Source: an uncultured Gammaproteobacteria bacterium (GTDB taxonomy: Bacteria; Patescibacteriota; Microgenomatia; Levybacterales; UBA12049). Taken from it: a DNA stretch of 61,807 nucleotides. Below, one piece after another: positions 1 to 61,807 of this stretch; positions within the stretch are counted from its first letter, which is position 1; every line of letters starts with the position of its first letter. Under the pieces are notes generated by a model. It worked only from the letters and a program-made list of their open reading frames with translations, was not told the DNA's origin and did not search any database. The stretch is from assembly GCA_964603935.1 (NCBI GenBank), contig CAZRWL010000003.1, positions 1 through 61,807 on the forward strand. The letters are read 5' to 3'. A program made the position numbers and the translations under genes.

Positions 1-544
1 ATGCTCCTATCACTCCGTCTATTGAAAACGTTGAATCCAAAACCTCAAGATATGCGATCTTACTTATATCTGACATATTCCCGGAAATAAGTTTCCGCTC
101 CTGTTCTTCCGCAAATTGCCTGAATCCATGAATAATAAAAAACGATGTAGATCCTACCACTGCAGCAAATGCAAGCATCGGATCTTTCTGTAAAGCAAAC
201 CAGACGATTGCCGAAAGAAGAACTGAGACGATAGCGAAAAACCACGCTCCCTGAGCTTGGAAAAATCTTTCTCCCTTCAAACCATAGTTTTTAGGTTCCA
301 AAAAAAGCCAACTGAAGAATAAGAAGACCATGAACACTCCTCCGCCCAAAAGAAGTAAAGGCGATGTCGCTTCAATCGCCTGCGCGACTTTAGGGTCCTG
401 AGAAAACGCAGCGAAAAATACTCCAACCAAGCCAATCTGCGGATTCGCAATCCAAACAATCAAAAGCGGCAAGAGTCCGCGGACAACGAAAACCGCAAAG
501 AGAAATCCCCACAATAAAAACCATCTTCTCGCTTTTTGACTCAT
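1..544 (-). CDS. DUF475/TerC-like integral membrane protein (partial, runs off window start)
   Basis: Manual minus-strand translation from ATG at 542-544 gives MSQKARRWFLLWGFLFAV...KIAYLEVLDSTFSIDGVIGA, open to position 1. It is multi-TM, and the LEvlDxxFSxDgV motif is typical of DUF475. It is absent from the ORF track because there is no stop in the window. Confidence 0.6.
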   Translation of the reverse strand, partial: MSQKARRWFLLWGFLFAVFVVRGLLPLLIVWIANPQIGLVGVFFAAFSQDPKVAQAIEATSPLLLLGGGVFMVFLFFSWLFLEPKNYGLKGERFFQAQGAWFFAIVSVLLSAIVWFALQKDPMLAFAAVVGSTSFFIIHGFRQFAEEQERKLISGNMSDISKIAYLEVLDSTFSIDGVIGA

Positions 545-563
545 CCCCCTTAATACTTCCGCG

Positions 564-1373
564 TTGATAATCGCATTATCAACGCTTGTTATTATTTCAA
601 AAAGCGAAAGCCCTACGACAGTTAATATAATAAATCCAAAATCCATAAATCGTATTGTATCAAAAAAAAATAAGTTGGTATATAATATTTCGGTGATATT
701 AAAAACTTTTTATTGGATTATTGACTATTTTTACTTGGCTTACGGAACTTTGTTAATGCTTGTCCACAAAAATCCTCCGAAGCATTTTTTAAGTCTTGCC
801 GCCAAAGGAAAAACTTCGGTAATCTTAATTCCCGGAATCTCCAACAAATGGGGATTTTTAAAAAAATTAGGGGACAGCATTTCTGCGAAAGGTTATCCCG
901 TATACGTTGTTAAAAAGCTCAAATTTAATCTTTTCGACATTCCGACTTCGGCCAAAATTGTCAGAGAAATTATCGACAAAAACAATTTGGAAAAAGCAGT
1001 AATTGTCGGCCACAGCAAGGGAGGATTGATCGGCAAATACTGTCTTATTCGTGAAAATAAAGACAATAAAGTAAAAGGATTAATAGCAGTAGGCGCTCCG
1101 TTTTCCGGCTCGCTTCTTGCGAAAATTTCCCCCGCATCTCACAAAGAATTAACTCCGGAAAGTAAAATAATTAAAAGTCTTAATTCTAATAAAAAAGTTA
1201 ATTCCAGAATTATCTCAATCATGCCCGTGTTTGACAACCATGTCTGGCACAAAAACGGAAGTTATCTTAAAGGAGCAATTAATATTACGGTTCCAATAAA
1301 AGGCCACCACAAAATCGTTTTTGACAAAATGTCGATAAGCAAAATAGCCGGACAGATCGAAAAGTTTAATTAA
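564..1373 (+). CDS. alpha/beta hydrolase, lipase/esterase-like
   Basis: Nucleophile elbow VIVGHSKGG (GxSxG). The start is uncertain: the TTG at 564 is doubtful, and in-frame GTG 693 or ATG 756 are more plausible. Confidence 0.6.
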   Translation: MIIALSTLVIISKSESPTTVNIINPKSINRIVSKKNKLVYNISVILKTFYWIIDYFYLAYGTLLMLVHKNPPKHFLSLAAKGKTSVILIPGISNKWGFLKKLGDSISAKGYPVYVVKKLKFNLFDIPTSAKIVREIIDKNNLEKAVIVGHSKGGLIGKYCLIRENKDNKVKGLIAVGAPFSGSLLAKISPASHKELTPESKIIKSLNSNKKVNSRIISIMPVFDNHVWHKNGSYLKGAINITVPIKGHHKIVFDKMSISKIAGQIEKFN

Positions 1374-1893
1374 TTTTATATTTTAACTGCAGCGTTCCCT
1401 GTTTGTTTAATTTCTTGACACTTATCAATTTAAATGATAAATCTAAATTCTCATCCGCTATTAAATTTTTTCCTGTGCCGAAAACTTTGGGTTCTAGGGT
1501 TAGATATAATTCGTGTACCAAATTATGTTTTAAAAATAAACTATTAATGGCTGCTCCTCCAACTAACAGCATTTTTTTGTATCCCCCATTTTCTAATCTT
1601 TTTATAAGCTCAGGAGGAGTTTCACTGCTGAATTCCAACATTCCCCCTACGGTTTCTTTTAAATATTTTCCTGGATTTTTTGTCAAAACAATTCTTAATT
1701 TATTTTTCTTGTGTTTGATAAATTTACGAGCTGATTCATAAGTTTTGCTTCCCATTACAATTAAAGTATGCTGCTCTATCAGTGAGAAGAAAAACTTTGA
1801 ATCTTCTTTAGACGTCCAGGAGTAAATATTGGGATTTTTCCCTTTCGTGATCTTTCCGTTCAAAGAGGAAACTGCAACCATTATAACTTTCAT
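1366..1893 (-). CDS. RibD C-terminal domain / dihydrofolate-reductase-like family protein
   Basis: The pattern MKVIMVAVSSLNGKI...IVMGSKTYES...LLVGGAAINSLF is typical of RibD_C/DHFR-fold reductases. Confidence 0.7.
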   Translation of the reverse strand: MKVIMVAVSSLNGKITKGKNPNIYSWTSKEDSKFFFSLIEQHTLIVMGSKTYESARKFIKHKKNKLRIVLTKNPGKYLKETVGGMLEFSSETPPELIKRLENGGYKKMLLVGGAAINSLFLKHNLVHELYLTLEPKVFGTGKNLIADENLDLSFKLISVKKLNKQGTLQLKYKIN

Positions 1894-2543
1894 TTCTTAT
1901 CCTTTTTAAGCCAGCTTACTCCCAAATAAACAAGAGGCGTTTCGATAACAGACATCGAACACTTTAACAACCAATAGGGAAGAATTAAACCGGCCAAAAA
2001 AATAAAATTATTATTAAAAGACTTATCGAAAGCATAAAACGCTAAAAACATAAAAACAGAAGTATCTATAAATTGGGAAACGAAATTTGATGCGTTATTC
2101 CGCAACCACAATGCTTTTTTTCCGAGTAATTTTCTAATTTTTACAAAGACCAGGACATCCATAAATTCTGCCAATGTAAAAGCCGTAAGAGATGCTGCCG
2201 CTATCCTGGCTGACAGCCCAAAGATTGCATCGTACGCTTTTTCGGAAATCTGAAATCTTGAGGATGGAGGCAAACTGGTCGCGATTACTGAAAATATTAA
2301 GATGAGAAAAATAACGAATAATCCCGATCTGATAACGCTTCTCGTTCTTTCTTTCCCGTAAACCTCCGTAATCACATCGTTAATGGTAAAAATTAACGGC
2401 AAAACAAAAATCGCAACGCTTGCGCTCAGCTTAAATGTTCCGATTGCAAAAAGCGGAAAAGTTTTTGCGCCCATGAGCTCTGAAACCGCAATGCAAAAAA
2501 TGTAAATGGAAATAAGGAAATCAAATTTCTGTATTTTAAGCAT
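1890..2543 (-). CDS. queuosine precursor transporter (YhhQ/VUT family)
   Basis: Multi-TM protein with the TINDVITEVYG motif characteristic of YhhQ/DUF165. There is a 4-nt overlap with the downstream gene. Confidence 0.75.
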   Translation of the reverse strand: MLKIQKFDFLISIYIFCIAVSELMGAKTFPLFAIGTFKLSASVAIFVLPLIFTINDVITEVYGKERTRSVIRSGLFVIFLILIFSVIATSLPPSSRFQISEKAYDAIFGLSARIAAASLTAFTLAEFMDVLVFVKIRKLLGKKALWLRNNASNFVSQFIDTSVFMFLAFYAFDKSFNNNFIFLAGLILPYWLLKCSMSVIETPLVYLGVSWLKKDKK

Positions 2544-2573
2544 ATTGCAGATTATATTTGAATATTCAAACGC

Positions 2574-3263
2574 CTAAGGATTTTCAGTATTCCCGCGGCC
2601 GGAGTTATTCTCTTTTTCATTTTCATCCTTGCGGCTTTCACTGTCTTTGCCACTCTTGGAATTATCTTCCTCTACCTCGTTGTTTTCTAAGTTCTTTCCT
2701 GAAGAATCACTCCCTGATTTTTCTTCCAATTCCTTGCGCTGACGATCATCGGCTTTCTCCCAAGCCTTTTCAATATTTCTCCTGCTTTCCTCAACCTTAA
2801 CAACATCATGCTCTGTTTTGCCTTTTTCTTCGTTGTAATCTTCTACTGCTTTTTTAATAAACCCGCCGTTTTTCTTTTTTTCAACCAGTTCCCTTACCTC
2901 CCTGCTTCTTCGGACAAGCATCTCATTTCTAAATTCAGGATTCAGGGAAGACACAGCATTTTCAGACAAACGCTTTAAGGAATATAGGGGTTCCCCGGGC
3001 AAACTGCTTTGAGATGCAAATACAGAAGCAGTACCAATAAGAATCAAGAGTATGAATGCTGCCGCAGGGGCAAAAATTATCCTGGGCCAAAAAATCGGCT
3101 CCGGTTCCTCTAAGAATTTTCTCTTAGTAGAGTACGGTCTCTCAATTTCTGAAAAACCGGATAACTTATTCAGGATAGGATTAAAATCCCTAATTTCCTT
3201 CTTCGAAGCTCCTGATAATCTCAGTTCTTTTGTTAATTGCTTTATAAACTCAATATCTTTCAT
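2574..3263 (-). CDS. putative anti-sigma factor-like membrane protein (DUF5667-like)
   Basis: The start overlaps the stop of the ECF sigma gene by 4 nt. It has a single TM followed by a SLPGEPLYSLKR motif and a charged coiled tail. Confidence 0.5.
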   Translation of the reverse strand: MKDIEFIKQLTKELRLSGASKKEIRDFNPILNKLSGFSEIERPYSTKRKFLEEPEPIFWPRIIFAPAAAFILLILIGTASVFASQSSLPGEPLYSLKRLSENAVSSLNPEFRNEMLVRRSREVRELVEKKKNGGFIKKAVEDYNEEKGKTEHDVVKVEESRRNIEKAWEKADDRQRKELEEKSGSDSSGKNLENNEVEEDNSKSGKDSESRKDENEKENNSGRGNTENP

Positions 3264-3763
3264 TTTTTAAAAAACTTTTTTAATTTCTTCAATGCTCTGT
3301 ATTGCAACACCCTCACATTAACTTCTGAGATTTTCAGAATCAGCGCTGTTTCCTTAGCTGACAAGTCTTCTATAAATCTTAATATTACAACATCTTTAAG
3401 ATTTTTAGGCAAATATGCAATAGCGCCATTTATATGTCTTATATTCTCGTCTTTTTGTATATTTTCAATAAAATCTTCATTATAACGCGGCTCCAGTCCC
3501 GTTTCTATAACTTCCTCCAGGGAAAATTCTTTTTTTTCTTTCTTTTTTCTCCAATAATCTATCAAAATGTTCCTTGCTATCTTAAAAAGCAATGCCTGAA
3601 TAAAATCAAACCTTATACTTTCCCATTTTTTCCACAACCGTAAAAATACCTCACTCGTGATATCTTCGGATAAATACGGATTTCTTGTATGAATATACAG
3701 ATATCTGTAAATTCTGTCCGAATATTCTAAATATATAGCATCAAAATCCCTCTGGAATTTCAT
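3260..3763 (-). CDS. RNA polymerase ECF-type sigma-70 factor
   Basis: Region 2 (SEDITSEVFLRLWKKW) and region 4 HTH (LSAKETALILKISEVNVRVLQYRALKKLK). A TGtTAAAAT extended -10 lies 6 nt upstream of the ATG. Confidence 0.85.
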   Translation of the reverse strand: MKFQRDFDAIYLEYSDRIYRYLYIHTRNPYLSEDITSEVFLRLWKKWESIRFDFIQALLFKIARNILIDYWRKKKEKKEFSLEEVIETGLEPRYNEDFIENIQKDENIRHINGAIAYLPKNLKDVVILRFIEDLSAKETALILKISEVNVRVLQYRALKKLKKFFKK

Positions 3764-3864
3764 GCCTATATTTTAACATATATCCTTCTACCTATATGTA
3801 ACGATATTTAGCGCGTTTCGTTATAAGTAAAATTTTGCCTAAAATAATTGGGGACGGTTTGAGT

Positions 3865-4485
3865 TTAATTCTTGGTTCCGATAATTACAACTATCGGAGT
3901 TGAGGCGTCCTCCGGTAAAATTTCTACCGCACCAACGGTAAACGTATTTCCTAAAACATCTTTTAATCTATCTGTAAAAGCCTTAGCAACTGTCTTTTTC
4001 GCTTTTATAATTGTCTCCGTATAATCAGAATTGTCCGCGTTTCCAATTGCTGAGACTGTGAATCCTTCTTCTTCCAGGCTTATTTTTTGCCTTCCTGCCT
4101 CCCCGCTAATTCCTCCGCCATTTAGCATTTCAATTTCATATTGCGCAAGATCGATCACCGGCGTAGGTGATGGCTCAACTGTTGGCGTCGGAGTTATGGA
4201 AACAACATTGACTGTTTCCTTTTTGAATATTCCTTGTCTGTAAATAAAAATCCCTGTCAGTAAAACCAAAACTATGATAAAAATGAACAGTATTGGCCAC
4301 ATGTAGCTTTTTTCCTGAGGACTATCCGGCAAAGGCTGCTCTTCCTCAGCCATCTTTTCTTTGAAATCAGTCAGAGGATCCGCCTCTTGGATTACTTCAA
4401 TTCTTTCTGAAGTTTGAGTTATAACATCAGCAACAATCACTTGCTCCTTTTTTGTTTCTTTGTCTTTTTTTTGAACAGCGCTCAT
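3865..4485 (-). CDS. LytR_C domain-containing membrane protein
   Basis: N-terminal TM and a C-terminal IEMLNGGGISGEAGR...AIGNAD pattern typical of the LytR C-terminal domain. Confidence 0.55.
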   Translation of the reverse strand: MSAVQKKDKETKKEQVIVADVITQTSERIEVIQEADPLTDFKEKMAEEEQPLPDSPQEKSYMWPILFIFIIVLVLLTGIFIYRQGIFKKETVNVVSITPTPTVEPSPTPVIDLAQYEIEMLNGGGISGEAGRQKISLEEEGFTVSAIGNADNSDYTETIIKAKKTVAKAFTDRLKDVLGNTFTVGAVEILPEDASTPIVVIIGTKN

Positions 4486-4509
4486 CCTAGAATTACCCCA
4501 TTTATTATC

Positions 4510-5613
4510 CTAATCCCTTTTTAAATATTTGTCAAAGAATTCAACGGAACGCGTAATAGCAACGTTAAAATTGTTGGCAATATTATGATCGTCTTCGGGA
4601 TAAACAACTAATTCAACTGTTTTATTCTCCGCTTTTAATTCTTTCTCCAGCTTTTCGGAAAATTCTATCGGCACTGATGCGTCCGCTGTTCCATGATGAA
4701 GCTGAATTGGGCCCGAAATATCTTTAAGATAGGAGTTTGCAGAAATAGACTCCCAAAACGCGGGGTTCTTCGCAGGCGTTCCAAATCGGGTAATCAAAAG
4801 ATCTCTCCATCTTCTGGCCCCTGATGGCAAAGGAGACGGGGTAAAAGTTGATCTTCTCCAATTATAAACCAGGTCTTCGTAAGACGCGACAACTCCTCCC
4901 CAAATCACTCCTGCTTTTATGTCCTTGGAAACTACCATTGAACGCAGAGTGATAAATCCTCCCATGGAATGTCCCCACATTCCGATTCGATTTGCATCAA
5001 CAAGGGGAAAGGGTAAAGCGTTAAGCGTTAAATCTCTTCCCCCTTCACCCTTGACGCTTTCCCCTAGTCTCTTAATTGAACTAACTGCATTAAGAACATC
5101 TATCGTATATGCAGGCGAGCCATATCCGCCTGCTGCCTCCCCCTCGGAACTCCCATGTCCGCGATAATCTGGCTTCAAAACTACGTAGCCTGCTCTTGAA
5201 AATGCATCCGTATATGCAATATATTTTTCTGTAGTTCTGTATTCTTTTGGCGGAATATAACCATGGTTAAAAATTATCACCGGCCATCCCCGATTTGGCG
5301 TATCTTCTTGCGGAATTGTAAGCAAAGCATATATTTTCAATCCATCCGACTTATACGAAACAATATATCTCTCGTAATTTGAGCCGCTTGGAAGAGTTTG
5401 TTCAATAGTAATTTCACTTCCGGGATATTCTTGAATCCGCATGTACTCAATAGATAAGGGGTATGGCGAATCGATTACTCCTCCCCTATCTTCAAGATTG
5501 TTTAAGCTATCCACAGTATTGGTTGGTTGATTTTTTTGCGGCTTATTCTGAAAACCCCAAAACAAGGAGAAAGATATTATTGTAATAACTATTACAGCAA
5601 TTAATGTCTTCAT
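4510..5613 (-). CDS. S9-family (prolyl oligopeptidase/acylaminoacyl peptidase-like) alpha/beta hydrolase
   Basis: Signal/TM N-terminus, GHSMGG nucleophile elbow, and a C-terminal DDH region. It carries the REP-D in-frame insert just upstream of the elbow. Confidence 0.7.
   Translation of the reverse strand: MKTLIAVIVITIISFSLFWGFQNKPQKNQPTNTVDSLNNLEDRGGVIDSPYPLSIEYMRIQEYPGSEITIEQTLPSGSNYERYIVSYKSDGLKIYALLTIPQEDTPNRGWPVIIFNHGYIPPKEYRTTEKYIAYTDAFSRAGYVVLKPDYRGHGSSEGEAAGGYGSPAYTIDVLNAVSSIKRLGESVKGEGGRDLTLNALPFPLVDANRIGMWGHSMGGFITLRSMVVSKDIKAGVIWGGVVASYEDLVYNWRRSTFTPSPLPSGARRWRDLLITRFGTPAKNPAFWESISANSYLKDISGPIQLHHGTADASVPIEFSEKLEKELKAENKTVELVVYPEDDHNIANNFNVAITRSVEFFDKYLKRD
5004..5065. repeat. REP-D element (LTLNA family), in-frame inside the S9 peptidase gene
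   Basis: Sequence ggggaaagggtaaagcgttaagcgttaaatctcttcccccttcacccttgacgctttcccc. It shares the words gcgttaagcgttaa, gggtgaag/cttcaccc and ggggaaag/ctttcccc with 15377-15450. Confidence 0.6.
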
Positions 5614-5660
5614 AAAGTAAATTTAAAACAGATCTAATTATTATATAATTTAGAAGAAAC

Positions 5661-6791
5661 ATGTCAAACAAGAAATGGATACTATTAATTATCGCAGGAT
5701 TGGTATTGGTTTTGGGCGCTGCCTACATTAATTCTGCGCAAAAAAGAAGCATTCTGGTATCTGTAAATAATGCTCAATCACAAGAGGCTGCCCCTGCGCT
5801 TTCGGTTGTGACGGCAAATTTGGAAATCCCCTGGGCGCTGGTTTTTCTTCCCGATAAAAGCGCTTTATTGACGGAACGTCCCGGACGAGTAAGGATTATC
5901 GACAGTAATGGAGTTTTAAACCCCAATCCCGCAGCTGTTATCAGTGATGTTTTAGCACAAGGTGAAGGCGGACTCCTGGGGATTACGATTCATCCGGATT
6001 TTTCCAAAAATCATTTTATTTATTTATACTATACCTACTCCAGCATTAATGATAATACTCTTAACCGGGTTGCAAGATTTGAATTTGAAAATAACACATT
6101 GCAAAACCCAAAAATTATAGTAGACAGTATTCCCGGCGCATCTAATCATAATGGAGGAAGAATAAAATTCGGGCCGGATAATTTTCTCTACATAACAACC
6201 GGAGACGCTCAGAATCCCTCTCTTGCCCAAGACACAAATTCACTGGCCGGAAAAATACTAAGAGTAACTGATAATGGCGAACCTGCGCCGGATAATCCTT
6301 TTGGAAATTTGATTTGGAGTTTCGGACACAGGAACCCTCAGGGGTTGGCATGGGATGAAGGCGGAAAATTATGGGAAACCGAACACGGACAAAGCGCGCT
6401 GGATGAACTAAATATAATTGAGAAAGGCAAAAACTACGGCTGGCCGGCAATTGCAGGAAATCAAACAGGAAGTAACATGGAAATCCCAATATTAAACAGC
6501 GGCTCGGAAACCTGGGCGCCAAGCGGAACTGCTTTCTTAAACGGTTCCATATTTTTTGCGGGACTGCGGGGACAAGCGCTGTTTGAATATAATATTGAAA
6601 GTAAAATCCTTACGCCTCATCTCAAAGAAGAAATTGGCAGAATCAGGGAAGTTGTTGTCGGACCCGCTTCGCCCGCTCAGCGAGGCGAGCCGGACAATCT
6701 GCTTTATATAACTACGAATAATCGGGATGGCCGCGGCGCTCCGAATAGCGCAGATGACAAAATAATCCGCGTCAATCCCGCCAAACTCTAA
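5661..6791 (+). CDS. PQQ-dependent soluble sugar (glucose/sorbosone) dehydrogenase
   Basis: Motifs GGLLGITIHPDF, HNGGRIKFGPDNFLYITTGD and GHRNPQGLAWD. It has an N-terminal signal anchor. Confidence 0.8.
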   Translation: MSNKKWILLIIAGLVLVLGAAYINSAQKRSILVSVNNAQSQEAAPALSVVTANLEIPWALVFLPDKSALLTERPGRVRIIDSNGVLNPNPAAVISDVLAQGEGGLLGITIHPDFSKNHFIYLYYTYSSINDNTLNRVARFEFENNTLQNPKIIVDSIPGASNHNGGRIKFGPDNFLYITTGDAQNPSLAQDTNSLAGKILRVTDNGEPAPDNPFGNLIWSFGHRNPQGLAWDEGGKLWETEHGQSALDELNIIEKGKNYGWPAIAGNQTGSNMEIPILNSGSETWAPSGTAFLNGSIFFAGLRGQALFEYNIESKILTPHLKEEIGRIREVVVGPASPAQRGEPDNLLYITTNNRDGRGAPNSADDKIIRVNPAKL

Positions 6792-6822
6792 ATAGCTTCT
6801 TGTGTGGTAAAATAATCTTTCA

Positions 6823-7773
6823 ATGAAGAATTTTTGGAACAATCTTCAAAAACCGATTTTAATTCAGGCGCCCATGGAAGATGTTACGGACACGGTTTTC
6901 CGGCAAATTATTGTTAAGTGCGGGTGTCCGGATGTATTTTTTACGGAATTTACCAATGTTGAGGGTATGTGTTCCCGTGGACGCGATAAGGTCGGCAAAA
7001 GATTTATTTATACAAAAATTGAACACCCGATTGTGGCGCAGATTTGGGGATTGGATCCTGCAAAATTTTTGGAAACTGCAAAGCTAATAAAGCTCAGGGG
7101 ATTTGACGGAATAGATATTAACATGGGGTGTCCGGAAAAATCAGTGGTCAAAAAAGGCGCGTGCGCAGCGTTAATCAATAACCCCCAACTAGCAAAAGAG
7201 ATAATTATGGCAACTCGCGAAGGGGCTGGCGGATTGCCTATTAGCGTCAAGACCAGAATTGGAATTAAAGATATCCAAACAGAAAAATGGGCAGGCTTTC
7301 TGCTGGGATTAAATCTTGATGCTTTGACAATCCATGGACGGACAGCCGCGGAAATGTCTGATGTCCCCAACCATTGGGATGAAATTGAAAAAGTAGTAAG
7401 GCTTCGAGATTCGCTGAAATTAAAAACATTAATTATTGGAAATGGCGATGTAGAAAGCCGTGAAGATGCAATGGAAAAAGTAAAAAAGTACGGCGTTGAT
7501 GGAGTTATGATCGGCCGCGGAATTTTTAATAATCTTTGGATCTACAATAAAAACATTGATCCGGCCAAAATTTCCTATCAGAAGAAGTTAAAATTATTAA
7601 TTGAACACATTACTCTTTTTGATAAAACTTGGGGCAAAAATAAAAACTTCTCAATCATGAAAAAATTCTACAAAATCTACATTTCGGGGATGCCCAACGC
7701 CAGCGAAATTAGAACAAAACTCATGTCATTCCAAACTGCAGAAGAAACTCTAAATTTCCTCAGATCACTTTGA
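6823..7773 (+). CDS. dus: tRNA-dihydrouridine synthase
   Basis: Motifs APMEDVTDTVFRQI and DINMGCP, with a TIM-barrel Dus pattern. Confidence 0.85.
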   Translation: MKNFWNNLQKPILIQAPMEDVTDTVFRQIIVKCGCPDVFFTEFTNVEGMCSRGRDKVGKRFIYTKIEHPIVAQIWGLDPAKFLETAKLIKLRGFDGIDINMGCPEKSVVKKGACAALINNPQLAKEIIMATREGAGGLPISVKTRIGIKDIQTEKWAGFLLGLNLDALTIHGRTAAEMSDVPNHWDEIEKVVRLRDSLKLKTLIIGNGDVESREDAMEKVKKYGVDGVMIGRGIFNNLWIYNKNIDPAKISYQKKLKLLIEHITLFDKTWGKNKNFSIMKKFYKIYISGMPNASEIRTKLMSFQTAEETLNFLRSL

Positions 7774-7861
7774 GGTTAATAAAAATCCTAAAATTGCAAT
7801 CAATATTCCGATAGAAGAAATTATAAATCCATAAGCTAAGACCTTTGCAAAACTTAAATTA

Positions 7862-9286
7862 TCAAATTTTTTCAATTTCCACTCCCTTTTTCGTATCCTT
7901 AATATTATACCCTAATTTTTTTATCTTATTCCTAACATGGTCTGCCTGAGTATAGCTTCCCTGTTTTCTCAAATGATTGCGCTGTTCAATCAATATTTGC
8001 ACCTCATTTGGCACAACAACTTTTATAAGTTTTCTTTTCTCGCGCGCATTTTCAAAATCAAGCCCCAACACCTGATCCATTTTGAACAAACTTTCCGCTT
8101 TGGCAGAATCGGGATAATCGGATTTTATTAATTCCCAAACGATTGCAAGCGCTTTCGCCATATTCAAATCATCATTGACTGCTTCCAAAAATCTTCCTTC
8201 ATATTCCGCGCAGCCAATTTTGGGATTGCGCAATTTGGAAACTTCTTCAATTAACCTTTTGTATGCAATTTGCGCTCCCTCCAAAGCATCCCAGGTAAAA
8301 TTCATCTCCTGCCTGTAATGAGTTTGCAAGAATAAATAGCGCAAAGCCAGCGGATCAAACCCTTTTTTCACAACATCTTCCACGGTAAAAATGTTTCCAA
8401 TGCTTTTACTCATCTTATTGCCGTCAACGTGCAGAAAATTATGATGAATCCAATATTTTACAAATTCTTTTTCTGTGGCGGCTTCCGATTGAGCAATCTC
8501 GTTGGTATGGTGAATTGGAATATGGTCAATCCCGCCTGTATGAATATCCAGAGTTTCTGTTTCCAAACCTTTGATGGCCATTGTCGAACACTCGATATGC
8601 CAGCCCGGAAATCCAACTCCCCAAGGACTTGCCCATTCCATCTGACGACGCGAAGCGGAGTCATCCTGAGCGGAGTCGAAGGATCTCCCTTCTGGATAAC
8701 TAAATTTCCAAAGCGCAAAATCAGTAACATTTTTCTTACCCTTAACAAATTCTACTCGTGCTCCTTTTTTTAACTCTTCTGACCTCTGACCTGTCAGAAT
8801 TCCGTAATCCGGAAACTTGGAAGTATCAAAATAAATTCCGTCCGAAATTTTGTAAGTAAAGCCTTTTTTCTCCAGCGCCTCAATAAAAACAATCTGTTCT
8901 TTTATGTAATCTGTCGCGTGCATCAGAATATCCGGTCTTTGAATATTTAAAACATCTATCGAATTGAAAAATTGTTTTTCAAATTTTTTCGCGATATCCC
9001 AGACGCTCATACCGAATTTACGTGCACCCTTTTCCATTTTGTCTTCACCCGTGTCGGAATCCGATGTCAAATGCCCCACATCCGTAATATTCATGGCCTG
9101 CTTTACTCTGAAACCGTTAAATTCCAAAACGCGAATGAGAATGTCGTCGCCAACATATCGCCTCATGTGTCCAATATGCTGATAATCATAAACCGTGGGC
9201 CCGCAAGTGTACATATTTACAATAGGCGGCTTAACCGGTTTAAAATCTTCTATTTTTCTTGTTAAGATATTGTATAGCTTCAACAT
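7862..9286 (-). CDS. cysS: cysteine--tRNA ligase
   Basis: HIGH (HIGHMR) and KMSKS motifs, and typical CysRS length. It contains a GC-rich in-frame insert (SFDSAQDDSASRR). Confidence 0.95.
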   Translation of the reverse strand: MLKLYNILTRKIEDFKPVKPPIVNMYTCGPTVYDYQHIGHMRRYVGDDILIRVLEFNGFRVKQAMNITDVGHLTSDSDTGEDKMEKGARKFGMSVWDIAKKFEKQFFNSIDVLNIQRPDILMHATDYIKEQIVFIEALEKKGFTYKISDGIYFDTSKFPDYGILTGQRSEELKKGARVEFVKGKKNVTDFALWKFSYPEGRSFDSAQDDSASRRQMEWASPWGVGFPGWHIECSTMAIKGLETETLDIHTGGIDHIPIHHTNEIAQSEAATEKEFVKYWIHHNFLHVDGNKMSKSIGNIFTVEDVVKKGFDPLALRYLFLQTHYRQEMNFTWDALEGAQIAYKRLIEEVSKLRNPKIGCAEYEGRFLEAVNDDLNMAKALAIVWELIKSDYPDSAKAESLFKMDQVLGLDFENAREKRKLIKVVVPNEVQILIEQRNHLRKQGSYTQADHVRNKIKKLGYNIKDTKKGVEIEKI

Positions 9287-9395
9287 AATAGAGTTTCTAA
9301 TTTCTAATTCTTAATTTCTAATCAAATCCAAATGTTTTAAAATTTAATAATTGAAAATTCAATAAAAATTAAAAATTTAAAATTAATAATTAAGC

Positions 9396-9977
9396 CTATC
9401 CCGCTGCTCCCCTGAACATTTCTGCTTTGTTTTGCTCTCTTGTTACTACCAGAGGCTGGGGTTTTTTTTCTTCTTTTTCTTGCAAATCCATCATTTCTTG
9501 TTTTTTCTCCTGCTCTACTTTTTCTGCGGGTCTTTCTTCCTGTTTTTTTATCGGATTAAATGTCGGATCATAATAAACTTCTTTATGCAGCTGTTGCCTT
9601 AACTGCATCAGCTCTTTTTGTTCCTCAGAAGACTTATCTTTTATCTGTTCCTGAAATTCTGATGGCTTTTGATTTTCAACACTTGTCAAGGGATTTGCGC
9701 TGGTTTGCTTTACTTCCGGTTTTTTCTCCGTTGATGAAGCCTTCTCTGAAGACCCATACAATCCTTTCAAAAACTTTACTCTTTCCTCATCCGACTGCCA
9801 TTGTTTCGGCTCTGGAGTTTTATTCTCTCCTGCATTCTGTCTTACAGAACCAACCTGCCTGCCTAAATCCGCAGCCATCTCTTCCGGTATTTTTACAACC
9901 TGCTTTGCCGTCTGCTTCACAGCCTGCCCAAGTTGTCCAAGCGTTGCCCCTAAAATCGTCGTATCATCCATATTCAA
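9396..9977 (-). CDS. hypothetical charged low-complexity protein
   Basis: ORF only, with no recognisable motif. It lies divergent from the 10028 gene. Confidence 0.35.
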   Translation of the reverse strand: MNMDDTTILGATLGQLGQAVKQTAKQVVKIPEEMAADLGRQVGSVRQNAGENKTPEPKQWQSDEERVKFLKGLYGSSEKASSTEKKPEVKQTSANPLTSVENQKPSEFQEQIKDKSSEEQKELMQLRQQLHKEVYYDPTFNPIKKQEERPAEKVEQEKKQEMMDLQEKEEKKPQPLVVTREQNKAEMFRGAAG

Positions 9978-9988
9978 ATTTTATATTT

Positions 9989-10017
9989 TTGACAATCCAA
10001 AAGCAATATGATATAAA
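9989..10017 (+). promoter_or_regulatory. sigma-70-like promoter (TTGACA-17-TATAAA), 10 nt before ATG 10028
   Basis: The hexamers were read directly: TTGACA at 9989-9994 and TATAAA at 10012-10017. Confidence 0.5.
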
Positions 10018-10027
10018 TGCATTTATT

Positions 10028-10927
10028 ATGGCAGGAACCCCTGAAAAAAGCGCTGCTTCGAATTTAGATCATGAGCAAGCAAAAAGAAAAATAGGAGAAT
10101 TTTACCTAAGAGGAGTGCTCTCCAACGATGAAAGGACAAGAGGCGATAGTCAGAATTTGGAATTTCGGCATGCTATGCAAAAAATGTCCGAAAAGGCAAG
10201 AGTCGGACTTCCATCCTCTTTTATCGAAGATTTGGGCTTAAAGCAATTGGTATGGAAAAAGGTAAGCGGTTATTATCATTTACCTTTAATCCTAACAGGT
10301 TTTCCTGACGGAAAAGAAACTTCTATCAACAACGCTCTGGCAACTATTGAAGTTGCGCAAAGAATAACGAGTTCTGTTCGGCAGCAAACCGAGCCTCTTT
10401 TTTTGCGGATCGCAGGCGTGCATCAAGATGATTCAATAACCGGAAATAAAAGAATTGTTGCCGCAACTTATGATTTAATCGAAAACGGCCGCCTTACTAG
10501 CTTAGATGTTTCGGTATGCAAAGACGAATATCCTCAAGAATCTATTGAGGAAATTGCAGGCAACGGGAATCACAGTCCTCGCCGTTATCGTTTACAAAAC
10601 ATAATGGTGGCCTTACCTTCAGATAGAGAAAAACCATACAAGACAGCCGCACTGGTAACTCCGGGAATGGTTAACGCTATCCGGACAGACGAACCTCCTT
10701 TATACGCATTGTCTATTAAGTTAGATCCTGCAGACAGCTCCTTTTTTGGACCGCCTCATTATAATAACCCTGGCTTTGTCAAGATTATAACCGATAGATT
10801 GGGTTACTACGCAGAAAGAAAAGATGGATTAACAAAAGCCGGATTAACTGAAGAAGGCGCGGAAAAAAGAGGCCTTACTCCTTGGCAAATTTCCATCCCC
10901 GCATCTCTCCCAAAAATCTTAAACTAA
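10028..10927 (+). CDS. hypothetical protein
   Basis: The track ORF starts at 9560, but its first 156 codons are antisense to ORF 9396-9977. ATG 10028 (MAGTPEKS...) sits just after a consensus promoter. Confidence 0.5.
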   Translation: MAGTPEKSAASNLDHEQAKRKIGEFYLRGVLSNDERTRGDSQNLEFRHAMQKMSEKARVGLPSSFIEDLGLKQLVWKKVSGYYHLPLILTGFPDGKETSINNALATIEVAQRITSSVRQQTEPLFLRIAGVHQDDSITGNKRIVAATYDLIENGRLTSLDVSVCKDEYPQESIEEIAGNGNHSPRRYRLQNIMVALPSDREKPYKTAALVTPGMVNAIRTDEPPLYALSIKLDPADSSFFGPPHYNNPGFVKIITDRLGYYAERKDGLTKAGLTEEGAEKRGLTPWQISIPASLPKILN

Positions 10928-10933
10928 AGTAAG

Positions 10934-10961
10934 TGCTTTAATGATTTAAATCATTAAAGCA
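10934..10961. terminator. perfect 28-nt palindrome between convergent genes (possible bidirectional terminator)
   Basis: The sequence tgctttaatgattt/aaatcattaaagca has perfectly complementary arms. No clear U-tract follows it. Confidence 0.45.
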
Positions 10962-11010
10962 AATTCGATGGATAATTCTTTGAAATTAGGATTAGAATTG
11001 CTTGTACTAT

Positions 11011-12090
11011 TTATTGTTTTTGTGTTTGAGGATTGGGGCGGGGCAAAGGCTTCGCCAAAAACTCATCCAGCTCCTGTTCTGTTTTGGGCAGAATTATTCC
11101 TTTTTGATCAAGTTTTGTAAAAAATAACTCATTTGATCTTCTCCTCTTCTTATTTTTACCCTTAACCATAAGCGCAGCATTGTAGATTTCTTCCACGTCC
11201 TTTATATCAAACGCATCTATAATTTTTCTTACAAAAGCGATCTTTTCCCCCCCATCTTTATCTTTTCTGCTGGGATACTTATTTGACAATTCTTTCCAAA
11301 ACCAAGAATCTAACAGCGCCTTTGCAGCCAATTGGTCGCTTACCTCCTTGTCAAATGAATACCTTCTGCGTACCTCGTTTTGAAAATCAAATAAATAAGG
11401 CCTCCTGTTAAATTCTCTTTTCGTATCCAATCCGCTTTGCTGAAAATTCTGACCGACTGCAGTATGCAATGATCCCAAAGTCATAAGAATTTTTAATTCT
11501 TTTTTCTTTTTAAGATTGGGAAAACGCTCCAAAACTTCTTGAATTGCGGGAAACAAATGAGATATCATATAATCTTCTCTTTCTTTATTCAGTTCCGCAA
11601 ATCTTCTGAAGTTTTCTTTAAATGCATTAAACATGTCTGAAAATCCGCCGCGGTAAACAATACTATTTAAGGTTTTATTGTATTCCTTCATGATAGGATG
11701 ACCGGCAGGCAAATCTATTATCGTAATTGGTTTAAGAGAATTTCGGATTGCCCTAATTTGCTCAGCGAAAAAGCCACCGTTTCTTGAAAAACCCAGAATC
11801 ATATCTGTGGGATTTCTCAACGCTCTTATCCCTCCGAAAGAAAGATCGTTAAACCTTCTTAGAGTTTCCTTGCGCCATCCGCTTGATTCAGGAATGTATA
11901 TGTCTGATTCTTTTAGTCTCTCTCTAAAACCAGCCAAATCTTCTCTAGTCTCATGTCTTGCATAAAGAATATCGATTGATATTTTTGGAAAATCTTTTAG
12001 AGCCTCTTTTTTGATAGCTTGCGCAAATCTTTGTCCTAAATTATTTTCTCCTGTATCTCTTGGAGCTTCTTGAAAACCGCTTCCTTCCAT
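11011..12090 (-). CDS. hypothetical protein, translationally adjacent to recR
   Basis: The ATG lies 1 nt after the recR stop. I recognise no motif. Confidence 0.5.
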   Translation of the reverse strand: MEGSGFQEAPRDTGENNLGQRFAQAIKKEALKDFPKISIDILYARHETREDLAGFRERLKESDIYIPESSGWRKETLRRFNDLSFGGIRALRNPTDMILGFSRNGGFFAEQIRAIRNSLKPITIIDLPAGHPIMKEYNKTLNSIVYRGGFSDMFNAFKENFRRFAELNKEREDYMISHLFPAIQEVLERFPNLKKKKELKILMTLGSLHTAVGQNFQQSGLDTKREFNRRPYLFDFQNEVRRRYSFDKEVSDQLAAKALLDSWFWKELSNKYPSRKDKDGGEKIAFVRKIIDAFDIKDVEEIYNAALMVKGKNKKRRRSNELFFTKLDQKGIILPKTEQELDEFLAKPLPRPNPQTQKQ

Positions 12091-12091
12091 A

Positions 12092-12700
12092 TCAATACTC
12101 CCTTCTCCCTTCCATTGCCCGCTGGAGAGTTAGTTCGTCGGCGTATTCGATGTCCGCGCCAGTCGGCAAACCCCTCCCAATCCTTGTAATTTTGACTTTT
12201 GCATTTTGATTTTTGATTTGCTTTGCAATGTACATCGCTGTTGCTTCTCCTTCCATGGTTGGATTCGTCGCTAAAATGATTTCGCGGATTTCCGACTGAT
12301 CCCCGCTGATTCGATCGAGAAGTTGTTTGATATAAATTTCATCCGGTCCGATATTGTTCAAAGGGTCTATTTTCCCATGCAGAACATGATACACGCCGTG
12401 AAATTTACCATTCTTCTCAAGCGCCAAAACATCCAATGGTTCTTCCACCACGCAGATTATTGACTTATCGCGTTGAGAATCCTCACAAATGTCGCAGGGA
12501 TTTGTTTCCGCAATCGTAAAGCAAGCAGAACAAATTATTGTATTCTTTTTAAGATTTTGGATTGCCTGAGAAAAACTGTCCAACTCATTTTGCGGAACAT
12601 GCAATAAATAAAAAGTAAGTCTTTGGGCTGTTTTTTGGCCAATGCCCGGCAGCTTTTCAAAAGACTCAATCAAGTTTTGTATCGCCTTCGGAATCTTCAT
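12092..12700 (-). CDS. recR: recombination protein RecR
   Basis: LPGIGQKTAQRLTFYLL HhH motif, a C4 zinc finger (CSACFTI...CDIC) and a Toprim region. Confidence 0.95.
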   Translation of the reverse strand: MKIPKAIQNLIESFEKLPGIGQKTAQRLTFYLLHVPQNELDSFSQAIQNLKKNTIICSACFTIAETNPCDICEDSQRDKSIICVVEEPLDVLALEKNGKFHGVYHVLHGKIDPLNNIGPDEIYIKQLLDRISGDQSEIREIILATNPTMEGEATAMYIAKQIKNQNAKVKITRIGRGLPTGADIEYADELTLQRAMEGRREY

Positions 12701-12714
12701 AATATCTCCCTCGT

Positions 12715-12784
12715 GTCATTCCGAACTTGTTTCGGAATCTCAATTTTAAAATACGAGATGCTGAAATAAATTCAGCATGACACC
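12715..12784. repeat. REP-A element (variant lacking the central hairpin)
   Basis: gtcattccgaacttgtttcggaatctc ... gagatgctgaaataaattcagcatgacacc. It has two terminal hairpins in inverted orientation. Confidence 0.75.
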
Positions 12785-12792
12785 GTTAAAAT

Positions 12793-13692
12793 TCAGGATG
12801 ACAACGATGTGGCAATCAAATTGCTTACTGACAATATTTCAAGCTTGGGAAACCTTTTTTCAACTGGCGCAAAAATCGTATCTGTTACGAAAACTTTTTT
12901 AACCTCTGACTCCTGAAGAATTTTTGGCGCTTTATCTGAAAATACAGGATGGGTTGCAAAAACATATATTTCTTTTACTCCTTGTTTTTTCAAAATTTTT
13001 GCAGCCAAAGCAATGGTGCCTCCGCTTGAAATCATATCGTCAACTATGATTGCCCTTTCCCCAATTTTCCCCTCAATTTTATTTGCGGTAACTTTTCCGG
13101 TTGCCAGATCTCTGTTTTTTTCAATAACCGCAAAGGGCATACCGCCAAGCATTTTTGAAAGAATTTTTATTCTCCTTATTCCCCCCATGTCCGGAGAAAC
13201 AAGCGTTGTCGAATTTTTATCCCATTTTTTATCTTTTATATATTTGGCAAAAATTGACAAAGCGGATAAATGAATAACGGAAATATTGAAAGCTTCTTCT
13301 ATTTTTACTGAATGTAAGTCTACCGCAATCAGCTTGTTTATTCCAAGCAATTCCAAAATCTCGGCAATAACTTTGACGGAAACAGCTTCTCCTTCGCGAA
13401 ACATATGGTCTTGTCTCTGGTAACCAAAATACGCAATAACGACAGCTATGGATTTAGCGCCGGCTCTTTTTAACGCATCCAGAATGAAAAATAACTGCAT
13501 GTAATTTTCATCTGTGGGGAAAGAAGCTGACTGAACCACAAAAACATCCTCGCCCAAAACTTTTTCCAAAACCCTTACTCTTTTCTCCCCATCGGGAAAC
13601 ACAAAAACTTCCAAATCGGAAAGTTTTAAGCCTAAATCTTTGGCGATTTTTTCAGCTAAAGGTTTATTCGAAGTCCCGCTAAAAATCTTCAT
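12793..13692 (-). CDS. prs: ribose-phosphate pyrophosphokinase
   Basis: Typical PRPP synthetase pattern, including the PRPP-binding loop IIVDDMISSGGT. Confidence 0.95.
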   Translation of the reverse strand: MKIFSGTSNKPLAEKIAKDLGLKLSDLEVFVFPDGEKRVRVLEKVLGEDVFVVQSASFPTDENYMQLFFILDALKRAGAKSIAVVIAYFGYQRQDHMFREGEAVSVKVIAEILELLGINKLIAVDLHSVKIEEAFNISVIHLSALSIFAKYIKDKKWDKNSTTLVSPDMGGIRRIKILSKMLGGMPFAVIEKNRDLATGKVTANKIEGKIGERAIIVDDMISSGGTIALAAKILKKQGVKEIYVFATHPVFSDKAPKILQESEVKKVFVTDTIFAPVEKRFPKLEILSVSNLIATSLSS

Positions 13693-13697
13693 TAAAA

Positions 13698-13982
13698 TTA
13701 TTGCCCTCCTCCCAAAAGACCGCTTAATCCTCCCTGCATTTGGGAAAGTTTCTTAGCTGCAACTTCCTGAGATTTTTTGATCGCTTCGTTAACTGCGTCT
13801 CTTATATCATTGTCCGATTGCCCGTTGGATGAAAGTTCTTTTATCTTCTGGTCTCCGGAAATAACAATATGTACGCCGTTTTTATCAACAACCACTTCTT
13901 CTCCCTGAAGTTCTCTTTGGATCTGCATAGCCTGATCGCGCATTCTTTTAATATCTCCCAGTTGTTTAAATGGATTTATCAT
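13698..13982 (-). CDS. ybaB: YbaB/EbfC family nucleoid-associated protein
   Basis: MINPFKQLGDIKRMRDQAMQIQ... matches YbaB. The track start at 14012 lies inside REP-A, whereas ATG 13982 is preceded by GAGGTGA. Confidence 0.85.
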   Translation of the reverse strand: MINPFKQLGDIKRMRDQAMQIQRELQGEEVVVDKNGVHIVISGDQKIKELSSNGQSDNDIRDAVNEAIKKSQEVAAKKLSQMQGGLSGLLGGGQ

Positions 13983-14007
13983 AATCTTCTCACCTCGCAT
14001 TCTTAAT

Positions 14008-14096
14008 GTCATGCTGAACTTGTTTCAGCATCTCCTTTGACTGCAAACAAGTCTGCCTGCTGGCAGGAGATCCTGAAATGAATTCAGGATGACACC
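14008..14096. repeat. REP-A element (complete tri-hairpin copy)
   Basis: Three hairpins: gtcatgctgaacttgtttcagcatctc, then ctgcctgctggcagg, then gagatcctgaaatgaattcaggatgacacc. Confidence 0.85.
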
Positions 14097-14102
14097 GATA
14101 GG

Positions 14103-15629
14103 TTACTTACTTTTCAAAACTACTTCTATTCTAACATTTTTCTTCGTAACATCTTTTATTGTTTTATTCAATATCTCCTGCGTTTTTGGCTCGCTTAATT
14201 TATCTTTATGAAATTTGAAATTGGTTTCTAAAATTAAACTTTTATTATCATAACTTTTTATTCTGCATCCGCGCAAGACCCCGGCTATAGAATGATTGTA
14301 AGCTTTTACTTTGTCTATCAGCGCGTTCCACAACGCATCATTCTCGCTGTATTTTGTCATGTCTTGTTGGGTAACGTTAAGCGGAACATCGGGCAAACGG
14401 GTGGCGGACAAAGGTGGACGGGTGGCAGAAGAGGAAGGGCTCCCGACAACGCGGACTGAGCTTGACGAAGGAGCATTGGCGGGAGGGAAACTTCTGACAG
14501 GACCCGATCCCACAACGGCCAAACCCCACTCGACGATTACTAACTCCAAAGGAATTTGCGGCAGAACTGCGTACTTTAATTCACCATACGCTTTTGACAA
14601 CAACTCTATTAGTTTTTTTACCTCCCCCATTTCCAAACTTGTCTGCGCTGCGAAACCCAAACGCTCTGACAAATTCTGAACTTCTGCTTTTAACAATAGG
14701 CTATTGTGCAAGGACTCAATAAGATTTTGCATAAAATGTCCAATGTCTATTCCTTCACCTACAAGCTTTGCAACTCCCTCCAAAGCGCTTTTTGTCTCTT
14801 TATTTTCAAAATTTCTTATCATTTGCGCTATTTGATATTCCATACTTGAGATTTTATGCTTGCTTTCAATCAAGTCTTTCGTAATCTTACCGTCTTTGGA
14901 AATTTGGGCCATCTCTTCCAAAATTTTTACCCCGTCCCTGAAACTTCCATCCGAAAGTCCGGCAATTAAGCTTAAAGCCTCTTTATCCGCAATTAAACCT
15001 TCTTTTTTTATTATTCTTTCGAATGACCTGACCAATTCTCCTCTTGTCGCTTTTTTGAATTGTATGCGCAAACAACGGGACAAAATCGTGTCGGGAACTT
15101 TGTGAGATTCAGTTGTGCAAAGAATAAAGACCACATGACTTGGAGGTTCTTCCAAAGTCTTAAGAAGCGCGTTAAATGCCTCCGTAGTTAACATGTGGAC
15201 TTCATCAATGATATAAACTTTTTTGCGCGCGCTTATCGGCGAAAGCTTTACTTTTTCACGCAGATCTCTTATCTCATCTATTCCCCTGTTAGAGGCTCCG
15301 TCTATTTCCAGAATATCCAAATTAGTTCCATTTGTAATGGACTTGCATTGATCGCACTTGTTGCACGGCTCCACATTAGCGTTAAGCGTTAAGGGTGAAG
15401 AGTGAAGGTTTTTTTTGTCTTTCCCCTTTCCGCTTTCCCCTTTCCCTTCACAATTAAGGGCCTTTGCGATAATCCGGGCAGTTGATGTTTTTCCCAGACC
15501 TTTGGGACCTGTGAAAAGAAAAGCATGCGAAATTTCGGAGCTCTCCAAAACACTATGGAGCTTATCTCTAACCTCTTTACTGTCTAATTCATCTATTGTC
15601 TGCGGACGGTATTTTCGATAAAAAACCAT
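14103..15629 (-). CDS. dnaX: DNA polymerase III subunit gamma/tau
   Basis: Walker A GPKGLGKTS, zinc module NC...EPCNKCDQC, and SRC motif SRCLRIQF. It carries REP-B and REP-D in-frame inserts. Confidence 0.95.
   Translation of the reverse strand: MVFYRKYRPQTIDELDSKEVRDKLHSVLESSEISHAFLFTGPKGLGKTSTARIIAKALNCEGKGESGKGKDKKNLHSSPLTLNANVEPCNKCDQCKSITNGTNLDILEIDGASNRGIDEIRDLREKVKLSPISARKKVYIIDEVHMLTTEAFNALLKTLEEPPSHVVFILCTTESHKVPDTILSRCLRIQFKKATRGELVRSFERIIKKEGLIADKEALSLIAGLSDGSFRDGVKILEEMAQISKDGKITKDLIESKHKISSMEYQIAQMIRNFENKETKSALEGVAKLVGEGIDIGHFMQNLIESLHNSLLLKAEVQNLSERLGFAAQTSLEMGEVKKLIELLSKAYGELKYAVLPQIPLELVIVEWGLAVVGSGPVRSFPPANAPSSSSVRVVGSPSSSATRPPLSATRLPDVPLNVTQQDMTKYSENDALWNALIDKVKAYNHSIAGVLRGCRIKSYDNKSLILETNFKFHKDKLSEPKTQEILNKTIKDVTKKNVRIEVVLKSK
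14420..14505. repeat. REP-B element (86-bp GC-rich), in-frame inside dnaX
   Basis: gggtggcagaagaggaagggctcccgacaacgcggactgagcttgacgaaggagcattggcgggagggaaacttctgacaggaccc aligns to 47968-48055 with only a handful of mismatches. Confidence 0.85.
15377..15450. repeat. REP-D element (LTLNA family), in-frame inside the dnaX zinc module
   Basis: tagcgttaagcgttaagggtgaagagtgaagg...ctttcccctttccgctttcccctttcccttcac. It encodes GKGESGKGKDKKNLHSSPLTLNA between NC and EPC. Confidence 0.6.
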
Positions 15630-15645
15630 ATCTTATTATTCCTTG

Positions 15646-15764
15646 TCATGCTGAACTGCGCCACCTCCGCTGAGGAAAGTCCTCTTGGAGGATTTCAGCA
15701 TCTTATTATAGTAAAGAAGCCTGCCTGTTGGCAGGAGATCCCGAAATAAATTCGGGATGACACC
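15646..15764. repeat. REP-A element with a nested ~38-nt insertion in the first hairpin loop
   Basis: Sequence reads gtcatgctgaa[ctgcgccacctccgctgaggaaagtcctcttggaggat]ttcagcatc ... ctgcctgttggcagg ... gagatcccgaaataaattcgggatgacacc. Confidence 0.8.
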
Positions 15765-15766
15765 GA

Positions 15767-16156
15767 TTAAGTCTCATGGTTTATACCCAAAAGATGCAGT
15801 AATCCATGCTCAATCAACTCATCCACCTTGTCATCAACCAAAACTTCTTCTTCCGATGCTTCTTTAATAACTTGAGGATAGGATATAACTATATCTCCAA
15901 GTCTCAAAATTTCACTCGGAAGATACGTTGATTCTCCTTCAGATAAGGAAAAGGATAAAATATTTCTTGTTTTATCCTCTCCCTTGTATTTAAGACTCAA
16001 AGCGCGCATTTTCCTGTCTCCGACAATAGCAACCGAAACCTCAACCGGGCCTTTGATTTCGTGTTGCGTTAATATCTTGAAAACAGTTTTTTTTATGCGT
16101 TTCCTATTAACCTTATACCTGCTTTCTACGAAAATGGGGATATTAACCTGCTCCAT
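15767..16156 (-). CDS. ybeY: rRNA maturation RNase YbeY
   Basis: C-terminal HGLLHLLGINHE metal-binding motif (HxxxHxxxxxH). Confidence 0.85.
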   Translation of the reverse strand: MEQVNIPIFVESRYKVNRKRIKKTVFKILTQHEIKGPVEVSVAIVGDRKMRALSLKYKGEDKTRNILSFSLSEGESTYLPSEILRLGDIVISYPQVIKEASEEEVLVDDKVDELIEHGLLHLLGINHET

Positions 16157-16159
16157 AAG

Positions 16160-16354
16160 TTATTGGTTGATGTATGCCCGCTGTTTTTTAAGCCGGCGGT
16201 TATCCTGAATCTTCTGCTTGCGGGCAAGAGATGGCTTTAAATAAAAAGCGCGTCTTTTCGCCTCAGGAATTATTCCCTCATTCACAACTTTTCTTTGAAA
16301 TTTTCGGATAAGCGTATCATCACTGTCCCCCGGCATTCTTCTCACTGTTACCAT
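16160..16354 (-). CDS. rpsU: 30S ribosomal protein S21
   Basis: 64 aa and basic. The pattern LIRKFQRKVVNEGI...KRRAFYLKPSLARKQK is S21-like. Confidence 0.85.
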   Translation of the reverse strand: MVTVRRMPGDSDDTLIRKFQRKVVNEGIIPEAKRRAFYLKPSLARKQKIQDNRRLKKQRAYINQ

Positions 16355-16377
16355 AATTCAACACCACCATTCTCAAT

Positions 16378-16465
16378 GTCATGCCGAATTTATTTCGGCA
16401 TCTCCTAGATACTAAGCAAACCTGTCTACTGGCAGGAGATCCTGAAATAAATTCAGGATGACACC
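16378..16465. repeat. REP-A element (complete)
   Basis: gtcatgccgaatttatttcggcatctc ... ctgtctactggcagg ... gagatcctgaaataaattcaggatgacacc. Confidence 0.85.
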
Positions 16466-16530
16466 AGCAAAACTATATTCTTATTTTACTCCAAACCCAA
16501 AACAGAGTAAATACCCAATCCTTTTAAATT

Positions 16531-16559
16531 TTGCAAGCGCAACTCATTTTTGCTATACT
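16531..16559 (+). promoter_or_regulatory. sigma-70-like promoter (TTGCAA-17-TATACT), 8 nt before ATG 16568
   Basis: The hexamers were read directly. The spacing implies a leaderless or near-leaderless mRNA. Confidence 0.5.
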
Positions 16560-16567
16560 TTACGACT

Positions 16568-17548
16568 ATGGGATTACTACAAGAAGGGTTAAGACCAATT
16601 GAAATACAGCCAACTTTTTCTGGTATAAACCCTGGCTTTCAAGAAGCAACATGTAATCCACCTTTAATAAAAGAAGCCGGGCAAGAAGCAAGACTTCGCG
16701 AGCTTTCCCAACTGTTTTTTGCTGAACAAAACAAGGAAGAAGGTCCTGAAAAACAACCGCAAAGTCAAACCTCAAGAAGAGGCGGTTTTGAGCCATTTGT
16801 TAATCCGGAACCCACAGAAAACCCCCTCTTTATAAATGGTTATACTGGAAGTTTTGCACAACAGATGGAATTGAACCGAAAAGGTATTGAAAGAGTTTTA
16901 AAAATTGCTCATCTTGACGGAAAAGCTATCCTTACTTCTCTTAATCCTCTTCGCCAAAGATCAATAGAGGCAAATCCTGATGGCTCTGTTACAAGAAAAC
17001 GATTTCTCCTCTTTGGAGAAAAAATAAAAGATGAGGACATCAATCCTCTTCGCCGAGTAGTATCAACTCTGGAAGGTTGGAGAATAGAGATAAATGACAC
17101 AGGGATCAGAGAGGAACTGGAAAAGAAAAACCTAACCGGCAAAAAACTGCAAACTGAATTTATTCAACAATTCAACAGACAGTTCAAGCGAGGAATTTTG
17201 GAATCTATTTGGAGAGAAAAGCTTTCAAGTGAAAAAGACAGAAATTTTAGACAGAGACTTTTTTATTCTACTGTACCACCACTTCCCTATGCTTTACTAA
17301 AATTACTAAAGGGAGCAACAATGGATATTCCTGCAATTGAAGGTATTATCCTTGGCGCTCTTTCTGTCTTCGCGATCATTAATATTATCGGCAGAAAAAT
17401 ACCAATGCTACCCCATAGAATTAATGTAGACTCCCCTATTGAGATTTTTATGCCCTATGTTGAAATTGATAAAGTTATAAGATCAGCATTCTTTCTTGGC
17501 GTAAAAAGCAGTACTCTTATTAAAGAAAGAAAACCAGAAGTAAAATAA
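16568..17548 (+). CDS. hypothetical protein with C-terminal TM segment
   Basis: The ORF is trimmed to ATG 16568, immediately after a promoter. No motif recognised. Confidence 0.5.
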   Translation: MGLLQEGLRPIEIQPTFSGINPGFQEATCNPPLIKEAGQEARLRELSQLFFAEQNKEEGPEKQPQSQTSRRGGFEPFVNPEPTENPLFINGYTGSFAQQMELNRKGIERVLKIAHLDGKAILTSLNPLRQRSIEANPDGSVTRKRFLLFGEKIKDEDINPLRRVVSTLEGWRIEINDTGIREELEKKNLTGKKLQTEFIQQFNRQFKRGILESIWREKLSSEKDRNFRQRLFYSTVPPLPYALLKLLKGATMDIPAIEGIILGALSVFAIINIIGRKIPMLPHRINVDSPIEIFMPYVEIDKVIRSAFFLGVKSSTLIKERKPEVK

Positions 17549-17552
17549 ACTT

Positions 17553-17882
17553 TTACATTTTCGCAGATTTTCCTAGGGGTCCTAAGAGGTGGAAATGCAA
17601 ATGATCAATTAACTGCGCTCCTCCGCCATTTATTGCAATCCTGTATCCTTTATCTTCCAGTCCGAATTTTCTAATCATTTCCTGAGTTATCTTTACTAAC
17701 TTCATCATTAATAATTTATTATTTATCATTAATAAATCTTCAACATGTTTTTTGGGAATAATAAGTAAATGTATTGGCTTTAAAGGATTAATGTCCGGAA
17801 AAACCATCACCCAATCATCTTCATAGGTAAATTCTTTTGGTATTATCCTGTCTCTAATTTTACAAAAAATACAATCAGCCAT
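17553..17882 (-). CDS. HIT family (histidine triad) protein
   Basis: CIFCKI and HLHFHLLG (HxHxHxx). The track start at 17918 lies within REP-C, so ATG 17882 (MADCIFCKI) is preferred. Confidence 0.85.
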   Translation of the reverse strand: MADCIFCKIRDRIIPKEFTYEDDWVMVFPDINPLKPIHLLIIPKKHVEDLLMINNKLLMMKLVKITQEMIRKFGLEDKGYRIAINGGGAQLIDHLHFHLLGPLGKSAKM

Positions 17883-18000
17883 AATACTGCCAATACTACC
17901 AATTTCAAATACTACCAATCAATCATCAAATATAGAATCCAAAATTCTGCGTTAAGTTTTTTTGCATTGATTTGCTTATTGGGTTATTTGTTTATTTGAT
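17883..18000. repeat. REP-C element (AT-rich imperfect palindrome)
   Basis: aatactgccaatactaccaatttcaaatactaccaatcaatcatcaaatatagaat ... tttgcattgatttgcttattgggttatttgtttatt. The left arm is near-identical to 39044-39100. Confidence 0.8.
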
Positions 18001-18002
18001 TA

Positions 18003-18956
18003 TTACACTTTCTTTAAAACTTCTATTATTTTTTCTAAAGAAAGTGTTGTTGGTCTCATTTTAGGATTTTTTACAGATCCGTTGAGAAGCATCTTTTTTG
18101 ACACATGTAAATACCAAGTGGCATCAGAATCCATCTTGCTAAGTCTTTCGCAAACTAAAGTTAAGTCAATATTTGTTTTCCCATCCGATGGAACCGCCTT
18201 TATCCTTACATATCCTTTTCTCGGGTCTTTTCTTAAAACAATTGCATACCCCATTTTTTGGGATAATTTGATAACAGAGTCGTTAATTGTCTCAAATCCG
18301 ATTCCCTTCCCAAAACGGGTTTCGAATTCATGTCCGTTTTGCGCAATTTCTTTCTCAGCCCAAAGCCTATTTTCAAATGTGTGCAAAACCGCATCCAGAG
18401 ATTTACTTACAAATTCAACGTAATAATCATCTTGATTTGGAAATTGAATTTTAAGTCCCTCTAAAATACCCGCCAGATCAAATTCATGATAGTCAGCCAA
18501 CGGATCTTTGCGAAAAACCTCCTTAAAATGATCTATATCCACAACCACCTTCACCATTCTGCCAACCGCTTCCATTCTGTCCTCCCACTTCCTGCTCTCG
18601 TTACCCTGAACCACGAACTCTGAACCACGAACTCGTTTGACAAAGTCAAACGTAAGGCTTGCGCCACAAACTTTATCCGAAGCTGTCTGATGATGATCCA
18701 AAGGCCCCAAACCAGTATCAACATGAATAACCTCATCTTCCCCAATCTTCTCAATAGCGTCTAGCGCCGAGCGTCTAGCGTTCAGTTCTTCGCTTGAACT
18801 AGACGCTGAGCGCTGATTAACTAGACGCTGGAGACGCTCTCCTGCAGGAACGAATTTAACCAAAGCATCGCTCCAGTCGGGCAAAAACTTTTTAATCAGC
18901 CAAACCGAAGTAATCGCATCCATGTCAGGAGAACTGTGTGTAACAACAATTTTCAT
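18003..18956 (-). CDS. DHH family phosphoesterase
   Basis: HSSPDMDAITS (DxD) and GPLDHHQ (DHH) motifs. The likely start is MKIVVTH at 18956. It contains a compound palindromic insert and a 14-bp tandem repeat. Confidence 0.75.
   Translation of the reverse strand: MKIVVTHSSPDMDAITSVWLIKKFLPDWSDALVKFVPAGERLQRLVNQRSASSSSEELNARRSALDAIEKIGEDEVIHVDTGLGPLDHHQTASDKVCGASLTFDFVKRVRGSEFVVQGNESRKWEDRMEAVGRMVKVVVDIDHFKEVFRKDPLADYHEFDLAGILEGLKIQFPNQDDYYVEFVSKSLDAVLHTFENRLWAEKEIAQNGHEFETRFGKGIGFETINDSVIKLSQKMGYAIVLRKDPRKGYVRIKAVPSDGKTNIDLTLVCERLSKMDSDATWYLHVSKKMLLNGSVKNPKMRPTTLSLEKIIEVLKKV
18757..18838. repeat. compound GC-rich palindrome inside the DHH gene
   Basis: agcgtctagcg occurs twice, then a loop, then ctagacgct occurs twice (nested inverted repeats). 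It is translated in-frame as QRSASSSSEELNARRSALD. Confidence 0.7.
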
Positions 18957-19024
18957 AATTTTAAGTATACAGTAGTAATCCCCACTTGACAAACTTATTG
19001 AAATAAAAGACTATAATAATGTAT

Positions 19025-19510
19025 ATGGATCCGCAAAAACTTTCACAACTTGATCCCAAATTAAGAGACGCATATCAGCGCGTCATGGGAACTGTTATTC
19101 CTGACCCTCCGGTTCCCGCTCCTCAACCAACACCTCAGCCTGAACCAACTCCAGCACCGATCGCCGAACCTGCTCCAGCCATCGAAGAACCGGCAGTTCC
19201 TCCGGCAGAGCCGCCAGCTGCTCCTTCGATACCTCAACAGCCTATTTCCGAACCTGAGCTAACAATTAATCCTCAGCCGCAAGCTGCAAATTTCGTACAG
19301 ATGAACTCAGAGATTTCAGCTGCTCCGGACGTGGCTGCGGTCCCTGACTCAAACTTCGCAATGCCGGCTCAAGCCCAAACAGCAACTATAAAAAAGAAGA
19401 GTAACGCATTAATGCCAATATTATTCGTAATTGCCGGTGTGGTTTTTATCGTAATTTATGCTCTTTTCTGGACAAAAGTTTTTAACCTCAAACTCCCATT
19501 CTTAGGCTAA
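19025..19510 (+). CDS. proline-rich protein with C-terminal membrane anchor
   Basis: PxP-rich low-complexity region followed by a TM (LMPILFVIAGVVFIVIYALFW). TATAAT at 19012-19017 lies 7 nt before ATG 19025. ATG 19019 is also in frame. Confidence 0.45.
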   Translation: MDPQKLSQLDPKLRDAYQRVMGTVIPDPPVPAPQPTPQPEPTPAPIAEPAPAIEEPAVPPAEPPAAPSIPQQPISEPELTINPQPQAANFVQMNSEISAAPDVAAVPDSNFAMPAQAQTATIKKKSNALMPILFVIAGVVFIVIYALFWTKVFNLKLPFLG

Positions 19511-19521
19511 AGAGGAAATGC

Positions 19522-19731
19522 TTATTTAAGCCTTATTGGTTCTTTTCCATCAGCGAATCCATTCAATCCCGTAATCTTGTTTAGCAAACTATTTCTCCTC
19601 TGCGCCCTTCTCTCCGCCTCCCAAATCGCGCCTGACACAACGCCTAAAGGGGTATCATCATTTTGATAATTATGATCATATCCTACAAAACCTCTTGTAG
19701 CTGCGCGACCTGGTCGTCGTTCTTTACTCAT
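19522..19731 (-). CDS. small hypothetical protein coupled to proS
   Basis: Its ATG overlaps the proS TGA (ATGA overlap), which suggests translational coupling. No motif recognised. Confidence 0.35.
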   Translation of the reverse strand: MSKERRPGRAATRGFVGYDHNYQNDDTPLGVVSGAIWEAERRAQRRNSLLNKITGLNGFADGKEPIRLK

Positions 19732-20984
19732 TTATTCCTCACGTTCTTGATGTTCAATTGGCTTATTCTGTCAATTATTTCTTCAAAAGTCAATAGCTCC
19801 GTCTTATCCAAATTTCTTTTTTTAAACTCAATCTTATTTCCATTTCTATCCGAAACTACTAATCTAATCGGAATTCCAATTAAATCCGCGTCTGCGAATT
19901 TCGCGCCTGCCGAAACATCTCTGTCATCATACAAAACCTCGACCCCCGCCTTAATCAGTTTTTCATAAACATCGTTTCCAAAACTTTTGACTTTTGAATT
20001 TTGAATTTCTACCAAATGCGCATCATACGGCGCAACCGATTTCGGCCAAATAATCCCCTTATCATCATGATGCGCCTCAACAATCGCGCCCATCAATCTG
20101 GAAATTCCAATTCCGTAACAGCCCATCACAACCGGCGCATCCTTTCCCTCTTTGTTTTTGTAGGTCAAACCAAAAGCGTCTGAGTATTTTGTTTTCAGAG
20201 GAAAAATATTTCCAACTTCAATTGCTTTTGCTTTTTGCAAAGGCCCGTGTCCCAAGTCGCATTGCTTGCCTTCCTTAACCGGGCTGATCTCAATATTCGC
20301 GGAGAAATCTCCTCCAGGACAGTAAATAATCTCATCTTCCCCGGCATCTGTAACCACCTGGTATTCATGAGAGAGCTTGCTGAACGCTCCTCCGCTTGCC
20401 TGTGTTTCTATAGCGTTTAATTTCACCCGGTCAAACACCTTTTTGTATGCTTTTTTTACAATTTCATAATATCTGCTGAAATCTTTTTCATCCGCGTGGA
20501 AAGAATATAAATCTTTCATCAAAAATTCCCGTCCTCTTAAAATTCCGCTTTTGGCTCTTTTTTCATCCCTGAATTTTGTCTGGATTTGATAAACGGATAA
20601 AGGCAAATCTTTGTAGGAACTGATAAATTGCTTTGCAAGCGGAACAACTACCTCTTCGTGTGTTGGCCCCAAAGGATATTCGCGGTCCAAAACGCTGGTC
20701 AGCTTGAAAAGGGCGTCAAAATTATTCCATCTTCCGGTTTTTTCCCAGGACTCTTTATTCTGAAGAGAACTCAATAACAGTTCTTGACCGCCGATAGCGC
20801 TCATCTCCTCCCGCACAATATTGGAAATATTTTCAATTACTCTTAAACCAAGCGGTAAATAATTGTAAACGCCGGAAACTTCTCTGCGGATAAACCCCGC
20901 GCGGATCAAAAGCTTGGCATTCAGCGAAACTTCATCCTTCGGCGCGTCTTTAATTGTCTTCCCGAACAAATCCGAATACCTCAT
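19728..20984 (-). CDS. proS: proline--tRNA ligase
   Basis: Class II aaRS ProRS pattern (MRYSDLFGKTIKD..., FRDEKRAKSGILRGREF, GCYGIGISR). The track's N-terminal 36 aa overlap the divergent promoter and were trimmed. Confidence 0.95.
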   Translation of the reverse strand: MRYSDLFGKTIKDAPKDEVSLNAKLLIRAGFIRREVSGVYNYLPLGLRVIENISNIVREEMSAIGGQELLLSSLQNKESWEKTGRWNNFDALFKLTSVLDREYPLGPTHEEVVVPLAKQFISSYKDLPLSVYQIQTKFRDEKRAKSGILRGREFLMKDLYSFHADEKDFSRYYEIVKKAYKKVFDRVKLNAIETQASGGAFSKLSHEYQVVTDAGEDEIIYCPGGDFSANIEISPVKEGKQCDLGHGPLQKAKAIEVGNIFPLKTKYSDAFGLTYKNKEGKDAPVVMGCYGIGISRLMGAIVEAHHDDKGIIWPKSVAPYDAHLVEIQNSKVKSFGNDVYEKLIKAGVEVLYDDRDVSAGAKFADADLIGIPIRLVVSDRNGNKIEFKKRNLDKTELLTFEEIIDRISQLNIKNVRNK

Positions 20985-21002
20985 GCAAAAAGTATAGCAT
21001 AT

Positions 21003-21032
21003 TTGCAAATTCAAAGCGGAGTAGTATATAAT
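21003..21032 (+). promoter_or_regulatory. sigma-70-like promoter (TTGCAA-18-TATAAT), 9 nt before ATG 21042
   Basis: The hexamers were read directly. Confidence 0.5.
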
Positions 21033-21041
21033 CGGAAAATT

Positions 21042-21422
21042 ATGGCAAACCCGGAAAAAGATTTTGGACATACAAAATTTTATTGCGCTCAAAGCACAAG
21101 GGACAATAGGCCATTTGGACTTCGTTTTGATCCGGCTATATTCTACGATGACGCACTAAGAATCATGTTAGCAACTCAAGTCAATTACGTCTTAAGCGGA
21201 TACGGCTTTGTAAGCATGCGACTTTCAAACTCAAAAGGAGAAACCACAAAAAAAATCAACATAAGCCAATTAAGCATAATGAAGCAGATTGCTGAAGGAA
21301 AAAATTCAATAGGAGAGCTGTTTTCGAAAGTAAGAAGACCAGGCGTTACAAAAGTAGTAATTGTGCAAGAAAAATCTGCCGCTAGAAGATTTATAGAAGA
21401 AGAGATGCTGGTTGATTGTTAG
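21042..21422 (+). CDS. hypothetical protein
   Basis: The ORF is trimmed to ATG 21042 (MANPEKDF...). No motif recognised. Confidence 0.4.
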   Translation: MANPEKDFGHTKFYCAQSTRDNRPFGLRFDPAIFYDDALRIMLATQVNYVLSGYGFVSMRLSNSKGETTKKINISQLSIMKQIAEGKNSIGELFSKVRRPGVTKVVIVQEKSAARRFIEEEMLVDC

Positions 21423-21444
21423 ATAGTTTTTCCTCTTCTTCTTT

Positions 21445-22380
21445 TTACTTTTTTTTCACTTCATGACCTCCGAAGGCGTTACGCAAAACTGCGACTAATT
21501 TTGCAGAAAAACTTTTTTGAATTTTTAAGTCTGTCTGGGAACGCCGCCTAAACTCCAATGACCTTTCTATAATTTCAACATCCGCACCCTCTTCTTTCGC
21601 AGTCTCAACAGTCCATTTTGCTTCTCCTGATTCCGCAATAATTCCCTGAATATTTTCCATATGCGGATCTTTAGCAAGCGCTTCGGCTGCGCGGTCCAGC
21701 ATAAAACCCGACACCAGAGTTCCCTTTTGATAAAGTTTTGCAATTTTTAATAAATCCAAATCGTACGGAGATTTTTCCAAAACCCCAAATCCTTCACCCA
21801 GGGACTGCATAATTCCGTATTCAATTCCGTTGTGGACCATTTTGACAAAATGCCCGGCTCCGCCTTCCCCAAAATATTCATGCCCTCCGCGAGGTTTGGC
21901 AAGAGAATCTAAAATTGGTTTTATAAATTCGTAAGCGTTTTTATCTCCGCCAACCATCATCGGATATCCTTCTGTTGCTGCGATTATCCCCCCTGAAACT
22001 CCAATCCCCAAATATTTAATCCCCGTTTGTCTAGCTAGTTCAAACCTGGTTTGTGTATCTGCAAAATGCGCATTTCCACCGTCAATCACAATATCGTCTT
22101 TTCCTGCGAGCTTTGAGATTTCATCCAAAATATTCTGTGTTGCCTCCCCTGCCGGCACCATCGACCAAACAATTCTTGGTTTATCTAATTGCTTAACTAA
22201 ATCCCCAATATTTTTTGCAATTTTTAAATTTATATTTGATTGAAAATTTGAAATTTGAAATTTGAAATTTGAAATTCCTTCAGGAGATCTGTTCCAAACA
22301 ATAACTTCATGACCCTCTTGCAAAAGCTTACTTACCATCCTCGCCCCCATCTTCCCTAAACCAATAAATCCTATTTTCAT
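21445..22380 (-). CDS. gnd: 6-phosphogluconate dehydrogenase (short, decarboxylating Gnd-like)
   Basis: N-terminal Rossmann fold IGFIGLGKMGARM and GAGHFVKMVHNGIEYG. It carries a heptanucleotide tandem repeat insert. Confidence 0.85.
   Translation of the reverse strand: MKIGFIGLGKMGARMVSKLLQEGHEVIVWNRSPEGISNFKFQISNFQSNINLKIAKNIGDLVKQLDKPRIVWSMVPAGEATQNILDEISKLAGKDDIVIDGGNAHFADTQTRFELARQTGIKYLGIGVSGGIIAATEGYPMMVGGDKNAYEFIKPILDSLAKPRGGHEYFGEGGAGHFVKMVHNGIEYGIMQSLGEGFGVLEKSPYDLDLLKIAKLYQKGTLVSGFMLDRAAEALAKDPHMENIQGIIAESGEAKWTVETAKEEGADVEIIERSLEFRRRSQTDLKIQKSFSAKLVAVLRNAFGGHEVKKK
22241..22276. repeat. (gaaattt)n heptanucleotide tandem repeat inside gnd
   Basis: tgaaaatttgaaatttgaaatttgaaatttgaaatt, translated as ISNFKFQISNFQ. 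Confidence 0.85.
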
Positions 22381-22394
22381 AACTTAATCATAAT

Positions 22395-23189
22395 TTAAAA
22401 AAACTCCAAGGTCAAACACTTGACGCTTCCTCCGCCTTTTCTGTACTCATCCATCTCAACTTCATGCGCTCTAAAACCATGCTTTTCAAAATCATTTCTT
22501 AATTCTTCCGAAATTCCTTTTCCGACCACAACACTCTTGCCAACCACAACCAAATTACATGAAAAAATCTTATTATCCTGATCATTTGCGATAATTACAT
22601 TTTCAAAAGCACTATAAATTTTATCAAGTCCTTCCCTATCGAAAGAATTTTTGTTAATCACAACCGTACTCTTATTTAATGGCGCAAAAGACATGTCCAG
22701 ATGATAAAAATACGGGTCCGAAAGCTTGAGTTCGATAATTTCCGCCCGCAGAAATTTTTCTAAATATTTTTTTGCCTCAAGAGACGATCTTTTCCCATAA
22801 CCCATAAAATATTTTCCGTTTGCGGTTAATAAATCTCCCTGTCCCTCAAAAAAAAGCCCACTTGGCATTTCTGCAATTTCAAAACCTATTTTTTCAAAAT
22901 ATTTTTTGGAATAAAAAGACTCTTTTTGACGTTCTCTATATTTAAAATTAGATTTTATAAACAAATTATTTTTTACAAATCCGAGATTAGCAGCATAAAC
23001 CATGTCCGGTAATCCCTTTACGGGCTCTATTTCTAAAACTTCTAAACCTAAAAATTGATAAGTATCTTTTAATGTTTCGTACTCTCTTAAAACTTTTTCT
23101 TTACTTACTTTATTTTTAACATGCATCCAGGGATTTATCTCGTATTCAATGCTATAAAATGTCGGCGGACACAATAAGACTTTCTTCAT
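22395..23189 (-). CDS. amidinotransferase / dimethylargininase-like (guanidino-group modifying enzyme superfamily)
   Basis: The C-terminal GGGSVKCLTLEF carries the catalytic Cys typical of this superfamily. Confidence 0.65.
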   Translation of the reverse strand: MKKVLLCPPTFYSIEYEINPWMHVKNKVSKEKVLREYETLKDTYQFLGLEVLEIEPVKGLPDMVYAANLGFVKNNLFIKSNFKYRERQKESFYSKKYFEKIGFEIAEMPSGLFFEGQGDLLTANGKYFMGYGKRSSLEAKKYLEKFLRAEIIELKLSDPYFYHLDMSFAPLNKSTVVINKNSFDREGLDKIYSAFENVIIANDQDNKIFSCNLVVVGKSVVVGKGISEELRNDFEKHGFRAHEVEMDEYRKGGGSVKCLTLEFF

Positions 23190-23203
23190 AATTACTTCTC
23201 GTT

Positions 23204-23230
23204 GTCATGCTGAACTTATTTCAGCATCTC
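23204..23230. repeat. REP-A half element (first hairpin only)
   Basis: gtcatgctgaacttatttcagcatctc. Confidence 0.75.
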
Positions 23231-23239
23231 AGTTGAAAT

Positions 23240-23563
23240 TTACCTGATTAAACTTCCCGGCGGTATCTCCTTGTCAGGATGAAGAAGCGCTACTCCGTCC
23301 GGTATTCCTGCCGCCAGAATCATCCCCTGGCTTTCAACCCCCATAATAGTTCTTGGCTCAAGGTTAACAACAAACGGACACTCTTTCCCGAGTAAATCTT
23401 CGGGCTTATAAAATTCCGCAATACCCGACACAATTTGCCGTTTATAGTCAGCGAAATCAACTTCCAATTTTAATAACCTGTCTGCTCCTTCAATCTTCTC
23501 CGCGCTCAAAATTTTCCCAATCCTTATCTCTAATTTCTTGAAATCTTCAAAACTTACATTCAT
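23240..23563 (-). CDS. tRNA-binding domain protein (CsaA/EMAPII-like)
   Basis: FEDFKKLEIRIGKILSAEKIEGADRLLKLEVDF is typical of the OB-fold tRNA-binding domain. Confidence 0.8.
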   Translation of the reverse strand: MNVSFEDFKKLEIRIGKILSAEKIEGADRLLKLEVDFADYKRQIVSGIAEFYKPEDLLGKECPFVVNLEPRTIMGVESQGMILAAGIPDGVALLHPDKEIPPGSLIR

Positions 23564-24339
23564 AAATTTTCTTTAAAAAACTTAATAGTTTCCCTATCTG
23601 CTTCTTCTGCGTGCTTGGGATTATCATGAAATCCATGCTCCGCGCCTTTTACAATAACCAGCTTTCCATTCTTAACAAGTTTTGCATATTTAACCGAATC
23701 TTTGTGGGAAATATACGAGTCAGCATCTCCATGAATAAAAAGAATGGGAAGTTCAAGTTTCAATAGTTCTTGCCATGGTTTCAAAGCGCTAATTTCCAGC
23801 ATTAAATTTCTGCCGATTTTGAATTTCCTGCTCCCCACCTCTGTAAATCCGTATTTCTCAATCCTCTCAAACGCCGGCTTTCCCCAATATTTTTTCACCC
23901 ATGGGGTCATAGAGCTTTCACTTGATCCATAATCAATCAGTGAATTCCAAAACACAAGCGCTTTAACAATATCCTGATGTTTTACAGTATAGAAACAGGC
24001 TGCGCCTCCGGCGAAACTTGCCGCAAGGATTCCGAATTTTTTAAATCCTTTTTGCTGCAAAAATTTTACTCCCGCCCCTAAATCTTCTGCTTCTCCTTTA
24101 ATTGTCATGTCTGTTGATCTGCCTTCGCTTTCTCCATGCCCCCGAAAATCAAAACGAAAAACAGCAAAACCCTGCTTCATTAATTGTTTTGCCAAATTAG
24201 TAAATATTCCGTCTTCTTCTTTATCAACAGTTATTCCATGACAAAGAATTATGCATTTCTGCGTTTTTTGTCTTGGAATTGACAAAATGCCACACAACTT
24301 TAATTCATCCGAGGTTTGAAAAAAAACTTTTTTTTCCAT
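23560..24339 (-). CDS. alpha/beta hydrolase
   Basis: HG oxyanion region (ILCHGITV) and C-terminal GAEHGFHD. The nucleophile elbow is atypical (AASFAGG). Confidence 0.6.
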   Translation of the reverse strand: MEKKVFFQTSDELKLCGILSIPRQKTQKCIILCHGITVDKEEDGIFTNLAKQLMKQGFAVFRFDFRGHGESEGRSTDMTIKGEAEDLGAGVKFLQQKGFKKFGILAASFAGGAACFYTVKHQDIVKALVFWNSLIDYGSSESSMTPWVKKYWGKPAFERIEKYGFTEVGSRKFKIGRNLMLEISALKPWQELLKLELPILFIHGDADSYISHKDSVKYAKLVKNGKLVIVKGAEHGFHDNPKHAEEADRETIKFFKENL

Positions 24340-24346
24340 GTGCCAA

Positions 24347-25807
24347 TTATATCAGACAAAATGCGGGATAAGGCTCAAGCCATTTCCGACCATCTTTTTC
24401 TATAAGATCAAAAGCCTCTTTTGGTCCCCAACTCCCTGCTTTATAAAATCTTGTCGGCGTCCTATTCTTAGACAGTGGGTCAATAAATCTCCATTGCGCT
24501 TCAACTTCTTCTGAGGTGTTGAAAAACGTATGTCTCCCGGCAAATACATCCTGCAACAATTTTTCATAGGCGTCAAACGTTTGTCCTGGGAAATGATGCT
24601 TGTAACAGAATTGCATATAGGTTGGCTCAACTTTCAATTCAAGACCGGGTTTTTTTGTAAATAATTTTACTGCGATACCCTCATTTGGTTGCACTCTAAT
24701 AGTAAGCACATTTTTATATTGCTCCTCACCTTTAAAAACATAAGAAATTTCCGTTAACCACATAGCCATCTGTTTACCAGCCCGGATATAGACAGGAATG
24801 TTTTTGAATCTTACATTGTTAACATATGCCTTCATTGCAAAAAAAGTATCTGTTTTGGAATTTTTAGGAACGGACTCTTCATTGCGATATGCAACAGCAT
24901 CTTTCCCATGAACAACTCCAGCATCATACTGCCCATAAACTATGTCTTTAGGATCTGTTGTCAAACTTTTTATTAATTTTAATCTTTCTCCGATCATAGC
25001 CTCATCGCTATCATCTTTCGGTTGTTCCATAGTTGCAATTGCCAACATTTGTAAAATATGATTTTGCCCAACATCTTTCAAAGCTCCTGTCGCATCATAA
25101 AATTTTCCCCTTTTGAAAATGCTAAAATCCTCCGATGAAGTTATTTGGATATGATCAAGGTTTTTCGCATTTAGCATTGGTTCAAAAATACTATTCTTAA
25201 ACCTAAACACTAAAGCATTCTCAAGAGTTTCTTTACCCAAATAGTGATCTAGTCTGAAAATTTGATCTTCGGAAAAAGCAGAAGTAATGATCTTATCTAG
25301 CTTCCTTGCTGAAACTTCATCCTCACCAATTGGTTTTTCAACAATAACACGTGTCCATCCGCACGGACTTTTATCCAAACCGCTTTTCTTCATATTGGTA
25401 AAAATTGTTTGATATAGCGACTGAGGAACTCCTGCGTAAAAAAGCCTATTCCCGCATGGCAATCCTTCAGCAACAAGCTTATCCAGATATTTTGAAAGTC
25501 CTTTGTAAAAATTGGGGTCAGTATTGTCTCCCTGATAGAAATATATATGTTTTTCCAAGCTCTTAAATATATCGTTGTCTACCGAATGCTTGTGGTGACG
25601 ATTGTCTGAAGTCAGAGAGTGTTCAAAGAAATTATAAAATTCTTCTTGCGTATACTTACGCCCTGTGGCGATAATTGCGTAGTCTTGGGGAAGATGTCCT
25701 TTCTCAGCTATATCATAAAGTGCCGGGTATATTTTTTGATAGGAATTGTCACCGCTTCCTCCAAAAATTATTAGCGCAAAAGGACCTCCTTCTTTTGAAT
25801 AAACCAT
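24347..25807 (-). CDS. zwf: glucose-6-phosphate dehydrogenase
   Basis: N-terminal FGGSGDNSYQKIYPAL dinucleotide motif and the active-site signature FRLDHYLGKE. Confidence 0.95.
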   Translation of the reverse strand: MVYSKEGGPFALIIFGGSGDNSYQKIYPALYDIAEKGHLPQDYAIIATGRKYTQEEFYNFFEHSLTSDNRHHKHSVDNDIFKSLEKHIYFYQGDNTDPNFYKGLSKYLDKLVAEGLPCGNRLFYAGVPQSLYQTIFTNMKKSGLDKSPCGWTRVIVEKPIGEDEVSARKLDKIITSAFSEDQIFRLDHYLGKETLENALVFRFKNSIFEPMLNAKNLDHIQITSSEDFSIFKRGKFYDATGALKDVGQNHILQMLAIATMEQPKDDSDEAMIGERLKLIKSLTTDPKDIVYGQYDAGVVHGKDAVAYRNEESVPKNSKTDTFFAMKAYVNNVRFKNIPVYIRAGKQMAMWLTEISYVFKGEEQYKNVLTIRVQPNEGIAVKLFTKKPGLELKVEPTYMQFCYKHHFPGQTFDAYEKLLQDVFAGRHTFFNTSEEVEAQWRFIDPLSKNRTPTRFYKAGSWGPKEAFDLIEKDGRKWLEPYPAFCLI

Positions 25808-25845
25808 AAAATTTATTATACTCTATGAATATACCTTTGCAATCT

Positions 25846-27027
25846 TCATTTGGGGAGCAGCTTACCTATATCCTTGAATGTAATCAAAACCATTAATCCC
25901 AAAAGCAATATCATGCCGATTGTATGTGTTAAAGATTCAAATTTCTGATTTACCTTACGGCCTGTTACAGCTTCTATTAAAATGAAGAATAATCTTCCTC
26001 CGTCAAGAGCCGGAATCGGCAGGACATTGAAGAATGCCAAAGAAATGGACAAAATACCTGCCAAATTAAGAAGCTGCAGAATTTTTTCTTTTAAATTTTG
26101 TATTTCAAGAATTGACCCTGTTAGAGAAGCGATTCCAACGGGGCCGGTTACTCCCTGAGTCAAAGGAGCTGTTGTTTTCTTCTCAAAAGAAACCTTAATT
26201 AATTTTCCCATAACATTGAGATTGTATGCCATCAAATTTATGGGGTGCGTTACGCCCGAAAAGATTTTCTGAACCGGAGTTGAATAATTTAAAACTGCTG
26301 TTGACAAAGAAAAAAGCCCCACTCCCAAAGCTCCTTCATTCTTGGGAATAATTATCCGCGGAGTAACTCTTGTTTTATGAACATCCTGCGTTTGTAAATT
26401 GCTCCAGGCAATTTCAATTTCTTTTCCCTTGTTAAGGCTAACAATATTTATAAAACTTTTTGAGTCCGTTATTTTCTGTCCATTTACAGCTATAACTTTT
26501 GTTAATGGTTTCAGCCCTTGTTTTTCTGCCGGAGAATTTTTGGCAATCGCGGATATTACAACTTCTTGAATATTTGTCTGATTTACCCCAAAGAATTTGT
26601 AATCTGACAAAAGCGGTAAGTCTGTTTTGAATCCTGAAATTCCCAAGAATATGTAAAAAATAACTGCAGCCAAAACCGCATTCATCACAACGCCTGCAAT
26701 AATTACAATAGCTCTCTGCCATGCTGTCTTTGCAAAAAATGCTCTTTTTAAATCCTCCTTTTTGTTTCGAGTTTCGATATTCGATATTCGAATTTTTCCA
26801 CCGCCTGCCTCATCTTCCCCGTAAAGCTTGACAAACCCGCCAATCGGCAGCCAGTTGATGGAGTAAATTGTCTCGCCTCTTTTTATGCTAAAAGCGCGGG
26901 GAGGAAACCCGAACCCAAACTCTTCGACTTTTATTCCGAATTTTTTGGCCACAAAAAAATGCCCGGCTTCATGGATTAAAACCAACAATGAAAGTATTAG
27001 TAGAAAAACAAGAATAGTTATAATCAT
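25846..27027 (-). CDS. rseP: RIP site-2 metalloprotease RseP (M50)
   Basis: HEAGHFFVAKKF (HExxH), a PDZ region and a C-terminal NVLPIPALDGG motif. Confidence 0.9.
   Translation of the reverse strand: MIITILVFLLILSLLVLIHEAGHFFVAKKFGIKVEEFGFGFPPRAFSIKRGETIYSINWLPIGGFVKLYGEDEAGGGKIRISNIETRNKKEDLKRAFFAKTAWQRAIVIIAGVVMNAVLAAVIFYIFLGISGFKTDLPLLSDYKFFGVNQTNIQEVVISAIAKNSPAEKQGLKPLTKVIAVNGQKITDSKSFINIVSLNKGKEIEIAWSNLQTQDVHKTRVTPRIIIPKNEGALGVGLFSLSTAVLNYSTPVQKIFSGVTHPINLMAYNLNVMGKLIKVSFEKKTTAPLTQGVTGPVGIASLTGSILEIQNLKEKILQLLNLAGILSISLAFFNVLPIPALDGGRLFFILIEAVTGRKVNQKFESLTHTIGMILLLGLMVLITFKDIGKLLPK
26767..26797. repeat. heptanucleotide tandem repeat (cgatatt-like) inside rseP
   Basis: tcgagtttcgatattcgatattcgaattttt, translated as KIRISNIETRN. 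Confidence 0.7.
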
Positions 27028-27037
27028 AGATTGCTTG

Positions 27038-27163
27038 ACGATAGAAAATCGAAGATAGAAAATAGAACTTTGAAGATTGAAGATGGAAAACTAGATCATA
27101 GAATCTATTTTCCAACATCTACCGTCAAAATTCTACCATCTACTTTCTACTATCTACCGTCTA
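27038..27163. repeat. long imperfect inverted repeat between rseP and frr
   Basis: The left arm gacgatagaaaatcgaagatagaaaatagaactttgaagattgaagatggaaaa faces the right arm ttttccaacatctaccgtcaaaattctaccatctactttctactatctaccgtc. The arms match with many mismatches. Confidence 0.6.
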
Positions 27164-27166
27164 TAT

Positions 27167-27727
27167 TTAGATTTGCAAGAGTTCCTCTTCTTTTCTTCTC
27201 CCCATCTCATCAACAGGACTCATAATTTCATCTGTTATTTTTTGGATTTCCTGATCTGTTCTGTACATCTGCTCTTCGGAAATTTCTTTATCATTATGCT
27301 GTTTTCTGACAATATTTCTTGCGTCCTGCCTGATCTGCCTAATGGCAATCCGGCCATTTTCCAGTTTCTGCTTCATGAGTTTTATCAGTTCAACTCTCCG
27401 TTCCTGGGACAATGGCGGAATAGAAATTCTGATAATATTTCCATCCGATGATGGAGTTAAACCGACATTAGCTTCCATTATTCCCTTCTGAATTTCACCG
27501 GCGATAGACGGATCAAATGGCTGAAGAACCAGGGTTTGAGGATCGGACGCTGAGATGGTTGCAAGTTCTTTGATTCTTAATCTTTGCGCGCCCGCATAAA
27601 CACTAACTACTACATTTTCAACCAAAGACGGCATGGCGCGTCCTGTTCTGACTGTTGCCAAATCCTCCTGCAAAACCATCAAAGCCTTCTGCATTCTTCC
27701 CCGCATTTCCGCCACCACATTATCCAT
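27167..27727 (-). CDS. frr: ribosome recycling factor
   Basis: Typical RRF length and pattern (LATVRTGRA...LTPSSDGNIIRISIPPLSQERR). Confidence 0.95.
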   Translation of the reverse strand: MDNVVAEMRGRMQKALMVLQEDLATVRTGRAMPSLVENVVVSVYAGAQRLRIKELATISASDPQTLVLQPFDPSIAGEIQKGIMEANVGLTPSSDGNIIRISIPPLSQERRVELIKLMKQKLENGRIAIRQIRQDARNIVRKQHNDKEISEEQMYRTDQEIQKITDEIMSPVDEMGRRKEEELLQI

Positions 27728-27821
27728 AAGCTCGTATTAGATTATCAGAAAATGCCTTTTTAATCAATGGTAAAATTAAATAAAACCAAGTTTGAAAATC
27801 TTAATATTCACAACAGAAAAT

Positions 27822-28544
27822 TTAAGAGGAGCCGGGATTTAGAGATTGGGGAGGTGGAAAATTTTGATCTGGCGGTAAAATGTCTGGTTTATCTTTTCCA
27901 AAAAAAGAGTCTAATTGTTTCGTAAAATTTTGAAGTCCTTCCTGTTTTGCCTTTTCCCGAGTTACTTTAAGTTCTTTTGCAAGACTCAACGATTGGCTTA
28001 CTGCCTCTGATATTTGAGGTAAGTCTTGCAGGTTTTTGCTTGAAAGCGCAATTTTGCTATGTATAGGAAGCCAAGTCGATTCAACACGATCAACTCCTCC
28101 CCAACTATGCGTTAATTCTAATGGCTCAGTATTCGGAGAAAATAGTTCTTTATAATTTTCTTTTAAAGCTTCTTTTTCCAAAGCAGAACCACTGGAAGCG
28201 CGCAACTGAATAACCAAAATACTGCCATTTCTTAAAATCACTACGTGTTTTTCTTGATCCTCCCGAACAGGAAGAATATATCCCGCTAAAAAATCTTTGT
28301 TTTGTTGAGTTCTTTCTTCAGGATCTGAAACATCTTTACCTTGAATATTAGCTATTATTTTTTCTGCTCTTGCTATTCTATCTGCTTGAGGATCCTTTTT
28401 GACTATAATTGCTCTTCCGAGCTGTTCGAATTTTAACCTCTCTAACCTTTCCGAAAGACCGGGAGCAGCTCCTTCCATTTGCTCTTCTAAATTTCTGAAA
28501 AACTCTTCGCTACCTTCCGTTGGAATGCCTTTTTCACCATTCAT
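27822..28544 (-). CDS. hypothetical protein (sits where pyrH usually lies)
   Basis: ORF only. It lacks the UMP kinase GGGN motifs. Confidence 0.45.
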   Translation of the reverse strand: MNGEKGIPTEGSEEFFRNLEEQMEGAAPGLSERLERLKFEQLGRAIIVKKDPQADRIARAEKIIANIQGKDVSDPEERTQQNKDFLAGYILPVREDQEKHVVILRNGSILVIQLRASSGSALEKEALKENYKELFSPNTEPLELTHSWGGVDRVESTWLPIHSKIALSSKNLQDLPQISEAVSQSLSLAKELKVTREKAKQEGLQNFTKQLDSFFGKDKPDILPPDQNFPPPQSLNPGSS

Positions 28545-28573
28545 ATAAAAATGATACCTAATCTAAGTTTGCA

Positions 28574-29370
28574 TGTCAACAGATCAACAAATCCCACCTC
28601 GAAGGTGGATTAGCTTGGCACCCTTTCTTTCTACACCTTGTCTTCCAAGGTTAGGTGCTTGATTTGTTCTAGCCGTCTTGCGTAATCAACCCTGTCCATA
28701 ACAAACTGTCTATATTTTTCTTTTGACGGAAACAAATCTAAAACAATTTCTTTATCTGCAATCTGGGTCTTTTGATTTCCCAAATATTCTGGATAAGACG
28801 ACCATTGATAATTTTCCAACTGTTCCGGCTCCACCAAAAATGATGACGTCGGATTCAAATGTATATATCTTGATACATGCATCAACTGCTCGTCCGATTC
28901 AACCCTAACTCCCTTAAACGCTCCTTGAAACAGGGGGCCAATCCGCTCATGTTTGGTATTAAAATATTTAGTATAGCTATTTGTAAAATTAGCTGCAAAA
29001 ATTGAGACGCCGTTTTTTATCATCTGCTTAACTAAAAAGTGAAAATGGTTAGGCATTAAACAATAAGAGATAATTTTAATTAGCTTCTGATTTTCGCCGT
29101 GAACTTTTTCAATCAGTTTGATTTTTTCAGGCTCGGAAAGAACTAAGAATTTAGATAGCTTAAAGGGTAAATTTGCAAATCTATAAAAATCAAGCGTTTT
29201 CACCCCCCTCTCAAATTCCCTTTTGCTTGTGAATGTAGGTCTTTTTTCAACCCCTCGATTAAAAATGTGGTAAATCTCATCGTTAGCAAAAACGAACTTT
29301 CTATTAGTAGCCATAACTATACCTTACAGTAAAAAAGAGGATGTGTCAAGCTAGACCACCTCGAAGGTGG
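28574..29370 (-). mobile_element. IS200/IS605-like or RAYT unit: Y1 transposase gene flanked by identical hairpins
   Basis: tgtcaa...ccacctcgaaggtggat occurs on both sides of the gene, with hairpins at 28594-28608 and 29356-29370. Confidence 0.7.
28631..29314 (-). CDS. IS200-like / REP-associated tyrosine (HUH Y1) transposase
   Basis: HUH motif YCLMPNHFHFLV and catalytic Tyr region SRYIHLNP. Confidence 0.8.
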   Translation of the reverse strand: MATNRKFVFANDEIYHIFNRGVEKRPTFTSKREFERGVKTLDFYRFANLPFKLSKFLVLSEPEKIKLIEKVHGENQKLIKIISYCLMPNHFHFLVKQMIKNGVSIFAANFTNSYTKYFNTKHERIGPLFQGAFKGVRVESDEQLMHVSRYIHLNPTSSFLVEPEQLENYQWSSYPEYLGNQKTQIADKEIVLDLFPSKEKYRQFVMDRVDYARRLEQIKHLTLEDKV

Positions 29371-29383
29371 ATGTTGTTTGCGT

Positions 29384-29842
29384 TTACTCCCCGATTGCGA
29401 ATCTTTGAAGTCGTTTTATAACAATATTTTCACCAAGTTTTGCGATTGCTTCTTTTACCAAGCTGTCAATGGTTTTCGAGCTGTCTCTAATGTATTCTTG
29501 CTGCAAAAGCGCTGAAACATCTTTCGGATTCATGGCTGCTGTCTGCATACAAATTTCGTGTACAAGATTTTTAAATACGTCGGTTCTGGCAACGAAATCA
29601 GTCTCGCATAAAACTTCGACCAAAGCCCCAACCCTGCCATTTTGATGGATGTAAGATTCAACCAGCCCTTGCGAGGTTTCACGATCAGATTTTTTCGCAG
29701 CTTTTTCCAGACCTTTTGCTCTTATCCATTCTTTGGCTTTGGCGTAATCTCCTTTCGCTTCTTCCAAAGCCTTCCTGCAATCCGCAATCCCTGCAGACGT
29801 TTCAAGTCTTAATTTCTTTAGCAAAGTCAAATCGACACTCAT
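29384..29842 (-). CDS. tsf: elongation factor Ts (compact 152-aa form)
   Basis: UBA-like N-terminus LKKLRLETSAGIADCRKALEEA, core motif CETDFVAR, and a GENIVIKR...IGE end. Confidence 0.85.
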   Translation of the reverse strand: MSVDLTLLKKLRLETSAGIADCRKALEEAKGDYAKAKEWIRAKGLEKAAKKSDRETSQGLVESYIHQNGRVGALVEVLCETDFVARTDVFKNLVHEICMQTAAMNPKDVSALLQQEYIRDSSKTIDSLVKEAIAKLGENIVIKRLQRFAIGE

Positions 29843-29877
29843 AATAATTTATAATTTACTGTCCTTTCTCGCTAAAA

Positions 29878-30291
29878 TCACGAATTCGTTTGCGAACTTC
29901 GCGAATTATTAATAATGCGTTTATATGTTACTCCGTTGCTGCCAAAATAAGCAAGGATTCCAAGCTTCAAACCAGTCGTCTTTAGGTACATTAAAACTTG
30001 CTTAATATCCGACATATTGTTTTTATTACCCTTCTTAAGCTCTAATATAACAGACTCATTGATCAAAAAATCCAAATAATGCTTACCAATTGAATTATTG
30101 TCAATAGTAATTTGAACCAAAACTTCTCTCTTAAATGGAATTTTCCGTTTTGTCAAAAATATTTCAACCGCCTTCTGACAATACTTTTCTTGATAATTAG
30201 ATCCTAAATTCTTAAAAGCATCAAACAAAGCTCCCACAATCTCATAGCTCAACTCTTTATGTAAAATTTTATCACTTTGTTGATTTTTCAC
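29878..30291 (-). CDS. GxxExxY / PD-(D/E)XK nuclease-fold protein
   Basis: N-terminal helix ELSYEIVGALFDAFKNLGSNYQEKY and a D...ELK core (DFLINESVILELKK). It overlaps the rpsB 3' end by 20 nt. Confidence 0.65.
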   Translation of the reverse strand: MKNQQSDKILHKELSYEIVGALFDAFKNLGSNYQEKYCQKAVEIFLTKRKIPFKREVLVQITIDNNSIGKHYLDFLINESVILELKKGNKNNMSDIKQVLMYLKTTGLKLGILAYFGSNGVTYKRIINNSRSSQTNS

Positions 30292-31123
30292 CTTTAGATT
30301 TTTTTACGTTTTTCTTTACCTTTGGCTTAATATCTTTAACTTCCGTCTTTTTTGCGTCTTTCGCGAGCCCTTCTTCTTTCGCGACTTTCGCTTCTTGTTC
30401 GCGTTTTTCGCGAGACACATTTTGCTCGAACTGTTTTCTTCCTTCAATCCACGAATCTATTATATAACCAACAACGAGCTTTATGCTGCCGACAGCGTCA
30501 TCATTGGCGGGAATTGGATAATCAACAAGAGCGGGATCCGCATTAGTATCAACCAGAGCGACCGTCGGAACATGAGTAGACAGCGCTTCCCTGACTGCCA
30601 AATCCTCCAAATGAGAATCAATTATAAAAAGAGCATCGGGTTTCCTGGTGATCTTAGCAACCCCGCCGTAAAGATTTTCCAGCTTGTTCTTTTCTTTCTC
30701 CCATCCGCCAATTTCTTTTTTCGTGTATCTTGCTTTTACCTCATCATCCTGCAGATCAGTTATAAAATCATGTAGTTTTCTAAAGTTTTTGGAAACCTCC
30801 TGAAAATTAGTCAGAAGCCCTCCCACCCAACGATTGGTAATGTAGAAAAGATTGACATCGCTAGCGCGTTTTACTTCCTCTTCAACTATTGCCCTTGCCT
30901 GTCTTTTTGTCCCTACGATTACTAAACTGCTTCCTTTGGAGGCCAAAGCCTTTATAAAGGCGGCGGCCTCTTCAAGCCCTTCTTTTGTTTTAGCTAAATC
31001 AATAATGTGGATGTTATCGCGGGCTTCAAAAATAAAATCCCGGGCTTTGGGGTTACTTCGTGTAACTTGGTGGCCGAAATGACACCCTGCTTCCAATAAT
31101 TCTTCTAATGTAATTTCTCTCAT
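30272..31123 (-). CDS. rpsB: 30S ribosomal protein S2
   Basis: LLEAGCHFGHQVTRSNPK and the general S2 pattern, with a lysine-rich C-terminal tail. Confidence 0.95.
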   Translation of the reverse strand: MREITLEELLEAGCHFGHQVTRSNPKARDFIFEARDNIHIIDLAKTKEGLEEAAAFIKALASKGSSLVIVGTKRQARAIVEEEVKRASDVNLFYITNRWVGGLLTNFQEVSKNFRKLHDFITDLQDDEVKARYTKKEIGGWEKEKNKLENLYGGVAKITRKPDALFIIDSHLEDLAVREALSTHVPTVALVDTNADPALVDYPIPANDDAVGSIKLVVGYIIDSWIEGRKQFEQNVSREKREQEAKVAKEEGLAKDAKKTEVKDIKPKVKKNVKKSKGEKSTK

Positions 31124-31206
31124 AATAACCCCTTAAAACCTCCTCTGATTAACCAAGTCTAACTTGGCAGGGATAGAAATCAGAGTGCTAAGATATTCTC
31201 ATTATA
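31124..31206 (-). promoter_or_regulatory. rpsB promoter (-10 TATAAT) and structured leader
   Basis: On the minus strand, TATAAT lies at 31201-31206. The leader has an outer stem CUCUGAUU/AAUCAGAG enclosing an inner perfect hairpin CCAAGU-UAG-ACUUGG. The 3' arm of the outer stem abuts the GAGGAGG SD. Confidence 0.4.
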
Positions 31207-31232
31207 ATAAAAATTCTTTGAAAATGCAATGT

Positions 31233-31421
31233 TCACTTGGGTTTTGGAGGAATAATAACGTTTGGCTGCGGTTGTCTCCCTAACATACCGCGCATAAATC
31301 TTCTTTCTCCAACAGCCAGCCTACGAGCCCTGCGCTGATTCACGCTAATTCTACCATCAGCCTCAAGCATTATTTGATGCGGGGATATTCTTGTCCCATT
31401 TCCTTTTGTTTCAATGTTCAT
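31233..31421 (-). CDS. small basic hypothetical protein
   Basis: ORF only, with no SD and no motif. Confidence 0.2.
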   Translation of the reverse strand: MNIETKGNGTRISPHQIMLEADGRISVNQRRARRLAVGERRFMRGMLGRQPQPNVIIPPKPK

Positions 31422-31435
31422 ATCTATATTTTAAG

Positions 31436-31663
31436 CTATGTTTTGCCTAAATTCAAGCCTTTTGACGGACCAAGACGAACAACGTTTTTCATCTTCGGCC
31501 CCAAAGGTCCTCTTTGCAGTCTTTTTTCGCCTTCTCTTTTTTGTTTAGGAGTGGGATGACTGAATCGCCGTCTGCTTTTGGGTTTAGGAGTCTTTTGAAA
31601 AGACTGTACCCCTTCGGTGTCTGCTGTTAATAATCCTTCCCTTACACTTCGTTCTTTTCCCAT
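31436..31663 (-). CDS. small basic hypothetical protein
   Basis: ORF only. It is K/R/P-rich and has no motif. Confidence 0.2.
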   Translation of the reverse strand: MGKERSVREGLLTADTEGVQSFQKTPKPKSRRRFSHPTPKQKREGEKRLQRGPLGPKMKNVVRLGPSKGLNLGKT

Positions 31664-31681
31664 AAATTTATCAATAAAATT

Positions 31682-33025
31682 CTAGGGTAAAGGAAATTTT
31701 TGGCAAAGATATTTCACTTCTTTTGCGATTTTCAAAAGTTTTTTATTTTTTATAACATCTACTCTAAATCTTCTCCAAAATTCTTTTCTTTTTTCTTTTA
31801 TGGTGAGCTTGTCGAACCCATTGTCATTTGGCAAAACCTGATTTGAAACTTCGCTGATAACCTCATTTATCCATTTTCCAATTTTGACCATTTCTTTTTC
31901 TTTCATTCCCCGGGTTGTAATTGCCGGAGTGCCAAGACGGATTCCTGAGGGATAAAAAGGAGGCAGCGTGTCTTCTGGGACTGCATTTTTGTTAACCACA
32001 ATTCCCGCGACCTCCAAAGCTAAAGCAGCAACCGCGCCGTTTACTTTCTTATTCGACAAATCGATTAGCAATAAATGGTTGTCCGTTCCCCCGCTTATCA
32101 AATTAAAATCAAAACTTGCAAGCTCATCGGCTAGAACTTTCGCATTCTTAACAATCTGCTGTCCGTATTTTTTAAACGAAGCTTTGCTTGCTTCCAAAAG
32201 AGCAACCGCAATTGCTGCAGTTTGGTTATCATGCGGGCCTCCCTGCAAACCCGGAAATACCGCTTTATCAATTTTATCTCCTAATTCCGGATCTTTTTTG
32301 AGTCCTTTTTGCGTAACCATAAGCATTGCACCCCGAGGACCTCTTAAAGTTTTGTGCGTTGTAGTCATAATAATATGAACATGCGGAGCAGGCGATGGAT
32401 GCGCTCCGGCGATTATCAAACCTGTAATGTGTGAAATGTCCGCCAGCAAATACGCCCCGACTTTGTCCGCGATTTCCCCAAATCTTTTGAAATCAATAAT
32501 TCTGGGATATGCGGTTGCTCCGCAGACAATAATCTTGGGTTTTTCTTTCAAAGCCAGTTTTTCGATTGCGCCATAATCCAAGTAACCGTTTTTGTCTAAT
32601 TCGTAAGAAACAATTGTGAAGTATTTTCCGGAAAAGCTGACCGGTGATCCGTGAGTTAAATGTCCCCCAAAGGCTAAGGATAAGCCCATGATTTTGTCTT
32701 TGGGCTGCAAAAGCGCGAAATAAACTGCGGTATTCGCAGGACTTCCGGAATAAGGCTGAACATTTACATGGGCAACGCCGAACAATTTTTTCGCCCGTTC
32801 CATAGCCAAAATTTCAACCGAATCTATAAATTTATTTCCCTGATAATATCTTTTTTTAGCGTACCCTTCCGAATATTTGTTAGTCAGAACCGAACCCAAA
32901 GCTTCCATTACAGCAGGTGATGCATAATTTTCCGAAGGAATCATTTCCAAAACATCTTCTTGCCTTTTTTCTTCTTGCTTTATGAGATCAAAAATCCACG
33001 GATCGACAACCTTTAAGTTCTTCAC
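31682..33025 (-). CDS. glyA: serine hydroxymethyltransferase
   Basis: SENYAS, the PLP lysine region TTTHKTLRGPRG. GTG 33025 (VKNLKVVDPWIFD) is the preferred start, because the track start at 33094 would overlap the divergent promoter and gene. Confidence 0.93.
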   Translation of the reverse strand: MKNLKVVDPWIFDLIKQEEKRQEDVLEMIPSENYASPAVMEALGSVLTNKYSEGYAKKRYYQGNKFIDSVEILAMERAKKLFGVAHVNVQPYSGSPANTAVYFALLQPKDKIMGLSLAFGGHLTHGSPVSFSGKYFTIVSYELDKNGYLDYGAIEKLALKEKPKIIVCGATAYPRIIDFKRFGEIADKVGAYLLADISHITGLIIAGAHPSPAPHVHIIMTTTHKTLRGPRGAMLMVTQKGLKKDPELGDKIDKAVFPGLQGGPHDNQTAAIAVALLEASKASFKKYGQQIVKNAKVLADELASFDFNLISGGTDNHLLLIDLSNKKVNGAVAALALEVAGIVVNKNAVPEDTLPPFYPSGIRLGTPAITTRGMKEKEMVKIGKWINEVISEVSNQVLPNDNGFDKLTIKEKRKEFWRRFRVDVIKNKKLLKIAKEVKYLCQKFPLP

Positions 33026-33044
33026 GCAATTATTATATGTTGTC

Positions 33045-33074
33045 TTGACAAAATAATCAACGATTTGATATACT
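33045..33074 (+). promoter_or_regulatory. sigma-70-like promoter (TTGACA-18-TATACT), 6 nt before ATG 33081
   Basis: The hexamers were read directly. Confidence 0.55.
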
Positions 33075-33080
33075 TTACTT

Positions 33081-33746
33081 ATGGAAGTTACCAATGGAAT
33101 GGATCGCCATCAAGAAAACGAAGAAAGTAGAAGAATAAAAGAACGTTTAAAGCAAAATGGATTCTTGATTGTTCATATAGAACCAAAGTCTCTTCGGCAA
33201 ATTTGGCAAGAAGAAGGATATCTTCCCGCTGACTTACAAGGACCAGACGATCTAATAGATGCTGCTCCTGAAGAAATGGATGTTGCTATTGATCTTGGTC
33301 TAAAAACTCTCCCTAGCGATGGCGTTACTCCTCAACCAAAAGCTCCATTTATGCAAACACGTCATAACAAGGAGATAAGAAATCCCGCTAAACTTCTTGA
33401 ACAATACGAGAAGGGGTTGAGAAAACAGAATCTCTTGGGATCACCAAGCTATGGCGCACATATGCATCCAATAAGCAATCCAATCTTTGCAGCCTTTGGT
33501 TCTGTGCTTGCGCAAATAGATAAAGCTTCCAAAGACATATATCCCCAGGGACAAAAACAGGGTATTTTTGAAAGACACTTTTTTGAAGGACTTATCGATA
33601 ATAGCTTACCCAATACTTATACTACTTATGGCTGGGACCATAGACCAGTAGTCCGCGTGCACGATGACAAGAGTTTGGGACGTACGCGTGTTGTACCCGT
33701 AGTGTTTATTCCACGACAAAACTTACACATACCGCCTCCGAGATAA
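33081..33746 (+). CDS. hypothetical protein
   Basis: ORF directly after a consensus promoter. No motif recognised. Confidence 0.45.
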   Translation: MEVTNGMDRHQENEESRRIKERLKQNGFLIVHIEPKSLRQIWQEEGYLPADLQGPDDLIDAAPEEMDVAIDLGLKTLPSDGVTPQPKAPFMQTRHNKEIRNPAKLLEQYEKGLRKQNLLGSPSYGAHMHPISNPIFAAFGSVLAQIDKASKDIYPQGQKQGIFERHFFEGLIDNSLPNTYTTYGWDHRPVVRVHDDKSLGRTRVVPVVFIPRQNLHIPPPR

Positions 33747-33773
33747 TCTTTCAACTACACCTACCAAAGAATT

Positions 33774-34280
33774 TTATCTTTCCAACTCCAAAAATTTATA
33801 TTTGTACTTCCCGTTATCATGCGCTTCTTCAAAAACCACTTTTTTAAAACCTGAATAATCCGGGAAAAAAGTATCAGCGTCAAATTCCCCCTCAACAATT
33901 GTCAGATATAATTTGTCTGTGGCACCAATTGTTTGTTGAAAAATTTTCTCTCCTCCAATAATAAAAACTTCCTCTTTTTCTTTTTGCCTAGCTATCTTAA
34001 GCGCCTCTTCGATCGAATACGCAGCAAAACCATATTTTGGATCAACAGAATAATTTTTGTTGTGAGTTACAACAATATGCGTTCTCATGGACATTGTGGG
34101 CTTTCCGCTTTTTTGATAATAGGAAAGCATTGATTCATATGTTGTTCTTCCCAAAATAACAGTATGCCCAACAGTTAAGTTCTTAAGTCGGACCAAATCC
34201 TCCTTGATATGCCATGGAATTTTGTTATCTTTTCCAATTCCCCTCTTCTTATCCATCACGGCAATTATTGAAACTTTCAT
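33774..34280 (-). CDS. folA: dihydrofolate reductase
   Basis: IIAVMDKKRGIGKDNKIPWHIKEDL and VILGRTTYES. There is a 4-nt overlap with thyA. Confidence 0.9.
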   Translation of the reverse strand: MKVSIIAVMDKKRGIGKDNKIPWHIKEDLVRLKNLTVGHTVILGRTTYESMLSYYQKSGKPTMSMRTHIVVTHNKNYSVDPKYGFAAYSIEEALKIARQKEKEEVFIIGGEKIFQQTIGATDKLYLTIVEGEFDADTFFPDYSGFKKVVFEEAHDNGKYKYKFLELER

Positions 34281-35272
34281 TTTTTCTTCCCCTCGTACAA
34301 TCCTCCCGCGACTGTTAATTCTCCCTTTATTGCCGGATGGGGGTTGTAATTTTCAAGAATTATTTTGTCCGGAGTAAAATCGGAAAGTTCTCCCATTTTG
34401 CCAATAATTTTTATTGTCGGGAAAGGACGGGGTTCCCTTTTGAGCTGTTCTTTGACCTGCTCGATATGATTTTCGTAAATATGCACATCGCCAAAAGTAT
34501 GGATAAATTCTCCGGGCTGTAAGCCCGCAATTTTAGCAAGAATTATTGTCAATAAAGCATACGATGCGATGTTAAACGGCACGCCCAAAAATAAATCCGC
34601 GCTTCTTTGATAAAGCTGCAAAGATAATTTTCCATTTCTATTGCTTATTTGATACATATTGTGGCAGATTGGAAATCTTGAAGCGTCTCTGTTAGTTGCC
34701 ATAGTGTAAAGATATTCCGGATTCCAGGAATTAACTATTAAATTTTTGGCATCCGGATCATCTTTCATCTCCTGCATCACCCATTTTAATTGATCAATCG
34801 TCCTTCCTTTTTTGCGGGCTTGCCCTGAGCTTGCCGAATGGGTGGGCCAGCTTCTCCACATTTCCCCATAAATTCTGGGCAAATTCCCCCAACGCTTTGC
34901 AAACTTATTATCAGTTGCAATTCTATTTATAAATTCTTCTTTGGACATTTGAGATTTGAGATTTGAGATTTGAGATTTAAATTTACCGCAGTAAATTTTA
35001 TATGGGTAATCATCCCAAATGTGCACATTATTGTCGACTAAATACTTAATGTTGGTCTGTCCTGAAAAAAACCAATAAAGTTCGTGCAAAACTCCTTTCC
35101 AATAAACTCGTTTTGTAGTCAAAAGCGGAAATCCTTTTGAAAGATCATATCTTGTCTGCCGTCCAAACAAACTATAAAGTTTGATATTTGTCCCGCGGTC
35201 AATCTTTTTAATCCCATGCTCCAACGCCTCTCTCACCAAATCCAAATACTGATATTCTCCGTGCTTATTCAT
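34277..35272 (-). CDS. thyA: thymidylate synthase (ThyA)
   Basis: Motifs YQYLDL, WRSWP, PICHNMYQ (catalytic Cys) and DVHIYENH. The track start at 35290 lies within a REP-A hairpin, so ATG 35272 is preferred. The gene carries two in-frame inserts. Confidence 0.93.
   Translation of the reverse strand: MNKHGEYQYLDLVREALEHGIKKIDRGTNIKLYSLFGRQTRYDLSKGFPLLTTKRVYWKGVLHELYWFFSGQTNIKYLVDNNVHIWDDYPYKIYCGKFKSQISNLKSQMSKEEFINRIATDNKFAKRWGNLPRIYGEMWRSWPTHSASSGQARKKGRTIDQLKWVMQEMKDDPDAKNLIVNSWNPEYLYTMATNRDASRFPICHNMYQISNRNGKLSLQLYQRSADLFLGVPFNIASYALLTIILAKIAGLQPGEFIHTFGDVHIYENHIEQVKEQLKREPRPFPTIKIIGKMGELSDFTPDKIILENYNPHPAIKGELTVAGGLYEGKKK
34951..34978. repeat. (gagattt)4 heptanucleotide tandem repeat inside thyA
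   Basis: gagatttgagatttgagatttgagattt, translated as KSQISNLKSQ. Confidence 0.85.
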
Positions 35273-35285
35273 ATCTTTCCCCTGT

Positions 35286-35312
35286 GTCATGCTGAACTCG
35301 TTTCAGCATCTC
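35286..35312. repeat. REP-A half element (first hairpin only)
   Basis: gtcatgctgaactcgtttcagcatctc. Confidence 0.75.
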
Positions 35313-35412
35313 ATTTTTGCTTTTCTACAATAACAAAAAGCTCAAGAAACTACAAGAGGAAATGTTGTGCAAACCAGGTTTGAAATAGCTAGACAATGCG
35401 GATGCAATGCTT

Positions 35413-35670
35413 TTATCTGTACAGTTTGCTGTGGGAGTCAATTTTTACAAAGACTGCGTTTTCTAAAGTTTTTATATAAATTGCTCGTAAATCGCCACCT
35501 ATATTTATACTTCTGTATCCCTGATATTCTCCGCTTAAAGCGTGATTGTTCAATATTGGATTGAATGGATCTTTTTCAAAAAGAAGTTGTCTCTCCTGAA
35601 ATTTTTTCTTTATTTTAGAAGGAAGTTTCTTGAAATATTTTAATAAGTCCTTATGATAGTTAATTATCAT
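35413..35670 (-). CDS. type II toxin, RelE/ParE superfamily
   Basis: 85 aa with 4-nt overlap to the upstream antitoxin gene. The pattern LSGEYQGYRSINIGGDLRAIY is RelE/YafQ-like. Confidence 0.75.
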   Translation of the reverse strand: MIINYHKDLLKYFKKLPSKIKKKFQERQLLFEKDPFNPILNNHALSGEYQGYRSINIGGDLRAIYIKTLENAVFVKIDSHSKLYR

Positions 35671-35942
35671 AGGGAATCAAGATATTTATTTGCTTCTATA
35701 GCGCTTTGAAAAGGACCAACTATATTTCTTTTGTGCTTAATGTCTTTTTCAACTCTAGCTACCAGTTTTTCAAGTTCCGGAGTCATTTGCGGAGTATCGG
35801 AAAAAATCACTTCTCTGGTTCTTATAAAATTTCGAAGCGCGGCATTAATAACATCACTAAGGCTCAAACCCAGCGCTTTGGCAGCCTCGGCCGCATTTTT
35901 CTTAACTTCCTTATCTGCTCTGATATGAATTACGGTTTGCAT
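35667..35942 (-). CDS. type II antitoxin, RelB/DinJ family
   Basis: MQTVIHIRADKEVKKNAAEAAKALGLSLSDVINAALRNFI has an RHH DinJ-like N-terminus. Upstream TTGACA-18-TATACT lies at 35954-35983 on the minus strand. Confidence 0.75.
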   Translation of the reverse strand: MQTVIHIRADKEVKKNAAEAAKALGLSLSDVINAALRNFIRTREVIFSDTPQMTPELEKLVARVEKDIKHKRNIVGPFQSAIEANKYLDSL

Positions 35943-36029
35943 AATATAACAAAAGTATACACAAATGTTACTTAATTTGTCAATACCCAAAATGTGCAAC
36001 CAAAGTTTTTCCGCGGATGCAATTATTTT

Positions 36030-36614
36030 TTATTTTAGCAAACCTTCTTTTTTAATTCGCCTGAATAAAACCATTGAGGAGACCTTAAATTTTTCCGGAA
36101 GAAATTCCAAATACGGGATTGCGAAATCTTCTTCTTTTGAAAGCTGGTTCTTCAAAGCTTTGTTGACTTCCTCTTTCAATGGCTTATCGGGAACCAAAAC
36201 GCAACCGGCAAAAATGTTCGCTTGTCTTTCCAGCCAATCATAATCTTCATTAGACATATTATCTTGATATCTAAAATATTCCTCAGGGGTATTAAATAAC
36301 CCCATGCAATATATTTCTTTATGCAGAATCATGTGTCCAATTTCATGCGCTAAGGTAAATCTCGTTCTTTCTAAAAACTTTTCAAACACAGATGAATCAA
36401 TGGTTATCTCATCACATTTTGAGTTAATGAATCCGTCTATATCGAATTTTTCCTTTAAACCTAATACCGCAGTTAACTTAATTCCGAGCCTTAGCTCTAT
36501 GATTTCATCTATTGGTATGGGAATTGTTCTCTCTTTATGATGCTTTTCCAAAAAAATCTCTGTCTGTTTCTTTATGGCGGAGTAAGTGAGGATTGGGGCG
36601 GAAATTTTATTCAT
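36030..36614 (-). CDS. ImmA/IrrE family metallo-endopeptidase (COG2856/DUF955)
   Basis: HEIGHMILH zinc motif. There is an 8-nt overlap with the upstream XRE gene. Confidence 0.8.
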   Translation of the reverse strand: MNKISAPILTYSAIKKQTEIFLEKHHKERTIPIPIDEIIELRLGIKLTAVLGLKEKFDIDGFINSKCDEITIDSSVFEKFLERTRFTLAHEIGHMILHKEIYCMGLFNTPEEYFRYQDNMSNEDYDWLERQANIFAGCVLVPDKPLKEEVNKALKNQLSKEEDFAIPYLEFLPEKFKVSSMVLFRRIKKEGLLK

Positions 36615-36993
36615 GCCTTGTCTTATCTCCGCCTTTTTTCAAGAAATCGATCAGCTTTTTGGCCTTTTCCTTATTTATTTTTTTATTATCTGCTGTTCTT
36701 AAAAAGGCAGGCAAAAGTGAATTTAGATCAGGAATTGCTTTCTTAATATCTTTCGAGACCTCCTCATTAGCGATATAAGCGAGATCAAAAAATATCACCC
36801 ATTCTTCAGTTTCTTTTTTTAGCTTAAGAGAAATTGCCAATGCTTGCAATTTACCTTCTTCTTTTGGCGGTTTTATTACATTGTTTTCCAAACGACTGAT
36901 GTATGCCGGATCAAAACCATATCTTTCACAGAAAGACCTTAACGTTAATCTTGAACTTAATCTTTTTTGCCTAAAGAAATCACCGAATTTCAT
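36607..36993 (-). CDS. XRE family helix-turn-helix transcriptional regulator
   Basis: FRQKRLSSRLTLRSFCERYGFDPAYISRLENN is an HTH_3-type motif. Confidence 0.8.
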   Translation of the reverse strand: MKFGDFFRQKRLSSRLTLRSFCERYGFDPAYISRLENNVIKPPKEEGKLQALAISLKLKKETEEWVIFFDLAYIANEEVSKDIKKAIPDLNSLLPAFLRTADNKKINKEKAKKLIDFLKKGGDKTRHE

Positions 36994-37004
36994 AATTTCC
37001 TCCT

Positions 37005-37039
37005 GTTGTATTTATAATACAACAACTAACGCTTGTCAA
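37005..37039 (-). promoter_or_regulatory. promoter (TTGACA-17-TATAAA) with overlapping inverted-repeat operator for the xre-immA pair
   Basis: On the minus strand, TTGACA lies at 37034-37039 and TATAAA at 37011-37016. The palindrome gttgtat-n5-atacaac (37005-37023) overlaps the -10, and AGGAGG lies 6 nt before the ATG. Confidence 0.55.
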
Positions 37040-37136
37040 CCCCAAAAATAGCCTCGTTTTAGCCACAAAAATCAAAGAAATTAGGTCATTATTGTCTTTA
37101 CGATAACAAAGCATCCCCGCCAACACAACAGACTTA

Positions 37137-37673
37137 TTAACTAAAATCCGGCCGATCTAGCAAATTTAATCCAAATTCAATGACTTTTAAGCTCATATCG
37201 TCCATTAATTTAATTGCATCCTCTAATTCTTTTAGCTCTACTGATTTTCTGGCTTTTGATAAGTTAAATCTTTTCCCCCGCTCAAATGCGTCACGAGTAT
37301 TGATTTTTTCCGCTTGAAGATTATCTTTATCAACGCCATATCGGATAAACCATAATGAATGGGCCATGTCATTCCTTGCTTCACAACATTTTTGAAGATT
37401 TTTATATATATCCAAAGTGAATTCCTTTCCCTTTTCTTCACCATATCTTTCAATAATTAAAGCTCGCAATAAATCAGCCTTTTGCATAAACTCTAATTTA
37501 TGAGTTATATGTCTACCTATTGTTTGTCTAACTCCTGCATCACCTTTTGCTCCTATGAATTCCCACAGTACAAATTCCATCATCCCTTCCAGATGGCTTA
37601 ACATTGTGATAACTTCCCCAATTTTTTCTAAATATTCTTTCGTTTTTGGATCGCTTTTATCAATTATTTTCAT
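37137..37673 (-). CDS. hypothetical protein with HEPN-like Rx4H motif
   Basis: All-helical-looking 178-aa protein with CEARNDMAHS (R-N-x3-H). It starts 6 nt after the Dcd-fold paralog's stop. Confidence 0.4.
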   Translation of the reverse strand: MKIIDKSDPKTKEYLEKIGEVITMLSHLEGMMEFVLWEFIGAKGDAGVRQTIGRHITHKLEFMQKADLLRALIIERYGEEKGKEFTLDIYKNLQKCCEARNDMAHSLWFIRYGVDKDNLQAEKINTRDAFERGKRFNLSKARKSVELKELEDAIKLMDDMSLKVIEFGLNLLDRPDFS

Positions 37674-37679
37674 GAGGGT

Positions 37680-38255
37680 TTATACCTGCTTTTCCTTCTT
37701 TCGGGCTGTTACCCGGCCGCCTTGCCACTGGCCGCGGTAAAGATTGCCACCACCCTTGACCTCATTAAACTGGATATGTACAAACCTCGCGCCCATTTCG
37801 ATTTCAACAGTTACCGGCCCTTCATTTTTCAGACCAAAAATCAGTCCTCCACAATAACCCGGCGGAACATTGCCTGTACGAAGAAACAAACCTGAACGAT
37901 AAGTCGTACTTCTTGGAGTAATACTTGCGGTTAAATTATTTGGCATGTTAACCGTCTCAATGGTCTTAACCAGAAAAAAATCCCCGGGTTTTATGGTAAT
38001 TTTTTCTTTTCCCTTATTTAACGATTTCGAGCGGCCGCTTGCATTTATTAAATGATTATATTTTGCTATTAACTCTATTTCTGCGGTCTTTCGATGAGTT
38101 TCTCCCAAAAAAGCGTCTCCGGATATTGAATAAACTTCCCCCAAGCGCAAATCAAACCCCGCGCCCTCAGGATTAGTCAGCTCGCGCTCACTCAAACCCT
38201 CAACGAGTTTTTTGGTTTTTACAAGTTGCAATAATTTTTTCGGCCCCAAAACCAT
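37680..38255 (-). CDS. dCTP deaminase/dUTPase-fold paralog (catalytic residues apparently substituted)
   Basis: PRSTTYRSGLF...GNVPPGYCGGLIFGLKNEG aligns by eye to Dcd GRSSLARLG...RIDPGWSGCIVLEFYNSG, with Asp replaced by Pro and Glu replaced by Gly. Confidence 0.65.
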   Translation of the reverse strand: MVLGPKKLLQLVKTKKLVEGLSERELTNPEGAGFDLRLGEVYSISGDAFLGETHRKTAEIELIAKYNHLINASGRSKSLNKGKEKITIKPGDFFLVKTIETVNMPNNLTASITPRSTTYRSGLFLRTGNVPPGYCGGLIFGLKNEGPVTVEIEMGARFVHIQFNEVKGGGNLYRGQWQGGRVTARKKEKQV

Positions 38256-38261
38256 ACATTC

Positions 38262-38375
38262 AATAACCCAATACTACCAGTAAACAAATAGTCCAATCAA
38301 TAAACCAATTCCCAATTCTAAATTCTGTATTTTACATTGATTTGTTTATTGGGTTATTTGCCTATTTGTTTATTA
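38262..38375. repeat. REP-C element (divergent copy)
   Basis: aataacccaatactaccagtaaacaaatagtccaatcaataaaccaatt ... ttacattgatttgtttattgggttatttgcctatttgtttatta. The right arm supplies the last tmk codons (VINK stop). Confidence 0.7.
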
Positions 38376-39039
38376 CCGAAATAATCTCGGTTGTTACTTC
38401 TCCCACCTCTCCCTCCCCATCCACAACCGTTATTTCTTTGCCAAACTTCCCCGCCAGCCAATCATAGCCTTCAATTACTTTCCTAAGCTTTTCCGAATCT
38501 TCATAAATTTCCTTTACATCGTCTTTTCCTGAAATTCTGAAGATGGCTGTTTGCAGAGAAACTTTCAGCAAAAAAGTGTAATCCGGCACTATGAATTGAT
38601 GATACATTGATAAAATTGACTGGGAGATAAGCAGCGCGTCTGCCATTCTGTAATCATAATCATTTTTCATCCTGTCCAAAATCCCGTACACAACCGCGGA
38701 CCAAAAGCACCTGTCCGAAATTACGACACTTCCCGCTTGAAGAGCCGGGATAATTACTTCCTCCTGATGCAAAACGCGGTCTGTGGAAAATAAATATTGA
38801 AGAGCAACCGAGGACATTTTTATTTTCCCGGTTAAAACTCTCTGGATAATGTCTCCAACCAGCCCATCTCTTCTCGGTTCCCGCGTTCTCACCACCAGCC
38901 TTCCTTTTTTCTCAAAATATTTTGCCAATTTTTCGGCTTGAGTTGTTTTTCCCGACCCGTCAATTCCCTCCAGGACAATGTACAACCCTTTGTACGGATT
39001 TCTTTTGAGGTCAATGTCTAATTCAACGTGATACTTCAT
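38362..39039 (-). CDS. tmk: thymidylate kinase
   Basis: P-loop EGIDGSGKTTQ and a DR(C/Y) motif (ISDRCFWS). Confidence 0.9.
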   Translation of the reverse strand: MKYHVELDIDLKRNPYKGLYIVLEGIDGSGKTTQAEKLAKYFEKKGRLVVRTREPRRDGLVGDIIQRVLTGKIKMSSVALQYLFSTDRVLHQEEVIIPALQAGSVVISDRCFWSAVVYGILDRMKNDYDYRMADALLISQSILSMYHQFIVPDYTFLLKVSLQTAIFRISGKDDVKEIYEDSEKLRKVIEGYDWLAGKFGKEITVVDGEGEVGEVTTEIISVINK

Positions 39040-39043
39040 GCGT

Positions 39044-39150
39044 TAATACTACCAATACTACCAATTTCAAATACTACCAATCAATCATCAAATATAGAAT
39101 TTTAAATTTTGCATTGATTTGCATATTGGGTTATTTGTTTATTGGGTTAT
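39044..39150. repeat. REP-C element
   Basis: taatactaccaatactaccaatttcaaatactaccaatcaatcatcaaatatagaat ... tttgcattgatttgcatattgggttatttgtttattgggttatttt. The right arm encodes the dcd C-terminus (NNPINK stop). Confidence 0.8.
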
Positions 39151-39715
39151 TTTCCTCGTGTATTCTGCTTTCGTTCGGGCCGTTTTGAATTTTGTATTTT
39201 GCTTGGGCTTTTTTCGCGTATGGAACTTCCGCGGCGCTTGTTAGTTCTTCAAAAGTCATGGCGCAAATTCTCATTCCCGGAGTTAATTTGACAGCCATTC
39301 TTCCCAAATTACCAAGCTCCAAAACGCATTTCCCGTCCCATCCCGGATCAAAAATTGAAGCTGTTGAATGGACAACTATTCCTAGCCTTCCCAAAGAACT
39401 TCTTCCTTCAAGCCTGCCCATCAGATCCGGGGCGATTTTTACTCTTTCCAAAGTTACAGCCAGCACGAAATCTCCGGGCTGCATCACAAAACTTTCTCCT
39501 TTTTTCACTTTTACTTCTTTGGTAATTTCGTTGGAATAATCTTTTTTTGCGGGATCAATGTAAGCGTTTCTGCTGTGGTCAAAAACCCGGAAAGTACTGC
39601 CAAGACGAAGATCAATGGAGCAAGAACCAAGCTGAGTTTTCAGATCGGGTTTGGGAGTGATAATAATTCTGTCTTGCAGAAAAGCTTTTTTAATATCCCC
39701 ATCCGCCAAAATCAT
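39131..39715 (-). CDS. dcd: dCTP deaminase
   Basis: GSCSIDLRLG and GRSSLGRLGIVVHSTASIFDPGWDGKCVLELGN, with the catalytic Glu retained. Confidence 0.9.
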   Translation of the reverse strand: MILADGDIKKAFLQDRIIITPKPDLKTQLGSCSIDLRLGSTFRVFDHSRNAYIDPAKKDYSNEITKEVKVKKGESFVMQPGDFVLAVTLERVKIAPDLMGRLEGRSSLGRLGIVVHSTASIFDPGWDGKCVLELGNLGRMAVKLTPGMRICAMTFEELTSAAEVPYAKKAQAKYKIQNGPNESRIHEENNPINK

Positions 39716-39770
39716 AAAATGAGTTTATCAGGAAAACCTGCATTTGTGAAGAGGAAAAAACCAATTATTA

Positions 39771-42173
39771 TTATTTACCCTTAACTATTAACTTTACTCC
39801 TCTTTTGATCATTTCCGTAACAAATAACTGCCACGCCACATCATCAATCAAAGCGTCAACAATCTTTTGACCATTCCTTCTTTTTGCCACTAAATCTGGG
39901 TATTTTTTACCTATGGCATTCAAAGATTGCTCAACCAAATCTCCCCACCCATCATTTCCTCTAAGATTAAATGTTGAGCTGATGTAGTTAAGACTTGTTA
40001 AGTGATCCGTACTTTTTACATCCTCTAGCTGCGACTGTAAATATGCTCCCTTTTTACACATTTCTTTAATAAACAAATCTCTGTCTGTAACCGCAACTAT
40101 AGTCTTTGTATGATTCTTTCTCTGCGCTATTAAATCTGGATTTCTCTCTCGCACAGCCTGCAAAGCTGCATCTATTATGTGTTTCATCTTTTCATTCCCT
40201 AAATTAATAAATGTTTCATTAAGATTGACCTGATTTATCGCAAAATCCGTTTCCCTAATATTTTCAACGGGTTGTTTTAAAACAACCTTCAGCTTAATCA
40301 TTTCATCAATAAACCTTTGCCTATCTGTAACTACATCAACAGTAAATCCCTTACTGCTTCTTCTTACCGCTACCAATTCTGGATTTTTTTCCCGTATTGC
40401 TTTTAAAGCTTGATCAGCTAAAGATCTAAGCTTTGAAGAGTTACCTTCAAATGCTGACTTAAGACTGATAGTATTTACGGCAAAATCAGTTACTTCAACA
40501 TCCTTTATGTCAATCCGTCTTGCAACAGCTCCCAATTTAACCATTTCATCTATAAACCTTTGCCTATTCGTAACTACATCTACAAGTCTTTTGCCATTCC
40601 ATCTTTTTAGCACTAAGCCTGGGTCTTCTTCCCACATCAATGTTAACGCCTTCTGACGCAAGCTCAATGCCTCTTTCGATCTTATTCCAACGAACATCTC
40701 CTGAAGAGTATCTATGTCTACTGAAAAGTCTGTTTCCTGTACTTCCAATAGCCCTTCTTTTTGCAATTCGCTAAGCGGTTTTATATCGGCTTGTTTCCCC
40801 ATAGATTTCACTTGAGATGATTGAGTTAGCTTATTGATATCTGCTTCGCGGCCAAGATACAAAAGACCATTATTGAGCTGTTTCACATTTTCTTTCATCC
40901 ACATTCCCATGTTGTATGACCAGTTATATTGGTTGGTTTGATACAAAAAGTCCAGTATTGTTCCGTACGCCTTGCCTTCAGCGTTTCTCGCAAGTCTTCC
41001 CGTATACTGTGTGTATCTTAATTCGGAATCGGTTGGCGACGCCCAAACAAGCGCTTCTGTGGCAGGCGCGTCAAATCCTTCACCCAAAATATAAGGAGAT
41101 ACAATTACCTGCAAGCTTCTTTCATCTTTTTCAGGAAGTTTATATCTTTCTATGCTATCTAGCGCGGGTATTTCTTCCGAATGTATCTGCCTTGCTGCCT
41201 GCTGATTTACCGCAACTCCTACTTTTATACCTTTTGCTTTCAATAATCTTGCCAGCTCCTCTGCTTCCCATACGAAATTAACTGCAATAACTGTTTTGTA
41301 ATGCTTTCCTTCAGCAGAGATAACTCCCGCTACTTTGTCTGCAATACAAGGTCTTAGATTGGGGCTTTCTTTGAGAAGTCTCTCAAGCTTAACATAGTCA
41401 ATTTTTCCATTCATTGTCATTGGAACCTCCTTAACAAGGCCGGATGTATCTACTTGCATTCCGATAAGAGGGGGAAGAAAACCTAAATTTTGCGCTTCAG
41501 GCAATGGCAAAGATTTTACTATTTTAAACCCATAATCCTCAGGATTTCTCAATACTCCGGAGTGTCTATACGCGGTGGCTGTAAAACCAACAGCATTTTT
41601 GAATTTTTCAACAGTTGCTTTCCTCAATGGAGTCCCCATGTTATGCACTTCATCAACAATGCAAAAATAATCATCGGGTTTTAATAATCCTCTTCTTATT
41701 TGAGACTGTACGGTCTGAATAGTCGCTATATGAACATTTGAATTCTTATCTCCTAATTCCCCCGTCTTGTACAAAAAAGGCTTTTCATCTACCAAAGGAT
41801 TTTCATCTATAGAAGTTGTTTCCGATGTTAGTCTATCGTCATCTTCGGACTCCATATAGCCCTCCAAAGCTTCATGAGATTGCTCAACGAGAGTAGTTTT
41901 TGTTCCGGCAATAAGAAGAACTTTAGAATGCCTATCTCTGCGCATTTGTTTTTCTATTATTCTGTGAATTACGTTCCCTTTCCCAAAACCCGTTGCCATT
42001 GCAGCCATTGGGAATGGATCACCTTCTTTCCTCTGATCCAGATAGTCAATGCAGGTGTTCGCAGTTTCTTCTTGAATATGATTGCGAAGCTGTTGCTGTT
42101 CCGGAGTTAAAAGACCGTCTTTGCCGGCCTCGCCTGTAAAACCGTGAATTGTCCGCTCTTGACTTGCTAGCAT
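39771..42173 (-). CDS. SF2 (DEAH/ResIII-type) helicase with four tandem ~80-aa C-terminal repeats
   Basis: Walker A ATGFGKG, DEVH box (IVDEVHN), motif III GFTATA, motif V GEGFDAP and motif VI YTQYTGRLAR. Residues ~476-800 form four repeats sharing TDF..., ...NP(E/D)L(V/I)..R, and VVTDRQRFIDEM.K. Confidence 0.8.
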   Translation of the reverse strand: MLASQERTIHGFTGEAGKDGLLTPEQQQLRNHIQEETANTCIDYLDQRKEGDPFPMAAMATGFGKGNVIHRIIEKQMRRDRHSKVLLIAGTKTTLVEQSHEALEGYMESEDDDRLTSETTSIDENPLVDEKPFLYKTGELGDKNSNVHIATIQTVQSQIRRGLLKPDDYFCIVDEVHNMGTPLRKATVEKFKNAVGFTATAYRHSGVLRNPEDYGFKIVKSLPLPEAQNLGFLPPLIGMQVDTSGLVKEVPMTMNGKIDYVKLERLLKESPNLRPCIADKVAGVISAEGKHYKTVIAVNFVWEAEELARLLKAKGIKVGVAVNQQAARQIHSEEIPALDSIERYKLPEKDERSLQVIVSPYILGEGFDAPATEALVWASPTDSELRYTQYTGRLARNAEGKAYGTILDFLYQTNQYNWSYNMGMWMKENVKQLNNGLLYLGREADINKLTQSSQVKSMGKQADIKPLSELQKEGLLEVQETDFSVDIDTLQEMFVGIRSKEALSLRQKALTLMWEEDPGLVLKRWNGKRLVDVVTNRQRFIDEMVKLGAVARRIDIKDVEVTDFAVNTISLKSAFEGNSSKLRSLADQALKAIREKNPELVAVRRSSKGFTVDVVTDRQRFIDEMIKLKVVLKQPVENIRETDFAINQVNLNETFINLGNEKMKHIIDAALQAVRERNPDLIAQRKNHTKTIVAVTDRDLFIKEMCKKGAYLQSQLEDVKSTDHLTSLNYISSTFNLRGNDGWGDLVEQSLNAIGKKYPDLVAKRRNGQKIVDALIDDVAWQLFVTEMIKRGVKLIVKGK

Positions 42174-42265
42174 ATCCGTATTGTATCAAATAACCCTATA
42201 GTTATCAAGCCTGGACGAAATCGTAAAATGGGTTTACCACAAAGAAAATTTTTTACCAATTGTCA

Positions 42266-42946
42266 TTAATCCGGACTCAAACGCATCAGTATTTCTTTGT
42301 ATGTAGGCAGAATTGCTGACAGCGCTTCTCCTGCTAAAGGCTGTAATTCGTAAATAAATACATAAACCGCCTGAGGCAAAAGCGCACGTTGATAAGAAGA
42401 TCTTTGAATAAAAGATAAAAATGTCATATCTCTCTTTTCGCTTCTTTCGCTCAAGATGCTTCTTATAATTTGCGTTTGCTCTTGAGACGTACGCAATCTC
42501 GAACCATCCTTTTGCTGATGCCTCCTTAATGCAGCTTTGATGTCTGTTAATTTAGCTTGAGGTATAGGCGTTCCCTTAACTGTTTCATTCAGATTGTCAA
42601 CAAAAACCTTATCATCCCATCCAAAAACCCCTTGCTCCAAAGCATGCAATACGCTTCCTAATATAACCTCACCAAAACCATATAGAAATTTTTCTTTTGA
42701 CCAATCGTTTAATCCACTGACAATAGATTGCATACTTAAGGTATCGGAATTGCCGGACAGCAATTCTTTCAAGTTAGCGCTTCCTTCATCTTTCATAACC
42801 AATCCAAGGGCAACAGGTTTTGAAACCGCATTTCCCCCCATTTTCTGTTCCTGCCATCTTTTTTCGGCTTTATCCGCAAGTACTTCAGGTATTTCAAAAT
42901 GCTCACCCCTCAATAGGGGAAATTCAGGCCCATTCATAGAAAACAA
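42266..42946 (-). CDS. hypothetical protein upstream of the helicase
   Basis: ORF only, on the same strand, 92 nt upstream of the helicase start. Confidence 0.4.
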   Translation of the reverse strand: MFSMNGPEFPLLRGEHFEIPEVLADKAEKRWQEQKMGGNAVSKPVALGLVMKDEGSANLKELLSGNSDTLSMQSIVSGLNDWSKEKFLYGFGEVILGSVLHALEQGVFGWDDKVFVDNLNETVKGTPIPQAKLTDIKAALRRHQQKDGSRLRTSQEQTQIIRSILSERSEKRDMTFLSFIQRSSYQRALLPQAVYVFIYELQPLAGEALSAILPTYKEILMRLSPD

Positions 42947-42960
42947 ATTCTACCATAGAT

Positions 42961-43019
42961 TTATTTTTTATCCAAACCGTTAATTAAACCCCTTATCTCC
43001 CCAACCAAATATAAAGTCC
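42961..43019 (-). pseudogene. relic of a folC/Mur-ligase 3' end
   Basis: The minus-strand translation ...TLYLVGEIRGLINGLDKK-stop contains a 25-nt exact copy (42992-43016) of the folC codons for LYLVGEIR at 47161-47185. Confidence 0.55.
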
Positions 43020-43089
43020 TTATCACCATTGACGGAAACGCAAAAGGTATGTAACATTAAATACAATTAACAGAAATTAGTTTTCAATT

Positions 43090-43806
43090 ATGACTCAAGA
43101 AATTGCAACAAAAATAGCAGTCTTTCAAAAAAAAGAGATACGCAAAATCATCCATAAAAATGAATGGTGGTTTTCAATTATAGATATTATTGAAGCTTTA
43201 ACTGGTACAAAAAGACCAAGAAAATATTGGAATGATCTCAAAAAGAAACTAATAAAAGAGGGTTATTCCGAAGTGTCCGAAAATATCGGACAGTTGAAAA
43301 TAACCGCTCCAGATGGGAAAAAACGAGAAACCGATTGCGCCAACACGGAAACTGTTTTTCGTATAATTCAAACCATCCCGTCATCTAAAGCCGAGCCATT
43401 CAAGCGTTGGTTAGCAAAAGTGGGATATGAGCGAGTGCAAGAAATTGAAGATCCGGAACTTGCAACTAAAAGAACCAAGATGCTCTATAAGCTTAAGGGG
43501 TATTCTGAAAATTGGATAGAAAAACGAATACGTGGAATTGCTATCCGCGAAGAATTGACGGATGAATGGCAAAAACGAGGCGTAAAAGAACAAAAAGAAT
43601 ATGAAATATTAACTGCCGAAATTTCCAAAGCAACCTTCGGCGTGACACCGAGTGAATATAAAAAATTAAAAGGACTGAAGCGGCAGAATTTACGCGACCA
43701 CATGAATGACTTGGAATTAATTTTCAATATGCTCGGTGAGCGAGTAACAACAGAAATCTCTCAGCAAGAAAAACCGGATAAACTATTTGCCAAAATCAGA
43801 AGATAA
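43090..43806 (+). CDS. Bro-N domain / DinD-like (phage antirepressor-type) protein
   Basis: FQKKEIRKIIHKNEWWFSIIDIIEAL... and KAEPFKRWLAKVGYERVQEIEDPE are typical of Bro-N family proteins. Confidence 0.65.
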   Translation: MTQEIATKIAVFQKKEIRKIIHKNEWWFSIIDIIEALTGTKRPRKYWNDLKKKLIKEGYSEVSENIGQLKITAPDGKKRETDCANTETVFRIIQTIPSSKAEPFKRWLAKVGYERVQEIEDPELATKRTKMLYKLKGYSENWIEKRIRGIAIREELTDEWQKRGVKEQKEYEILTAEISKATFGVTPSEYKKLKGLKRQNLRDHMNDLELIFNMLGERVTTEISQQEKPDKLFAKIRR

Positions 43807-43856
43807 AAAAATATTGAAATAATATTCTGTAGTATTAAATACAATCAAGATAATTT

Positions 43857-46800
43857 ATGTTTGCAAGAATCCGAGAAAAAGTAATTGCCCTCAGACAAAA
43901 AATCGCCCTCTCTAATAAAAAACTCATCGGTCTTGTCATAGTCCTTCTTACGGTAATCGCATTGCCTTTAATAGTTATTGCCTCCCAGCAAGAACAGGAT
44001 ATCCGCCAGCACGCCTCCGAACCAACATCTTCGCCTAACTTAACCAATCAACAAGAGGCATCATCTGCGACGACTAAAGATGCCGAACAAATTGAACTAC
44101 TAACTAATCAATTATTCCAATTCAATAAAAAACTAACTGGCGATGTAGGATCTTTATCGGAAGAAGATCAAACAGCGAGAAACAGGGCAACCGCTAATCT
44201 TACAGAAATAGCTAAAAAGCGAAAGGCTTTACTTCTACAAGTTATAGAAGAAGACCCGGAACTCTTTTTGTCTATTGCTTTGAAACAGACTATGCAATCC
44301 TCCATGCCTGCTGCAATTCAAGAATATCTTGAAAAGGAAGTGACTGTTGAAGGGAAAACAGAAGTGCTTCATATTGATGATTTTAAAAATCCCGCTAATT
44401 CCAGATTCAATTATTTTTTGAAGATAGGCAATGAGAAGATTAATTTATTTCCTACTCAAGAACTTCCCATTCCATCCGGGGTTAAAGTCAGAATTAAAGG
44501 CATTCAATTGGATAACAATATCGTTACAACTGCAGATAGCATGTCTTTTCAAGTTTTGGAAGCAGCGCCCAAACCCGAGTCAGTCGGAGATCAGAAAACA
44601 CTGGTACTGCTCATACGATTCAAAGATTCAGGAGATCCTCCTTTCACCAAAGAAAAAGCCCATGATCTTATTTTTAATGGGCAATTCCAGAAATTTTACA
44701 AGGAACAATCATATAATCAAGTTTCTTTCAGCGGAGATGTATTCGGATGGTTTTCTTTAACATACAATAATACTCATCAAGCTTGCGATGTCATTTACAG
44801 CAAGACTATTTCTAACGTCATTGATATTCCCAAACTTGTTGCTGACAACAATATTGAATTGGGAATCTACAGCCGGCTTATTTTTGTGGTTGACACTAAT
44901 TATAGCGGATGCTCTTTTGTTGGAACATTTGAAACAACTATTAATGGTAAAACTTATCGCTTCTCCGAAGCTGCTGTTGGCGCTCATAATTACACTAACC
45001 CCTGGTTCAATCACCCGTTCGAATGGACAGAGCTTGATTTCACTTTAAGTCACGAGTTGGGACATAGTCTTGGAGTGCTACACGCAAATGGCTGGGACTG
45101 TAAGGATCAGACATTATACGGGGACTGCACTCATATAGAATACGGCAATTATTTTGATACCATGGGGATTGGCTCATTTTCGCTTCACTTCAATGCTTTC
45201 TACAAAGAACTGCTTGGCTGGATGAATTCTTCTTCGACTTTACTAATCAGCACTTCCGGCGTGTATACACTTAACCCTTTGGAATTAGATTCGGATAAAA
45301 AATTCGCCAAAATACAGATTCAAAACTCCAATGTTATCCCTTATGATTTGGAATATAGAAAAGGCATAGGCTTTGATGCAAATCTCAATAATGTCACGCT
45401 CTTATCTAACCAATCAGGCTTATTTATTAACCACATAATGACAGACCCTGCATTACCATTAAATTATTCTTATACTCATCTTTTAGATATTACTCCCTCA
45501 TCAAAGTTTTGGGCTGATGATATCGACGACGCTGCATTAAATGGAGAAAAGATTTTTACAGACCCGGGCAGAGGAATAGCGATTGGCCCCATCATAAAAA
45601 CAGACGCATCTTCTATAACTTTTGAAGTTAATCTTGCCATTCCATCTTGTGTTCGTCAGAAACCTTTGGCAAGCACTGTTTATATTTCTAACCCTGTGGT
45701 AGCCGGAGGTTTTGGCACCATAGATATCAAGCTTACGAATGCCGATGGCTTTGGTTGCGGCGAATCAAAATTCCATATAACACCCACCTTACCCTTAGGC
45801 TGGAAAATAATTGACATACATCCTTCCGACAATATCGTTATTGATGCAGACGGAAAATCTTCCATATATATTACTTTTAATCCTCCTGAAAATACTCCGG
45901 TTGGTGATTATTCGTTGAGTTATGATATTGTAAACCTACAGAGCGGTCTTAAAACGCATGCAGAACTTACTACAACAATTAAGCCTGCTCTTAAGATTTC
46001 GAAAATTGATCCGCAAACAGGAAATATTGGCACAGAAATTACAATTTTTGGCTCGGGATTCAGCGAAGACGCAAGCTATAATAAAATCTCTTTTTCTAAT
46101 CCCCAAGGATATGCGATAACCAATTCAAAATTATTTCAATTACCAACTAATGAACAGGTATTAAAATTTACTGTTCCGGAGACAATATGCGCAAGCGGTG
46201 GATTGGGTGCTCCTGGAATACTTGGAGGGGGATGTTCGCCTAAATCAACCCCTTCGGGTACTTACGGAATAAATGTATACAATGACTTTAGTGGCAGTAA
46301 TACTATGAACTTTCAGGTTATTGAACCTCCCACCCCCACCCCGGACTTAACCCCTATCCCCATCAACTGGAAAACTGATTCTGTTTCTCTTCAAGCTGAC
46401 AATTTCTTTATTAAAATGGACAATAGAATATTTAAACCAAACTCTAACTTTAAACTTCATTCAGATTCAGGTAAACCAACCTTCACTACCAGCACTCTAG
46501 AAGCAACGTGGCTTGAGGGAAAAACAGAAATGAGACTTTTTATCTACTTTAGCATTGATGCCAACAATCAATGGAAGGTAACAGAAATGAGAACGTATGA
46601 CGGCAAGACTCCCGGAAATTGGCTATACTATTTAGGAGGAGAGTCAGGCAAACTCGGCGTTCCATTTGCTAACAGCAACTACAGTAAGCAAAGCAAAGAC
46701 GGCAAAGGATATGTTAATTTTGGAAAAATAAAATTAGAGCCCTTCTTAAATCTTGTCACTCCCACCCCAACTCCTAAGCCAACGGCTACTCCTACACTCA

Positions 46801-47153
46801 AACCTACACCAACACCCACCCCTATTCCCGTAAAAACAGTTAGCGTTTTAAATAAAGGAAGTTTTCCATTGTCAATTATAAATGTCTCTGATTCCAGCAT
46901 TAACTTCACATGGAGAGATATTGGCACAGCTTACAAATATACTGTTGAATATTTCTATGGAGCTGCCAATATAAAATATAGTGTAAATAATACTCTTTCT
47001 TTATCTCCTGTTACCGCTCCTCCCGTTAATAGGCAGTATAAAAGTACGGTTAATTTGAGCACAAAACAAAGTATGCATATGCGAATGAAAGCTTGCAGAG
47101 GAATAAACGCTAATTGTTCATTTTCGGATGAACTTTTTATCACTACTAAATAG
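43857..47153 (+). CDS. large secreted/anchored metzincin-like zinc metalloprotease with IPT/TIG and Pro/Thr linkers
   Basis: N-terminal signal anchor, HELGHSLGVLHA (HExxHxxGxxH), an IPT/TIG-like segment KISKIDPQTGNIGTEITIFGSGF, and TPTPTPKPTATPTLKPTPTPTP linkers. Confidence 0.7.
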   Translation: MFARIREKVIALRQKIALSNKKLIGLVIVLLTVIALPLIVIASQQEQDIRQHASEPTSSPNLTNQQEASSATTKDAEQIELLTNQLFQFNKKLTGDVGSLSEEDQTARNRATANLTEIAKKRKALLLQVIEEDPELFLSIALKQTMQSSMPAAIQEYLEKEVTVEGKTEVLHIDDFKNPANSRFNYFLKIGNEKINLFPTQELPIPSGVKVRIKGIQLDNNIVTTADSMSFQVLEAAPKPESVGDQKTLVLLIRFKDSGDPPFTKEKAHDLIFNGQFQKFYKEQSYNQVSFSGDVFGWFSLTYNNTHQACDVIYSKTISNVIDIPKLVADNNIELGIYSRLIFVVDTNYSGCSFVGTFETTINGKTYRFSEAAVGAHNYTNPWFNHPFEWTELDFTLSHELGHSLGVLHANGWDCKDQTLYGDCTHIEYGNYFDTMGIGSFSLHFNAFYKELLGWMNSSSTLLISTSGVYTLNPLELDSDKKFAKIQIQNSNVIPYDLEYRKGIGFDANLNNVTLLSNQSGLFINHIMTDPALPLNYSYTHLLDITPSSKFWADDIDDAALNGEKIFTDPGRGIAIGPIIKTDASSITFEVNLAIPSCVRQKPLASTVYISNPVVAGGFGTIDIKLTNADGFGCGESKFHITPTLPLGWKIIDIHPSDNIVIDADGKSSIYITFNPPENTPVGDYSLSYDIVNLQSGLKTHAELTTTIKPALKISKIDPQTGNIGTEITIFGSGFSEDASYNKISFSNPQGYAITNSKLFQLPTNEQVLKFTVPETICASGGLGAPGILGGGCSPKSTPSGTYGINVYNDFSGSNTMNFQVIEPPTPTPDLTPIPINWKTDSVSLQADNFFIKMDNRIFKPNSNFKLHSDSGKPTFTTSTLEATWLEGKTEMRLFIYFSIDANNQWKVTEMRTYDGKTPGNWLYYLGGESGKLGVPFANSNYSKQSKDGKGYVNFGKIKLEPFLNLVTPTPTPKPTATPTLKPTPTPTPIPVKTVSVLNKGSFPLSIINVSDSSINFTWRDIGTAYKYTVEYFYGAANIKYSVNNTLSLSPVTAPPVNRQYKSTVNLSTKQSMHMRMKACRGINANCSFSDELFITTK

Positions 47154-48668
47154 ATAGCTTCTTATCTCCCCAACCAAATATAAAGAACCCGTAACGACAA
47201 TAATTGCCCTATTGTTAAATTGCTTCATTGCTAAATTGCTCATAACTAATGCTTTCTCCAGGGCTTTTTGCGAGTCTTTTTCAACGGCAACCTTAACATC
47301 TTTCTTAATACTTAATACTTCATACTTAATACTTTCCGCGTCCGCGGAAGCGTGTAAGCTAACATCTGTTTTTGCGCTAAACTCCGTAACAATAATTTCA
47401 TCCGCTACTTTTACAATTTCCCTAAGCATTTTTTTAATATCTTTATCGAATTTAAAACCAATTATAAAAATCTTCTTTTTTTTTGGGAAGAGTTTTTTAA
47501 GACTTTTTAGAAACTCTTTCATTTTTACGGGATTATGCGCGCCGTCGAGAACAATTGTTGCCTTCTTGTCATGCTGAACTGGTTTCAGCATCTCATTCTT
47601 TCGTAAAGAGACCTGCCTGCGGGCAGGAGATCCCGAAACAAGTTCGGGATGACATTTTATAACCTCAAACCGCCCCGGGAAAAAGGCTGTTGACAAAGCT
47701 TTTCTAATATCTTTTTCCAAAACTTTCTTGTCCCTCGAAGCTTCAGCGAAGTGGGAAAACCCAAACTTTTTTAATTGCAATACTGCTTCAACTGCCAAAC
47801 TCGCATTCTCTTTCTGATAATCTCCCAACAAAGATAATTTGTAATTTTCAATAATTGACTCATCAAAATCTTTTCCAAGTCTGAATAATTTTGCTCCAAC
47901 CTTTTCACATCTATCTTCAATTATTTTAATTACCGAAGACTTCTTTACTCCCGATATGACAACTAAAGGGGTGGCAAAAGAGGAAGGGCTCCCGACAGCG
48001 CGGACTGAGCCTGTCGAAGGAGCACTGGCGGGAGGGATTACTTTTGACAGGACCCCGTGTAATTTTATAATCCCCGCTTTGGTTCTGGCGATTTTCTCAA
48101 TTGTTTTTCCCAAAATATCCGTGTGGTCCAAACCCACATTAGTCAGAACCGCAACCAAAGGATAAAGCGTGTTCGTCGCGTCAAACTCCCCTCCCATCCC
48201 CACTTCCGCAACCGCGATATCTACTTTCCGGTCTACAAAGTATTTAAACGCCATTGCTATTAAAATCTCAAAATACGACGGAGCTCCAACCGGCATCTTC
48301 CTCATTAGTTCAATAGTCTGAATCATTGAACTGACAATGTCCGTAAATTTTTCATCCGAAATTTGCTCCCCATTTATTTGCAATCTTTCATTTACTTTTT
48401 GCAGGTGCGGGGAGATTGTTAAACCAACCTTATAACCTGCGGTTTTCAAAATATGGGAAATTAGATATGCAGTTGAACCTTTCCCTGATGTTCCGCCAAC
48501 CAAAATTGATTTAAATTTTTCCTGCGGGTCCCCCAAAAGAGACAAAAAAATCCGCATTCTTTCCAGCGGATCATGATGTCTTAGGAATTGCGGATCGATT
48601 TTATAATAAATCTTTCCAATAAAACTTTCCAGATATTCCAGGGCTTGCTTATAATTATTAGTCTTCAT
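47118..48668 (-). CDS. folC: folylpolyglutamate synthase / dihydrofolate synthase
   Basis: Mur ligase P-loop GTSGKGST, with FPGRFEVI ... LDGAHNP. It contains complete REP-A and REP-B copies in-frame. Its last 14 codons lie antisense to the end of the metalloprotease gene. Confidence 0.9.
   Translation of the reverse strand: MKTNNYKQALEYLESFIGKIYYKIDPQFLRHHDPLERMRIFLSLLGDPQEKFKSILVGGTSGKGSTAYLISHILKTAGYKVGLTISPHLQKVNERLQINGEQISDEKFTDIVSSMIQTIELMRKMPVGAPSYFEILIAMAFKYFVDRKVDIAVAEVGMGGEFDATNTLYPLVAVLTNVGLDHTDILGKTIEKIARTKAGIIKLHGVLSKVIPPASAPSTGSVRAVGSPSSFATPLVVISGVKKSSVIKIIEDRCEKVGAKLFRLGKDFDESIIENYKLSLLGDYQKENASLAVEAVLQLKKFGFSHFAEASRDKKVLEKDIRKALSTAFFPGRFEVIKCHPELVSGSPARRQVSLRKNEMLKPVQHDKKATIVLDGAHNPVKMKEFLKSLKKLFPKKKKIFIIGFKFDKDIKKMLREIVKVADEIIVTEFSAKTDVSLHASADAESIKYEVLSIKKDVKVAVEKDSQKALEKALVMSNLAMKQFNNRAIIVVTGSLYLVGEIRSYLFSSDKKFIRK
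47161..47185. repeat. 25-nt exact direct repeat partner of 42992-43016
   Basis: cttatctccccaaccaaatataaag is present at both coordinates in the same orientation. Confidence 0.9.
47568..47654. repeat. REP-A element (complete), in-frame inside folC
   Basis: gtcatgctgaactggtttcagcatctc ... ctgcctgcgggcagg ... gagatcccgaaacaagttcgggatgaca. It is translated as CHPELVSGSPARRQVSLRKNEMLKPVQHD. Confidence 0.85.
47968..48055. repeat. REP-B element, in-frame inside folC
   Basis: ggggtggcaaaagaggaagggctcccgacagcgcggactgagcctgtcgaaggagcactggcgggagggattacttttgacaggaccc. It is translated as PPASAPSTGSVRAVGSPSSFAT. Confidence 0.85.
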
Positions 48669-48686
48669 GAATATTGAATAATGCCC

Positions 48687-48715
48687 TTGACTATTTTAGA
48701 GTTTTCCATAATAAT
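48687..48715 (+). promoter_or_regulatory. candidate promoter of the hyf-like operon
   Basis: TTGACT lies at 48687-48692, followed after 16-17 nt by TAATAA/AATAAT, with a TGgTATATT slightly downstream. Confidence 0.4.
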
Positions 48716-48767
48716 GGTATATTGTTGATTTCATAGTTAAAGATTCCTTCTTTGGTCTTCAAAGTAA

Positions 48768-49316
48768 GTGAATCCAATCACTTACATGTTATCATTTTAT
48801 TATAAAATTGCGAGCACCAAACCCACACTTATATCCCTTGATTCCTTGAGGACTCAAGAGGATTTGGCAATTATCAAGAAAAATCTTAGCGAAAAAGTCA
48901 AAAAAATATTTAAAGGATCGTTGGCGATTAGAGAAGTTGATGCCGGCTCTACAAATGCTTGCGAGCAGGAACTAAATGCGTTAACCAATACTTTTTATGA
49001 CATTGAGCGGTTCGGAATTCATTTTGTCGCATCCCCAAGACATGCTGACATGCTTATAGTTACGGGACCTGTTACCAGAAACATGGAATATGCTTTGAAA
49101 AAAACCTATGAAGCAACGCCGGACCCAAAGATTGTTCTTGCTTTGGGAAACGACGCGATTGACGGCGGAATATTTAAAGGGTCTTACGCTGTTTTAGATG
49201 GAGTTCACAACGTAATACCGGTTGATTTTCAAATACCCGGAGATCCCCCAACAGCCAAAAACATATTGCGCTCACTCTTGCGAATTTTGGAAATTATAGA
49301 AAAAAATAAAAGTTAG
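48768..49316 (+). CDS. NuoB/HycG-like small subunit lacking the canonical 4Fe-4S cysteines
   Basis: ERFGIHFVASPRHADMLIVTGPVT is diagnostic of the NuoB/hydrogenase small-subunit family. The expected CxxC, GxC and GCPP appear here as AGST, GND and GDPP. Confidence 0.8.
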   Translation: MNPITYMLSFYYKIASTKPTLISLDSLRTQEDLAIIKKNLSEKVKKIFKGSLAIREVDAGSTNACEQELNALTNTFYDIERFGIHFVASPRHADMLIVTGPVTRNMEYALKKTYEATPDPKIVLALGNDAIDGGIFKGSYAVLDGVHNVIPVDFQIPGDPPTAKNILRSLLRILEIIEKNKS

Positions 49317-49324
49317 TTATTGTT

Positions 49325-51358
49325 ATGCTCTACGTATTTATTTTGCTGTTAAGTATTTTTTTTGCGGGCGCGCTGGGGTCGCTTCTTCTTCAGAAAAAAG
49401 AAAATCATGCGCATCTTTTTGCCGGTGTTTTTGCAATCACAGGATCACTAGCGGGAATCCTATTTTCTTTTTCCCTGCTTTTTACTCAAGGTAAATTCTC
49501 AGCAACAATTCCCACCTCTTTCCCTCTTTTAAAAATTTCCTTAAATATAGATTCTCTTTCAGCGCTTTTCATTTTAATAATTTCTACTGTTGCGCTTTGC
49601 TCCTCTATCTATGGGCTATCTTACATGAAACATTATTATCAAAAATATAACGTTGGCTTATTCGGCTTTTTTTATAACCTTTTTATCCTAAGCATGATTT
49701 TGGTTGCAACCGCAAACAACGGCCTTTATTTTCTATTTGTCTGGGAACTGATGTCTTTAGCTTCGTTTTTTTTGGTTATTTTCGAACATGATCGCAATGA
49801 GACAATACGAAGCGGTATTATTTATTTCATTATGGCTCACATCGGGACTGCTTTTATTCTTCTGGCATTTTTAATGCTTTATATTTCTACAGGCTCTTTT
49901 GAGTTTTTGGCAATTAAAAAAGCTTCAGGATCCATGCCTTTGCTCATTAAAAACGTTGTTTTCATACTAATGCTTCTGGGTTTCGGGACAAAAGCCGGAA
50001 TAATTCCGCTGCACATTTGGCTGCCCAAAGCTCATTCCGCTGCCCCTTCCCAAGTGTCATCCCTCATGTCCGGCGTGATGATAAAAATGGGAATTTTTAT
50101 GATGATAAGATTTTTTGTGGATATTTTTACACAAGCTCCGTTGTGGTGGGGTTTGACCATGCTTATAATAGGCGCTATTTCATCTGTTCTGGGAGTACTT
50201 TATGCTCTTTCAGAACACGACATAAAACGTCTTTTGGCATACCACAGCATTGAGAATGTAGGAATTATTTTACTGGGAGTCGGAGCGGGAATTACTTTTG
50301 CCTCTCTTGGTCTCTACTCATTTGGGGCGCTGGCAATTTTGGCCGGATTGTTCCATACGATAAACCATGCTATTTTCAAATCGCTTTTGTTTTTCGCGGC
50401 AGGATCCGTAATCAATCAAACGCATACCAGAAACATTGAAGAATATGGAGGCCTGATAAAACTCATGCCTTATACCGCTGTCTTTTTCCTGATCGGAAGT
50501 ATCGCAATTTCAGGGCTGCCTCCTTTCAATGGTTTCGTAAGCGAGTGGTTAACTTTCCAGGCTCTTTTTGCCGGCATTGGCTCAACTGTAGTTATTATCA
50601 AAAGTGTTTTTATTTTTGCCGCTGTCTGCCTTGCTCTAACAGGAGGACTTGCGGCTGCCTGTTTTGTCAAAGCCTTCGGTACGGCTTTTCTGGCCAGACC
50701 AAGAAGCAAAGAAGCAGAAAAAGCAAAAGAATCCGAATTCAGCCTTTTGTCCGCAATGGCTATTCTCGCATCGCTTTGCCTTGCCCTTGGAGTCCTCTCA
50801 AGCTTTTTTATTCCAATACTTACGAGGGTTTCACAAAGTCTTGGAAATTTTTCCTCAAAATCAACAGCCATCTCAACCAATTTAATATCTATCAGCGTTA
50901 ATAATAATTTCGGTCTTCTGAATATGCAGGCCGTATTGGGGGGATTATTACTGGCGCTTATTCTTGTTTTTATCGTTATTTATACATTCACAGGGAAACA
51001 AAAGATCAAATTTTCAGAAACCTGGGCCTGCGGTTTTTATTCTATAAATCCAAAAGCGGAAATCACTTCTACCGGTTTCTCCAGATCTCTTATTCTTATA
51101 TTTAGAGGCATCTTCCAACCGACAAAACAAAGTACTATGGACTATGTTGACGCGGATATCCGCTATTTTACAAAATCCAAAACTATCACCTTAACAACTG
51201 CAAATCTATACGAAAAATATATATATTATCCGGCCCAACGGATATTATTTTCTTTATCAAGACAGGTAAAGAAAATCCAAAGCGGGAACATTAATCAATA
51301 CCTGCTGTACATTTTCATAACGCTCATAGCCCTTCTTGTTTGGGCAAGATTTTTTTAA
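49325..51358 (+). CDS. HyfB/HycC/NuoL-like antiporter-type membrane subunit
   Basis: 677 aa and multi-TM. The pattern GTKAGIIPLHIWLPKAHSAAPSQVSSLMSGVMIK is typical of proton-conducting NuoL/M/N subunits. Confidence 0.85.
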   Translation: MLYVFILLLSIFFAGALGSLLLQKKENHAHLFAGVFAITGSLAGILFSFSLLFTQGKFSATIPTSFPLLKISLNIDSLSALFILIISTVALCSSIYGLSYMKHYYQKYNVGLFGFFYNLFILSMILVATANNGLYFLFVWELMSLASFFLVIFEHDRNETIRSGIIYFIMAHIGTAFILLAFLMLYISTGSFEFLAIKKASGSMPLLIKNVVFILMLLGFGTKAGIIPLHIWLPKAHSAAPSQVSSLMSGVMIKMGIFMMIRFFVDIFTQAPLWWGLTMLIIGAISSVLGVLYALSEHDIKRLLAYHSIENVGIILLGVGAGITFASLGLYSFGALAILAGLFHTINHAIFKSLLFFAAGSVINQTHTRNIEEYGGLIKLMPYTAVFFLIGSIAISGLPPFNGFVSEWLTFQALFAGIGSTVVIIKSVFIFAAVCLALTGGLAAACFVKAFGTAFLARPRSKEAEKAKESEFSLLSAMAILASLCLALGVLSSFFIPILTRVSQSLGNFSSKSTAISTNLISISVNNNFGLLNMQAVLGGLLLALILVFIVIYTFTGKQKIKFSETWACGFYSINPKAEITSTGFSRSLILIFRGIFQPTKQSTMDYVDADIRYFTKSKTITLTTANLYEKYIYYPAQRILFSLSRQVKKIQSGNINQYLLYIFITLIALLVWARFF

Positions 51359-51361
51359 AAT

Positions 51362-52288
51362 ATGGTATTGTTATTTTTACTTAAATTATTTTTAATCCCG
51401 ATGCTTTCCCCTCTTTGCGTGGGAATTATAAGAAAAGTAAAAGCGATAATGCAGAACAGGAAAGGCGCATCCATAATGCAGCCGTATTTTGATTTATATA
51501 AACTCTTTCATAAGGATGAGGTTATTTCCAAAAACGCATCATGGATTTTCCGCTTTGCTCCTTATCTTATATTTGCCATAAGCATACTAATACCTCTTGG
51601 AATTCCCCTGATAGCAAGCGCCGAATCAATCTCGCCTATTAGCGATTTCATAGTTATTGTTTATTTGCTTGCTCTTTCAACTTTTTTCTTAAGCCTAAGC
51701 GGAATAGATGTCGGGAGCGCTTTTGGAGGATTCGGGTCAAGCAGGGAAATGACACTTTCCGCTCTTACCGAAGGCGTGCTTATGTTTTCTATGATCCCAA
51801 TTGCGCTTATAGCCCAAACAACCAACTTAACCATGATGGCCGCTACAGCATCTTCTCTGCCTCTAAATGATTTCTTCCCAATCTCCATTGCTTTTGTAGG
51901 ATTTTTTATTGCGATGCTCTCTGAAACAGGACGAATTCCTTTTGATAATCCCGCGACTCATTTGGAACTGACAATGATCCATGAGGCAATGATCTTGGAG
52001 CATTCAGGCAAGCGTTTGGCTCTTATCGAATGGGCGTCAGCCAACAAACTTCTGATTTTTGCAGCCTTAGGTATAAACATGTTCTTTCCCTGGGGAATAG
52101 CTCATGACTTGACTTTGGATAAAATCGCAGTTTCCTTATTTTTTTTCCTTGTGAAGCTCTTGATTCTTATCGCCGCTATAGCCTTTATGGAGTCTAGCAC
52201 TGCGAAATTCAGACTCTTCAGACTGCCTGATGTTTTGTTAACAGGATTGATATTTGGCATAATCGCCATAATCACAACAATTATTTAA
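51362..52288 (+). CDS. HyfC/HycD/NuoH-like membrane subunit
   Basis: The pattern ETGRIPFDNPATHLELTMIHEAMILEHSG is characteristic of HycD/NuoH. Confidence 0.85.
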   Translation: MVLLFLLKLFLIPMLSPLCVGIIRKVKAIMQNRKGASIMQPYFDLYKLFHKDEVISKNASWIFRFAPYLIFAISILIPLGIPLIASAESISPISDFIVIVYLLALSTFFLSLSGIDVGSAFGGFGSSREMTLSALTEGVLMFSMIPIALIAQTTNLTMMAATASSLPLNDFFPISIAFVGFFIAMLSETGRIPFDNPATHLELTMIHEAMILEHSGKRLALIEWASANKLLIFAALGINMFFPWGIAHDLTLDKIAVSLFFFLVKLLILIAAIAFMESSTAKFRLFRLPDVLLTGLIFGIIAIITTII

Positions 52289-52289
52289 T

Positions 52290-52949
52290 ATGGAAATCTT
52301 AAATATGCAAACCGTATTTGTTTTCGAAGCAATCATTTTCGTATCAGCGGTTCTGATGCATGTTGTCAAAAGAAATTCTACGATAATTATTATTTATCTC
52401 TGCCAGTCACTAGCCCTGGTCGGACTTTTAGGCATTCACGCTTACCAGGAACAATCTACCGGCTCTTTCCTGATTGCATTAATTGTTCTTGTGATCAAAG
52501 TTCTAATTGCGCCAAGATTTTTCCTAAGACTGATTAATCGCAGCCACCAGAATCTTTCCGCTTCTACCTACATCAATGTCCCCATGACATTGGGTGTAAT
52601 AATCGGATTAATTTTCTTCGCTCAATCAGACATTTTCTCCCCCTTTAACAAGCTCCTGGGAGAAATGCCTGCACTGCGTATGATGCTTATATCTGCTATT
52701 TTCATATCTTTATTCCTTACGATCAACAGAAAAGGAGTTTTATCTCAAATTATAGGAGTTCTGTCTTTGGAGAATAGCATTGTGGCATTCGGATTTTTCG
52801 TAGGATTACGCCAGCCTTTTAACCTTGAACTGGGAATACTTTTCGATATTCTGATTTTGGTCATAGTTTCAACGGTTTTCGTATCAATGGTCTACAGACA
52901 ATTTGATTCTTACGATGTAACTCGCATGAAGCATCTTAAAGAGGAATAA
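52290..52949 (+). CDS. HyfE-like small membrane subunit
   Basis: 219 aa and multi-TM, with a LSLENSIVAFG motif resembling HyfE. Its position in the operon matches hyf order. Confidence 0.65.
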   Translation: MEILNMQTVFVFEAIIFVSAVLMHVVKRNSTIIIIYLCQSLALVGLLGIHAYQEQSTGSFLIALIVLVIKVLIAPRFFLRLINRSHQNLSASTYINVPMTLGVIIGLIFFAQSDIFSPFNKLLGEMPALRMMLISAIFISLFLTINRKGVLSQIIGVLSLENSIVAFGFFVGLRQPFNLELGILFDILILVIVSTVFVSMVYRQFDSYDVTRMKHLKEE

Positions 52950-52953
52950 TTTT

Positions 52954-54411
52954 ATGATACTATCTTTAGTTATTTTAGTGCCGTTGGCAGCTTCCATCCT
53001 TTCGCTTCTTGTAGCAAAAAGAGCGAAAAATTTATACAGAATAGCTGCTGCTGCCTCTTTCATTGAGCTTGCGGCTTCTTCAGCCGTAACTTATTCAATC
53101 GCAGTGAATAATTCTCCTTTCTCATGGACGCCTTATTTCTCGGTTGATTTCTTGGGAGCAATTTTGCTGATGTTGGTTGCAATCGTGGGACTTGCAACAT
53201 CAATATATTCTATCGGATACTTTAAAGCCGAAGTAGATAAAAAAATTATCGGCTTTCACAGAGTGAGAGAATATTTCATACTTTTGCATTTATTTTTAAT
53301 GGCAATGTTTTTTGCGATAACCACAACAAGCCCGGTTCTGATGTGGATTGCCATTGAAGCTACAACTCTCTCAACAGCCTTCCTCATAAGTTTTTATAAT
53401 AAGCCATCTGCCATGGAAGCGGCATGGAAATATCTGATTATCAATTCTATCGGACTTTTAATAGGATTCCTGGGCACATTGCTCTTTTTATCTATTGTTT
53501 CCCACCCCTATCCTATAAATTTAATAGACTGGAGCGCATTGGCAAAAAATGCTTCCAATGCAAATCCCCTTATAGTTAAAATTGCTTTTGTTCTTGTATT
53601 GATCGGGTACGGAACAAAAGTCGGGCTTGCGCCCATGCACACATGGCTGCCGGATGCCCACAGCAAAGCACCTGTACCTTTAAGCAGTCTTCTTTCCGGA
53701 GTCTTATTAAATGTTGCTTTCCTTGCAATCATACGTTTCAAAATAGTTACCGACTTGTCCGTAGGAGCTAACTTCTCACAAGGACTTCTGATATTCTTTG
53801 GAATTTTGTCTATCGTAATCGCCTCCCTTATTATTCTTATGCAGAAAAATTATAAGAGGCTTTTGGCGTACTCAAGCATTGAACATATGGGAATTATTGC
53901 TTTGGGATTTGGATTTGGAGGCATTGGAATTTTCGCGGCATTATTGCACATGGTATACCACTCGCTCGCAAAATCCATGCTGTTTTTAGCCTCAGGAAAT
54001 ATTTTCCTGAAATATAGTACCACTAGAATATCAAGCACAAAAGGAGCGATCTTCGTTCTCCCCGTTACGGGAGTTCTGTTCCTTGCCGGATTTTTGGCTA
54101 TAACAGGAATTCCGCCCTTTGGCACGTTTCTGACCGAGATATACATTGTTTCGGCCGGACTCAAAAATCATCCTGTCATTGTAATCACTGCTATTATCGC
54201 GCTTACTCTTGCTTTCGTAGGTTTTCTAAGAAGCGTTTTCTCTATGGCTTATGGCGAACCCGGAGAAATTACAAAAGGAGAGAAAAGCAAATGGACTACT
54301 CTTCCTCTGATTGCTATATTTATTATCTTGCTTGCATTAAGCTTATATTTGCCTGACTTCATAAAAGTCTTCATACAAAATGCCAGCGCTTTGATTTCTA
54401 AAACCATATGA
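52954..54411 (+). CDS. HyfF/NuoN/M-like antiporter-type membrane subunit
   Basis: GTKVGLAPMHTWLPDAHSKAPVPLSSLLSGVLLN. Confidence 0.85.
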   Translation: MILSLVILVPLAASILSLLVAKRAKNLYRIAAAASFIELAASSAVTYSIAVNNSPFSWTPYFSVDFLGAILLMLVAIVGLATSIYSIGYFKAEVDKKIIGFHRVREYFILLHLFLMAMFFAITTTSPVLMWIAIEATTLSTAFLISFYNKPSAMEAAWKYLIINSIGLLIGFLGTLLFLSIVSHPYPINLIDWSALAKNASNANPLIVKIAFVLVLIGYGTKVGLAPMHTWLPDAHSKAPVPLSSLLSGVLLNVAFLAIIRFKIVTDLSVGANFSQGLLIFFGILSIVIASLIILMQKNYKRLLAYSSIEHMGIIALGFGFGGIGIFAALLHMVYHSLAKSMLFLASGNIFLKYSTTRISSTKGAIFVLPVTGVLFLAGFLAITGIPPFGTFLTEIYIVSAGLKNHPVIVITAIIALTLAFVGFLRSVFSMAYGEPGEITKGEKSKWTTLPLIAIFIILLALSLYLPDFIKVFIQNASALISKTI

Positions 54412-55979
54412 AAGCATCAGAAATAATAAAACAATATATTCCGGAAGTAAAAAATGCCAAAACAGAGGGCAATTTGCTTCTTTTTGAGGTAACTGCATCA
54501 GAATTGGCAGCTAAATATTCTGAACTGTATGTAACGAATAAACTGCCTTTAAAAACTATAAAAGCAACTGACGAAAGAAAAAAAGACGGGTGCTTTAGAA
54601 TTTATTACATTTTCGGCGTGCCTTCGGAAAATATATTTATAGCCCCCTATTTGAGCCTGAAGGATACTGCCTCTTTCCCGTCAATTGTCCCGACAATTCA
54701 TGAAGCAACCCGCTATGAGCTGGAAATAAAATCATTTTTCGGTCTTGATCCGGCAGGACATCCCCAATCAGGCGAACAATTTATCCTGCAGGAAAACTGG
54801 CCATTAGATGCATTTCCTTTGCGTAAAGATTTTCTCTGGGACAAAAGGCCGCCGACGGCTCACAATCCCTATCATTTTCAGGAAGTTGAGGGAGAGGGAA
54901 TTTACGAAATACCGGTTGGGCCTGTTCATGCCGGAATAATTGAGCCAGGTCATTTTAGATTCAGCGTTGCAGGAGAAGAAATTGTTTCCCTTGAACCGCA
55001 GCTGGGATATACCCATAAAGGAAGCGAAAAATTATTTGAAATACTGCCTTTGGAAGACAAAATCAGACTTTCAGAAAGAATTTCCGGCGATAGCTCATTT
55101 GCTCATTCTCTGGCTTTCTGCATGGCCATGGAAAGCTTAAGCGATATAAAGACTTCTGCCCGCGCGGATTATCTAAGACTTATATTTGCCGAACTGGAGC
55201 GAATTGCCAATCACTTTGGCGATATTGGTTTCATTATGAATGACACGGGTTTTGCTTTCGGAGGAAGCAACGGAACAAGACTTCGCGAGTATATCATGCA
55301 ATGGAATGAAAAACTTACAGGAAGCAGATTTTTGCGCGGCGTTAACACAATTGGCACAGTTACCAAAGACATTTCAAGCTCCGACAAAAAAGAATTAACA
55401 GATTCCCTTGGAAAAATAGAAAAAGATTTTTCTGAAGTAATTAGTATCGCGGAAGATAACGAATCTTTAATTAACCGCCTCAAAGGAACCGGAACTCTAA
55501 ATCTGCAGGCAGGCTTGGATCATGGAATAACCGGCATAGCGGCGAAAGCACTGGGAATTCAATCTGATGCCAGAATAAATCATCCATACGGCGCTTACAA
55601 AGATCTTCCTCTCCATATCTCAACCGAGCAATCAGGAGATGTTTATAGTCGGTATCGCGTGAGAGTTAAAGAGGTAAATTCGTCAATTGCTCTTCTTAAA
55701 AAAGCTTTGGAAAAACTCCCTGAAAGCAATCTTGAAAACGGAAAGAATATCAAACTTAGGAAAAATTCCTACGCAGTCAGCGTTGCTGAAGGATGGCGCG
55801 GAGATATTGTTTATTTTGTAAAAACAGATGAAAAAGGAAATATTGAAAGAGTCGGAATCAGGGACTGCTCATTTCTAAATTGGGCTGCTCTGCCTCATGC
55901 AGTTTTGGGAAATATAATCCCCGATTTCCCATTAATTAACAAAAGCTTCAACCTCTCCTACTCCGGCAATGATAGGTAA
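54408..55979 (+). CDS. HycE/HyfG-like NuoC-NuoD fusion large subunit lacking the NiFe cysteines
   Basis: GPVHAGIIEPGHFRFSVAGEEIVSLEPQLGYTHKGSEK is diagnostic. The expected RxCGxC appears as ERISGDSS, and the C-terminal DPCxxCxxR appears as NLSYSGNDR. Confidence 0.85.
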   Translation: MKASEIIKQYIPEVKNAKTEGNLLLFEVTASELAAKYSELYVTNKLPLKTIKATDERKKDGCFRIYYIFGVPSENIFIAPYLSLKDTASFPSIVPTIHEATRYELEIKSFFGLDPAGHPQSGEQFILQENWPLDAFPLRKDFLWDKRPPTAHNPYHFQEVEGEGIYEIPVGPVHAGIIEPGHFRFSVAGEEIVSLEPQLGYTHKGSEKLFEILPLEDKIRLSERISGDSSFAHSLAFCMAMESLSDIKTSARADYLRLIFAELERIANHFGDIGFIMNDTGFAFGGSNGTRLREYIMQWNEKLTGSRFLRGVNTIGTVTKDISSSDKKELTDSLGKIEKDFSEVISIAEDNESLINRLKGTGTLNLQAGLDHGITGIAAKALGIQSDARINHPYGAYKDLPLHISTEQSGDVYSRYRVRVKEVNSSIALLKKALEKLPESNLENGKNIKLRKNSYAVSVAEGWRGDIVYFVKTDEKGNIERVGIRDCSFLNWAALPHAVLGNIIPDFPLINKSFNLSYSGNDR

Positions 55980-56083
55980 AATTAACGCTATGAACCGGAG
56001 CAGAAAGTTTATGTTTTTTTGTGATGCGAAATCTCAATTGATATAATTTTACGAACTCTAAATTAATACAACTGAAGGAACAG

Positions 56084-56932
56084 TTAAACCTTCAGTTTAA
56101 ACTTGTAAACCACTTTTCCCATTGCTTCAGCTCTGACTGTTTCTCCTTTAATTCTTACCCATATTCTGTAGGTAATAAATTCGTTGGGAACTCTGTATCT
56201 TTTTCCAAAAAGAGATATTGAAGAATCACGATAGACGAGTCTCCTAATGGTAATCGTCAGAAGTTCTTGGAGCTCCTGTTTAGGTTTTCTCTTTTCACAT
56301 GGAAGGTAAGCCTCAGCAGGAGTCCTTCCATTCATTCCAATGCCACTATGCTTAAACTCCTCATTAAACTTAATCTGCCATTTAAAGAATCTTCTATTTA
56401 GTTCTTCAAAGGATTTAACGTCAAGATTTTCTCTGGCAAAATCTTGTTGAACAAATCTCCAGAATTTTTCAATCTTACCTTTAGTCTGCACTCTATGAGT
56501 AAAAATCAGGTCAATTCCTAAAGCTTTTGCATAAAACCGGAAGGTTGACTGAGCATATTCACCCGTCTGAGTGTACCTTGCGTTTGCTTTGTATTGCGAG
56601 CCCTTGTCTTGAAGCATTTTCTTGGATAATCCCCATTGAAATAGACAGTGATACCAGACTCGAAAGACATTCATTTGTGTTTGTTGGGAAAACCATTTTC
56701 CCCCAAGGATAAACCTTGAATGGTCATCAATAGTTGCAACCAAATATGCATCACCCAAAAAGGGGAAATATAATTTTCCCTGAATATCTGACTGCCATAA
56801 ATCATTTGGGTAAGGCGCGACAAAACGGGTAATTGGCTTCAATCTCTCAACGTTTAGTTGATTTAAACCATACTCAACCCAGACCTGCTGAATTCTCCTT
56901 ATGGAAATGGCGGAAATGCTGGCCAATCTCAA
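56084..56932 (-). pseudogene. transposase DDE (rve) catalytic part
   Basis: Candidate DDE triad in WQSDI, DDHSR/QDKGSQY and KGKIEKFWRF. It lies in the +1 frame relative to the HTH part. Confidence 0.65.
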
Positions 56933-57200
56933 GAACTTTTCTAGCTGATCTCCAGTTGCCTTTTTTCTTTAATTTCAGCACCTCTGAAAGCTGTCTGGGA
57001 GTTAATTTGCGGTTGTTACTATGTCTCAAATCCCTTAGGGCATCCAATCCGCTTCTTGTAACTTTATTTAGGTAACGATAAATGGTTAATCTTTTACAAC
57101 CTAGTATACCTGCCGCTTCTTTACTGGCAATTTTGCCTTTTAAAAGTTTCCCTATTGTTTCCTTTTTAAATTCTAAACTTTGTCTTTTCAATTTTCTCAC
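56874..57200 (-). pseudogene. transposase N-terminal HTH part (split from the catalytic part)
   Basis: The HTH region ASKEAAGILGCKRLTIYRYL. The reading frame ends inside the overlap with the DDE ORF. Confidence 0.6.
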
Positions 57201-57323
57201 CTCCTATCTTTTTGGAAGATAAGTGTAACAATTCAGATTTCGTTTAGATGTATCTATTTAGATTTCGCGTAACATTTTTTTTAATTTTCTTGACAATAAA
57301 TTAAAACCGTGCAACAATAAGTT

Positions 57324-57686
57324 GTGGCAAAAACAAAAAAACAGAAAAGCATGTCTGAGGATACAAGGACAATTGTCGCTATTCTTCTTTTGCTTTTCGC
57401 ATATCCCGTTGGATTCATTTTCATGTTGGGCTGGACTAATTGGTCAAAGGGAGTAAAATGGCTTGTTAGTATTCCTCTGATTATTTCTATTTTAGCTTTT
57501 ATTATTTTTATTTTAGGAATACTATTCTATGCACGCACAGCACGTACCGATCCTTACATACCTACATCTAAACAACTCGACGAAGTGGGACGAAAAGCAA
57601 TCTGCCTTCAAAAATGCGGATTAGATACCAAAGATACTGCATGCATCAATACATGCATGAATAACCCTACTGCTCCCGCTCAATAA
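57324..57686 (+). CDS. small membrane protein with Cys-rich tail
   Basis: GTG start, two TM segments, and a C-terminal CLQKCG...CINTC. Confidence 0.35.
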   Translation: MAKTKKQKSMSEDTRTIVAILLLLFAYPVGFIFMLGWTNWSKGVKWLVSIPLIISILAFIIFILGILFYARTARTDPYIPTSKQLDEVGRKAICLQKCGLDTKDTACINTCMNNPTAPAQ

Positions 57687-57757
57687 CTACACAAACCGGG
57701 CTTGAATATATCAAATGCGTCTCGGGCTTTTGAGAATATCCAAAAAGAAATCGGACC

Positions 57758-58171
57758 CTATAATTCTTTAACTTTTTCAATAATAATTGCATAGGTTTTT
57801 TTGTTTTTATCTGAAAATATTTGTTGGCATTTATTAGCAACACACTGAGTATTTGTTTTCATAGCATCCGTATTGGATTTATTTGGCAAATAAATCGCCT
57901 CTATTGACACATTCTTTCCCAGATATTGATCTAAATTATCGCTACTTTTTGCAACATAAAAAGAGCCATCCGGAATATTGTGCGTACACGCTACGGTGTA
58001 AATACCATTTTTATCTTTTTGAATAGAACATATTGCATTTACACCTATTGCTGGATTAGGAGGACCAATTGGAGAAATCATTGCTTCATAGAAAAACCAC
58101 CCGATAAAACCCAAAGAACATACTAGAAGAACAGTAAGAGTAACCAGCTTCGCATTCATTAATAATAACAT
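57758..58171 (-). CDS. hypothetical membrane-anchored protein
   Basis: The ORF is trimmed to the internal Met (MLLLMNAKLVTLTVLLV...), because the track's N-terminus overlaps the fic promoter repeats. Confidence 0.35.
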   Translation of the reverse strand: MLLLMNAKLVTLTVLLVCSLGFIGWFFYEAMISPIGPPNPAIGVNAICSIQKDKNGIYTVACTHNIPDGSFYVAKSSDNLDQYLGKNVSIEAIYLPNKSNTDAMKTNTQCVANKCQQIFSDKNKKTYAIIIEKVKEL

Positions 58172-58220
58172 TATATCACTTTTATTCGTGCGCAAACCGG
58201 GTTTATTTCCCAGGCGGGAT

Positions 58221-58272
58221 TTACAATTAGCTTGACAATTAGCTTGACAATTCCCTGAAATATAGCTATAAT
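58221..58272 (+). promoter_or_regulatory. three tandem 12-bp units (ttgacaattagc-like), the last forming TTGACA-17-TATAAT for fic
   Basis: Sequence ttacaattagc ttgacaattagc ttgacaattccc ... tataat. The -10 lies at 58267-58272, 7 nt before ATG 58280. Confidence 0.55.
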
Positions 58273-58279
58273 GATGTTC

Positions 58280-59293
58280 ATGCATAGACCTACCTACACT
58301 ATTACCCCAAAACTCTTAAGCGCTGTAAGCGAAATAGAACGTTTGTACGGAAGACTGGAAGGAATGAAGGCGCCTCAAAGTCTGCTTCTTAATCTTGAGC
58401 GGGATAATCTTATCGAGTCCTCATATGCTTCCAATAGTATCGAGGGGAATTCTCTTTCTCAACCAGCCGTTACCAATCTACTGTTAAATGACAGAGTTCC
58501 GACCAACCGTGACGAAAAAGAAGTTGTCAATTATTTTCAGACTCTTAAGACTCTTGAAAAACGACTGAAGGAGCCCATAACTGTAACGGAGATTTTAAGT
58601 ATCCATGCTCAACTAATGTCCGGTATAGATGACAAAAATAAAGGACAAATAAGGAATGAAGAAATCATCGTGGGCAACCGTGACGCACAGGGAGAGTTTT
58701 TGATAAGACACAATCCTCCTTTTCACGATAGGGCAACTATTGAAAAAGCATTACGAGAATTAACAAGTTGGCTAGGAGTGAGCAAGGAACTTCCTATTCT
58801 TAAAGCCGGAATATTCCATCATCAATTTGTCTATATCCATCCTTTTGTCGATGGAAATGGTAGAACATGTCGCTTGACTACTGCTCTCATCTTTTTAAAA
58901 CATAATTACCTGATTAATAAATACTTTGTCCTGGATGATTACTATGACATTGATAGAAATAGCTATTCAGATAATCTACATTCCGCTGACAACGGAAATC
59001 AAACACAATGGCTTGAGTATTTCGCAGAGGGAGTAAAATTTTCTCTACAGAGCGCTCTTGGTCGTATTGAAGCTGGAATGAATCAACTCTCTTTTGGCAT
59101 GCGTCCCAGTCCACGAGAGACTGATGCATTAAAAATAATACAAAAATACCGACAAATGAATACAGCAGATTTGGTAAGAGAATTGAAAATTACCAGACAG
59201 CAAGCCTTCAATCTATTAAAAGCATTGACTGAAAAAGGATTTATAGAGAAGAAAGGAAGCACGAAAGATAGTTACTATATTCTAAAAGACTAA
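58280..59293 (+). CDS. Fic family protein (class II, with N-terminal inhibitory motif)
   Basis: Active site HPFVDGNGRTCR, inhibitory helix motif SNSIEG (SxxxEG), and a C-terminal wHTH. The start is set at ATG 58280 because 58271 overlaps the -10. Confidence 0.9.
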   Translation: MHRPTYTITPKLLSAVSEIERLYGRLEGMKAPQSLLLNLERDNLIESSYASNSIEGNSLSQPAVTNLLLNDRVPTNRDEKEVVNYFQTLKTLEKRLKEPITVTEILSIHAQLMSGIDDKNKGQIRNEEIIVGNRDAQGEFLIRHNPPFHDRATIEKALRELTSWLGVSKELPILKAGIFHHQFVYIHPFVDGNGRTCRLTTALIFLKHNYLINKYFVLDDYYDIDRNSYSDNLHSADNGNQTQWLEYFAEGVKFSLQSALGRIEAGMNQLSFGMRPSPRETDALKIIQKYRQMNTADLVRELKITRQQAFNLLKALTEKGFIEKKGSTKDSYYILKD

Positions 59294-59360
59294 AATTACT
59301 CGTGATTCGCATGGGGCCAAACCACACACGAACCGGGCTTGAAATAGATGAACAAATGAG

Positions 59361-59417
59361 GACTTTCCCATAATTAACAAAAGCTTCAACCTCTCCTACT
59401 CAGGCTCCGACCGCTAG
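59361..59417 (+). pseudogene. displaced 3'-end fragment of a HycE/HyfG-like large-subunit gene
   Basis: It encodes DFPIINKSFNLSYSGSDR-stop, against DFPLINKSFNLSYSGNDR-stop at 55923-55979. 45 of 57 nt are identical, including a ~30-nt exact core. Confidence 0.7.
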
Positions 59418-59424
59418 GGAATTT

Positions 59425-59835
59425 TTATAAGTCGGAGGCGAGTTTGAAGCCGAGTTTTTGATACCAAGTGTCAAAAGAAAATATTGTCTGCGCATTAAGT
59501 TTTTTGGCAGTAGCTGCAACAAGCGCGTCAAAAAAAGTATTCTTCTTGGAGCCTTTAGGATTATAGATTTCCGCAGCCTCTTGCATTATATACTCATCAA
59601 CATATTCCACCTCGAATAATCCTTTTTTATAGTGTTGGACTAATAAATCTGCAACAGTAGGATTTGCTAATTTTCGATGCAGCGTCGTAATTGCCTCTGC
59701 TATAGCAGTATTAGGAAAAATAACAGTGTGTCCCTCCGAATATAAATACTTGCTAATTTTCGATGCTTCTTCATAATGACTGTCTTCTTCCAGAAATAAA
59801 GCAATTAACACATCGGCATCGCCAATAATAATCAT
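59425..59835 (-). CDS. vapC: PIN domain toxin (VapC-like)
   Basis: MIIIGDADVLIA... (first acidic residue) and FFDALVAATA..., downstream of an RHH gene. Confidence 0.8.
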   Translation of the reverse strand: MIIIGDADVLIALFLEEDSHYEEASKISKYLYSEGHTVIFPNTAIAEAITTLHRKLANPTVADLLVQHYKKGLFEVEYVDEYIMQEAAEIYNPKGSKKNTFFDALVAATAKKLNAQTIFSFDTWYQKLGFKLASDL

Positions 59836-59840
59836 AACGT

Positions 59841-60116
59841 TTACACTCTAGCGTTAGGGTTTCTTTTCTTACCGCCCCATGTATAATAATCATGGTTTTC
59901 AGATAAATCTCTTGGACCCTTTATATGAAGTTTTTTTGCCAAATTTGCAATATCAATAAGCGCCCTCGCAGAAGAAGATTTTTTGGGCTCGACTATTTTT
60001 AAGCCCGCTTCCAAAATGTTTCGGGTAACTTCCGCCTTGCTTTTGCCTCTCAAACGGGCCAAATAAGCGATTTCCCTATTCATTTCTTCGGGTAAATAAA
60101 TATGTGTTCTTTGCAT
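59841..60116 (-). CDS. vapB: ribbon-helix-helix antitoxin (VapB/CopG-like)
   Basis: RTHIYLPEEMNREIAYLARLRGKSKAEVTRNILE has an RHH pattern. Confidence 0.7.
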   Translation of the reverse strand: MQRTHIYLPEEMNREIAYLARLRGKSKAEVTRNILEAGLKIVEPKKSSSARALIDIANLAKKLHIKGPRDLSENHDYYTWGGKKRNPNARV

Positions 60117-60123
60117 AATACAT

Positions 60124-60145
60124 ATTATAGCACATGTAACATGTG
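60124..60145 (-). promoter_or_regulatory. vapBC -10 (TATAAT) plus palindromic operator candidate
   Basis: On the minus strand, TATAAT lies at 60124-60129, 7 nt before the ATG at 60116. The perfect inverted repeat cacatgt-a-acatgtg lies at 60131-60145. Confidence 0.5.
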
Positions 60146-60173
60146 TATGTCAAGATTACACGGACTATTTACC

Positions 60174-60202
60174 TTGACTGTGGTAATTTTACTTGCTACA
60201 AT
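60174..60202 (+). promoter_or_regulatory. sigma-70-like promoter (TTGACT-17-TACAAT), 9 nt before ATG 60212
   Basis: The hexamers were read directly. Confidence 0.5.
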
Positions 60203-60211
60203 GCCTCACCT

Positions 60212-60898
60212 ATGATTGAAAGAGGAATTAATCCGCCTCAAAAAGATTCCATTAATAGTCTTGTTGAACTTAGGAGGGCATTTCGGAGGACGCACAACAA
60301 CCGTCAGCCCCTTAACGATGATACAATTGACAAAACTCTTGAACTTCCGCTTTTAGGAGATGACCAGGAACAGGGAGGCAAAGATGGGGAAGGATTTATC
60401 ACCGTTAACGGACGCGAGGAATTCATTGTTTATCAAGGAACTCCGTATAATCTTATTCGTGAGGGGATCAATTGGGTTAAACCAACATCTTCTGATGTAG
60501 TATACGATCTGGGATGCGGTTACGGAAGAGTCTGCCTGTATGGAGCACTTACAACACGTGCGAAATGGAAAGGAATAGACGTTGTCAAATCTCGGCTAAG
60601 TGCTGCTCGAAGAACAAAAAAAAGACTGAATATTCCGAATGTAGAATTTATTCAAGGGAATGTTGTGGATCAAGATTTGTCCGACGGAACTATATTTTAC
60701 TTATTTAACCCATTTAATGCAGATACGCAAGCTGAAGTAGTAAACAAGTTAAAAGAAATTGCAGAAAAGAAACCAATTCGTATTCTTTCATATTGGACTT
60801 GGTATTCTGAAACCGATCACAACAATATTCCCTCTTGGCTTAGGCTTATTAATCAAAGTCGTCAGAATTATTATTTTATGCAGCTCGCATCAAAATAA
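60212..60898 (+). CDS. class I SAM-dependent methyltransferase
   Basis: Motif I VVYDLGCGYGR, followed by IDVV and FLFNPF. The start is trimmed to ATG 60212 (MIERGINPP). Confidence 0.7.
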   Translation: MIERGINPPQKDSINSLVELRRAFRRTHNNRQPLNDDTIDKTLELPLLGDDQEQGGKDGEGFITVNGREEFIVYQGTPYNLIREGINWVKPTSSDVVYDLGCGYGRVCLYGALTTRAKWKGIDVVKSRLSAARRTKKRLNIPNVEFIQGNVVDQDLSDGTIFYLFNPFNADTQAEVVNKLKEIAEKKPIRILSYWTWYSETDHNNIPSWLRLINQSRQNYYFMQLASK

Positions 60899-60907
60899 GT
60901 ATTTTTG

Positions 60908-61000
60908 TGGATCGGGATGGAATCCTCCTTCGCTCCATTCGGAGCTTCGGAAGGACAAGTCGGACCATCTACTTGTCGCCTCAGGCGACCGTTCTACCAG
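60908..61000 (-). other. 5'-truncated tRNA-like copy with a 37-nt insertion in the T-loop and a non-canonical anticodon arm
   Basis: The minus strand reads CTGGTAGAAC G GTCGCC-TGA-GGCGAC AAGTA GATGG TCCG[37 nt]ATT CCATC CCGATCC A. It repeats the D-loop, variable, T-arm and acceptor 3' strand of the adjacent tRNA-Ile, but lacks the first 13 nt. Confidence 0.55.
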
Positions 61001-61072
61001 TGGATCGGGATGGAATCGGACCATCTACTTCTTCATTATCAGTGAAGCGTTCTACCAGTGAACTACCGATCC
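61001..61072 (-). tRNA. tRNA-Ile (anticodon GAU)
   Basis: Manual fold: GGATCGG TA GTTC ACTGGTA GAAC G CTTCA CTGATAA TGAAG AAGTA GATGG TCCGATT CCATC CCGATCC A. All four stems are perfectly paired, U33 and A37 are present, and no CCA is encoded. Confidence 0.85.
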
Positions 61073-61132
61073 AAATACAAAACATTATAGCAAATCATTC
61101 AACTTGATGTCACGGCATCACTTCTTGGAGTT

Positions 61133-61807
61133 TTAAGAATATCTAGGCTTTGGGTTATCTGTGCCAGTTTTTATGTACGCGTTAATCCTTGCTCCTTCTC
61201 CAAGTATTGCACTTCTAATATCAATAGCTCTTTTGGTTACGCTTTTTGAGTCTTTTGGTAGATCTTCTTTTGTTTTATCAGAAACAAAGTAAATAATGTT
61301 AGTATTATCCCAAAGTGGTTGTTGTTCTAAAACAGCTCTAGAATTAATAGTGCGGGCTATTCTTGGTAAATGCCATCTTGCCTGAACTAAAGCCATTCTT
61401 TGATTCTTCGCTATCAATTCTTCAAGCAATTCTTTTGGAAACCGTTGAAATTGAGTCAGAGTATTTGCATCTTTTGGATCGTCAGTTTCAGAAAGTGTTT
61501 CTATCTTAATTTTATTTGGGGGGATAGGAAAACTACCTGATTCTATAGCATCTCTAAATTGTTTATTTTGAAGATTTGTTCCGTTGTAAAAAAGAATTGG
61601 GCCGGACTTTTTAATATCGTCCATTAAAATATCTTTGACATTTTTATTTAGCCTTATAGCGGTAATTTCTCGGACAAGCTGTGCTGCAAAGTCTGTTTGC
61701 TGTCTGTCATCCTCCCTAAAAAGATCACTTTTGGCAAACTCTGGAGAACTTAGAAGATACGGAGTGGGTTCAGCGTTGTAAGCACCGCGTCCAGAAATAG
61801 CCCAGAC
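61133..61807 (-). CDS. hypothetical protein (partial, 5' end beyond window)
   Basis: The frame of track ORF 61133-61624 stays open upstream to the window edge (VWAISGRGAYNAEP...KDILMDDIKK), so the true start is probably outside the window. Confidence 0.45.
   Translation of the reverse strand, partial: VWAISGRGAYNAEPTPYLLSSPEFAKSDLFREDDRQQTDFAAQLVREITAIRLNKNVKDILMDDIKKSGPILFYNGTNLQNKQFRDAIESGSFPIPPNKIKIETLSETDDPKDANTLTQFQRFPKELLEELIAKNQRMALVQARWHLPRIARTINSRAVLEQQPLWDNTNIIYFVSDKTKEDLPKDSKSVTKRAIDIRSAILGEGARINAYIKTGTDNPKPRYS

What the first reader, a model, noticed from the sequence alone, without database searches (positions are those of the whole stretch)
14420..14505. REP-B: an ~86-bp GC-rich element shared in-frame by dnaX and folC
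Positions 14420-14505 (dnaX) and 47968-48055 (folC) align end to end with only a handful of substitutions, although the two genes are otherwise unrelated. Both copies are translated on the minus strand into PPA(N/S)APS..SVR(V/A)VGSPSS(S/F)AT. In DnaX the copy lies in the linker after domain III. In FolC it interrupts AGIIKLHG...PLVVISG. The segment is also open on the opposite strand, which generates the spurious track ORFs 14311-14679 and 47956-48165. Together with REP-A, folC carries two different repeat insertions and dnaX also carries two (REP-B and REP-D).
Basis: seen in the sequence. Interest (0 to 1): 0.75.

Follow-up and report, generated by a model that had tools for sequence, protein, structure and literature searches.

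The report
Translated palindromic mobile repeat in CPR genes

Summary
Window 14418-14507 (dnaX) and 47967-48056 (folC) are two copies of one 90-nt (30-codon) imperfect palindrome. They are about 91% identical, and the window holds no other copy.

The same element was found in 24 further distinct loci from independent assemblies, all annotated as Patescibacteria where an organism is named. It occupies 12 independent in-frame sites: IF-2, LeuRS, CarB, transketolase, TsaD, AlkD, GT4 and WecG glycosyltransferases, a DHH protein, a Wzy-like protein, DnaX and FolC. It also occurs at about four sites outside long ORFs.

The 23-bp hairpin covaries strongly (96.7% of cells paired, 0/500 shuffles). Only two of the five open frames are ever used, and these encode the most Pro/Ser/Ala/Gly-rich peptides. 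Insertions fall in loops or interdomain linkers.

Orthologous copies range from near-consensus to fully decayed, and the closest relative (about 94% nt identity in dnaX) has a different element in the same linker.

Best reading: a translated, selfish, hairpin-dependent mobile repeat that works like Rickettsia palindromic elements but is unrelated to them. How it moves is unknown. I found no target-site duplication. A RAYT-like Y1 transposase gene lies in the window but is not linked to the element. Rfam has no match, and the papers I could search do not describe it.

The parts
14418..14507 (-). REP-B copy 1. A 90-nt (30-codon) palindromic unit in the dnaX linker, of the '86-nt core' type, translated as SGPVRSFPPANAPSSSSVRVVGSPSSSATR (DnaX codons 375-404).
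   Evidence: (113 bits).
47967..48056 (-). REP-B copy 2. A 90-nt unit in folC, of the '87-nt core' type, translated as GVLSKVIPPASAPSTGSVRAVGSPSSFATP (FolC codons 205-234).
   Evidence: (114 bits).
14103..15629 (-). Host gene dnaX (DNA polymerase III gamma/tau, 508 aa). The element lies just after domain III (Pfam gamma3, aa 267-366).
47118..48668 (-). Host gene folC (folylpolyglutamate/dihydrofolate synthase, 516 aa). The element splits the Mur_ligase_M domain at a short loop.
14311..14679 (+). Spurious opposite-strand ORF (122 aa), kept open by the GC-rich element.
47956..48165 (+). Spurious opposite-strand ORF (69 aa), kept open by the GC-rich element.

Best explanation
REP-B is a small non-autonomous mobile DNA repeat of Patescibacteria (CPR). 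It is 90 nt long, exactly 30 codons. Its consensus is [Y]N-GGGTCCTG-(6-nt variable arm)-GT(TT/AAT)CCCTCCCGCCARTGCTCCTTC-(about 7-nt variable loop)-TCAGTCCGCGYTGTCGGGAGCCCTTCCT-(complementary 6-nt arm)-(C/T)CACCC-N'-T, where N and N' are complementary.

It lands in protein-coding genes as well as between genes. Copies survive where they fall in a surface loop or interdomain linker, and in one of two reading frames that give a harmless flexible peptide rich in Pro, Ser, Ala and Gly. There the copy is transcribed and translated as part of the host protein, here DnaX and FolC.

The hairpin and the invariant core are features that the element needs for its own propagation, probably recognition as single-stranded or extruded hairpin DNA by an enzyme acting in trans. 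They are not features that the host gene needs. Once inserted, copies decay towards host composition, are partly deleted in frame, or are replaced by other repeat families at the same permissive spots.

**Shown:** the repeat, its hairpin covariation, in-frame insertion in 12 unrelated gene sites, the frame bias, the loop and linker locations, and decay and turnover.

**Inferred:** translation, selfishness and mobility.

**Speculative:** mobilisation by a hairpin-recognising HUH/Y1 (RAYT- or IS200-like) enzyme, which I rate at about 0.25.
For: 1. **Discrete unit with the same ends in unrelated flanks.** After removing duplicates and one chance hit, I have 20 near-consensus copies from at least 8 independent projects, plus further copies found with the covariance model.
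2. **Hosts by Pfam.** These are IF-2, LeuRS, CarB, transketolase, GT4, WecG, DHH and Wzy_C+TPR, TsaD, AlkD, and DnaX and FolC.
3. **Hairpin.** It has 23 pairs, and 96.7% of cells are paired against 40-54% when partners are slid. 0/500 shuffles reach the observed covariation, and 5 of 7 pairs in the outer helix change on both sides. The N/V versus S/A difference between the two window copies is one such compensated pair. RNA folding z-scores are -5.0 and -3.7.
4. **Conservation is at nucleotide level.** The core is invariant at all codon positions, while the covarying arm and the loop change amino acids freely.
5. **Frame use.** All 9 plus-orientation sites read ..PPA.APS..SVR.VGSPSS.. and all 3 minus-orientation sites read EEGLPT.RTE..EGALAGG. 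Three other open frames are never used as the main frame. The chance of this is (2/5)^12, about 2e-5. The used frames have the most P/S/A/G/T and the fewest C/W/F/L/M.
6. **Location.** Insertions lie between Pfam domains or in loops. In the AlphaFold model of FolC, pLDDT is below 50 at residues 211-231 with confident flanks. FolC residues 203-236, which contain the 30-aa insert, align to residues 203-206 of 1o5z.
7. **Life cycle.** DnaX-linker copies score 101, 83, 51, 48, 29 and 28 bits with progressive loss of pairing, yet the frame stays open. A 14-nt 3' footprint, CTGGCGCCACCCCT, remains at the FolC site in L036. The closest relative L029 is about 94% identical in dnaX but has an unrelated element across the whole ~145-nt linker.
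8. **Copies outside long ORFs** (L001, L013/L023, L014/L021, L030 898-989), and a sister family with the same termini but another core.
9. **No TSD or target motif**. A Y1_Tnp/RAYT-like gene is present in the window and in one other REP-B contig.
Against: - Translation is not shown directly, because no proteome or ribosome data are available.
- No filled versus empty pair was found between near-identical genomes, so the insertion event, its exact ends and the absence of a TSD are all inferred.
- Near-consensus copy number is low, about 2 per genome or per 60 kb.
- Copies at the same codon in genomes with saturated synonymous sites (third-position identity about 0.5) are 97-98% identical, and identity drops exactly at the element ends. 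Simple insertion followed by neutral decay does not predict this. It requires repeated insertion at the same site, conversion from other copies, or selection in place.
- The hairpins flanking the RAYT-like gene (ATCCACCTTCGAGGTGG) are unrelated to REP-B.
- The assignment of two loci to Saccharimonadales and Paceibacterota rests on MAG binning, which I could not check.
Confidence: 0.7

Rival explanations
1. The hairpin is a cis-acting nucleic-acid signal that the host needs, such as a binding site for a chromosomal protein or an RNA structure that controls mRNA processing or translation speed. On this reading, selection keeps it in place inside these genes.
For: Copies at orthologous sites are 97-98% identical while third-codon positions of the host gene are about 50% identical, and identity drops exactly at the element ends. 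Unpaired core segments are invariant across 20 copies, while the outer arm only keeps its pairing. GC of about 62-70% is kept in a 38% GC genome.
Against: In other lineages the same sites hold decayed copies whose hairpin is lost (L031, L035). At one site only a 14-nt footprint remains, and in the closest relative the site holds an unrelated element. Copies occur in both orientations relative to transcription and outside genes. The host genes share no pathway.
Confidence: 0.12
2. The element is an intervening sequence that never reaches the protein. It would be removed from the mRNA, or skipped by the ribosome as with phage T4 gene 60 or the mitochondrial 'byp' elements, which are also GC-rich hairpins in AT-rich genes.
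For: It is a stable GC-rich hairpin inside AT-rich coding sequence. The predicted protein model gives it no structure.
Against: The unit is exactly 30 codons, and only 2 of the 5 open frames are used at 12 independent sites. Removal before translation would not require either property. Decayed copies have lost the hairpin yet keep the reading frame open and the length similar. Rfam has no ribozyme or intron match. There is no take-off/landing codon pair or stop codon at the 5' edge.
Confidence: 0.04
3. The shared segment is a functional protein module, such as a flexible linker or interaction motif, that spread between genes by recombination because the peptide is useful.
For: The same peptide is conserved in many DnaX and FolC orthologues. 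It always sits in linkers or loops.
Against: Synonymous positions are as conserved as non-synonymous ones. Compensatory base changes alter residues (N/V versus S/A; RS, AA, AG, SN in the arm). The same DNA is used in reverse orientation to give an unrelated peptide in TsaD, CarB and Wzy. Copies also exist outside long ORFs.
Confidence: 0.05
4. The repeat is an assembly or binning artefact: a chimeric join or a contaminant sequence.
For: Repeat-mediated chimeras do occur. Contig L015 joins the tsaD left flank to the infB right flank through the element.
Against: In the window, each copy has the same gene intact and in frame on both sides. The exact DnaX protein is on 2 contigs. The same insertions appear in independent NCBI, ENA, JGI and Logan assemblies, with copy-specific substitutions.
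Confidence: 0.01

Closest known systems
Rickettsia palindromic elements (RPE; Ogata et al. 2000, Science 290:347, as summarised in PMC10969869)
   Same: Both are short palindromic repeats in a reduced, AT-rich genome. Both insert in frame into many unrelated housekeeping genes and also occur between genes. Both encode a conserved peptide at positions judged compatible with the protein fold, and the mobilising enzyme is unknown for both.
   Different: REP-B shows no evidence of sequence relationship to RPEs, although this was not tested directly. It comes from a different phylum (Patescibacteria). It is shorter, at 90 nt against roughly 100-150 nt, and is exactly 30 codons. It is strongly GC-rich relative to its host. 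It is used in both orientations with one benign frame each. Near-identical copies sit at the same codon in deeply diverged genomes. Several families swap at the same linker.
REP/REPIN elements mobilised by RAYTs (REP-associated tyrosine transposases, HUH/Y1 family)
   Same: Both are hairpin repeats whose stems keep pairing through compensatory change, and neither has a target-site duplication. A Y1_Tnp protein whose best NCBIfam match is 'REP-associated tyrosine transposase' is encoded in the window. It is flanked by two identical hairpins.
   Different: REPs are extragenic, whereas most REP-B copies are inside genes. The hairpins flanking the RAYT-like gene are unrelated to REP-B. The NCBIfam score (42 bits) is below the curated cut-off of 80. 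REP-B has no conserved GTAG-like 5' motif.
Classical bacterial MITEs, including intragenic ERIC/RU elements (Delihas 2007, PMC2759123; review PMC10969869)
   Same: Both are small, non-autonomous, structured and multi-copy, and are occasionally fused in frame to host ORFs.
   Different: REP-B has no TSD. Its terminal inverted repeats are only about 5 nt within a long hairpin. No parent IS with the same ends was found in 331 kb. Intragenic location is the rule for REP-B rather than the exception.
Mitochondrial GC clusters, double-hairpin elements and translational-bypass 'byp' elements of yeasts and fungi (from my own knowledge, not checked here)
   Same: Both are mobile GC-rich hairpins that invade AT-rich coding sequence.
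   Different: Byps need not be in frame and are skipped by the ribosome. REP-B keeps frame, length and a benign peptide, which argues that it is translated.

Membership tests
RPE-like in-frame palindromic repeats (functional class) | A short repeated element with a long imperfect palindrome. | tested here: met
   23-bp hairpin, 96.7% of cells paired, covariation reached by 0/500 shuffles. Folding z-scores -5.0 and -3.7.
RPE-like in-frame palindromic repeats (functional class) | Inserted in frame into several unrelated protein-coding genes. | tested here: met
   12 independent sites in 12 gene families. The frame is kept and there are no stops.
RPE-like in-frame palindromic repeats (functional class) | Insertion sites are compatible with the protein fold (surface loops or linkers). 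| tested here: met
   pLDDT below 50 at residues 211-231 between confident elements. Residues 203-236, containing the 30-aa insert, align to residues 203-206 of 1o5z. Insertions lie between Pfam domains in IF-2, LeuRS, transketolase, GT4 and DnaX.
RPE-like in-frame palindromic repeats (functional class) | The inserted segment is translated. | not testable with these tools
   Only indirect evidence: the 30-codon unit, 2 of 5 open frames used, and decayed copies that stay open.
Rickettsia RPE families proper (homology) | Sequence similarity to RPE-1 to RPE-10, or occurrence in Rickettsiales. | not tested
   No RPE sequences were on hand. The host is Candidatus Levybacteria. Rfam gives no match. 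I do not file it as a member.
Classical MITE | Target-site duplication flanking the element. | tested here: not met
   No direct repeat and no target motif in the 13 copies whose boundaries the script could set, out of 22 examined. The outermost flanking bases are complementary rather than duplicated.
Classical MITE | Terminal inverted repeats shared with an autonomous IS. | tested here: inconclusive
   The termini GGGGTCCTG / CACCCC(T) are shared with a sister family. No longer element with these ends was found in 331 kb. An IS481-like rve gene at 56084-56932 was not examined further.
REP/REPIN-RAYT system | A RAYT gene in the genome. | tested here: inconclusive
   Window 28631-29314: Pfam Y1_Tnp scores 31.6 bits, above its cut-off of 23. 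NCBIfam REP_Tyr_transpos scores 42 bits, below its cut-off of 80. An HUH motif (NHFHF) and the motif RYIHLNP are present.
REP/REPIN-RAYT system | The RAYT gene is flanked by its cognate REP, which is the same sequence as the dispersed repeat. | tested here: not met
   The flanking hairpins ATCCACCTTCGAGGTGG occur only at the two flanks and are unrelated to REP-B. The L021 homologue has yet another flanking palindrome.
REP/REPIN-RAYT system | Extragenic location. | tested here: not met
   12 of about 16 sites lie inside genes.
Self-splicing intron / intein / ribozyme | A match to a known catalytic RNA family, or an intein-sized protein-splicing domain. | tested here: not met
   Rfam gathering-threshold and E-value scans find nothing relevant. 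A 30-aa insert is far below intein size.

The most novel reading that the evidence does not exclude
REP-B would be one of a guild of 'coding-compatible' palindromic elements that act as exchangeable loop and linker cassettes in essential Patescibacteria proteins. It would be kept young at fixed codons by a site-faithful process, either homing-like re-insertion or conversion from master copies. This would explain two observations: 97-98% identical copies sit at the same codon in genomes whose synonymous sites are saturated, and closely related genomes carry different families in the same linker. If so, these elements would be a main source of the lineage-specific protein insertions seen in these genomes, and a new mode of intragenic mobility.
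Probability: 0.25. Interest if true: 0.8.

Novelty: new member of a known kind. Interest (0 to 1): 0.6.

Why it matters
The mobilisation mechanism of selfish DNA that lives inside essential protein-coding genes has stayed unknown since it was described in Rickettsia in 2000. REP-B is an independent system that behaves the same way in Patescibacteria, a very large and mostly uncultured radiation with tiny genomes. Thousands of metagenomic genomes are available for this group.

- It offers many natural filled, decayed, deleted and replaced states to compare.
- It gives a concrete source for the odd lineage-specific insertions in Patescibacteria proteins.
- It warns annotators about spurious antisense ORFs, inflated protein lengths and repeat-mediated chimeric contigs such as L015.
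- It gives structural biologists a map of loops that tolerate 30-residue inserts in DnaX, FolC, IF-2, LeuRS and other proteins.

Tried and rejected
- **Peptide profile search.** I ran a five-frame peptide profile of the element against 5.8 billion proteins to count host families and frame use. Only 5 weak hits came back (AlkD proteins), because short, compositionally biased matches score too low.
- **Peptide phmmer.** A phmmer search with the 34-aa DnaX peptide against 1.84 billion representatives gave 3 low-complexity hits and nothing useful.
- **Viral contigs.** The scan gave 0 hits, so there is no sign of a phage vector.
- **Rfam.** No family matched.
- **TSD and target motif.** None found.
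- **Longer elements with the same termini.** None found in 331 kb. Only a sister short family and an enlarged copy turned up.
- **Link from the RAYT-like gene to REP-B.** Its flanking hairpins are unrelated to REP-B.
- **Stop-free property.** It is not special once GC content is matched: 27% of shuffles have at least 5 open frames.
- **Larger recombination tract.** Rejected as an explanation for the near-identical orthologous copies, because identity drops exactly at the element ends.
- **Literature.** The four searches that ran found nothing on such elements in CPR or Patescibacteria.
- **DNA for P0012 and P0159.** Not available.
Full report
**1. Observation**

Window 14420-14505 and 47969-48055 are two copies of one sequence. 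They are 93% identical over a 69-nt core (family D7) and 90.8% identical over 87 nt with E 2.5e-23. None of 100 shuffles gave a match. Both copies lie on the minus strand inside long ORFs:
- 14103-15629 is DnaX, with Pfam DNA_pol3_delta2, AAA and gamma/tau domain III at aa 267-366.
- 47118-48668 is FolC, with Mur_ligase_M and Mur_ligase_C.

The window is about 38% GC. The element is about 62% GC as a 99-nt match and 70% GC as the 90-nt consensus. A covariance model built later finds only these two copies in the window.

**2. Organism**

The best FolC and DnaX relatives are Candidatus Levybacteria MAGs (Patescibacteria/CPR). A syntenic relative, L029 (GCA_964473135.1), is about 90% identical in DNA over 20 kb.

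**3. Anatomy**

The element folds into a long imperfect hairpin (-35.6 and -33.0 kcal/mol, z -5.0 and -3.7; DNA parameters).

One scan of 185,579 representative genomes and one scan of JGI/ENA metagenome contigs, both with a 21-base core pattern, returned 4 + 24 loci. One is a chance hit in high-GC DNA (L026). Several are the same locus from different assemblies. One contig (L015) is a chimera joined through the repeat.

I aligned twenty distinct copies (alignment A4). They show:
- constant termini, GGGTCCTG...CACCC;
- a hypervariable but complementary 6-nt arm, with the pairs CAGAAG/CTTCTG, CAAAAG/CTTTTG, CGCCAG/CTGGCG, CGCGGG/CCCGCG, CAGCAG/CTGCTG and CTCCAA/TTGGAG;
- an invariant core;
- a variable loop of about 7 nt.

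For the 23-pair structure, 96.7% of cells are standard pairs, against 40-54% when partners are slid. None of 500 shuffles reaches the observed covariation, and 5 of 7 outer-helix pairs change on both sides. Columns 54-76 were fixed by my search pattern and carry no information. The covarying arm lies outside that pattern.

The base just outside each end also covaries (G-C 13, C-G 3, A-T 3). With a 5' pyrimidine (in the 86-nt-core type) and a 3' T, the unit is 90 nt, or 30 codons, in both length variants. The 86- and 87-nt cores differ by one base (GTTTCC versus GTAATCC). This is why DnaX reads GPVRS and FolC reads VLSK before both converge on PPA.APS.

**4. Where it sits**

Hosts by Pfam (unless another call is given):

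| Host | Loci |
|---|---|
| IF-2 | L002 = L016 = L019 |
| GT4 glycosyltransferase, interdomain linker | L006, L027, L022, L028 |
| Wzy_C + TPR protein | L007 |
| DHH protein | L009 = L012 |
| WecG/TagA | L010, L020 |
| CarB | L018 |
| LeuRS | L024 |
| Transketolase | L004 |
| TsaD | L003 = L011 = L017 |
| AlkD | L008 |
| DnaX and FolC | window |

That makes 12 independent in-frame sites. Insertions fall between Pfam domains or split a domain at a loop.

For FolC, 26 orthologues show the insert between AGIIKxx and (L/I)VV(I/V)(S/T)GV. Some orthologues have nothing there and others carry different repeat-derived peptides. Against the solved Thermotoga FolC (1o5z), query residues 203-236 stand where the chain has residues 203-206. 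A second insert, REP-A at residues 340-371, stands where the chain has 314-317. An AlphaFold2 model (mean pLDDT 77.9) has pLDDT below 50 at exactly 211-231, 305-313 and 344-367, between confident elements.

About four sites are not inside any ORF longer than about 110 aa: L001, L013/L023 and L014/L021, and L030 898-989. The L030 copy fills the spacer between frr and an M50 peptidase gene.

**5. Is it translated?**

There is no direct evidence. Four indirect lines point to translation.
- The unit is exactly 30 codons.
- Five of six frames are open, which is expected at this GC content (27% of shuffles). Yet all 9 plus-orientation sites use the frame ..PPA.APS..SVR.VGSPSS.. and all 3 minus-orientation sites use EEGLPT.RTE..EGALAGG. 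I calculate (2/5)^12, about 2e-5. The 14 used was an over-count of sites.
- The two used frames are the richest in P/S/A/G/T (24/30 and 18/29) and the poorest in C/W/F/L/M. The unused frames are Leu-rich, Cys/Arg-rich, or very basic with Trp.
- Decayed copies that have lost the hairpin remain open and of similar length.

A few protein-only cases (FolC site 2 in P0002 and P0012; DnaX in P0153) read the 5' half in another frame and shift back in the loop. L007 is a DNA-level case of the same kind in the minus orientation: a 1-nt deletion in the loop shifts the far half into another frame.

**6. Level of constraint**

Conservation is at the nucleotide level. The core does not vary at any codon position. 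The covarying arm and the loop change residues freely. The N/V versus S/A difference between the two window copies is a single compensated base pair, columns 37/64 of A4. I read this as a core under sequence constraint, an arm under pairing constraint only, and an unconstrained loop. This is the pattern expected if selection acts on the element's ability to propagate.

**7. Dynamics**

In DnaX orthologues the linker holds REP-B in every state of preservation. Covariance-model scores are 101 (L034), 83 (L033), 51 (L032), 48 (L030), 29 (L035) and 28 (L031) bits, and more pairs are broken as the score falls.

The same linker in other orthologues holds at least four other recurring peptides. The same families recur in FolC.

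The closest relative, L029, is 93.7% and 96.3% identical on either side of the linker. Its whole ~145-nt linker is unrelated and carries another element. Intergenic spacers between the two genomes are likewise occupied by different repeats.

At the FolC site, L036 keeps only CTGGCGCCACCCCT, the 3' end of the element, in frame.

The following observation is not explained by insertion and neutral decay. The FolC copies of the window and L005 are 98% identical (87/89), and the DnaX copies of the window and L034 are 97% identical (86/89). The host genes are 70-73% identical in nucleotides and about 50% identical at third positions. Identity drops exactly at the element ends. The GT4 site holds different subtypes in L006 and L027 at the same codon. 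The possible explanations are repeated insertion at the same spot, conversion from other copies, or selection in place. I could not separate them.

**8. Mechanism of movement**

I found no target-site duplication and no target motif. This rests on the 13 copies whose boundaries the script could set, out of 22 examined. A sister family shares the termini GGGTCCTGTC...GCCACCCC but has another core (L007 2313-2405; L012 minus strand), and L028 holds an enlarged copy. No longer element with these ends was found in 331 kb.

The window encodes a 227-aa Y1_Tnp protein (28631-29314, minus strand). Pfam scores it at 31.6 bits, above the cut-off. Its best NCBIfam match is 'REP-associated tyrosine transposase' at 42 bits, below the cut-off of 80. 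HUH (NHFHF) and RYIHLNP motifs are present. It is flanked by two identical hairpins, ATCCACCTTCGAGGTGG, found nowhere else in the window or in the loci.

A 37%-identical homologue lies about 2.2 kb from a REP-B copy in L021 and is flanked by its own palindrome. This shows that the right class of enzyme is present. It does not link that enzyme to REP-B.

**9. Comparison with known systems**

REP-B works like the Rickettsia palindromic elements, which are palindromic repeats fused in frame into many housekeeping genes at fold-compatible positions (review PMC10969869). I do not claim it as a member of those families by homology.
- It fails the MITE test for a target-site duplication.
- It fails two REP/RAYT tests: extragenic location, and identity with the hairpins that flank the RAYT gene.
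- It matches no Rfam family.
- The four literature searches that ran found no description of such elements in CPR or Patescibacteria. Absence from that library is not proof of novelty.

**10. Verdict**

The element is a new family, and together with its sister families a guild, of in-frame palindromic repeats in Patescibacteria. I class it as a new member of a known kind. The near-identity of copies at orthologous sites and the cassette-like turnover of linkers are the parts that go beyond what is described for Rickettsia and deserve follow-up.

**Caveats**
- Translation and mobility are inferred.
- The presence outside Levybacteria rests on the binning of two MAG contigs (L001, L004).
- Copy counts come from an exact-pattern search that favours young copies.

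Noticed in passing
window 28631-29314 (-), with hairpins at 28594-28610 and 29356-29372: A 227-aa IS200-like Y1 transposase lies between tsf and frr. Its best NCBIfam match is 'REP-associated tyrosine transposase', below the curated cut-off. It is flanked on both sides by the identical hairpin ATCCACCTTCGAGGTGG, each followed by TTGACA. A 37%-identical homologue in L021 (3446-4126) is flanked by its own palindrome, TCTGCAAGGCGTCGCCTTGCAGA, and a third copy of that palindrome lies inside the gene.
   Followed up: partly
window 47562-47654 (in folC); also 12707-12791, 14000-14103, 15642-15771, 16365-16472, 23191-23236, 35278-35318: REP-A is a second, more abundant hairpin repeat family (TGTCATGCTGAAC..GTTCAGCATCTC units, often paired). 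It is mostly intergenic but sits in frame in folC as CHPELVSGSPARRQVSLRKNEMLKPVQHDKK. In the 1o5z alignment, FolC residues 340-371 stand where the solved chain has residues 314-317.
   Followed up: partly
window about 47730-47765 (FolC aa 303-313, SHFAEASRDKK): This is a third short insert in FolC, with pLDDT below 50. It is shared with a few orthologues (P0015, P0016) and absent from most.
   Followed up: no
L029's dnaX has a different palindromic repeat at the same place (AGCGTCTAGTTAATCAGCG...CGCTAGACGCT). That repeat also occurs at three other places across the two genomes.
   Followed up: partly
L015 (Ga0209323_10009206) 3949-4035: This contig has the tsaD left flank of L003 and the infB right flank of L002, joined through a REP-B copy. 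It is a repeat-mediated assembly chimera or a real recombinant.
   Followed up: no
L007 2313-2405; L012 about 215-312 (-); L028 1555-1683: L007 and L012 hold a sister family with REP-B termini (GGGTCCTGTC...GCCACCCC) but a different core (..CCCCC(G/A)TCCGAC..GCTCGA(C/T)GGGG..). L028 holds a 128-nt enlarged REP-B with an extra internal segment.
   Followed up: partly
DnaX orthologues P0127-P0199 (linker after domain III) and FolC orthologues P0002-P0063: At least four other recurring linker peptides appear in both protein families. They are NAD.KADEH.S.IQRQSV.KSASISEKT, AGPAELHPRPTSSVAPLPSGARQGSPALVT, QPRVSDDARLQNPNNQSL..SKSRLQ..FSSSESGL and SLEPNGNTR.ASENKS. This suggests many repeat families share the same permissive sites.
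   Followed up: partly
window 17882-18004, 38321-38374 and 39044-39151: AT-rich direct repeats (TAATACTACCAATACTACCAATTTCAAATACTACCAATCAATCATC... and ..TTGATTTGCTTATTGGGTTATTTGTTTATT) lie upstream of several minus-strand nucleotide-metabolism genes. They may be shared regulatory or promoter modules.
   Followed up: no
window 29878-30291 (-), 35667-36614 (-), 43090-43806 (+), 56084-56932 (-): Several accessory genes sit among housekeeping operons: a GxxExxY/PD-(D/E)XK protein between rpsB and tsf, a RelB-like gene next to an M78/IrrE-like peptidase gene, a BRO-N protein, and an IS481-like rve transposase.
   Followed up: no
window 48768-55979 (+): A cluster encodes NuoB-like, Mrp/NuoL-like (two copies), NuoH-like and fused 30-kDa/49-kDa subunits. 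It resembles a membrane-bound group 4 hydrogenase or Mrp-type complex, which is unusual cargo for a Levybacteria genome.
   Followed up: no
window 8791-8881 versus L029 16829: L029 lacks 90 nt (30 codons) of conserved CysRS sequence that the window has. This could be a real in-frame deletion or an assembly error in L029. It is not a repeat element.
   Followed up: partly

Follow-up and report, generated by a model that had tools for sequence, protein, structure and literature searches.

A 4144-bp cassette (positions 43017 to 47160; 4169 bp counting one copy of the flanking repeat) was acquired horizontally and inserted into the last codons of folC in the genome of an uncultured Candidatus Levybacteria (CPR), from which a 61.8-kb stretch of DNA, hereafter the window, was examined. 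The target gene, a member of the folylpolyglutamate/dihydrofolate synthase family (47118 to 48668, minus strand), was left intact thanks to a replacement tail borne on the cassette. The cassette is non-autonomous, as it encodes no recombinase. The folC island cleanly illustrates, with an empty site as verification, how an ultra-small CPR genome gains accessory genes beside an essential gene without damage to it, and with the machinery of a mobile element nowhere visible.

The island is bounded by CTTATCTCCCCAACCAAATATAAAG, of which the window contains exactly two copies, one at 42992-43016 and the other at 47161-47185, both in plus-strand orientation and matching at 25 of 25 nucleotides. An earlier note on this DNA had described an exact direct duplication of the folC 3' end, and this description is correct in copy number, strand and coordinates. 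Its caveat that the 25-mer might be a dispersed repeat is contradicted by the lack of a third copy in the window even when three mismatches are allowed, and 100 dinucleotide-preserving shuffles yielded 0 matches. The bases flanking the two copies diverge at once (c/t before, t/a after). The core encodes the conserved folC motif (S)LYLVGEIR, which is invariant or nearly so among 34 folC relatives. Read on the minus strand, the right copy lies in frame within the live gene, extending from base 2 of the Ser495 codon to base 2 of the Arg503 codon (TGSLYLVGEIR), while the left copy is separated from the folC body and is followed by the displaced native tail. We rejected the idea that the DNA encoding LYLVGE is unusually conserved, as would suit a dedicated recombinase target, because its synonymous sites vary freely across folC genes; TATTTGGTTGGGGAG is common to the window and the loci L093/L094 only. 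Both junctions, together with no fewer than 40 identical nt to either side, are also found in a second assembly, GCA_016204565.1 (contigs JACQKM010000012.1 and JACQKM010000005.1), which is 99.98% identical to the window and differs from it by five SNPs, so that an assembly artefact is very unlikely. The folC protein of the window had no exact counterpart among recorded proteins, and the near-identical protein P0358 led to contig JACQKM010000005.1. Direct GATAAGG motifs adjoin the left core and are too short for interpretation.

The two copies of the core are followed by two different folC tails. At the right site the minus strand reads IIVVTGSLYLVGEIR-SYLFSSDKKFIRK and a stop codon, whereas at the left site it reads TLYLVGEIR-GLINGLDKK with the stop codon at 42961-42963. 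The left-hand tail, (R)GLINGLDKK plus stop (42961 to 42991, minus strand), has its orthologue in DLINPLVKK, the real end of folC in the relative L045, and the earlier view that the left site keeps the original folC end is borne out, the contiguous tail and spacer of L045 being orthologous to it. A promoter-like site for ORF226, TGGATA-16-TAGAAT (42974-42947), overlaps this displaced tail. The right-hand tail, SYLFSSDKKFIRK plus stop (47118 to 47160, minus strand), is island DNA, as had also been recognized, and its segment 47118-47153 is antisense to the last 12 codons of the cassette's protease gene. This replacement tail looks like a genuine foreign folC end, because tails with RSYLI and RNYLFKK occur in the folC genes of relatives. 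The two tails extend 9 and 13 residues past the Mur-ligase C domain, and in both of them DKK occupies positions +7 to +9 counted from the Arg.

The empty site anticipated in the earlier note is provided by L045, whose folC is 65% identical to that of the window in its C-terminal part. It ends in GEVRDLINPLVKK and a stop codon, which are followed by the spacer ATTTATGGTAGAATTTGTTTTCTATG and then by a homologue of ORF226, while the left site of the window reads GEIRGLINGLDKK and a stop codon followed by the near-identical spacer ATCTATGGTAGAATTTGTTTTCTATG. The uninterrupted sequence of L045 therefore corresponds to the right site of the window upstream of the core and to its left site downstream, the spacer and the start of ORF226 included. 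ORF226 (42266 to 42937, minus strand; 223-226 aa, without a family match) has homologues immediately behind folC in L045 (45% identical) and in L001 (30% identical, 15 nt past folC), and is the gene that ancestrally followed folC in this lineage. The order folC-ORF226-dcd is found in L045 and L001, and folC is directly followed by dcd in L002, L003, L004, L023, L024 and L052. Both cargo genes are absent from the folC position in these eight relatives, which contradicts an ancestral presence of the two genes here. The insertion and the displaced native tail can be taken as demonstrated because the L045 empty site matches, the other relatives proceed from folC to dcd, and the second assembly has both junctions. 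A search of 39000-42960 for further degenerate folC-tail remnants, undertaken as a test of tandem accretion, returned chance 7-11-mers only.

As the earlier note had stated, the interval holds only two genes and ends shortly after the second of these. The first, a Bro-N/DinD-like gene (43090 to 43806, plus strand), belongs to the PADLOC candidate defence family PDC-S13 and to phrog_15286 and has its own promoter-like site at 43029-43057. Its product has 238 aa compared with approximately 278 aa in relatives, and the gene has a deletion of approximately 107 nt near its 3' end that shifts the frame. The second gene (43857 to 47153, plus strand) encodes an M6-like zinc metalloprotease of 1098 aa that is membrane-anchored, with an HELGH motif, a TIG domain and a Pro/Thr-rich linker, and its stop codon lies 7 nt before the right repeat. 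The closest homologues of the protease (52-59% identical) are in other CPR genomes where they adjoin neither folC nor a Bro-N gene. Relatives of Bro-N are located elsewhere in viral contigs and beside T4SS genes, while no relatives of the protease were found in viral contigs. The nearest homologues of both sit in unrelated contexts, and the two genes were not found travelling together elsewhere. PDB sequence searches with both proteins gave 0 matches. The regions upstream of the two genes are similar over 35 nt (77%; 43050-43084 and 43828-43862), and the reading of this as a scar of Bro-N insertion was set aside, since the longest exact run is 12 nt and promoter resemblance is the likely cause. 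A compositional check of 43017-47160 revealed no deviation, with a GC content of 0.377 versus a window mean of 0.385 and with GC, GC3 and 4-mer distance all within the range of the window. An Rfam scan of the window detected only a tRNA-Ile at 61001-61072.

No tyrosine or serine recombinase was detected in the island genes with Pfam, NCBIfam, PHROGs and PADLOC, or with Pfam among 60 ORFs spanning the window. The absence of an integrase noted earlier is thus confirmed for the island and extended to the whole window, where the mobility genes seen are one IS-type rve gene and one Y1 transposase, both outside the island. Searches of metagenome_contigs and viral_contigs gave no match to the 25-mer, the source contig itself also being unmatched there, and no circular form, free junction (attP), second integration of the cassette or empty site at strain level. 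Neither the pattern for TGSLYLVGE[IV]R nor a relative of the protease turned up in viral contigs, so there is no evidence for a phage carrying the att site. The recommended search for integrase-bearing versions of the island likewise found no ICE or IME with the same att in viral contigs, in 100 folC loci (elements <10 kb) or in the window. The earlier proposal of site-specific integration into the folC 3' end stands as regards the insertion and is not supported as regards site specificity, as the footprint fits a single homologous crossover with circular DNA equally well. Other kinds of element were rejected as well. A transposon or IS would have a transposase and terminal inverted repeats, which the island lacks, and the two cores precede different folC tails, which is impossible for a target duplication. 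Neither junction folds into a hairpin (z-scores +1.1 and -0.3), which excludes an attC-like structure, and an integron gene cassette was rejected on this ground and on the lack of an integrase in the window.

The folC island is not an isolated occurrence. Scars in which a small accessory cassette is flanked by two copies of a gene end, the copy it brought having become joined to the gene, number six, the folC island included, in approximately 0.6-1 Mb of CPR sequence. Two of the others lie in the window and three at other CPR loci; their core sequences differ and an integrase is absent in all. Within the window, the 3' end of a Complex1_49kDa-type gene is present at 55923-55979 and 59361-59417 around an IS and a SoFic-like gene, the tail copies differing in eight sense codons (six synonymously) and also in the stop codon, and the 5' end of dcd is present at 39709-39730 and 42218-42239 around a ResIII helicase gene. 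Elsewhere, folC of L093 has a 64-nt repeat around hicBA (566 bp), with empty sites in L088, L046, L056 and L101; an Rce1-like gene of L036 has a scar repeat with vapBC as cargo; and dcd2 of L045 is associated with a GIY-YIG gene, its copies having approximately 70% nucleotide identity and a longest exact run of approximately 9 nt. The two toxin-antitoxin cassettes span only 566 and 758 bp, almost without spare DNA. Together with the PDC-S13-type Bro-N gene, the cargo of the six scars constitutes a typical defence or selfish set. An exact core of 22-41 nt is kept in four of the six. In the L045 dcd2 and helicase/dcd scars the exact core is short (9 and 7 nt), and a one-ended illegitimate join fits these better than a clean Campbell crossover. 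Among 2794 ORFs, in-register duplicates of a tail plus stop codon were found three times downstream, and neither upstream nor on the opposite strand. A match at L040 is a paralogue pair with hicAB between and was left out of the count as ambiguous, and matches at L007 and L098 were rejected as a dispersed palindromic element and a repeat domain. The scan sees only repeats less than approximately 10-15 kb apart, and so misses large integrase-bearing elements and favours small cassettes.

We consider it probable that the folC island arose when a circular, non-autonomous cassette bearing a foreign folC end underwent one reciprocal crossover in the 25-bp core. The cassette would have arrived as circular or circularisable DNA containing the two accessory genes and its own folC 3' end, an (S)LYLVGEIR stretch followed by the foreign tail SYLFSSDKKFIRK and a stop codon. 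One Campbell-type crossover within the 25-bp identity would then have joined the folC body to the cassette-borne tail, and shifted the native tail GLINGLDKK, together with the other copy of the core, by 4.17 kb in the downstream direction, where it still precedes ORF226. The crossover was most likely performed by the general recombination machinery of the host acting on an identity of minimal length, or otherwise by a recombinase supplied in trans, and the conserved protein motif would matter only in so far as it gives donor and recipient a short stretch of identical DNA. An integrase once carried on the cassette was probably not the agent, because the scar recurs at other gene ends with different cores and because some cargos, such as the 566-bp hicBA, are so compact that nothing seems to have been deleted. 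What speaks against the crossover is that no circle, free junction or further integration of the cassette came to light, and that a 25-bp identity is barely long enough for RecA-type recombination; Shen and Huang reportedly placed the minimum homology in E. coli at approximately 23-27 bp in 1986. Patescibacteria do keep genes for homologous recombination and competence (PMC12455944), and a model of a circle and a single crossover has been put forward for Rhs C-terminal displacement (PMC2935791).

The strongest competing explanation, which we nonetheless judge unlikely, is that a tyrosine integrase with specificity for the folC 3' end once brought in a prophage, ICE or IME, of which internal deletion has left attL, attR and two cargo genes. 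Such remnants are known as CIMEs (cis-mobilizable elements), decayed ICEs or IMEs that are defined by the loss of integration and transfer genes with attL and attR retained (PMC5704250). A direct repeat, a restored gene end and a displaced native end are the footprint of integrases that target 3' ends, the Bro-N deletion shows that decay has occurred inside the island, Bro-N relatives do occur in viral contigs and beside T4SS genes, and large intact elements would have escaped the scar scan. However, the island shows no remnant of genes for integrase, excisionase, replication, capsid or transfer, only approximately 130 of its 4144 nt are non-coding, and the replacement tail is interlocked with the 3' end of the protease gene. 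Moreover, neither an integrase-bearing version nor a core copy elsewhere was found, the 61.8-kb window has no integrase, and the five further integrase-less scars, two with very small toxin-antitoxin pairs, have other cores.

Homology-facilitated illegitimate recombination, said to have been described by de Vries and Wackernagel in 2002 in naturally transformable bacteria, offers a second and still more doubtful alternative. Here a linear Levybacteria fragment, with folC followed by the protease and Bro-N genes, would have paired in the folC body while its far end was joined illegitimately just upstream of LYLVGEIR, duplicating the stretch from the join to the point where homology ceases. Like the folC island, this process places foreign DNA beside a conserved anchor gene with no element-encoded enzyme, and it needs neither a circle nor an identical core, which suits the L045 dcd2 and helicase/dcd scars. 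Synonymous differences between copies show that both derive from functional orthologues, and Patescibacteria are reported to be competent with recombination genes kept (PMC12455944). On the other hand, the join would have to land in the last 25-75 nt of the anchor gene every time, and a random join would usually delete rather than duplicate recipient DNA. An exact 25-bp duplicated core is not predicted. No microhomology is evident at 43016/43017, and the exact cores in four of the six scars are what a crossover within identity predicts. Finally, the absence of any insertion (a chance repeat, an assembly chimera or an ancestral order lost in relatives) might be entertained as the island is known from only one species-level lineage, but this is highly improbable and already contradicted by the shuffles, by the junctions in an assembly five SNPs different, by the left site running on into a tail and spacer orthologous to the contiguous L045 folC end, by the eight relatives without both genes and by the unrelated contexts of their closest homologues.

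The folC island belongs to an already known kind, that of CIME-like elements and Rhs-type C-terminal displacement. Like a CIME, it sits between direct repeats at a housekeeping gene's 3' terminus, which element DNA restores, and lacks integration and transfer genes. It differs in that its core has no known cognate integrase-bearing element and the island has no mobility-gene remnant. In addition, scars of this type occur at several unrelated gene ends in one genome, one of them a 5' end, which a single att specificity would not lead one to expect. In Rhs displacement, as in folC, a new 3' end with cargo is joined where a short coding stretch is conserved, the old tip lies downstream still preceded by a copy of that stretch, and no dedicated recombinase is needed. 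Unlike Rhs and CDI genes, folC encodes a housekeeping enzyme whose swapped tail is a functionless 9-13 residues instead of a toxin domain with an immunity gene; its cargo is unrelated to the gene and the shared stretch is just 25 bp. The microcin H47 island of E. coli is likewise small, flanked by direct repeats and without its own recombinase, and depends on host functions, recombining with no need for RecA or a known site-specific recombinase of E. coli K12 (PMC3191183, PMC5426353). Its repeats are long, imperfect and intergenic, unlike the folC 25-mer, and its excision and integration were shown experimentally. Islands and prophages that target the 3' ends of protein or tRNA genes, among them the integrase-encoding ICESt1 and ICESt3 at fda, also have a gene-end direct repeat, a replacement end supplied by attP and an empty site in relatives. 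These carry a defining integrase, whereas the folC island has border repeats and an empty site and lacks its own tyrosine or serine recombinase as well as phage and conjugation genes.

We tentatively suggest, while thinking it somewhat more apt to fail than to hold, that CPR/Patescibacteria routinely gain small defence, toxin-antitoxin or selfish cassettes without their own recombinase. Each would carry a copy of approximately 20-75 nt of a conserved gene end and be spliced in by host recombination, perhaps after natural competence, leaving an intact gene with a foreign end and a displaced native end. The folC island would then be one case of a general mode of gain at 3' and 5' ends that occurs approximately once per 100 kb. 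If the pattern is general, this suggests that competence and short-homology recombination, not integrases, would shape the CPR accessory genome, and duplicated gene ends would offer a simple, annotation-free way to recognise genes that metagenome-assembled genomes have recently gained. Annotators should bear in mind that the final residues of a scarred gene may be of foreign origin, and that a short orphan gene end is a scar and not a gene.

The window of 61,807 nt contains exactly two copies of the 25-mer CTTATCTCCCCAACCAAATATAAAG, in direct orientation at 42992-43016 and 47161-47185; no further copy with up to three mismatches is found in the window, 100 dinucleotide-preserving shuffles gave no matches, and the bases flanking the two copies differ at once on both sides. 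The right copy falls in frame close to the end of folC (47118-48668, minus strand; 516 aa with Mur_ligase_M and Mur_ligase_C domains, TIGR01499 folC), which reads ...IIVVTGSLYLVGEIR-SYLFSSDKKFIRK-stop. On the same strand the left copy reads ...TLYLVGEIR-GLINGLDKK-stop, with the stop at 42961-42963. Between the copies there are only two genes, both on the plus strand, a Bro-N gene (43090-43806, 238 aa) and a protease gene (43857-47153, 1098 aa) whose last 12 codons are antisense to the present folC tail and whose stop is 7 nt before the right repeat. The earlier note was thus correct in describing an exact 25-nt direct duplication that encloses exactly these two genes, as well as a current folC tail that overlaps the protease 3' end.

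Analysis of gene order by tblastn across folC loci, 16 of them drawn from species-representative genomes and 80 from metagenomes, establishes what this region looks like elsewhere. The closest folC proteins are no more than 66% identical, with most named matches belonging to Candidatus Levybacteria (CPR/Patescibacteria). Loci L002, L003, L004, L023, L024 and L052 have folC followed directly by dcd, and in all of these except L023, whose contig stops within dcd, tmk and a second dcd-like gene lie beyond as far as the contig reaches; the window has these three genes at 37680-39715. L001 and L045 both carry, 15 nt past folC, an ORF226 homologue (30% identical in L001 and 45% in L045; ORF226 itself is at window 42266-42946), and dcd comes after it. 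At the folC-dcd position all eight loci lack the window's Bro-N gene, protease and 800-aa helicase. L045 provides the empty site that had been predicted for a related genome, with folC, its tail, the spacer and the ORF226 homologue contiguous. Its folC ends ...TGSLYLVGEVRDLINPLVKK-stop and continues as ATTTATGGTAGAATTTGTTTTCTATG, and the left site of the window ends ...LYLVGEIRGLINGLDKK-stop and continues as ATCTATGGTAGAATTTGTTTTCTATG. In a three-way alignment L045 corresponds to the right site of the window upstream of the core (the folC body) and to the left site downstream of the core (tail, spacer and start of ORF226), which, as judged from the alignment, is the classical relationship of an attB site to attL and attR. 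Therefore, the displaced tail, GLINGLDKK, is native, as had been thought plausible, and the tail now on folC came with the insert. The 4144 bp at 43017-47160 are shown to be an insertion that displaced the native tail and brought a replacement as part of itself.

The replacement itself looks like a real folC end. The motif ...TGSLYLVGE[IV]R is nearly invariant across 60 folC relatives and is followed by a short variable tail, with both native-type tails (RGLLRK, RGLLTKF, RDLINPLVKK) and incoming-type tails (RSYLI, RNYLFKK) represented, and the two folC tails of the window share DKK at the same register. Thus, the incoming DNA carried the 3' end of another lineage's folC. This end interlocks with that of the protease gene and is therefore part of the cassette itself.

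The absence of an integrase from the island was borne out, as scans with Pfam, NCBIfam, PHROGs and PADLOC detected no tyrosine or serine recombinase in its genes, nor did Pfam scans among the 60 ORFs covering the window. Transposase-type genes in the window all lie outside the island, and consist of an IS-type HTH and rve pair (56084-57200) and a Y1 (IS200-like) gene (28631-29314). The lack of a recombinase sets the island apart from integrase-encoding elements, the lack of terminal inverted repeats from transposons, and the lack of hairpin potential at its junctions from integron cassettes. No counterpart of the core was found in viral or metagenome contigs. The compositional deviation that had been envisaged for 43017-47160 is not seen, with GC, GC3 and tetranucleotide profile all ordinary for this genome. 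Of the earlier reading as site-specific integration into a gene's 3' end, the insertion at the folC end stands, while site-specific recombination is unproven.

A screen for gene-end duplications in the window and in all loci retrieved for comparison, with large elements beyond its reach, revealed the same scar, a duplicated gene end around a small accessory cassette with the cassette-borne copy joined to the gene, at other positions. For example, the tail of a Complex1_30kDa/49kDa-type gene (54408-55979), comprising its last 18 codons and stop, reads DFPLINKSFNLSYSGNDR-stop at 55923-55979 and is repeated 3438 nt downstream at 59361-59417 as DFPIINKSFNLSYSGSDR-stop. These copies share a 31-nt exact core; of the eight sense codons at which they differ, six are synonymous, and their stop codons are not the same either; the cargo (55980-59360) contains the IS-type pair, two small ORFs and a SoFic-like Fic/MarR gene (58271-59293). 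In L093 and L094, from another CPR lineage, the folC 3' end is duplicated (7573-7636 and 8139-8202 in L093; 64 nt, the first 41 exact) around hicB/hicA, 566 nt, and the downstream copy (...WKLPDF-stop) matches the native tails of L088, L046, L056 and L101, in which pgk directly follows folC. In L036 an Rce1-like gene of the CAAX protease family has its 3' end, FWNMTVALYL-stop, duplicated with synonymous differences (13211-13245 and 13969-14003) around vapB/vapC (MazE-like/PIN), with the supplied tail overlapped by the vapC 3' end. L045 itself has two dcd2 (second dcd-like gene) tails, at 3140-3215 and 3605-3679, around a minus-strand GIY-YIG gene (3256-3549) with palindromic repeats on its flanks; the tails agree at 16 of 18 protein positions, yet their DNA is only about 70% identical, and the displaced one is identical in protein to the dcd2 tail of the window. 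Additionally, the start region of dcd in the window exists as imperfect copies at 39709-39730 and 42218-42239 around the ResIII/DEAD helicase (39771-42173, 800 aa; weak matches to PbeA and type IV restriction). In the upstream copy ACG replaces ATG, and this copy leads into the ancestral spacer between ORF226 and dcd, as found in L045. This locus is a 5'-end version of the scar and looks older. At the protein level, 2794 ORFs yielded three in-register tail-plus-stop duplicates, all of them downstream; the upstream side and the opposite strand had none. That most differences are synonymous shows that both copies have a history within functional genes, the cassettes arriving with an orthologous gene end from another genome. 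The core sequences of the scars are unrelated to one another, and no integrase is encoded in the five further cassettes. A separate locus, L040, has hicA/hicB flanked by two paralogous genes for surface proteins, which have in common an exact stretch of 20 nt that encodes DQILSTF (14994-15013 and 16176-16195), with the upstream paralogue ending shortly past this stretch; the locus is ambiguous, and the same process may have acted there in the middle of a gene.

Identity between the chromosome and the insert is confined to 25 bp. A circular DNA carrying the core, a foreign folC tail, the protease and the Bro-N gene would, by a single reciprocal crossover with the chromosome inside this identity (the Campbell model), yield exactly the observed structure, and the crossover could be performed by host recombination or by a trans-acting function. 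A 25-bp identity is at the lower limit for RecA-type recombination, which counts against the host. We nevertheless favor host recombination or a trans-acting function over a lost integrase because gene ends of many kinds, one of them a 5' end, bear the scar, because there is no space in the smallest cargos for genes since lost, and because Patescibacteria are reported to have kept recombination and competence genes (PMC12455944). The main rival, a CIME-type remnant (as defined in PMC5704250) of an integrase-bearing element, is opposed by these same varied ends and small cargos, but gains from the blindness of our scan to large elements, which weighs against host recombination. A second rival, a one-ended, homology-facilitated illegitimate join during transformation, suits the two cases that have no long exact core and is a poorer fit to the other four, whose cores are exact over 22-41 nt. 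An assembly chimera is very unlikely, since both junctions are reproduced in NCBI assembly GCA_016204565.1 of the same genome (5 SNPs over 25.6 kb), where JACQKM010000012.1 (window 33090-46661) includes the left junction, JACQKM010000005.1 (window 46619-58668) includes the right, and the sole break here is in the Pro/Thr-rich region of the protease.

Crossover of a circle with the chromosome is also the model proposed for Rhs C-terminal displacement, which invokes circular intermediates and homologous recombination (PMC2935791), and the microcin H47 island (PMC3191183, PMC5426353) is a precedent for an island that has no integrase and uses host functions. In structure the folC island conforms both to a CIME and to C-terminal displacement, and it behaves like a non-autonomous, att-flanked island. 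Less expected are the density and uniformity of integrase-free scars, about six in well under 1 Mb of CPR sequence, all with defense, toxin-antitoxin or selfish cargo. If this pattern generalizes, it would suggest that reduced CPR genomes gain genes by a route that is both distinct and simple.

The Bro-N protein matches phrog_15286 (E = 9e-81) and the PADLOC candidate defense family PDC-S13 (E = 4.5e-105), with a weak DinD-like C-terminal match. The Bro-N/DinD-like gene has more than 8000 relatives, those 93-96% identical in protein being found in further CPR phyla, Magasanikbacteria and Jacksonbacteria among them (L018-L020, L103-L110); DNA identity is about 88% to L018 (Magasanikbacteria), the sole relative compared at that level. 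Its relatives usually have HinfI/HNH/methyltransferase genes as neighbors, with HinfI-like and HNH genes preceding them and N6_N4 methyltransferase fragments following, or else occur by themselves between recG and nusB, with a methyltransferase remnant behind. Similarity (window 43075-43826) extends from about 15 nt before the ATG to about 20 nt past the stop. The gene looks like a gene-sized mobile unit, and the copy in the window is missing about 107 nt close to its 3' end (238 aa versus about 278 aa). The protease combines an N-terminal membrane anchor and a TIG domain with a HELGH zinc motif and a weak M6/reprolysin signal. The relatives nearest to it, at 52-59% identity, occur in unrelated neighborhoods, and none was found in viral contigs. 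Given these differing contexts, the two genes are not a conserved pair.

Other repeats are present in the window. A dispersed palindromic repeat of about 93 nt (12707, 14000-14094, 15670-15762, 16370-16463, 23196, 35278 and 47560-47654) folds strongly, with z-scores of -4.5 to -6.7, and is both intergenic and in frame inside folC. A 69-nt repeat (14420-14488 and 47969-48037, 93% identical) is in frame in a dnaX-like gene (14103-15629) and in folC. Both resemble REP/RPE-type elements inserted into coding sequence, and the Y1 gene could encode the enzyme associated with such repeats. A 77-nt intergenic repeat rich in TACCAAT units (17882-17958 and 39044-39120, 90% identical; also 38321-38374) is located upstream of tmk and near a HIT-family gene. 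Finally, a PD-(D/E)XK nuclease gene (29878-30291) lies between rpsB and tsf as a small accessory gene in a conserved operon.

Follow-up and report, generated by a model that had tools for sequence, protein, structure and literature searches.

The gene folC in the stretch of 61,807 nucleotides analysed here (the window) raises the question of how a palindromic repeat comes to lie inside the reading frame of an intact gene, and what becomes of it there. folC (47118..48668, minus strand) encodes a folylpolyglutamate/dihydrofolate synthase of 516 amino acids and carries three in-frame repeat inserts. One of them is a copy of the element REP-A (47568..47654, minus strand; CHPELVSGSPARRQVSLRKNEMLKPVQHD), which an earlier note on this DNA had placed in frame in folC. 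This placement was confirmed: the copy comprises 87 nt, i.e. exactly 29 codons (FolC residues 340-368), with TGT (47654-47652) as the first and GAC (47570-47568) as the last, and the open reading frame is intact. We consider it probable that REP-A is a non-autonomous palindromic repeat, which is translated in FolC as a tolerated loop of predicted disorder.

Architecture of REP-A and its place in FolC

The folC copy consists of two REP arms enclosing a structured spacer. In gene orientation, the 5' arm has a CCCGAA stem (47627..47653; GAG-ATCCCGAA-ACAAG-TTCGGGAT-GAC) and codes for CHPELVSGS, while the 3' arm has a GCTGAA stem (47568..47594; GTC-ATGCTGAA-CTGGT-TTCAGCAT-CTC) and codes for EMLKPVQHD. 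The spacer contains a central hairpin (47612..47627; CCTGCC-TGCG-GGCAGG; coding for SPARRQ) and a 5-bp mini-hairpin (47597..47609; TCTTT-CGT-AAAGA), the register of which differs from copy to copy. The earlier description requires revision at several points. Namely, the third hairpin, reported as CCTGAA, actually reads GATCCCGAA...TTCGGGATGAC, with matching changes in the two strands of its stem; the central stem has 6 bp instead of the five given as ctgcc/ggcag; and folding of the copy yields four hairpins rather than three. The label 'tri-hairpin' is better replaced by head-to-head REP dimer with a structured spacer. The copy is predicted to fold with an energy of -23.2 kcal/mol (z = -5.4); none of 200 shuffled sequences was as stable. 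The exact 86-mer of this copy occurs once at up to 3 mismatches, with 0 occurrences expected by chance. The insert is compact, GC-rich, and highly structured; the surrounding gene is AT-rich.

The insert lies between the motifs FPGRFEVI and LDGAHNP, in the turn joining the first two beta-strands after the Mur-ligase central domain (RFEVI / IVLDGAHNP). These motifs are separated by 4 residues in the FolC of T. maritima (1o5z) and by only 4-12 residues in insert-free orthologues, in agreement with the initial claim that they normally lie a few residues apart. Orthologues without an insert at this place (site A) do exist, e.g. P0034, P0050, and P0008. Alignment with 1o5z (PDB match, E = 2.5e-56) left clean gaps at FolC residues 203-236 and 340-371. 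Two Pfam domains, Mur_ligase_M (PF08245) and Mur_ligase_C (PF02875), were identified in FolC.

The AlphaFold2 model of FolC has a pLDDT of 88.6 and a pTM of 0.88, and its TM-score against solved FolC/FPGS structures is 0.81-0.85. Values of pLDDT below 65 occur only at residues 201-235, 303-315, and 340-369 and in the C-terminal tail. The REP-A insert is modelled as a low-confidence, disordered-looking loop that connects strands 335-339 and 370-374, whereas the fold of the enzyme itself is predicted with confidence. The peptide read from the REP-A frame is rich in Gly, Ser, Pro, Arg, and Lys. Tryptic peptides predicted from the insert are CHPELVSGSPAR and NEMLKPVQHDK; it is preceded by FEVIK and followed by ATIVLDGAHNPVK.

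Distribution and conservation of REP-A and other inserts

Full or partial copies of REP-A were found at six other places in the window. Three intergenic dimers, at 14008..14093 (between dnaX and ybaB), 15645..15761 (117 nt, between ybeY and dnaX), and 16378..16462, correspond to the copies listed in the earlier note; in the second, the loop of the GCTGAA arm accommodates a nested segment of about 30 nt, and the third has an imperfect central hairpin. The region between prs and recR contains a dimer of the same hairpin type with TCCGAA and GCTGAA stems and without the central hairpin (12715..12781). Single REP hairpins are located directly upstream of a minus-strand gene start (23204..23230) and directly upstream of thyA (35286..35312). 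All window copies are co-directional with the flanking genes. Such an orientation bias could have been taken as a sign of strand-specific (ssDNA) transposition; this idea was rejected, as a wider sample comprised 14 co-directional and about 8 anti-directional copies. A purine-rich, SD-like tract 3' of REP-A may be part of the element or may reflect that REP-A usually lies ahead of genes.

The three main stems are 99% paired across 28 aligned copies. The outer stems (ATSCYGAA / TTCRGSAT, 8 bp) are 100% and 99% paired and show compensatory Y/R changes. Compensation was observed at two stem positions, with U-A in 19 and C-G in 9 copies at one (0 unpaired), and U-A in 24 and C-G in 3 copies at the other (1 unpaired). 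The observed pairing and covariation were reached by none of the shuffled or slid controls. On both arms of all window copies, the stem is preceded by the tag TGTC. In the 28-copy alignment, T1 of this tag is present in 27 copies and replaced by A in one (L157), while G2, T3, and C4 are invariant; one further copy outside this alignment starts with CGTC. Loops of the arms comprise 5 nt (CTTGT, TTTAT, CTGGT, and others), the exceptions being loops with nested insertions, and the stem is followed by an invariant 3-nt tail. The spacer of about 35 nt includes a 6-bp stem-loop adjoining the CCYGAA arm, and the tags face outward. Searches of Rfam at gathering and permissive thresholds revealed no family for REP-A or for a second repeat, REP-B, and gave only chance-level matches to miRNAs and snoRNAs. 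Inspection of REP-A and REP-B flanks by eye for a target-site duplication or target motif revealed no duplication. The exact 27-nt hairpin unit was found in many bacterial phyla; how this hairpin is conserved or spread thereby becomes a question of interest.

In a sample of 40 non-redundant REP-A copies, intergenic ones predominate (31 of 40); their distance is typically 5-17 nt to the stop of the preceding gene and 4-15 nt to the start of the following one. Eight copies are intragenic on the forward strand; the remaining one (L171) falls within a short ORF on the opposite strand, the reality of which is uncertain. All eight share one orientation and one frame, contain no stops, and are 86 or 86+21 nt long. 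Where copies within genes have internal deletions or nested insertions, these are multiples of 3. Besides folC, REP-A is in frame in genes for a glycosyltransferase, a FemAB-like protein, and ArgRS. By contrast, 12 of the 31 intergenic copies contain stops in the intragenic frame and 10 have a frame-breaking length, so that 14 fail one or both conditions. Among 43 distinct copies, no stop interrupts the intragenic frame in 28, while the other frames are open in 0-11. From stop codons alone, usage of this frame is expected with a probability of ~0.5 per event (p ~0.03-0.06 for 5 independent sites), and single-frame usage therefore only partly exceeds the prediction. As a proof of selection at the peptide level, frame exclusivity is weakened, since the same frame is the one most often free of stops anyway.

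Two further inserts in FolC were missed in the earlier note. The first is a copy of REP-B (47967..48056, minus strand; ~90 nt; GVLSKVIPPASAPSTGSVRAVGSPSSFATP; FolC residues ~205-234), an imperfect long palindrome with the ends GGGGTCCTGTCAAAAG and CTTTTGCCACCCC. The second is a 30-nt in-frame insert at site C (47727..47756, minus strand), which encodes SHFAEASRDK (FolC residues 305-314); it is missing in most orthologues, common to P0015 and P0016, and its peptide is present at a different site in P0055. Folding revealed no strong structure in REP-B (z = -0.9 and -2.5) or in the site C insert (z = +0.4), so these two were rejected as strongly structured elements. Another REP-B copy, 91% identical to that in folC, is read through in dnaX (14417..14505, minus strand). 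Within this one window, in-frame repeat inserts were observed in FolC, DnaX, CysRS, and a DHH-family protein; ThyA also has extra residues, which are unexplained.

Which repeat family fills each of the two FolC loops depends on the species: REP-A is found at site A in some and at site B in others, and REP-B does so conversely. About ten orthologues with 56-64% protein identity have a similar peptide at site A, while many close orthologues have no insert or an unrelated repeat there; closer relatives have other repeats at this site, e.g. REP-B in P0002. Remnants of inserts left by deletions were detected in P0010 and P0006, and P0022 and P0027 keep only the GP..ATP ends. FolC length among 80 homologues varies from 433 to 576 residues because of these inserts. 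At the DNA level, the inserts are more conserved than the gene around them, with identities of 77-83% for REP-A and 95% for REP-B as compared to 69-71% for the remaining folC. Namely, the REP-B copies of the window and of L004, which occupy one and the same FolC site, are 94.9% identical, while the rest of folC shares 70.5% overall and 50% at third codon positions.

Explanations for the insert in folC

According to the explanation that we prefer, REP-A would represent two head-to-head, CGTC/TGTC-tagged hairpins of the CGTC-2 type around a conserved spacer with one or two small hairpins. The repeat is dispersed in this Levybacteria-like genome and in related ones, where short intergenic spacers are its main location. 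The folC copy lies in the orientation and frame most often free of stops and leaves the ORF intact; it would be translated as a 29-residue disordered surface loop of an enzyme that stays functional. Copies in other frames, orientations, or structured protein parts would presumably be purged by selection. Such purging would lead to the occupation of few permissive loops, such as FolC sites A and B, and to their repeated use by different families. The inserts may then decay through in-frame internal deletions. A purely neutral passenger fails to account for insert DNA that is more conserved than its host gene; selection on DNA or RNA, or gene conversion, could be responsible.

A bolder proposal, which we regard as doubtful, is that the repeats are still being copied in genomes of the Candidate Phyla Radiation (CPR), are attracted to particular protein loops or remain uniform there, and are moved by a Y1 HuH transposase, which would be the missing mobiliser of CGTC REPs. 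Ongoing copying is suggested by the 95% identity of REP-B at the same FolC site in genes that are otherwise 70% identical. A candidate for the putative mobiliser is the single-copy, conserved Y1 HuH transposase-like gene of the window (Y1_Tnp, RAYT-like; 28631..29314), the only one retrieved by a HuH/Y-motif search of all fetched loci (~1.3 Mb). Its link to REP-A found no support: the gene is flanked by a different hairpin, ATCCACCTTCGAGGTGG, and an inner inverted 14-mer, and a 20-kb Daviesbacteria locus with a Y1 gene contains no GTCAT-type hairpin.

It is unlikely, in our estimation, that the element has been exapted, so that its mRNA hairpins or its peptide loop serve the host and selection keeps the insert, for example as a site of ribosome pausing before the C-terminal domain, of RNase processing or mRNA stability, or of protein-protein contact. 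The higher DNA identity of the inserts and the compensatory changes in the stems are in line with such a role, as is the position of site A, which immediately precedes the first pair of strands in the C-terminal domain. The tight placement of intergenic copies between co-transcribed genes is also compatible with the RNA role proposed for REPs (PMC3733652). However, recent independent insertion from conserved master copies explains the high DNA identity equally well. Also, the peptide is modelled as disordered, and a host function agrees poorly with the many close orthologues that lack the insert or have an unrelated repeat at site A, and with those retaining only deletion remnants.

That the insert is present in DNA but not in protein, due to ribosome skipping or removal from mRNA, is very improbable. 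Ribosome-skipped inserts are reportedly known as 'byp' GC-clusters of Magnusiomyces mitochondria and from T4 gene 60, and a compact, GC-rich insert in an AT-rich gene is superficially byp-like. Skipped or spliced inserts would need neither a preserved frame nor freedom from stops, and yet all eight forward-strand intragenic copies have both, while 14 of the 31 intergenic copies lack at least one of the two; length changes within genes by multiples of 3 point in the same direction. Moreover, no Rfam intron or ribozyme match was obtained, and self-splicing introns are much larger than 87 nt.

The view of folC as a decaying pseudogene, in which REP-A is one of several disruptions, is hardly credible. 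CPR genomes are reduced, and three inserts in one gene might look like decay, but the 516-aa ORF is uninterrupted, the P-loop, the DGAHNP motif, and all family-invariant residues are kept, and a confident fold is predicted outside the inserts. Insert-bearing orthologues are intact in many species, and the folate/thymidylate partner genes thyA, glyA, and dcd are intact in the window. Least credible of all is an ordinary, vertically inherited, lineage-specific FolC loop with unrelated or derived intergenic look-alikes: it fits the similar peptide in about ten orthologues, but not the same DNA in intergenic spacers, unrelated genes, and the second FolC site of other species, nor the REP-B of P0002 at site A or the occurrence of the hairpin unit in many phyla.

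The length variation due to such inserts inflates the apparent divergence of proteins, adds spurious 'lineage-specific' segments, and can lead to errors when CPR proteins are clustered or aligned or their structures predicted. The repeated use of the same loops by different repeats also provides a natural map of permissive sites in essential enzymes.

Comparison with known repeat families

CGTC-tagged REPs (Di Nocera, De Gregorio & Rocco, 2013, BMC Genomics 14:522; PMC3733652) are defined by an unpaired 5' tag CGTC, with TGTC and CCTC accepted as variants, a stem of 8-9 bp with A-T and T-A as the first two pairs, a loop of 4-5 nt, and a short unpaired 3' tail with the consensus CCA. They predominantly form head-to-head dimers with a conserved spacer of 20-100 bp, at times with a stem-loop at one end, and are mostly intergenic near ORF ends; a minority is in frame, the dimers encoding 20-30 amino acids. 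No dedicated transposase has been reported for them (PMC3733652). REP-A agrees with this description in tag, stem, loop, dimer and spacer organization, and mostly intergenic location. Judged by sequence, its outer hairpins (TGTC-ATSCYGAA-N5-TTCRGSAT-CTC) fit the CGTC superfamily. An 8-bp stem with a 5-nt loop defines family CGTC-2 (PMC3733652), and REP-A shares with it the heterodimer arms with different stems, the outside tags, and the spacer stem-loop; REP-A is accordingly best described, on these sequence features, as a CGTC-2-like head-to-head heterodimer with a structured spacer. It is not a new kind of element. The intragenic CGTC-2 peptide of Sulfurovum, RHSELVSGS, is nearly identical to CHPELVSGS of FolC. 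Differences include the tail, which is CTC in REP-A and CCA in the published consensus, and the host, as Patescibacteria/CPR are absent among the five phyla named in PMC3733652. In addition, coding inserts appear dense here, with several genes affected in a 62-kb window, and different repeat families re-use the same protein loops.

Rickettsia palindromic elements (RPEs; Ogata et al., 2000, Science 290:347; summaries in PMC10969869 and PMC3733652) are likewise palindromic and in frame in unrelated housekeeping genes, which are not destroyed. Going by these summaries, RPE-1 (~150 bp) is unrelated in sequence to REP-A. The Rickettsia hosts are obligate intracellular alphaproteobacteria, whereas the host of REP-A is a groundwater CPR bacterium; the source names of FolC homologues point to Candidatus Levybacteria. 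The proposal of the earlier note that RPE-like in-frame behaviour occurs here in a different lineage is thus supported. Its further claim of a different element holds at the level of family, since RPE-6 belongs to CGTC-1 (8-bp stem, 4-nt loop) and RPE-4 to CGTC-4 (9-bp stem, 5-nt loop), but not at that of superfamily, as the CGTC superfamily includes both (PMC3733652).

REPINs (Bertels & Rainey, 2011), which are mobilised by RAYTs, also consist of two inverted REP hairpins and a short spacer, this pair acting as the unit of replication, with singlets resembling remnants, and REPIN/RAYT genomes, like that of the REP-A host, have a single conserved Y1 HuH gene (for Y1 HuH classes, see PMC6006769). 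However, REPINs have GTAG tags and flank their own RAYT gene, whereas REP-A is tagged with TGTC and is not found around the Y1 gene. ERIC, Correia, Coxiella QMITE1, and Anabaena MITEs are likewise small non-autonomous repeats, which are known in frame and sometimes fuse an internal ORF to host genes, but they possess classical terminal inverted repeats and IS-linked target-site duplications (PMC10969869); neither a duplication nor a parental IS was found for REP-A. For Patescibacteria, Microgenomates, and Levybacteria, literature searches on REPs or on repeats in reading frames retrieved nothing relevant, and those with the element sequence or peptide strings gave only unrelated primer matches. 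The folC case extends to the CPR a form of REP insertion, within reading frames, that is known chiefly from Rickettsia and few other bacteria. New in relation to the known systems are Patescibacteria as a host lineage, a FolC with three inserts, the re-use of two loops by different families, and a REP-B identity above that of folC.

REP-A and other repeats in the window

The palindromic repeat REP-A (two outer hairpin arms and a structured spacer with a central hairpin) is located at positions 47568-47654 with the sequence given in the earlier note. As claimed there, it is read through in frame, forming exactly 29 codons of the uninterrupted minus-strand folC ORF 47118..48668 (516 aa; translation of the element CHPELVSGSPARRQVSLRKNEMLKPVQHD). 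As single-stranded DNA, this copy folds into four hairpins (-23.2 kcal/mol; z = -5.4): both arms have stems of 8 bp, the central stem has 6 bp, and the fourth is a mini-stem of 5 bp. The outer arms and central hairpin of the proposed tri-hairpin structure were recovered, but not the count of three. The 86-mer of the folC copy is unique in the window at up to 3 mismatches (chance expectation, none). Diverged full copies are present near the three positions named previously: 14008-14093 (dnaX-ybaB spacer), 15645-15761 (ybeY-dnaX spacer; one hairpin loop holds a nested stretch of about 30 nt), and 16378-16462. The prs-recR spacer (12715-12781) contains a related dimer that lacks the central hairpin, and single hairpins occur at 23204-23230 and, upstream of thyA, at 35286-35312. 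All copies other than that in folC are intergenic and lie in short spacers of minus-strand operons.

A second family, REP-B, is a GC-rich imperfect long palindrome of about 90 nt with the ends GGGGTCCTGTCAAAAG / CTTTTGCCACCCC. It is present in frame on the minus strand of folC (47967-48056) and dnaX (14417-14505), the two copies being 91% identical. Eight metagenome loci with REP-A also contain REP-B, as do orthologous folC genes (L004; site A of L180).

Compared with E. coli tau, the dnaX product has a second in-frame insert of about 16 aa, at aa 63-85 (15395-15470; GKGESGKGKDKKNLHSSPLTL). It is built of GGGAAAG/CTTTCCC-type repeats, and a similar peptide occurs at FolC site B of homologue P0011. 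In the CysRS gene (7862..9286, minus), a CGTC-like single hairpin at 8660-8687 with the ends GTCATCCT...AGGATCTC is read through as RSFDSAQDD; the Pfam match of this protein takes 324 residues for 298 profile positions. The gene of a DHH-family protein (18003..18992, minus) contains an in-frame, strongly palindromic GC-rich stretch at 18764-18852 (z = -3.6; repeats AGCGTCTAG / CTAGACGCT), and the Pfam match is broken by a large gap there. The thymidylate synthase encoded by thyA (34277..35290, minus) exceeds the Pfam profile span in length by about 49 residues; its GC-rich island at 34798-34869, encoding ...THSASSGQARKKGRT, gave no clear hairpin on folding (z = +0.9). A 77-nt direct repeat (90% identity; 17882-18004 and 39044-39151, also 38321-38374), followed by TTGGGTTATTTG-type short repeats, lies upstream of several minus-strand genes and has no kinship with REP-A or REP-B. 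In a related contig (L003, 1078-3933), the folate gene cluster is preceded by three consecutive LAGLIDADG homing-endonuclease ORFs, which may lie within rRNA introns.

FolC and its insertion sites

Both the central and the C-terminal Mur-ligase domains were detected in the folC product, and among solved structures it is closest to FolC/FPGS enzymes (T. maritima 1o5z, E = 2.5e-56). The alignment with 1o5z has two clean breaks. Residues 203-236 are opposite 4 residues of 1o5z, and so are residues 340-371, the latter between ...GRFEILEK and YILDGAHNP. Among 80 homologues aligned with MAFFT, FolC length ranges from 433 to 576 aa, with variation confined to a few blocks. By the source names attached to homologues, the organism belongs among Candidatus Levybacteria and other Microgenomates (Patescibacteria). 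Both alignments place REP-A between FPGRFEVI and LDGAHNP, as the earlier note had it, and the clean insertion of about 30 aa expected there is evident.

At site A, defined as the loop between FPGRFE and LDGAHNP, some orthologues are insert-free (P0034, FPGRFEVV-NSQLILDGAHNP; also P0050 and P0008), about 10 have the REP-A peptide (CHPEFISGS...NEMLKQVQHDK), four contain REP-B (GPV..PS..GSPSSFATP), and further ones hold still other low-complexity inserts. Site B, between GIIK and VVTGV, is occupied by REP-B in the window FolC, P0008, and P0012, and by REP-A in P0003 and P0020. A third insert of the window FolC, SHFAEASRDK (10 residues; 47727-47756; 30 nt, in frame), is otherwise present at this site only in P0015 and P0016; the peptide recurs at another FolC position in P0055. 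The window FolC holds three in-frame inserts, and the one reported earlier is real. At nearly the same site as SHFAEASRDK, four other orthologues contain ACLPAGR, which reads like the REP-A central hairpin CTGCC-N4-GGCAG.

The AlphaFold2 model of the window FolC (87-sequence alignment) has a mean pLDDT of 88.6 and a pTM of 0.88. Values below about 65 are restricted to residues 201-235 (REP-B), 303-315 (the 30-nt insert), 340-369 (REP-A), and the C-terminal end. REP-A is modelled as a low-confidence loop bordered by strands 335-339 (RFEVI) and 370-374 (ATIVL), in agreement with the surface loop anticipated earlier, and it would be a disordered loop in the hairpin turn where the C-terminal domain begins. 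Target-normalised TM-scores to solved FolC/FPGS structures are 0.81-0.85, and all family-invariant residues are kept. The host protein is thus predicted to fold normally around REP-A and is probably functional as an enzyme.

Spread and persistence of the inserts

Comparison of orthologous folC genes from public assemblies (L001-L007 and L180) revealed the element as DNA, beyond the peptide. Stem changes are compensated (CCCGAA/TTCGGG vs. CCTGAA/TTCAGG; GCTGAA/TTCAGC vs. GCCGAA/TTCGGC), and the central stem is mostly CTGCC/GGCAG, with CCCC/GGGG in P0005. Outside the inserts, codon-aligned identity to the window folC is 68-71% (third positions, 47-50%). It rises to 77-83% in the site A copies of REP-A and, over 99 nt, to 94.9% in the REP-B copy at site B of L004; at the DNA level, conservation of the inserts exceeds that of the gene around them. 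Hosts differ in the frame used over the 5' half of REP-B, two frames being seen, which is what a DNA element, and not a protein module, would be expected to show. The middle of REP-A is lost in multiples of three in P0010, P0006, and P0019, and ends-only forms of REP-B, apparent deletion remnants, occur in P0016 (GIIKTG-ATPLVV) and in P0022 and P0027 (GRFEV.GGP..ATPLIVLDG). Extra small palindromes are present inside hairpin loops of P0004 and, at site A, of P0003. Such palindromes are nested precisely in REP-A loops at 15658-15692 of the window, L001 2544-2629, L003 folC site A, and L164 3199-3305; they occur in intergenic and intragenic copies, the intragenic ones always being multiples of three.

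Metagenomes were scanned for the sequence in which one arm adjoins the central hairpin (TTCRGGATCTCCTGCC-N4-GGCAG), which retrieved 52 loci, or 40 copies once duplicates were removed. Eight of the 40 are forward-strand intragenic copies, hosted by folC (sites A and B) and by genes for a GT4-type glycosyltransferase, a FemAB-like protein, and ArgRS. All eight share orientation and frame, lack stops, and measure 86 or 86+21 nt. Another copy (L171) lies inside a small opposite-strand ORF of a 1.9-kb contig, which is doubtful as a real gene. The ArgRS of L178 contains two in-frame elements, a full REP-A dimer and a dimer without the central hairpin (CHAEFISASQISGNKILKQVQDDK). The 31 intergenic copies are usually located 5-17 nt past one ORF and 4-15 nt ahead of the next; 12 have stops in the intragenic frame and 10 are of frame-breaking length. 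Orientation relative to neighbouring genes is mixed across the census. Of 43 distinct copies, 28 are open in the frame used in genes and only 0-11 in any of the others, so stop codons explain much, but not all, of single-frame usage. The three main stems are 99% paired across 28 copies and two positions covary, with no control reaching the observed values, the retrieval pattern having fixed the central stem and half of one arm and left the other arm and column 9 free.

REP-A is a dispersed palindromic repeat that has invaded several unrelated genes, as well as two loops of FolC, in independent events, and within genes it is always frame-preserving and stop-free. Inside genes it would be translated, selection would narrow insertions to permissive loops and one tolerable frame, and inserts would decay through in-frame deletions. 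It is conceivable that the RNA hairpins or the peptide loop are now functional for the host, as the high DNA conservation hints, but patchy presence, swaps with other repeats, and deletion remnants speak for tolerance rather than need. Bypass in translation or excision from RNA is unlikely because frame and the stop-free state are strictly kept in genes but not between them. It is also unlikely that folC is a pseudogene, a possibility raised in the earlier note, given the intact ORF, the invariant residues, and a predicted fold that is confident outside the inserts. An ordinary, vertically inherited FolC loop is contradicted by copies outside genes and in other genes.

A motif scan identified one Y1 HuH gene of the 'IS200-like' transposase family in the window (28631..29314, minus; PF01797, E = 1.9e-7), inserted with tsf on one side and, on the other, an unknown ORF and frr. 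Its motifs, NHFH and YIHLNP, are the signature of subclass 2.1 (PMC6006769). The many homologues (60-87% identity) are of near-constant length (221-239 aa, mostly 223-227), differ in genomic context, and, where a source is named, come from Levybacteria, Daviesbacteria, or Microgenomates. They are always bracketed by their own covarying hairpin and an inner inverted 14-mer, in the window by two copies of ATCCACCTTCGAGGTGG (28594-28610 and 29356-29372). REP-A was absent from the flanks of the Y1 gene, and one 20-kb locus carrying this gene had no GTCAT-type hairpin. That the Y1 enzyme moves REP-A is offered only hypothetically. Noteworthy are the three inserts in one essential enzyme, the hot-spot loops common to different repeat families across species, the conservation of insert DNA above that of the host gene, and this candidate enzyme in the window.

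Relationship to CGTC-tagged REPs

REP-A matched no Rfam family. A scan for the bare hairpin GTCATSCYGAA-N5-TTCRGSATCTC in one genome per species returned at least 120 loci (L008-L127), against a chance expectation of about 1 match (18 fixed and 4 two-fold positions; 596 Gb, both strands). The matches listed include Bacteroidota, Spirochaetota, Alphaproteobacteria, Nitrospirota, Elusimicrobiota, Ignavibacteria, many Patescibacteria, and others; they are often inverted pairs of one GCTGAA arm and one CCYGAA arm, again with nested inserts. Among these listed matches, the exact 27-nt hairpin with the same few loops (CTTGT, TTTAT, CTTGA) is found in many phyla.

The CGTC-tagged REP superfamily was described by Di Nocera, De Gregorio and Rocco (PMC3733652). 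According to that paper, these REPs have the tag CGTC, often TGTC, stems of 8-9 bp starting with A-T, loops of 4-5 nt, and a 3-nt tail. They form mainly head-to-head dimers, heterodimers occurring in CGTC-2 and CGTC-3, with conserved spacers able to hold a small stem-loop; they are situated near ORF ends and are reported to have no dedicated transposase. Intragenic dimers encode 20-30 aa, and RPE-6 and RPE-4 of the Rickettsia palindromic elements correspond to CGTC-1 and CGTC-4 (PMC3733652). The five host phyla given there do not include Patescibacteria. The hairpin unit of REP-A fits this superfamily, and REP-A is therefore of the CGTC-2-like kind, a head-to-head heterodimer whose spacer is structured. 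The peptide RHSELVSGS of intragenic CGTC-2 in Sulfurovum, from the supplementary table of that paper, is nearly identical to CHPELVSGS of REP-A in the window, and the sole deviation found is the tail, CTC instead of the consensus CCA. The earlier interpretation was essentially right: RPE-like in-frame behaviour in another lineage stands, and the idea of a different element holds only in part. Since the superfamily, including RPE-4 and RPE-6, has already been described, REP-A represents a new member of it and its carriers a new host lineage.
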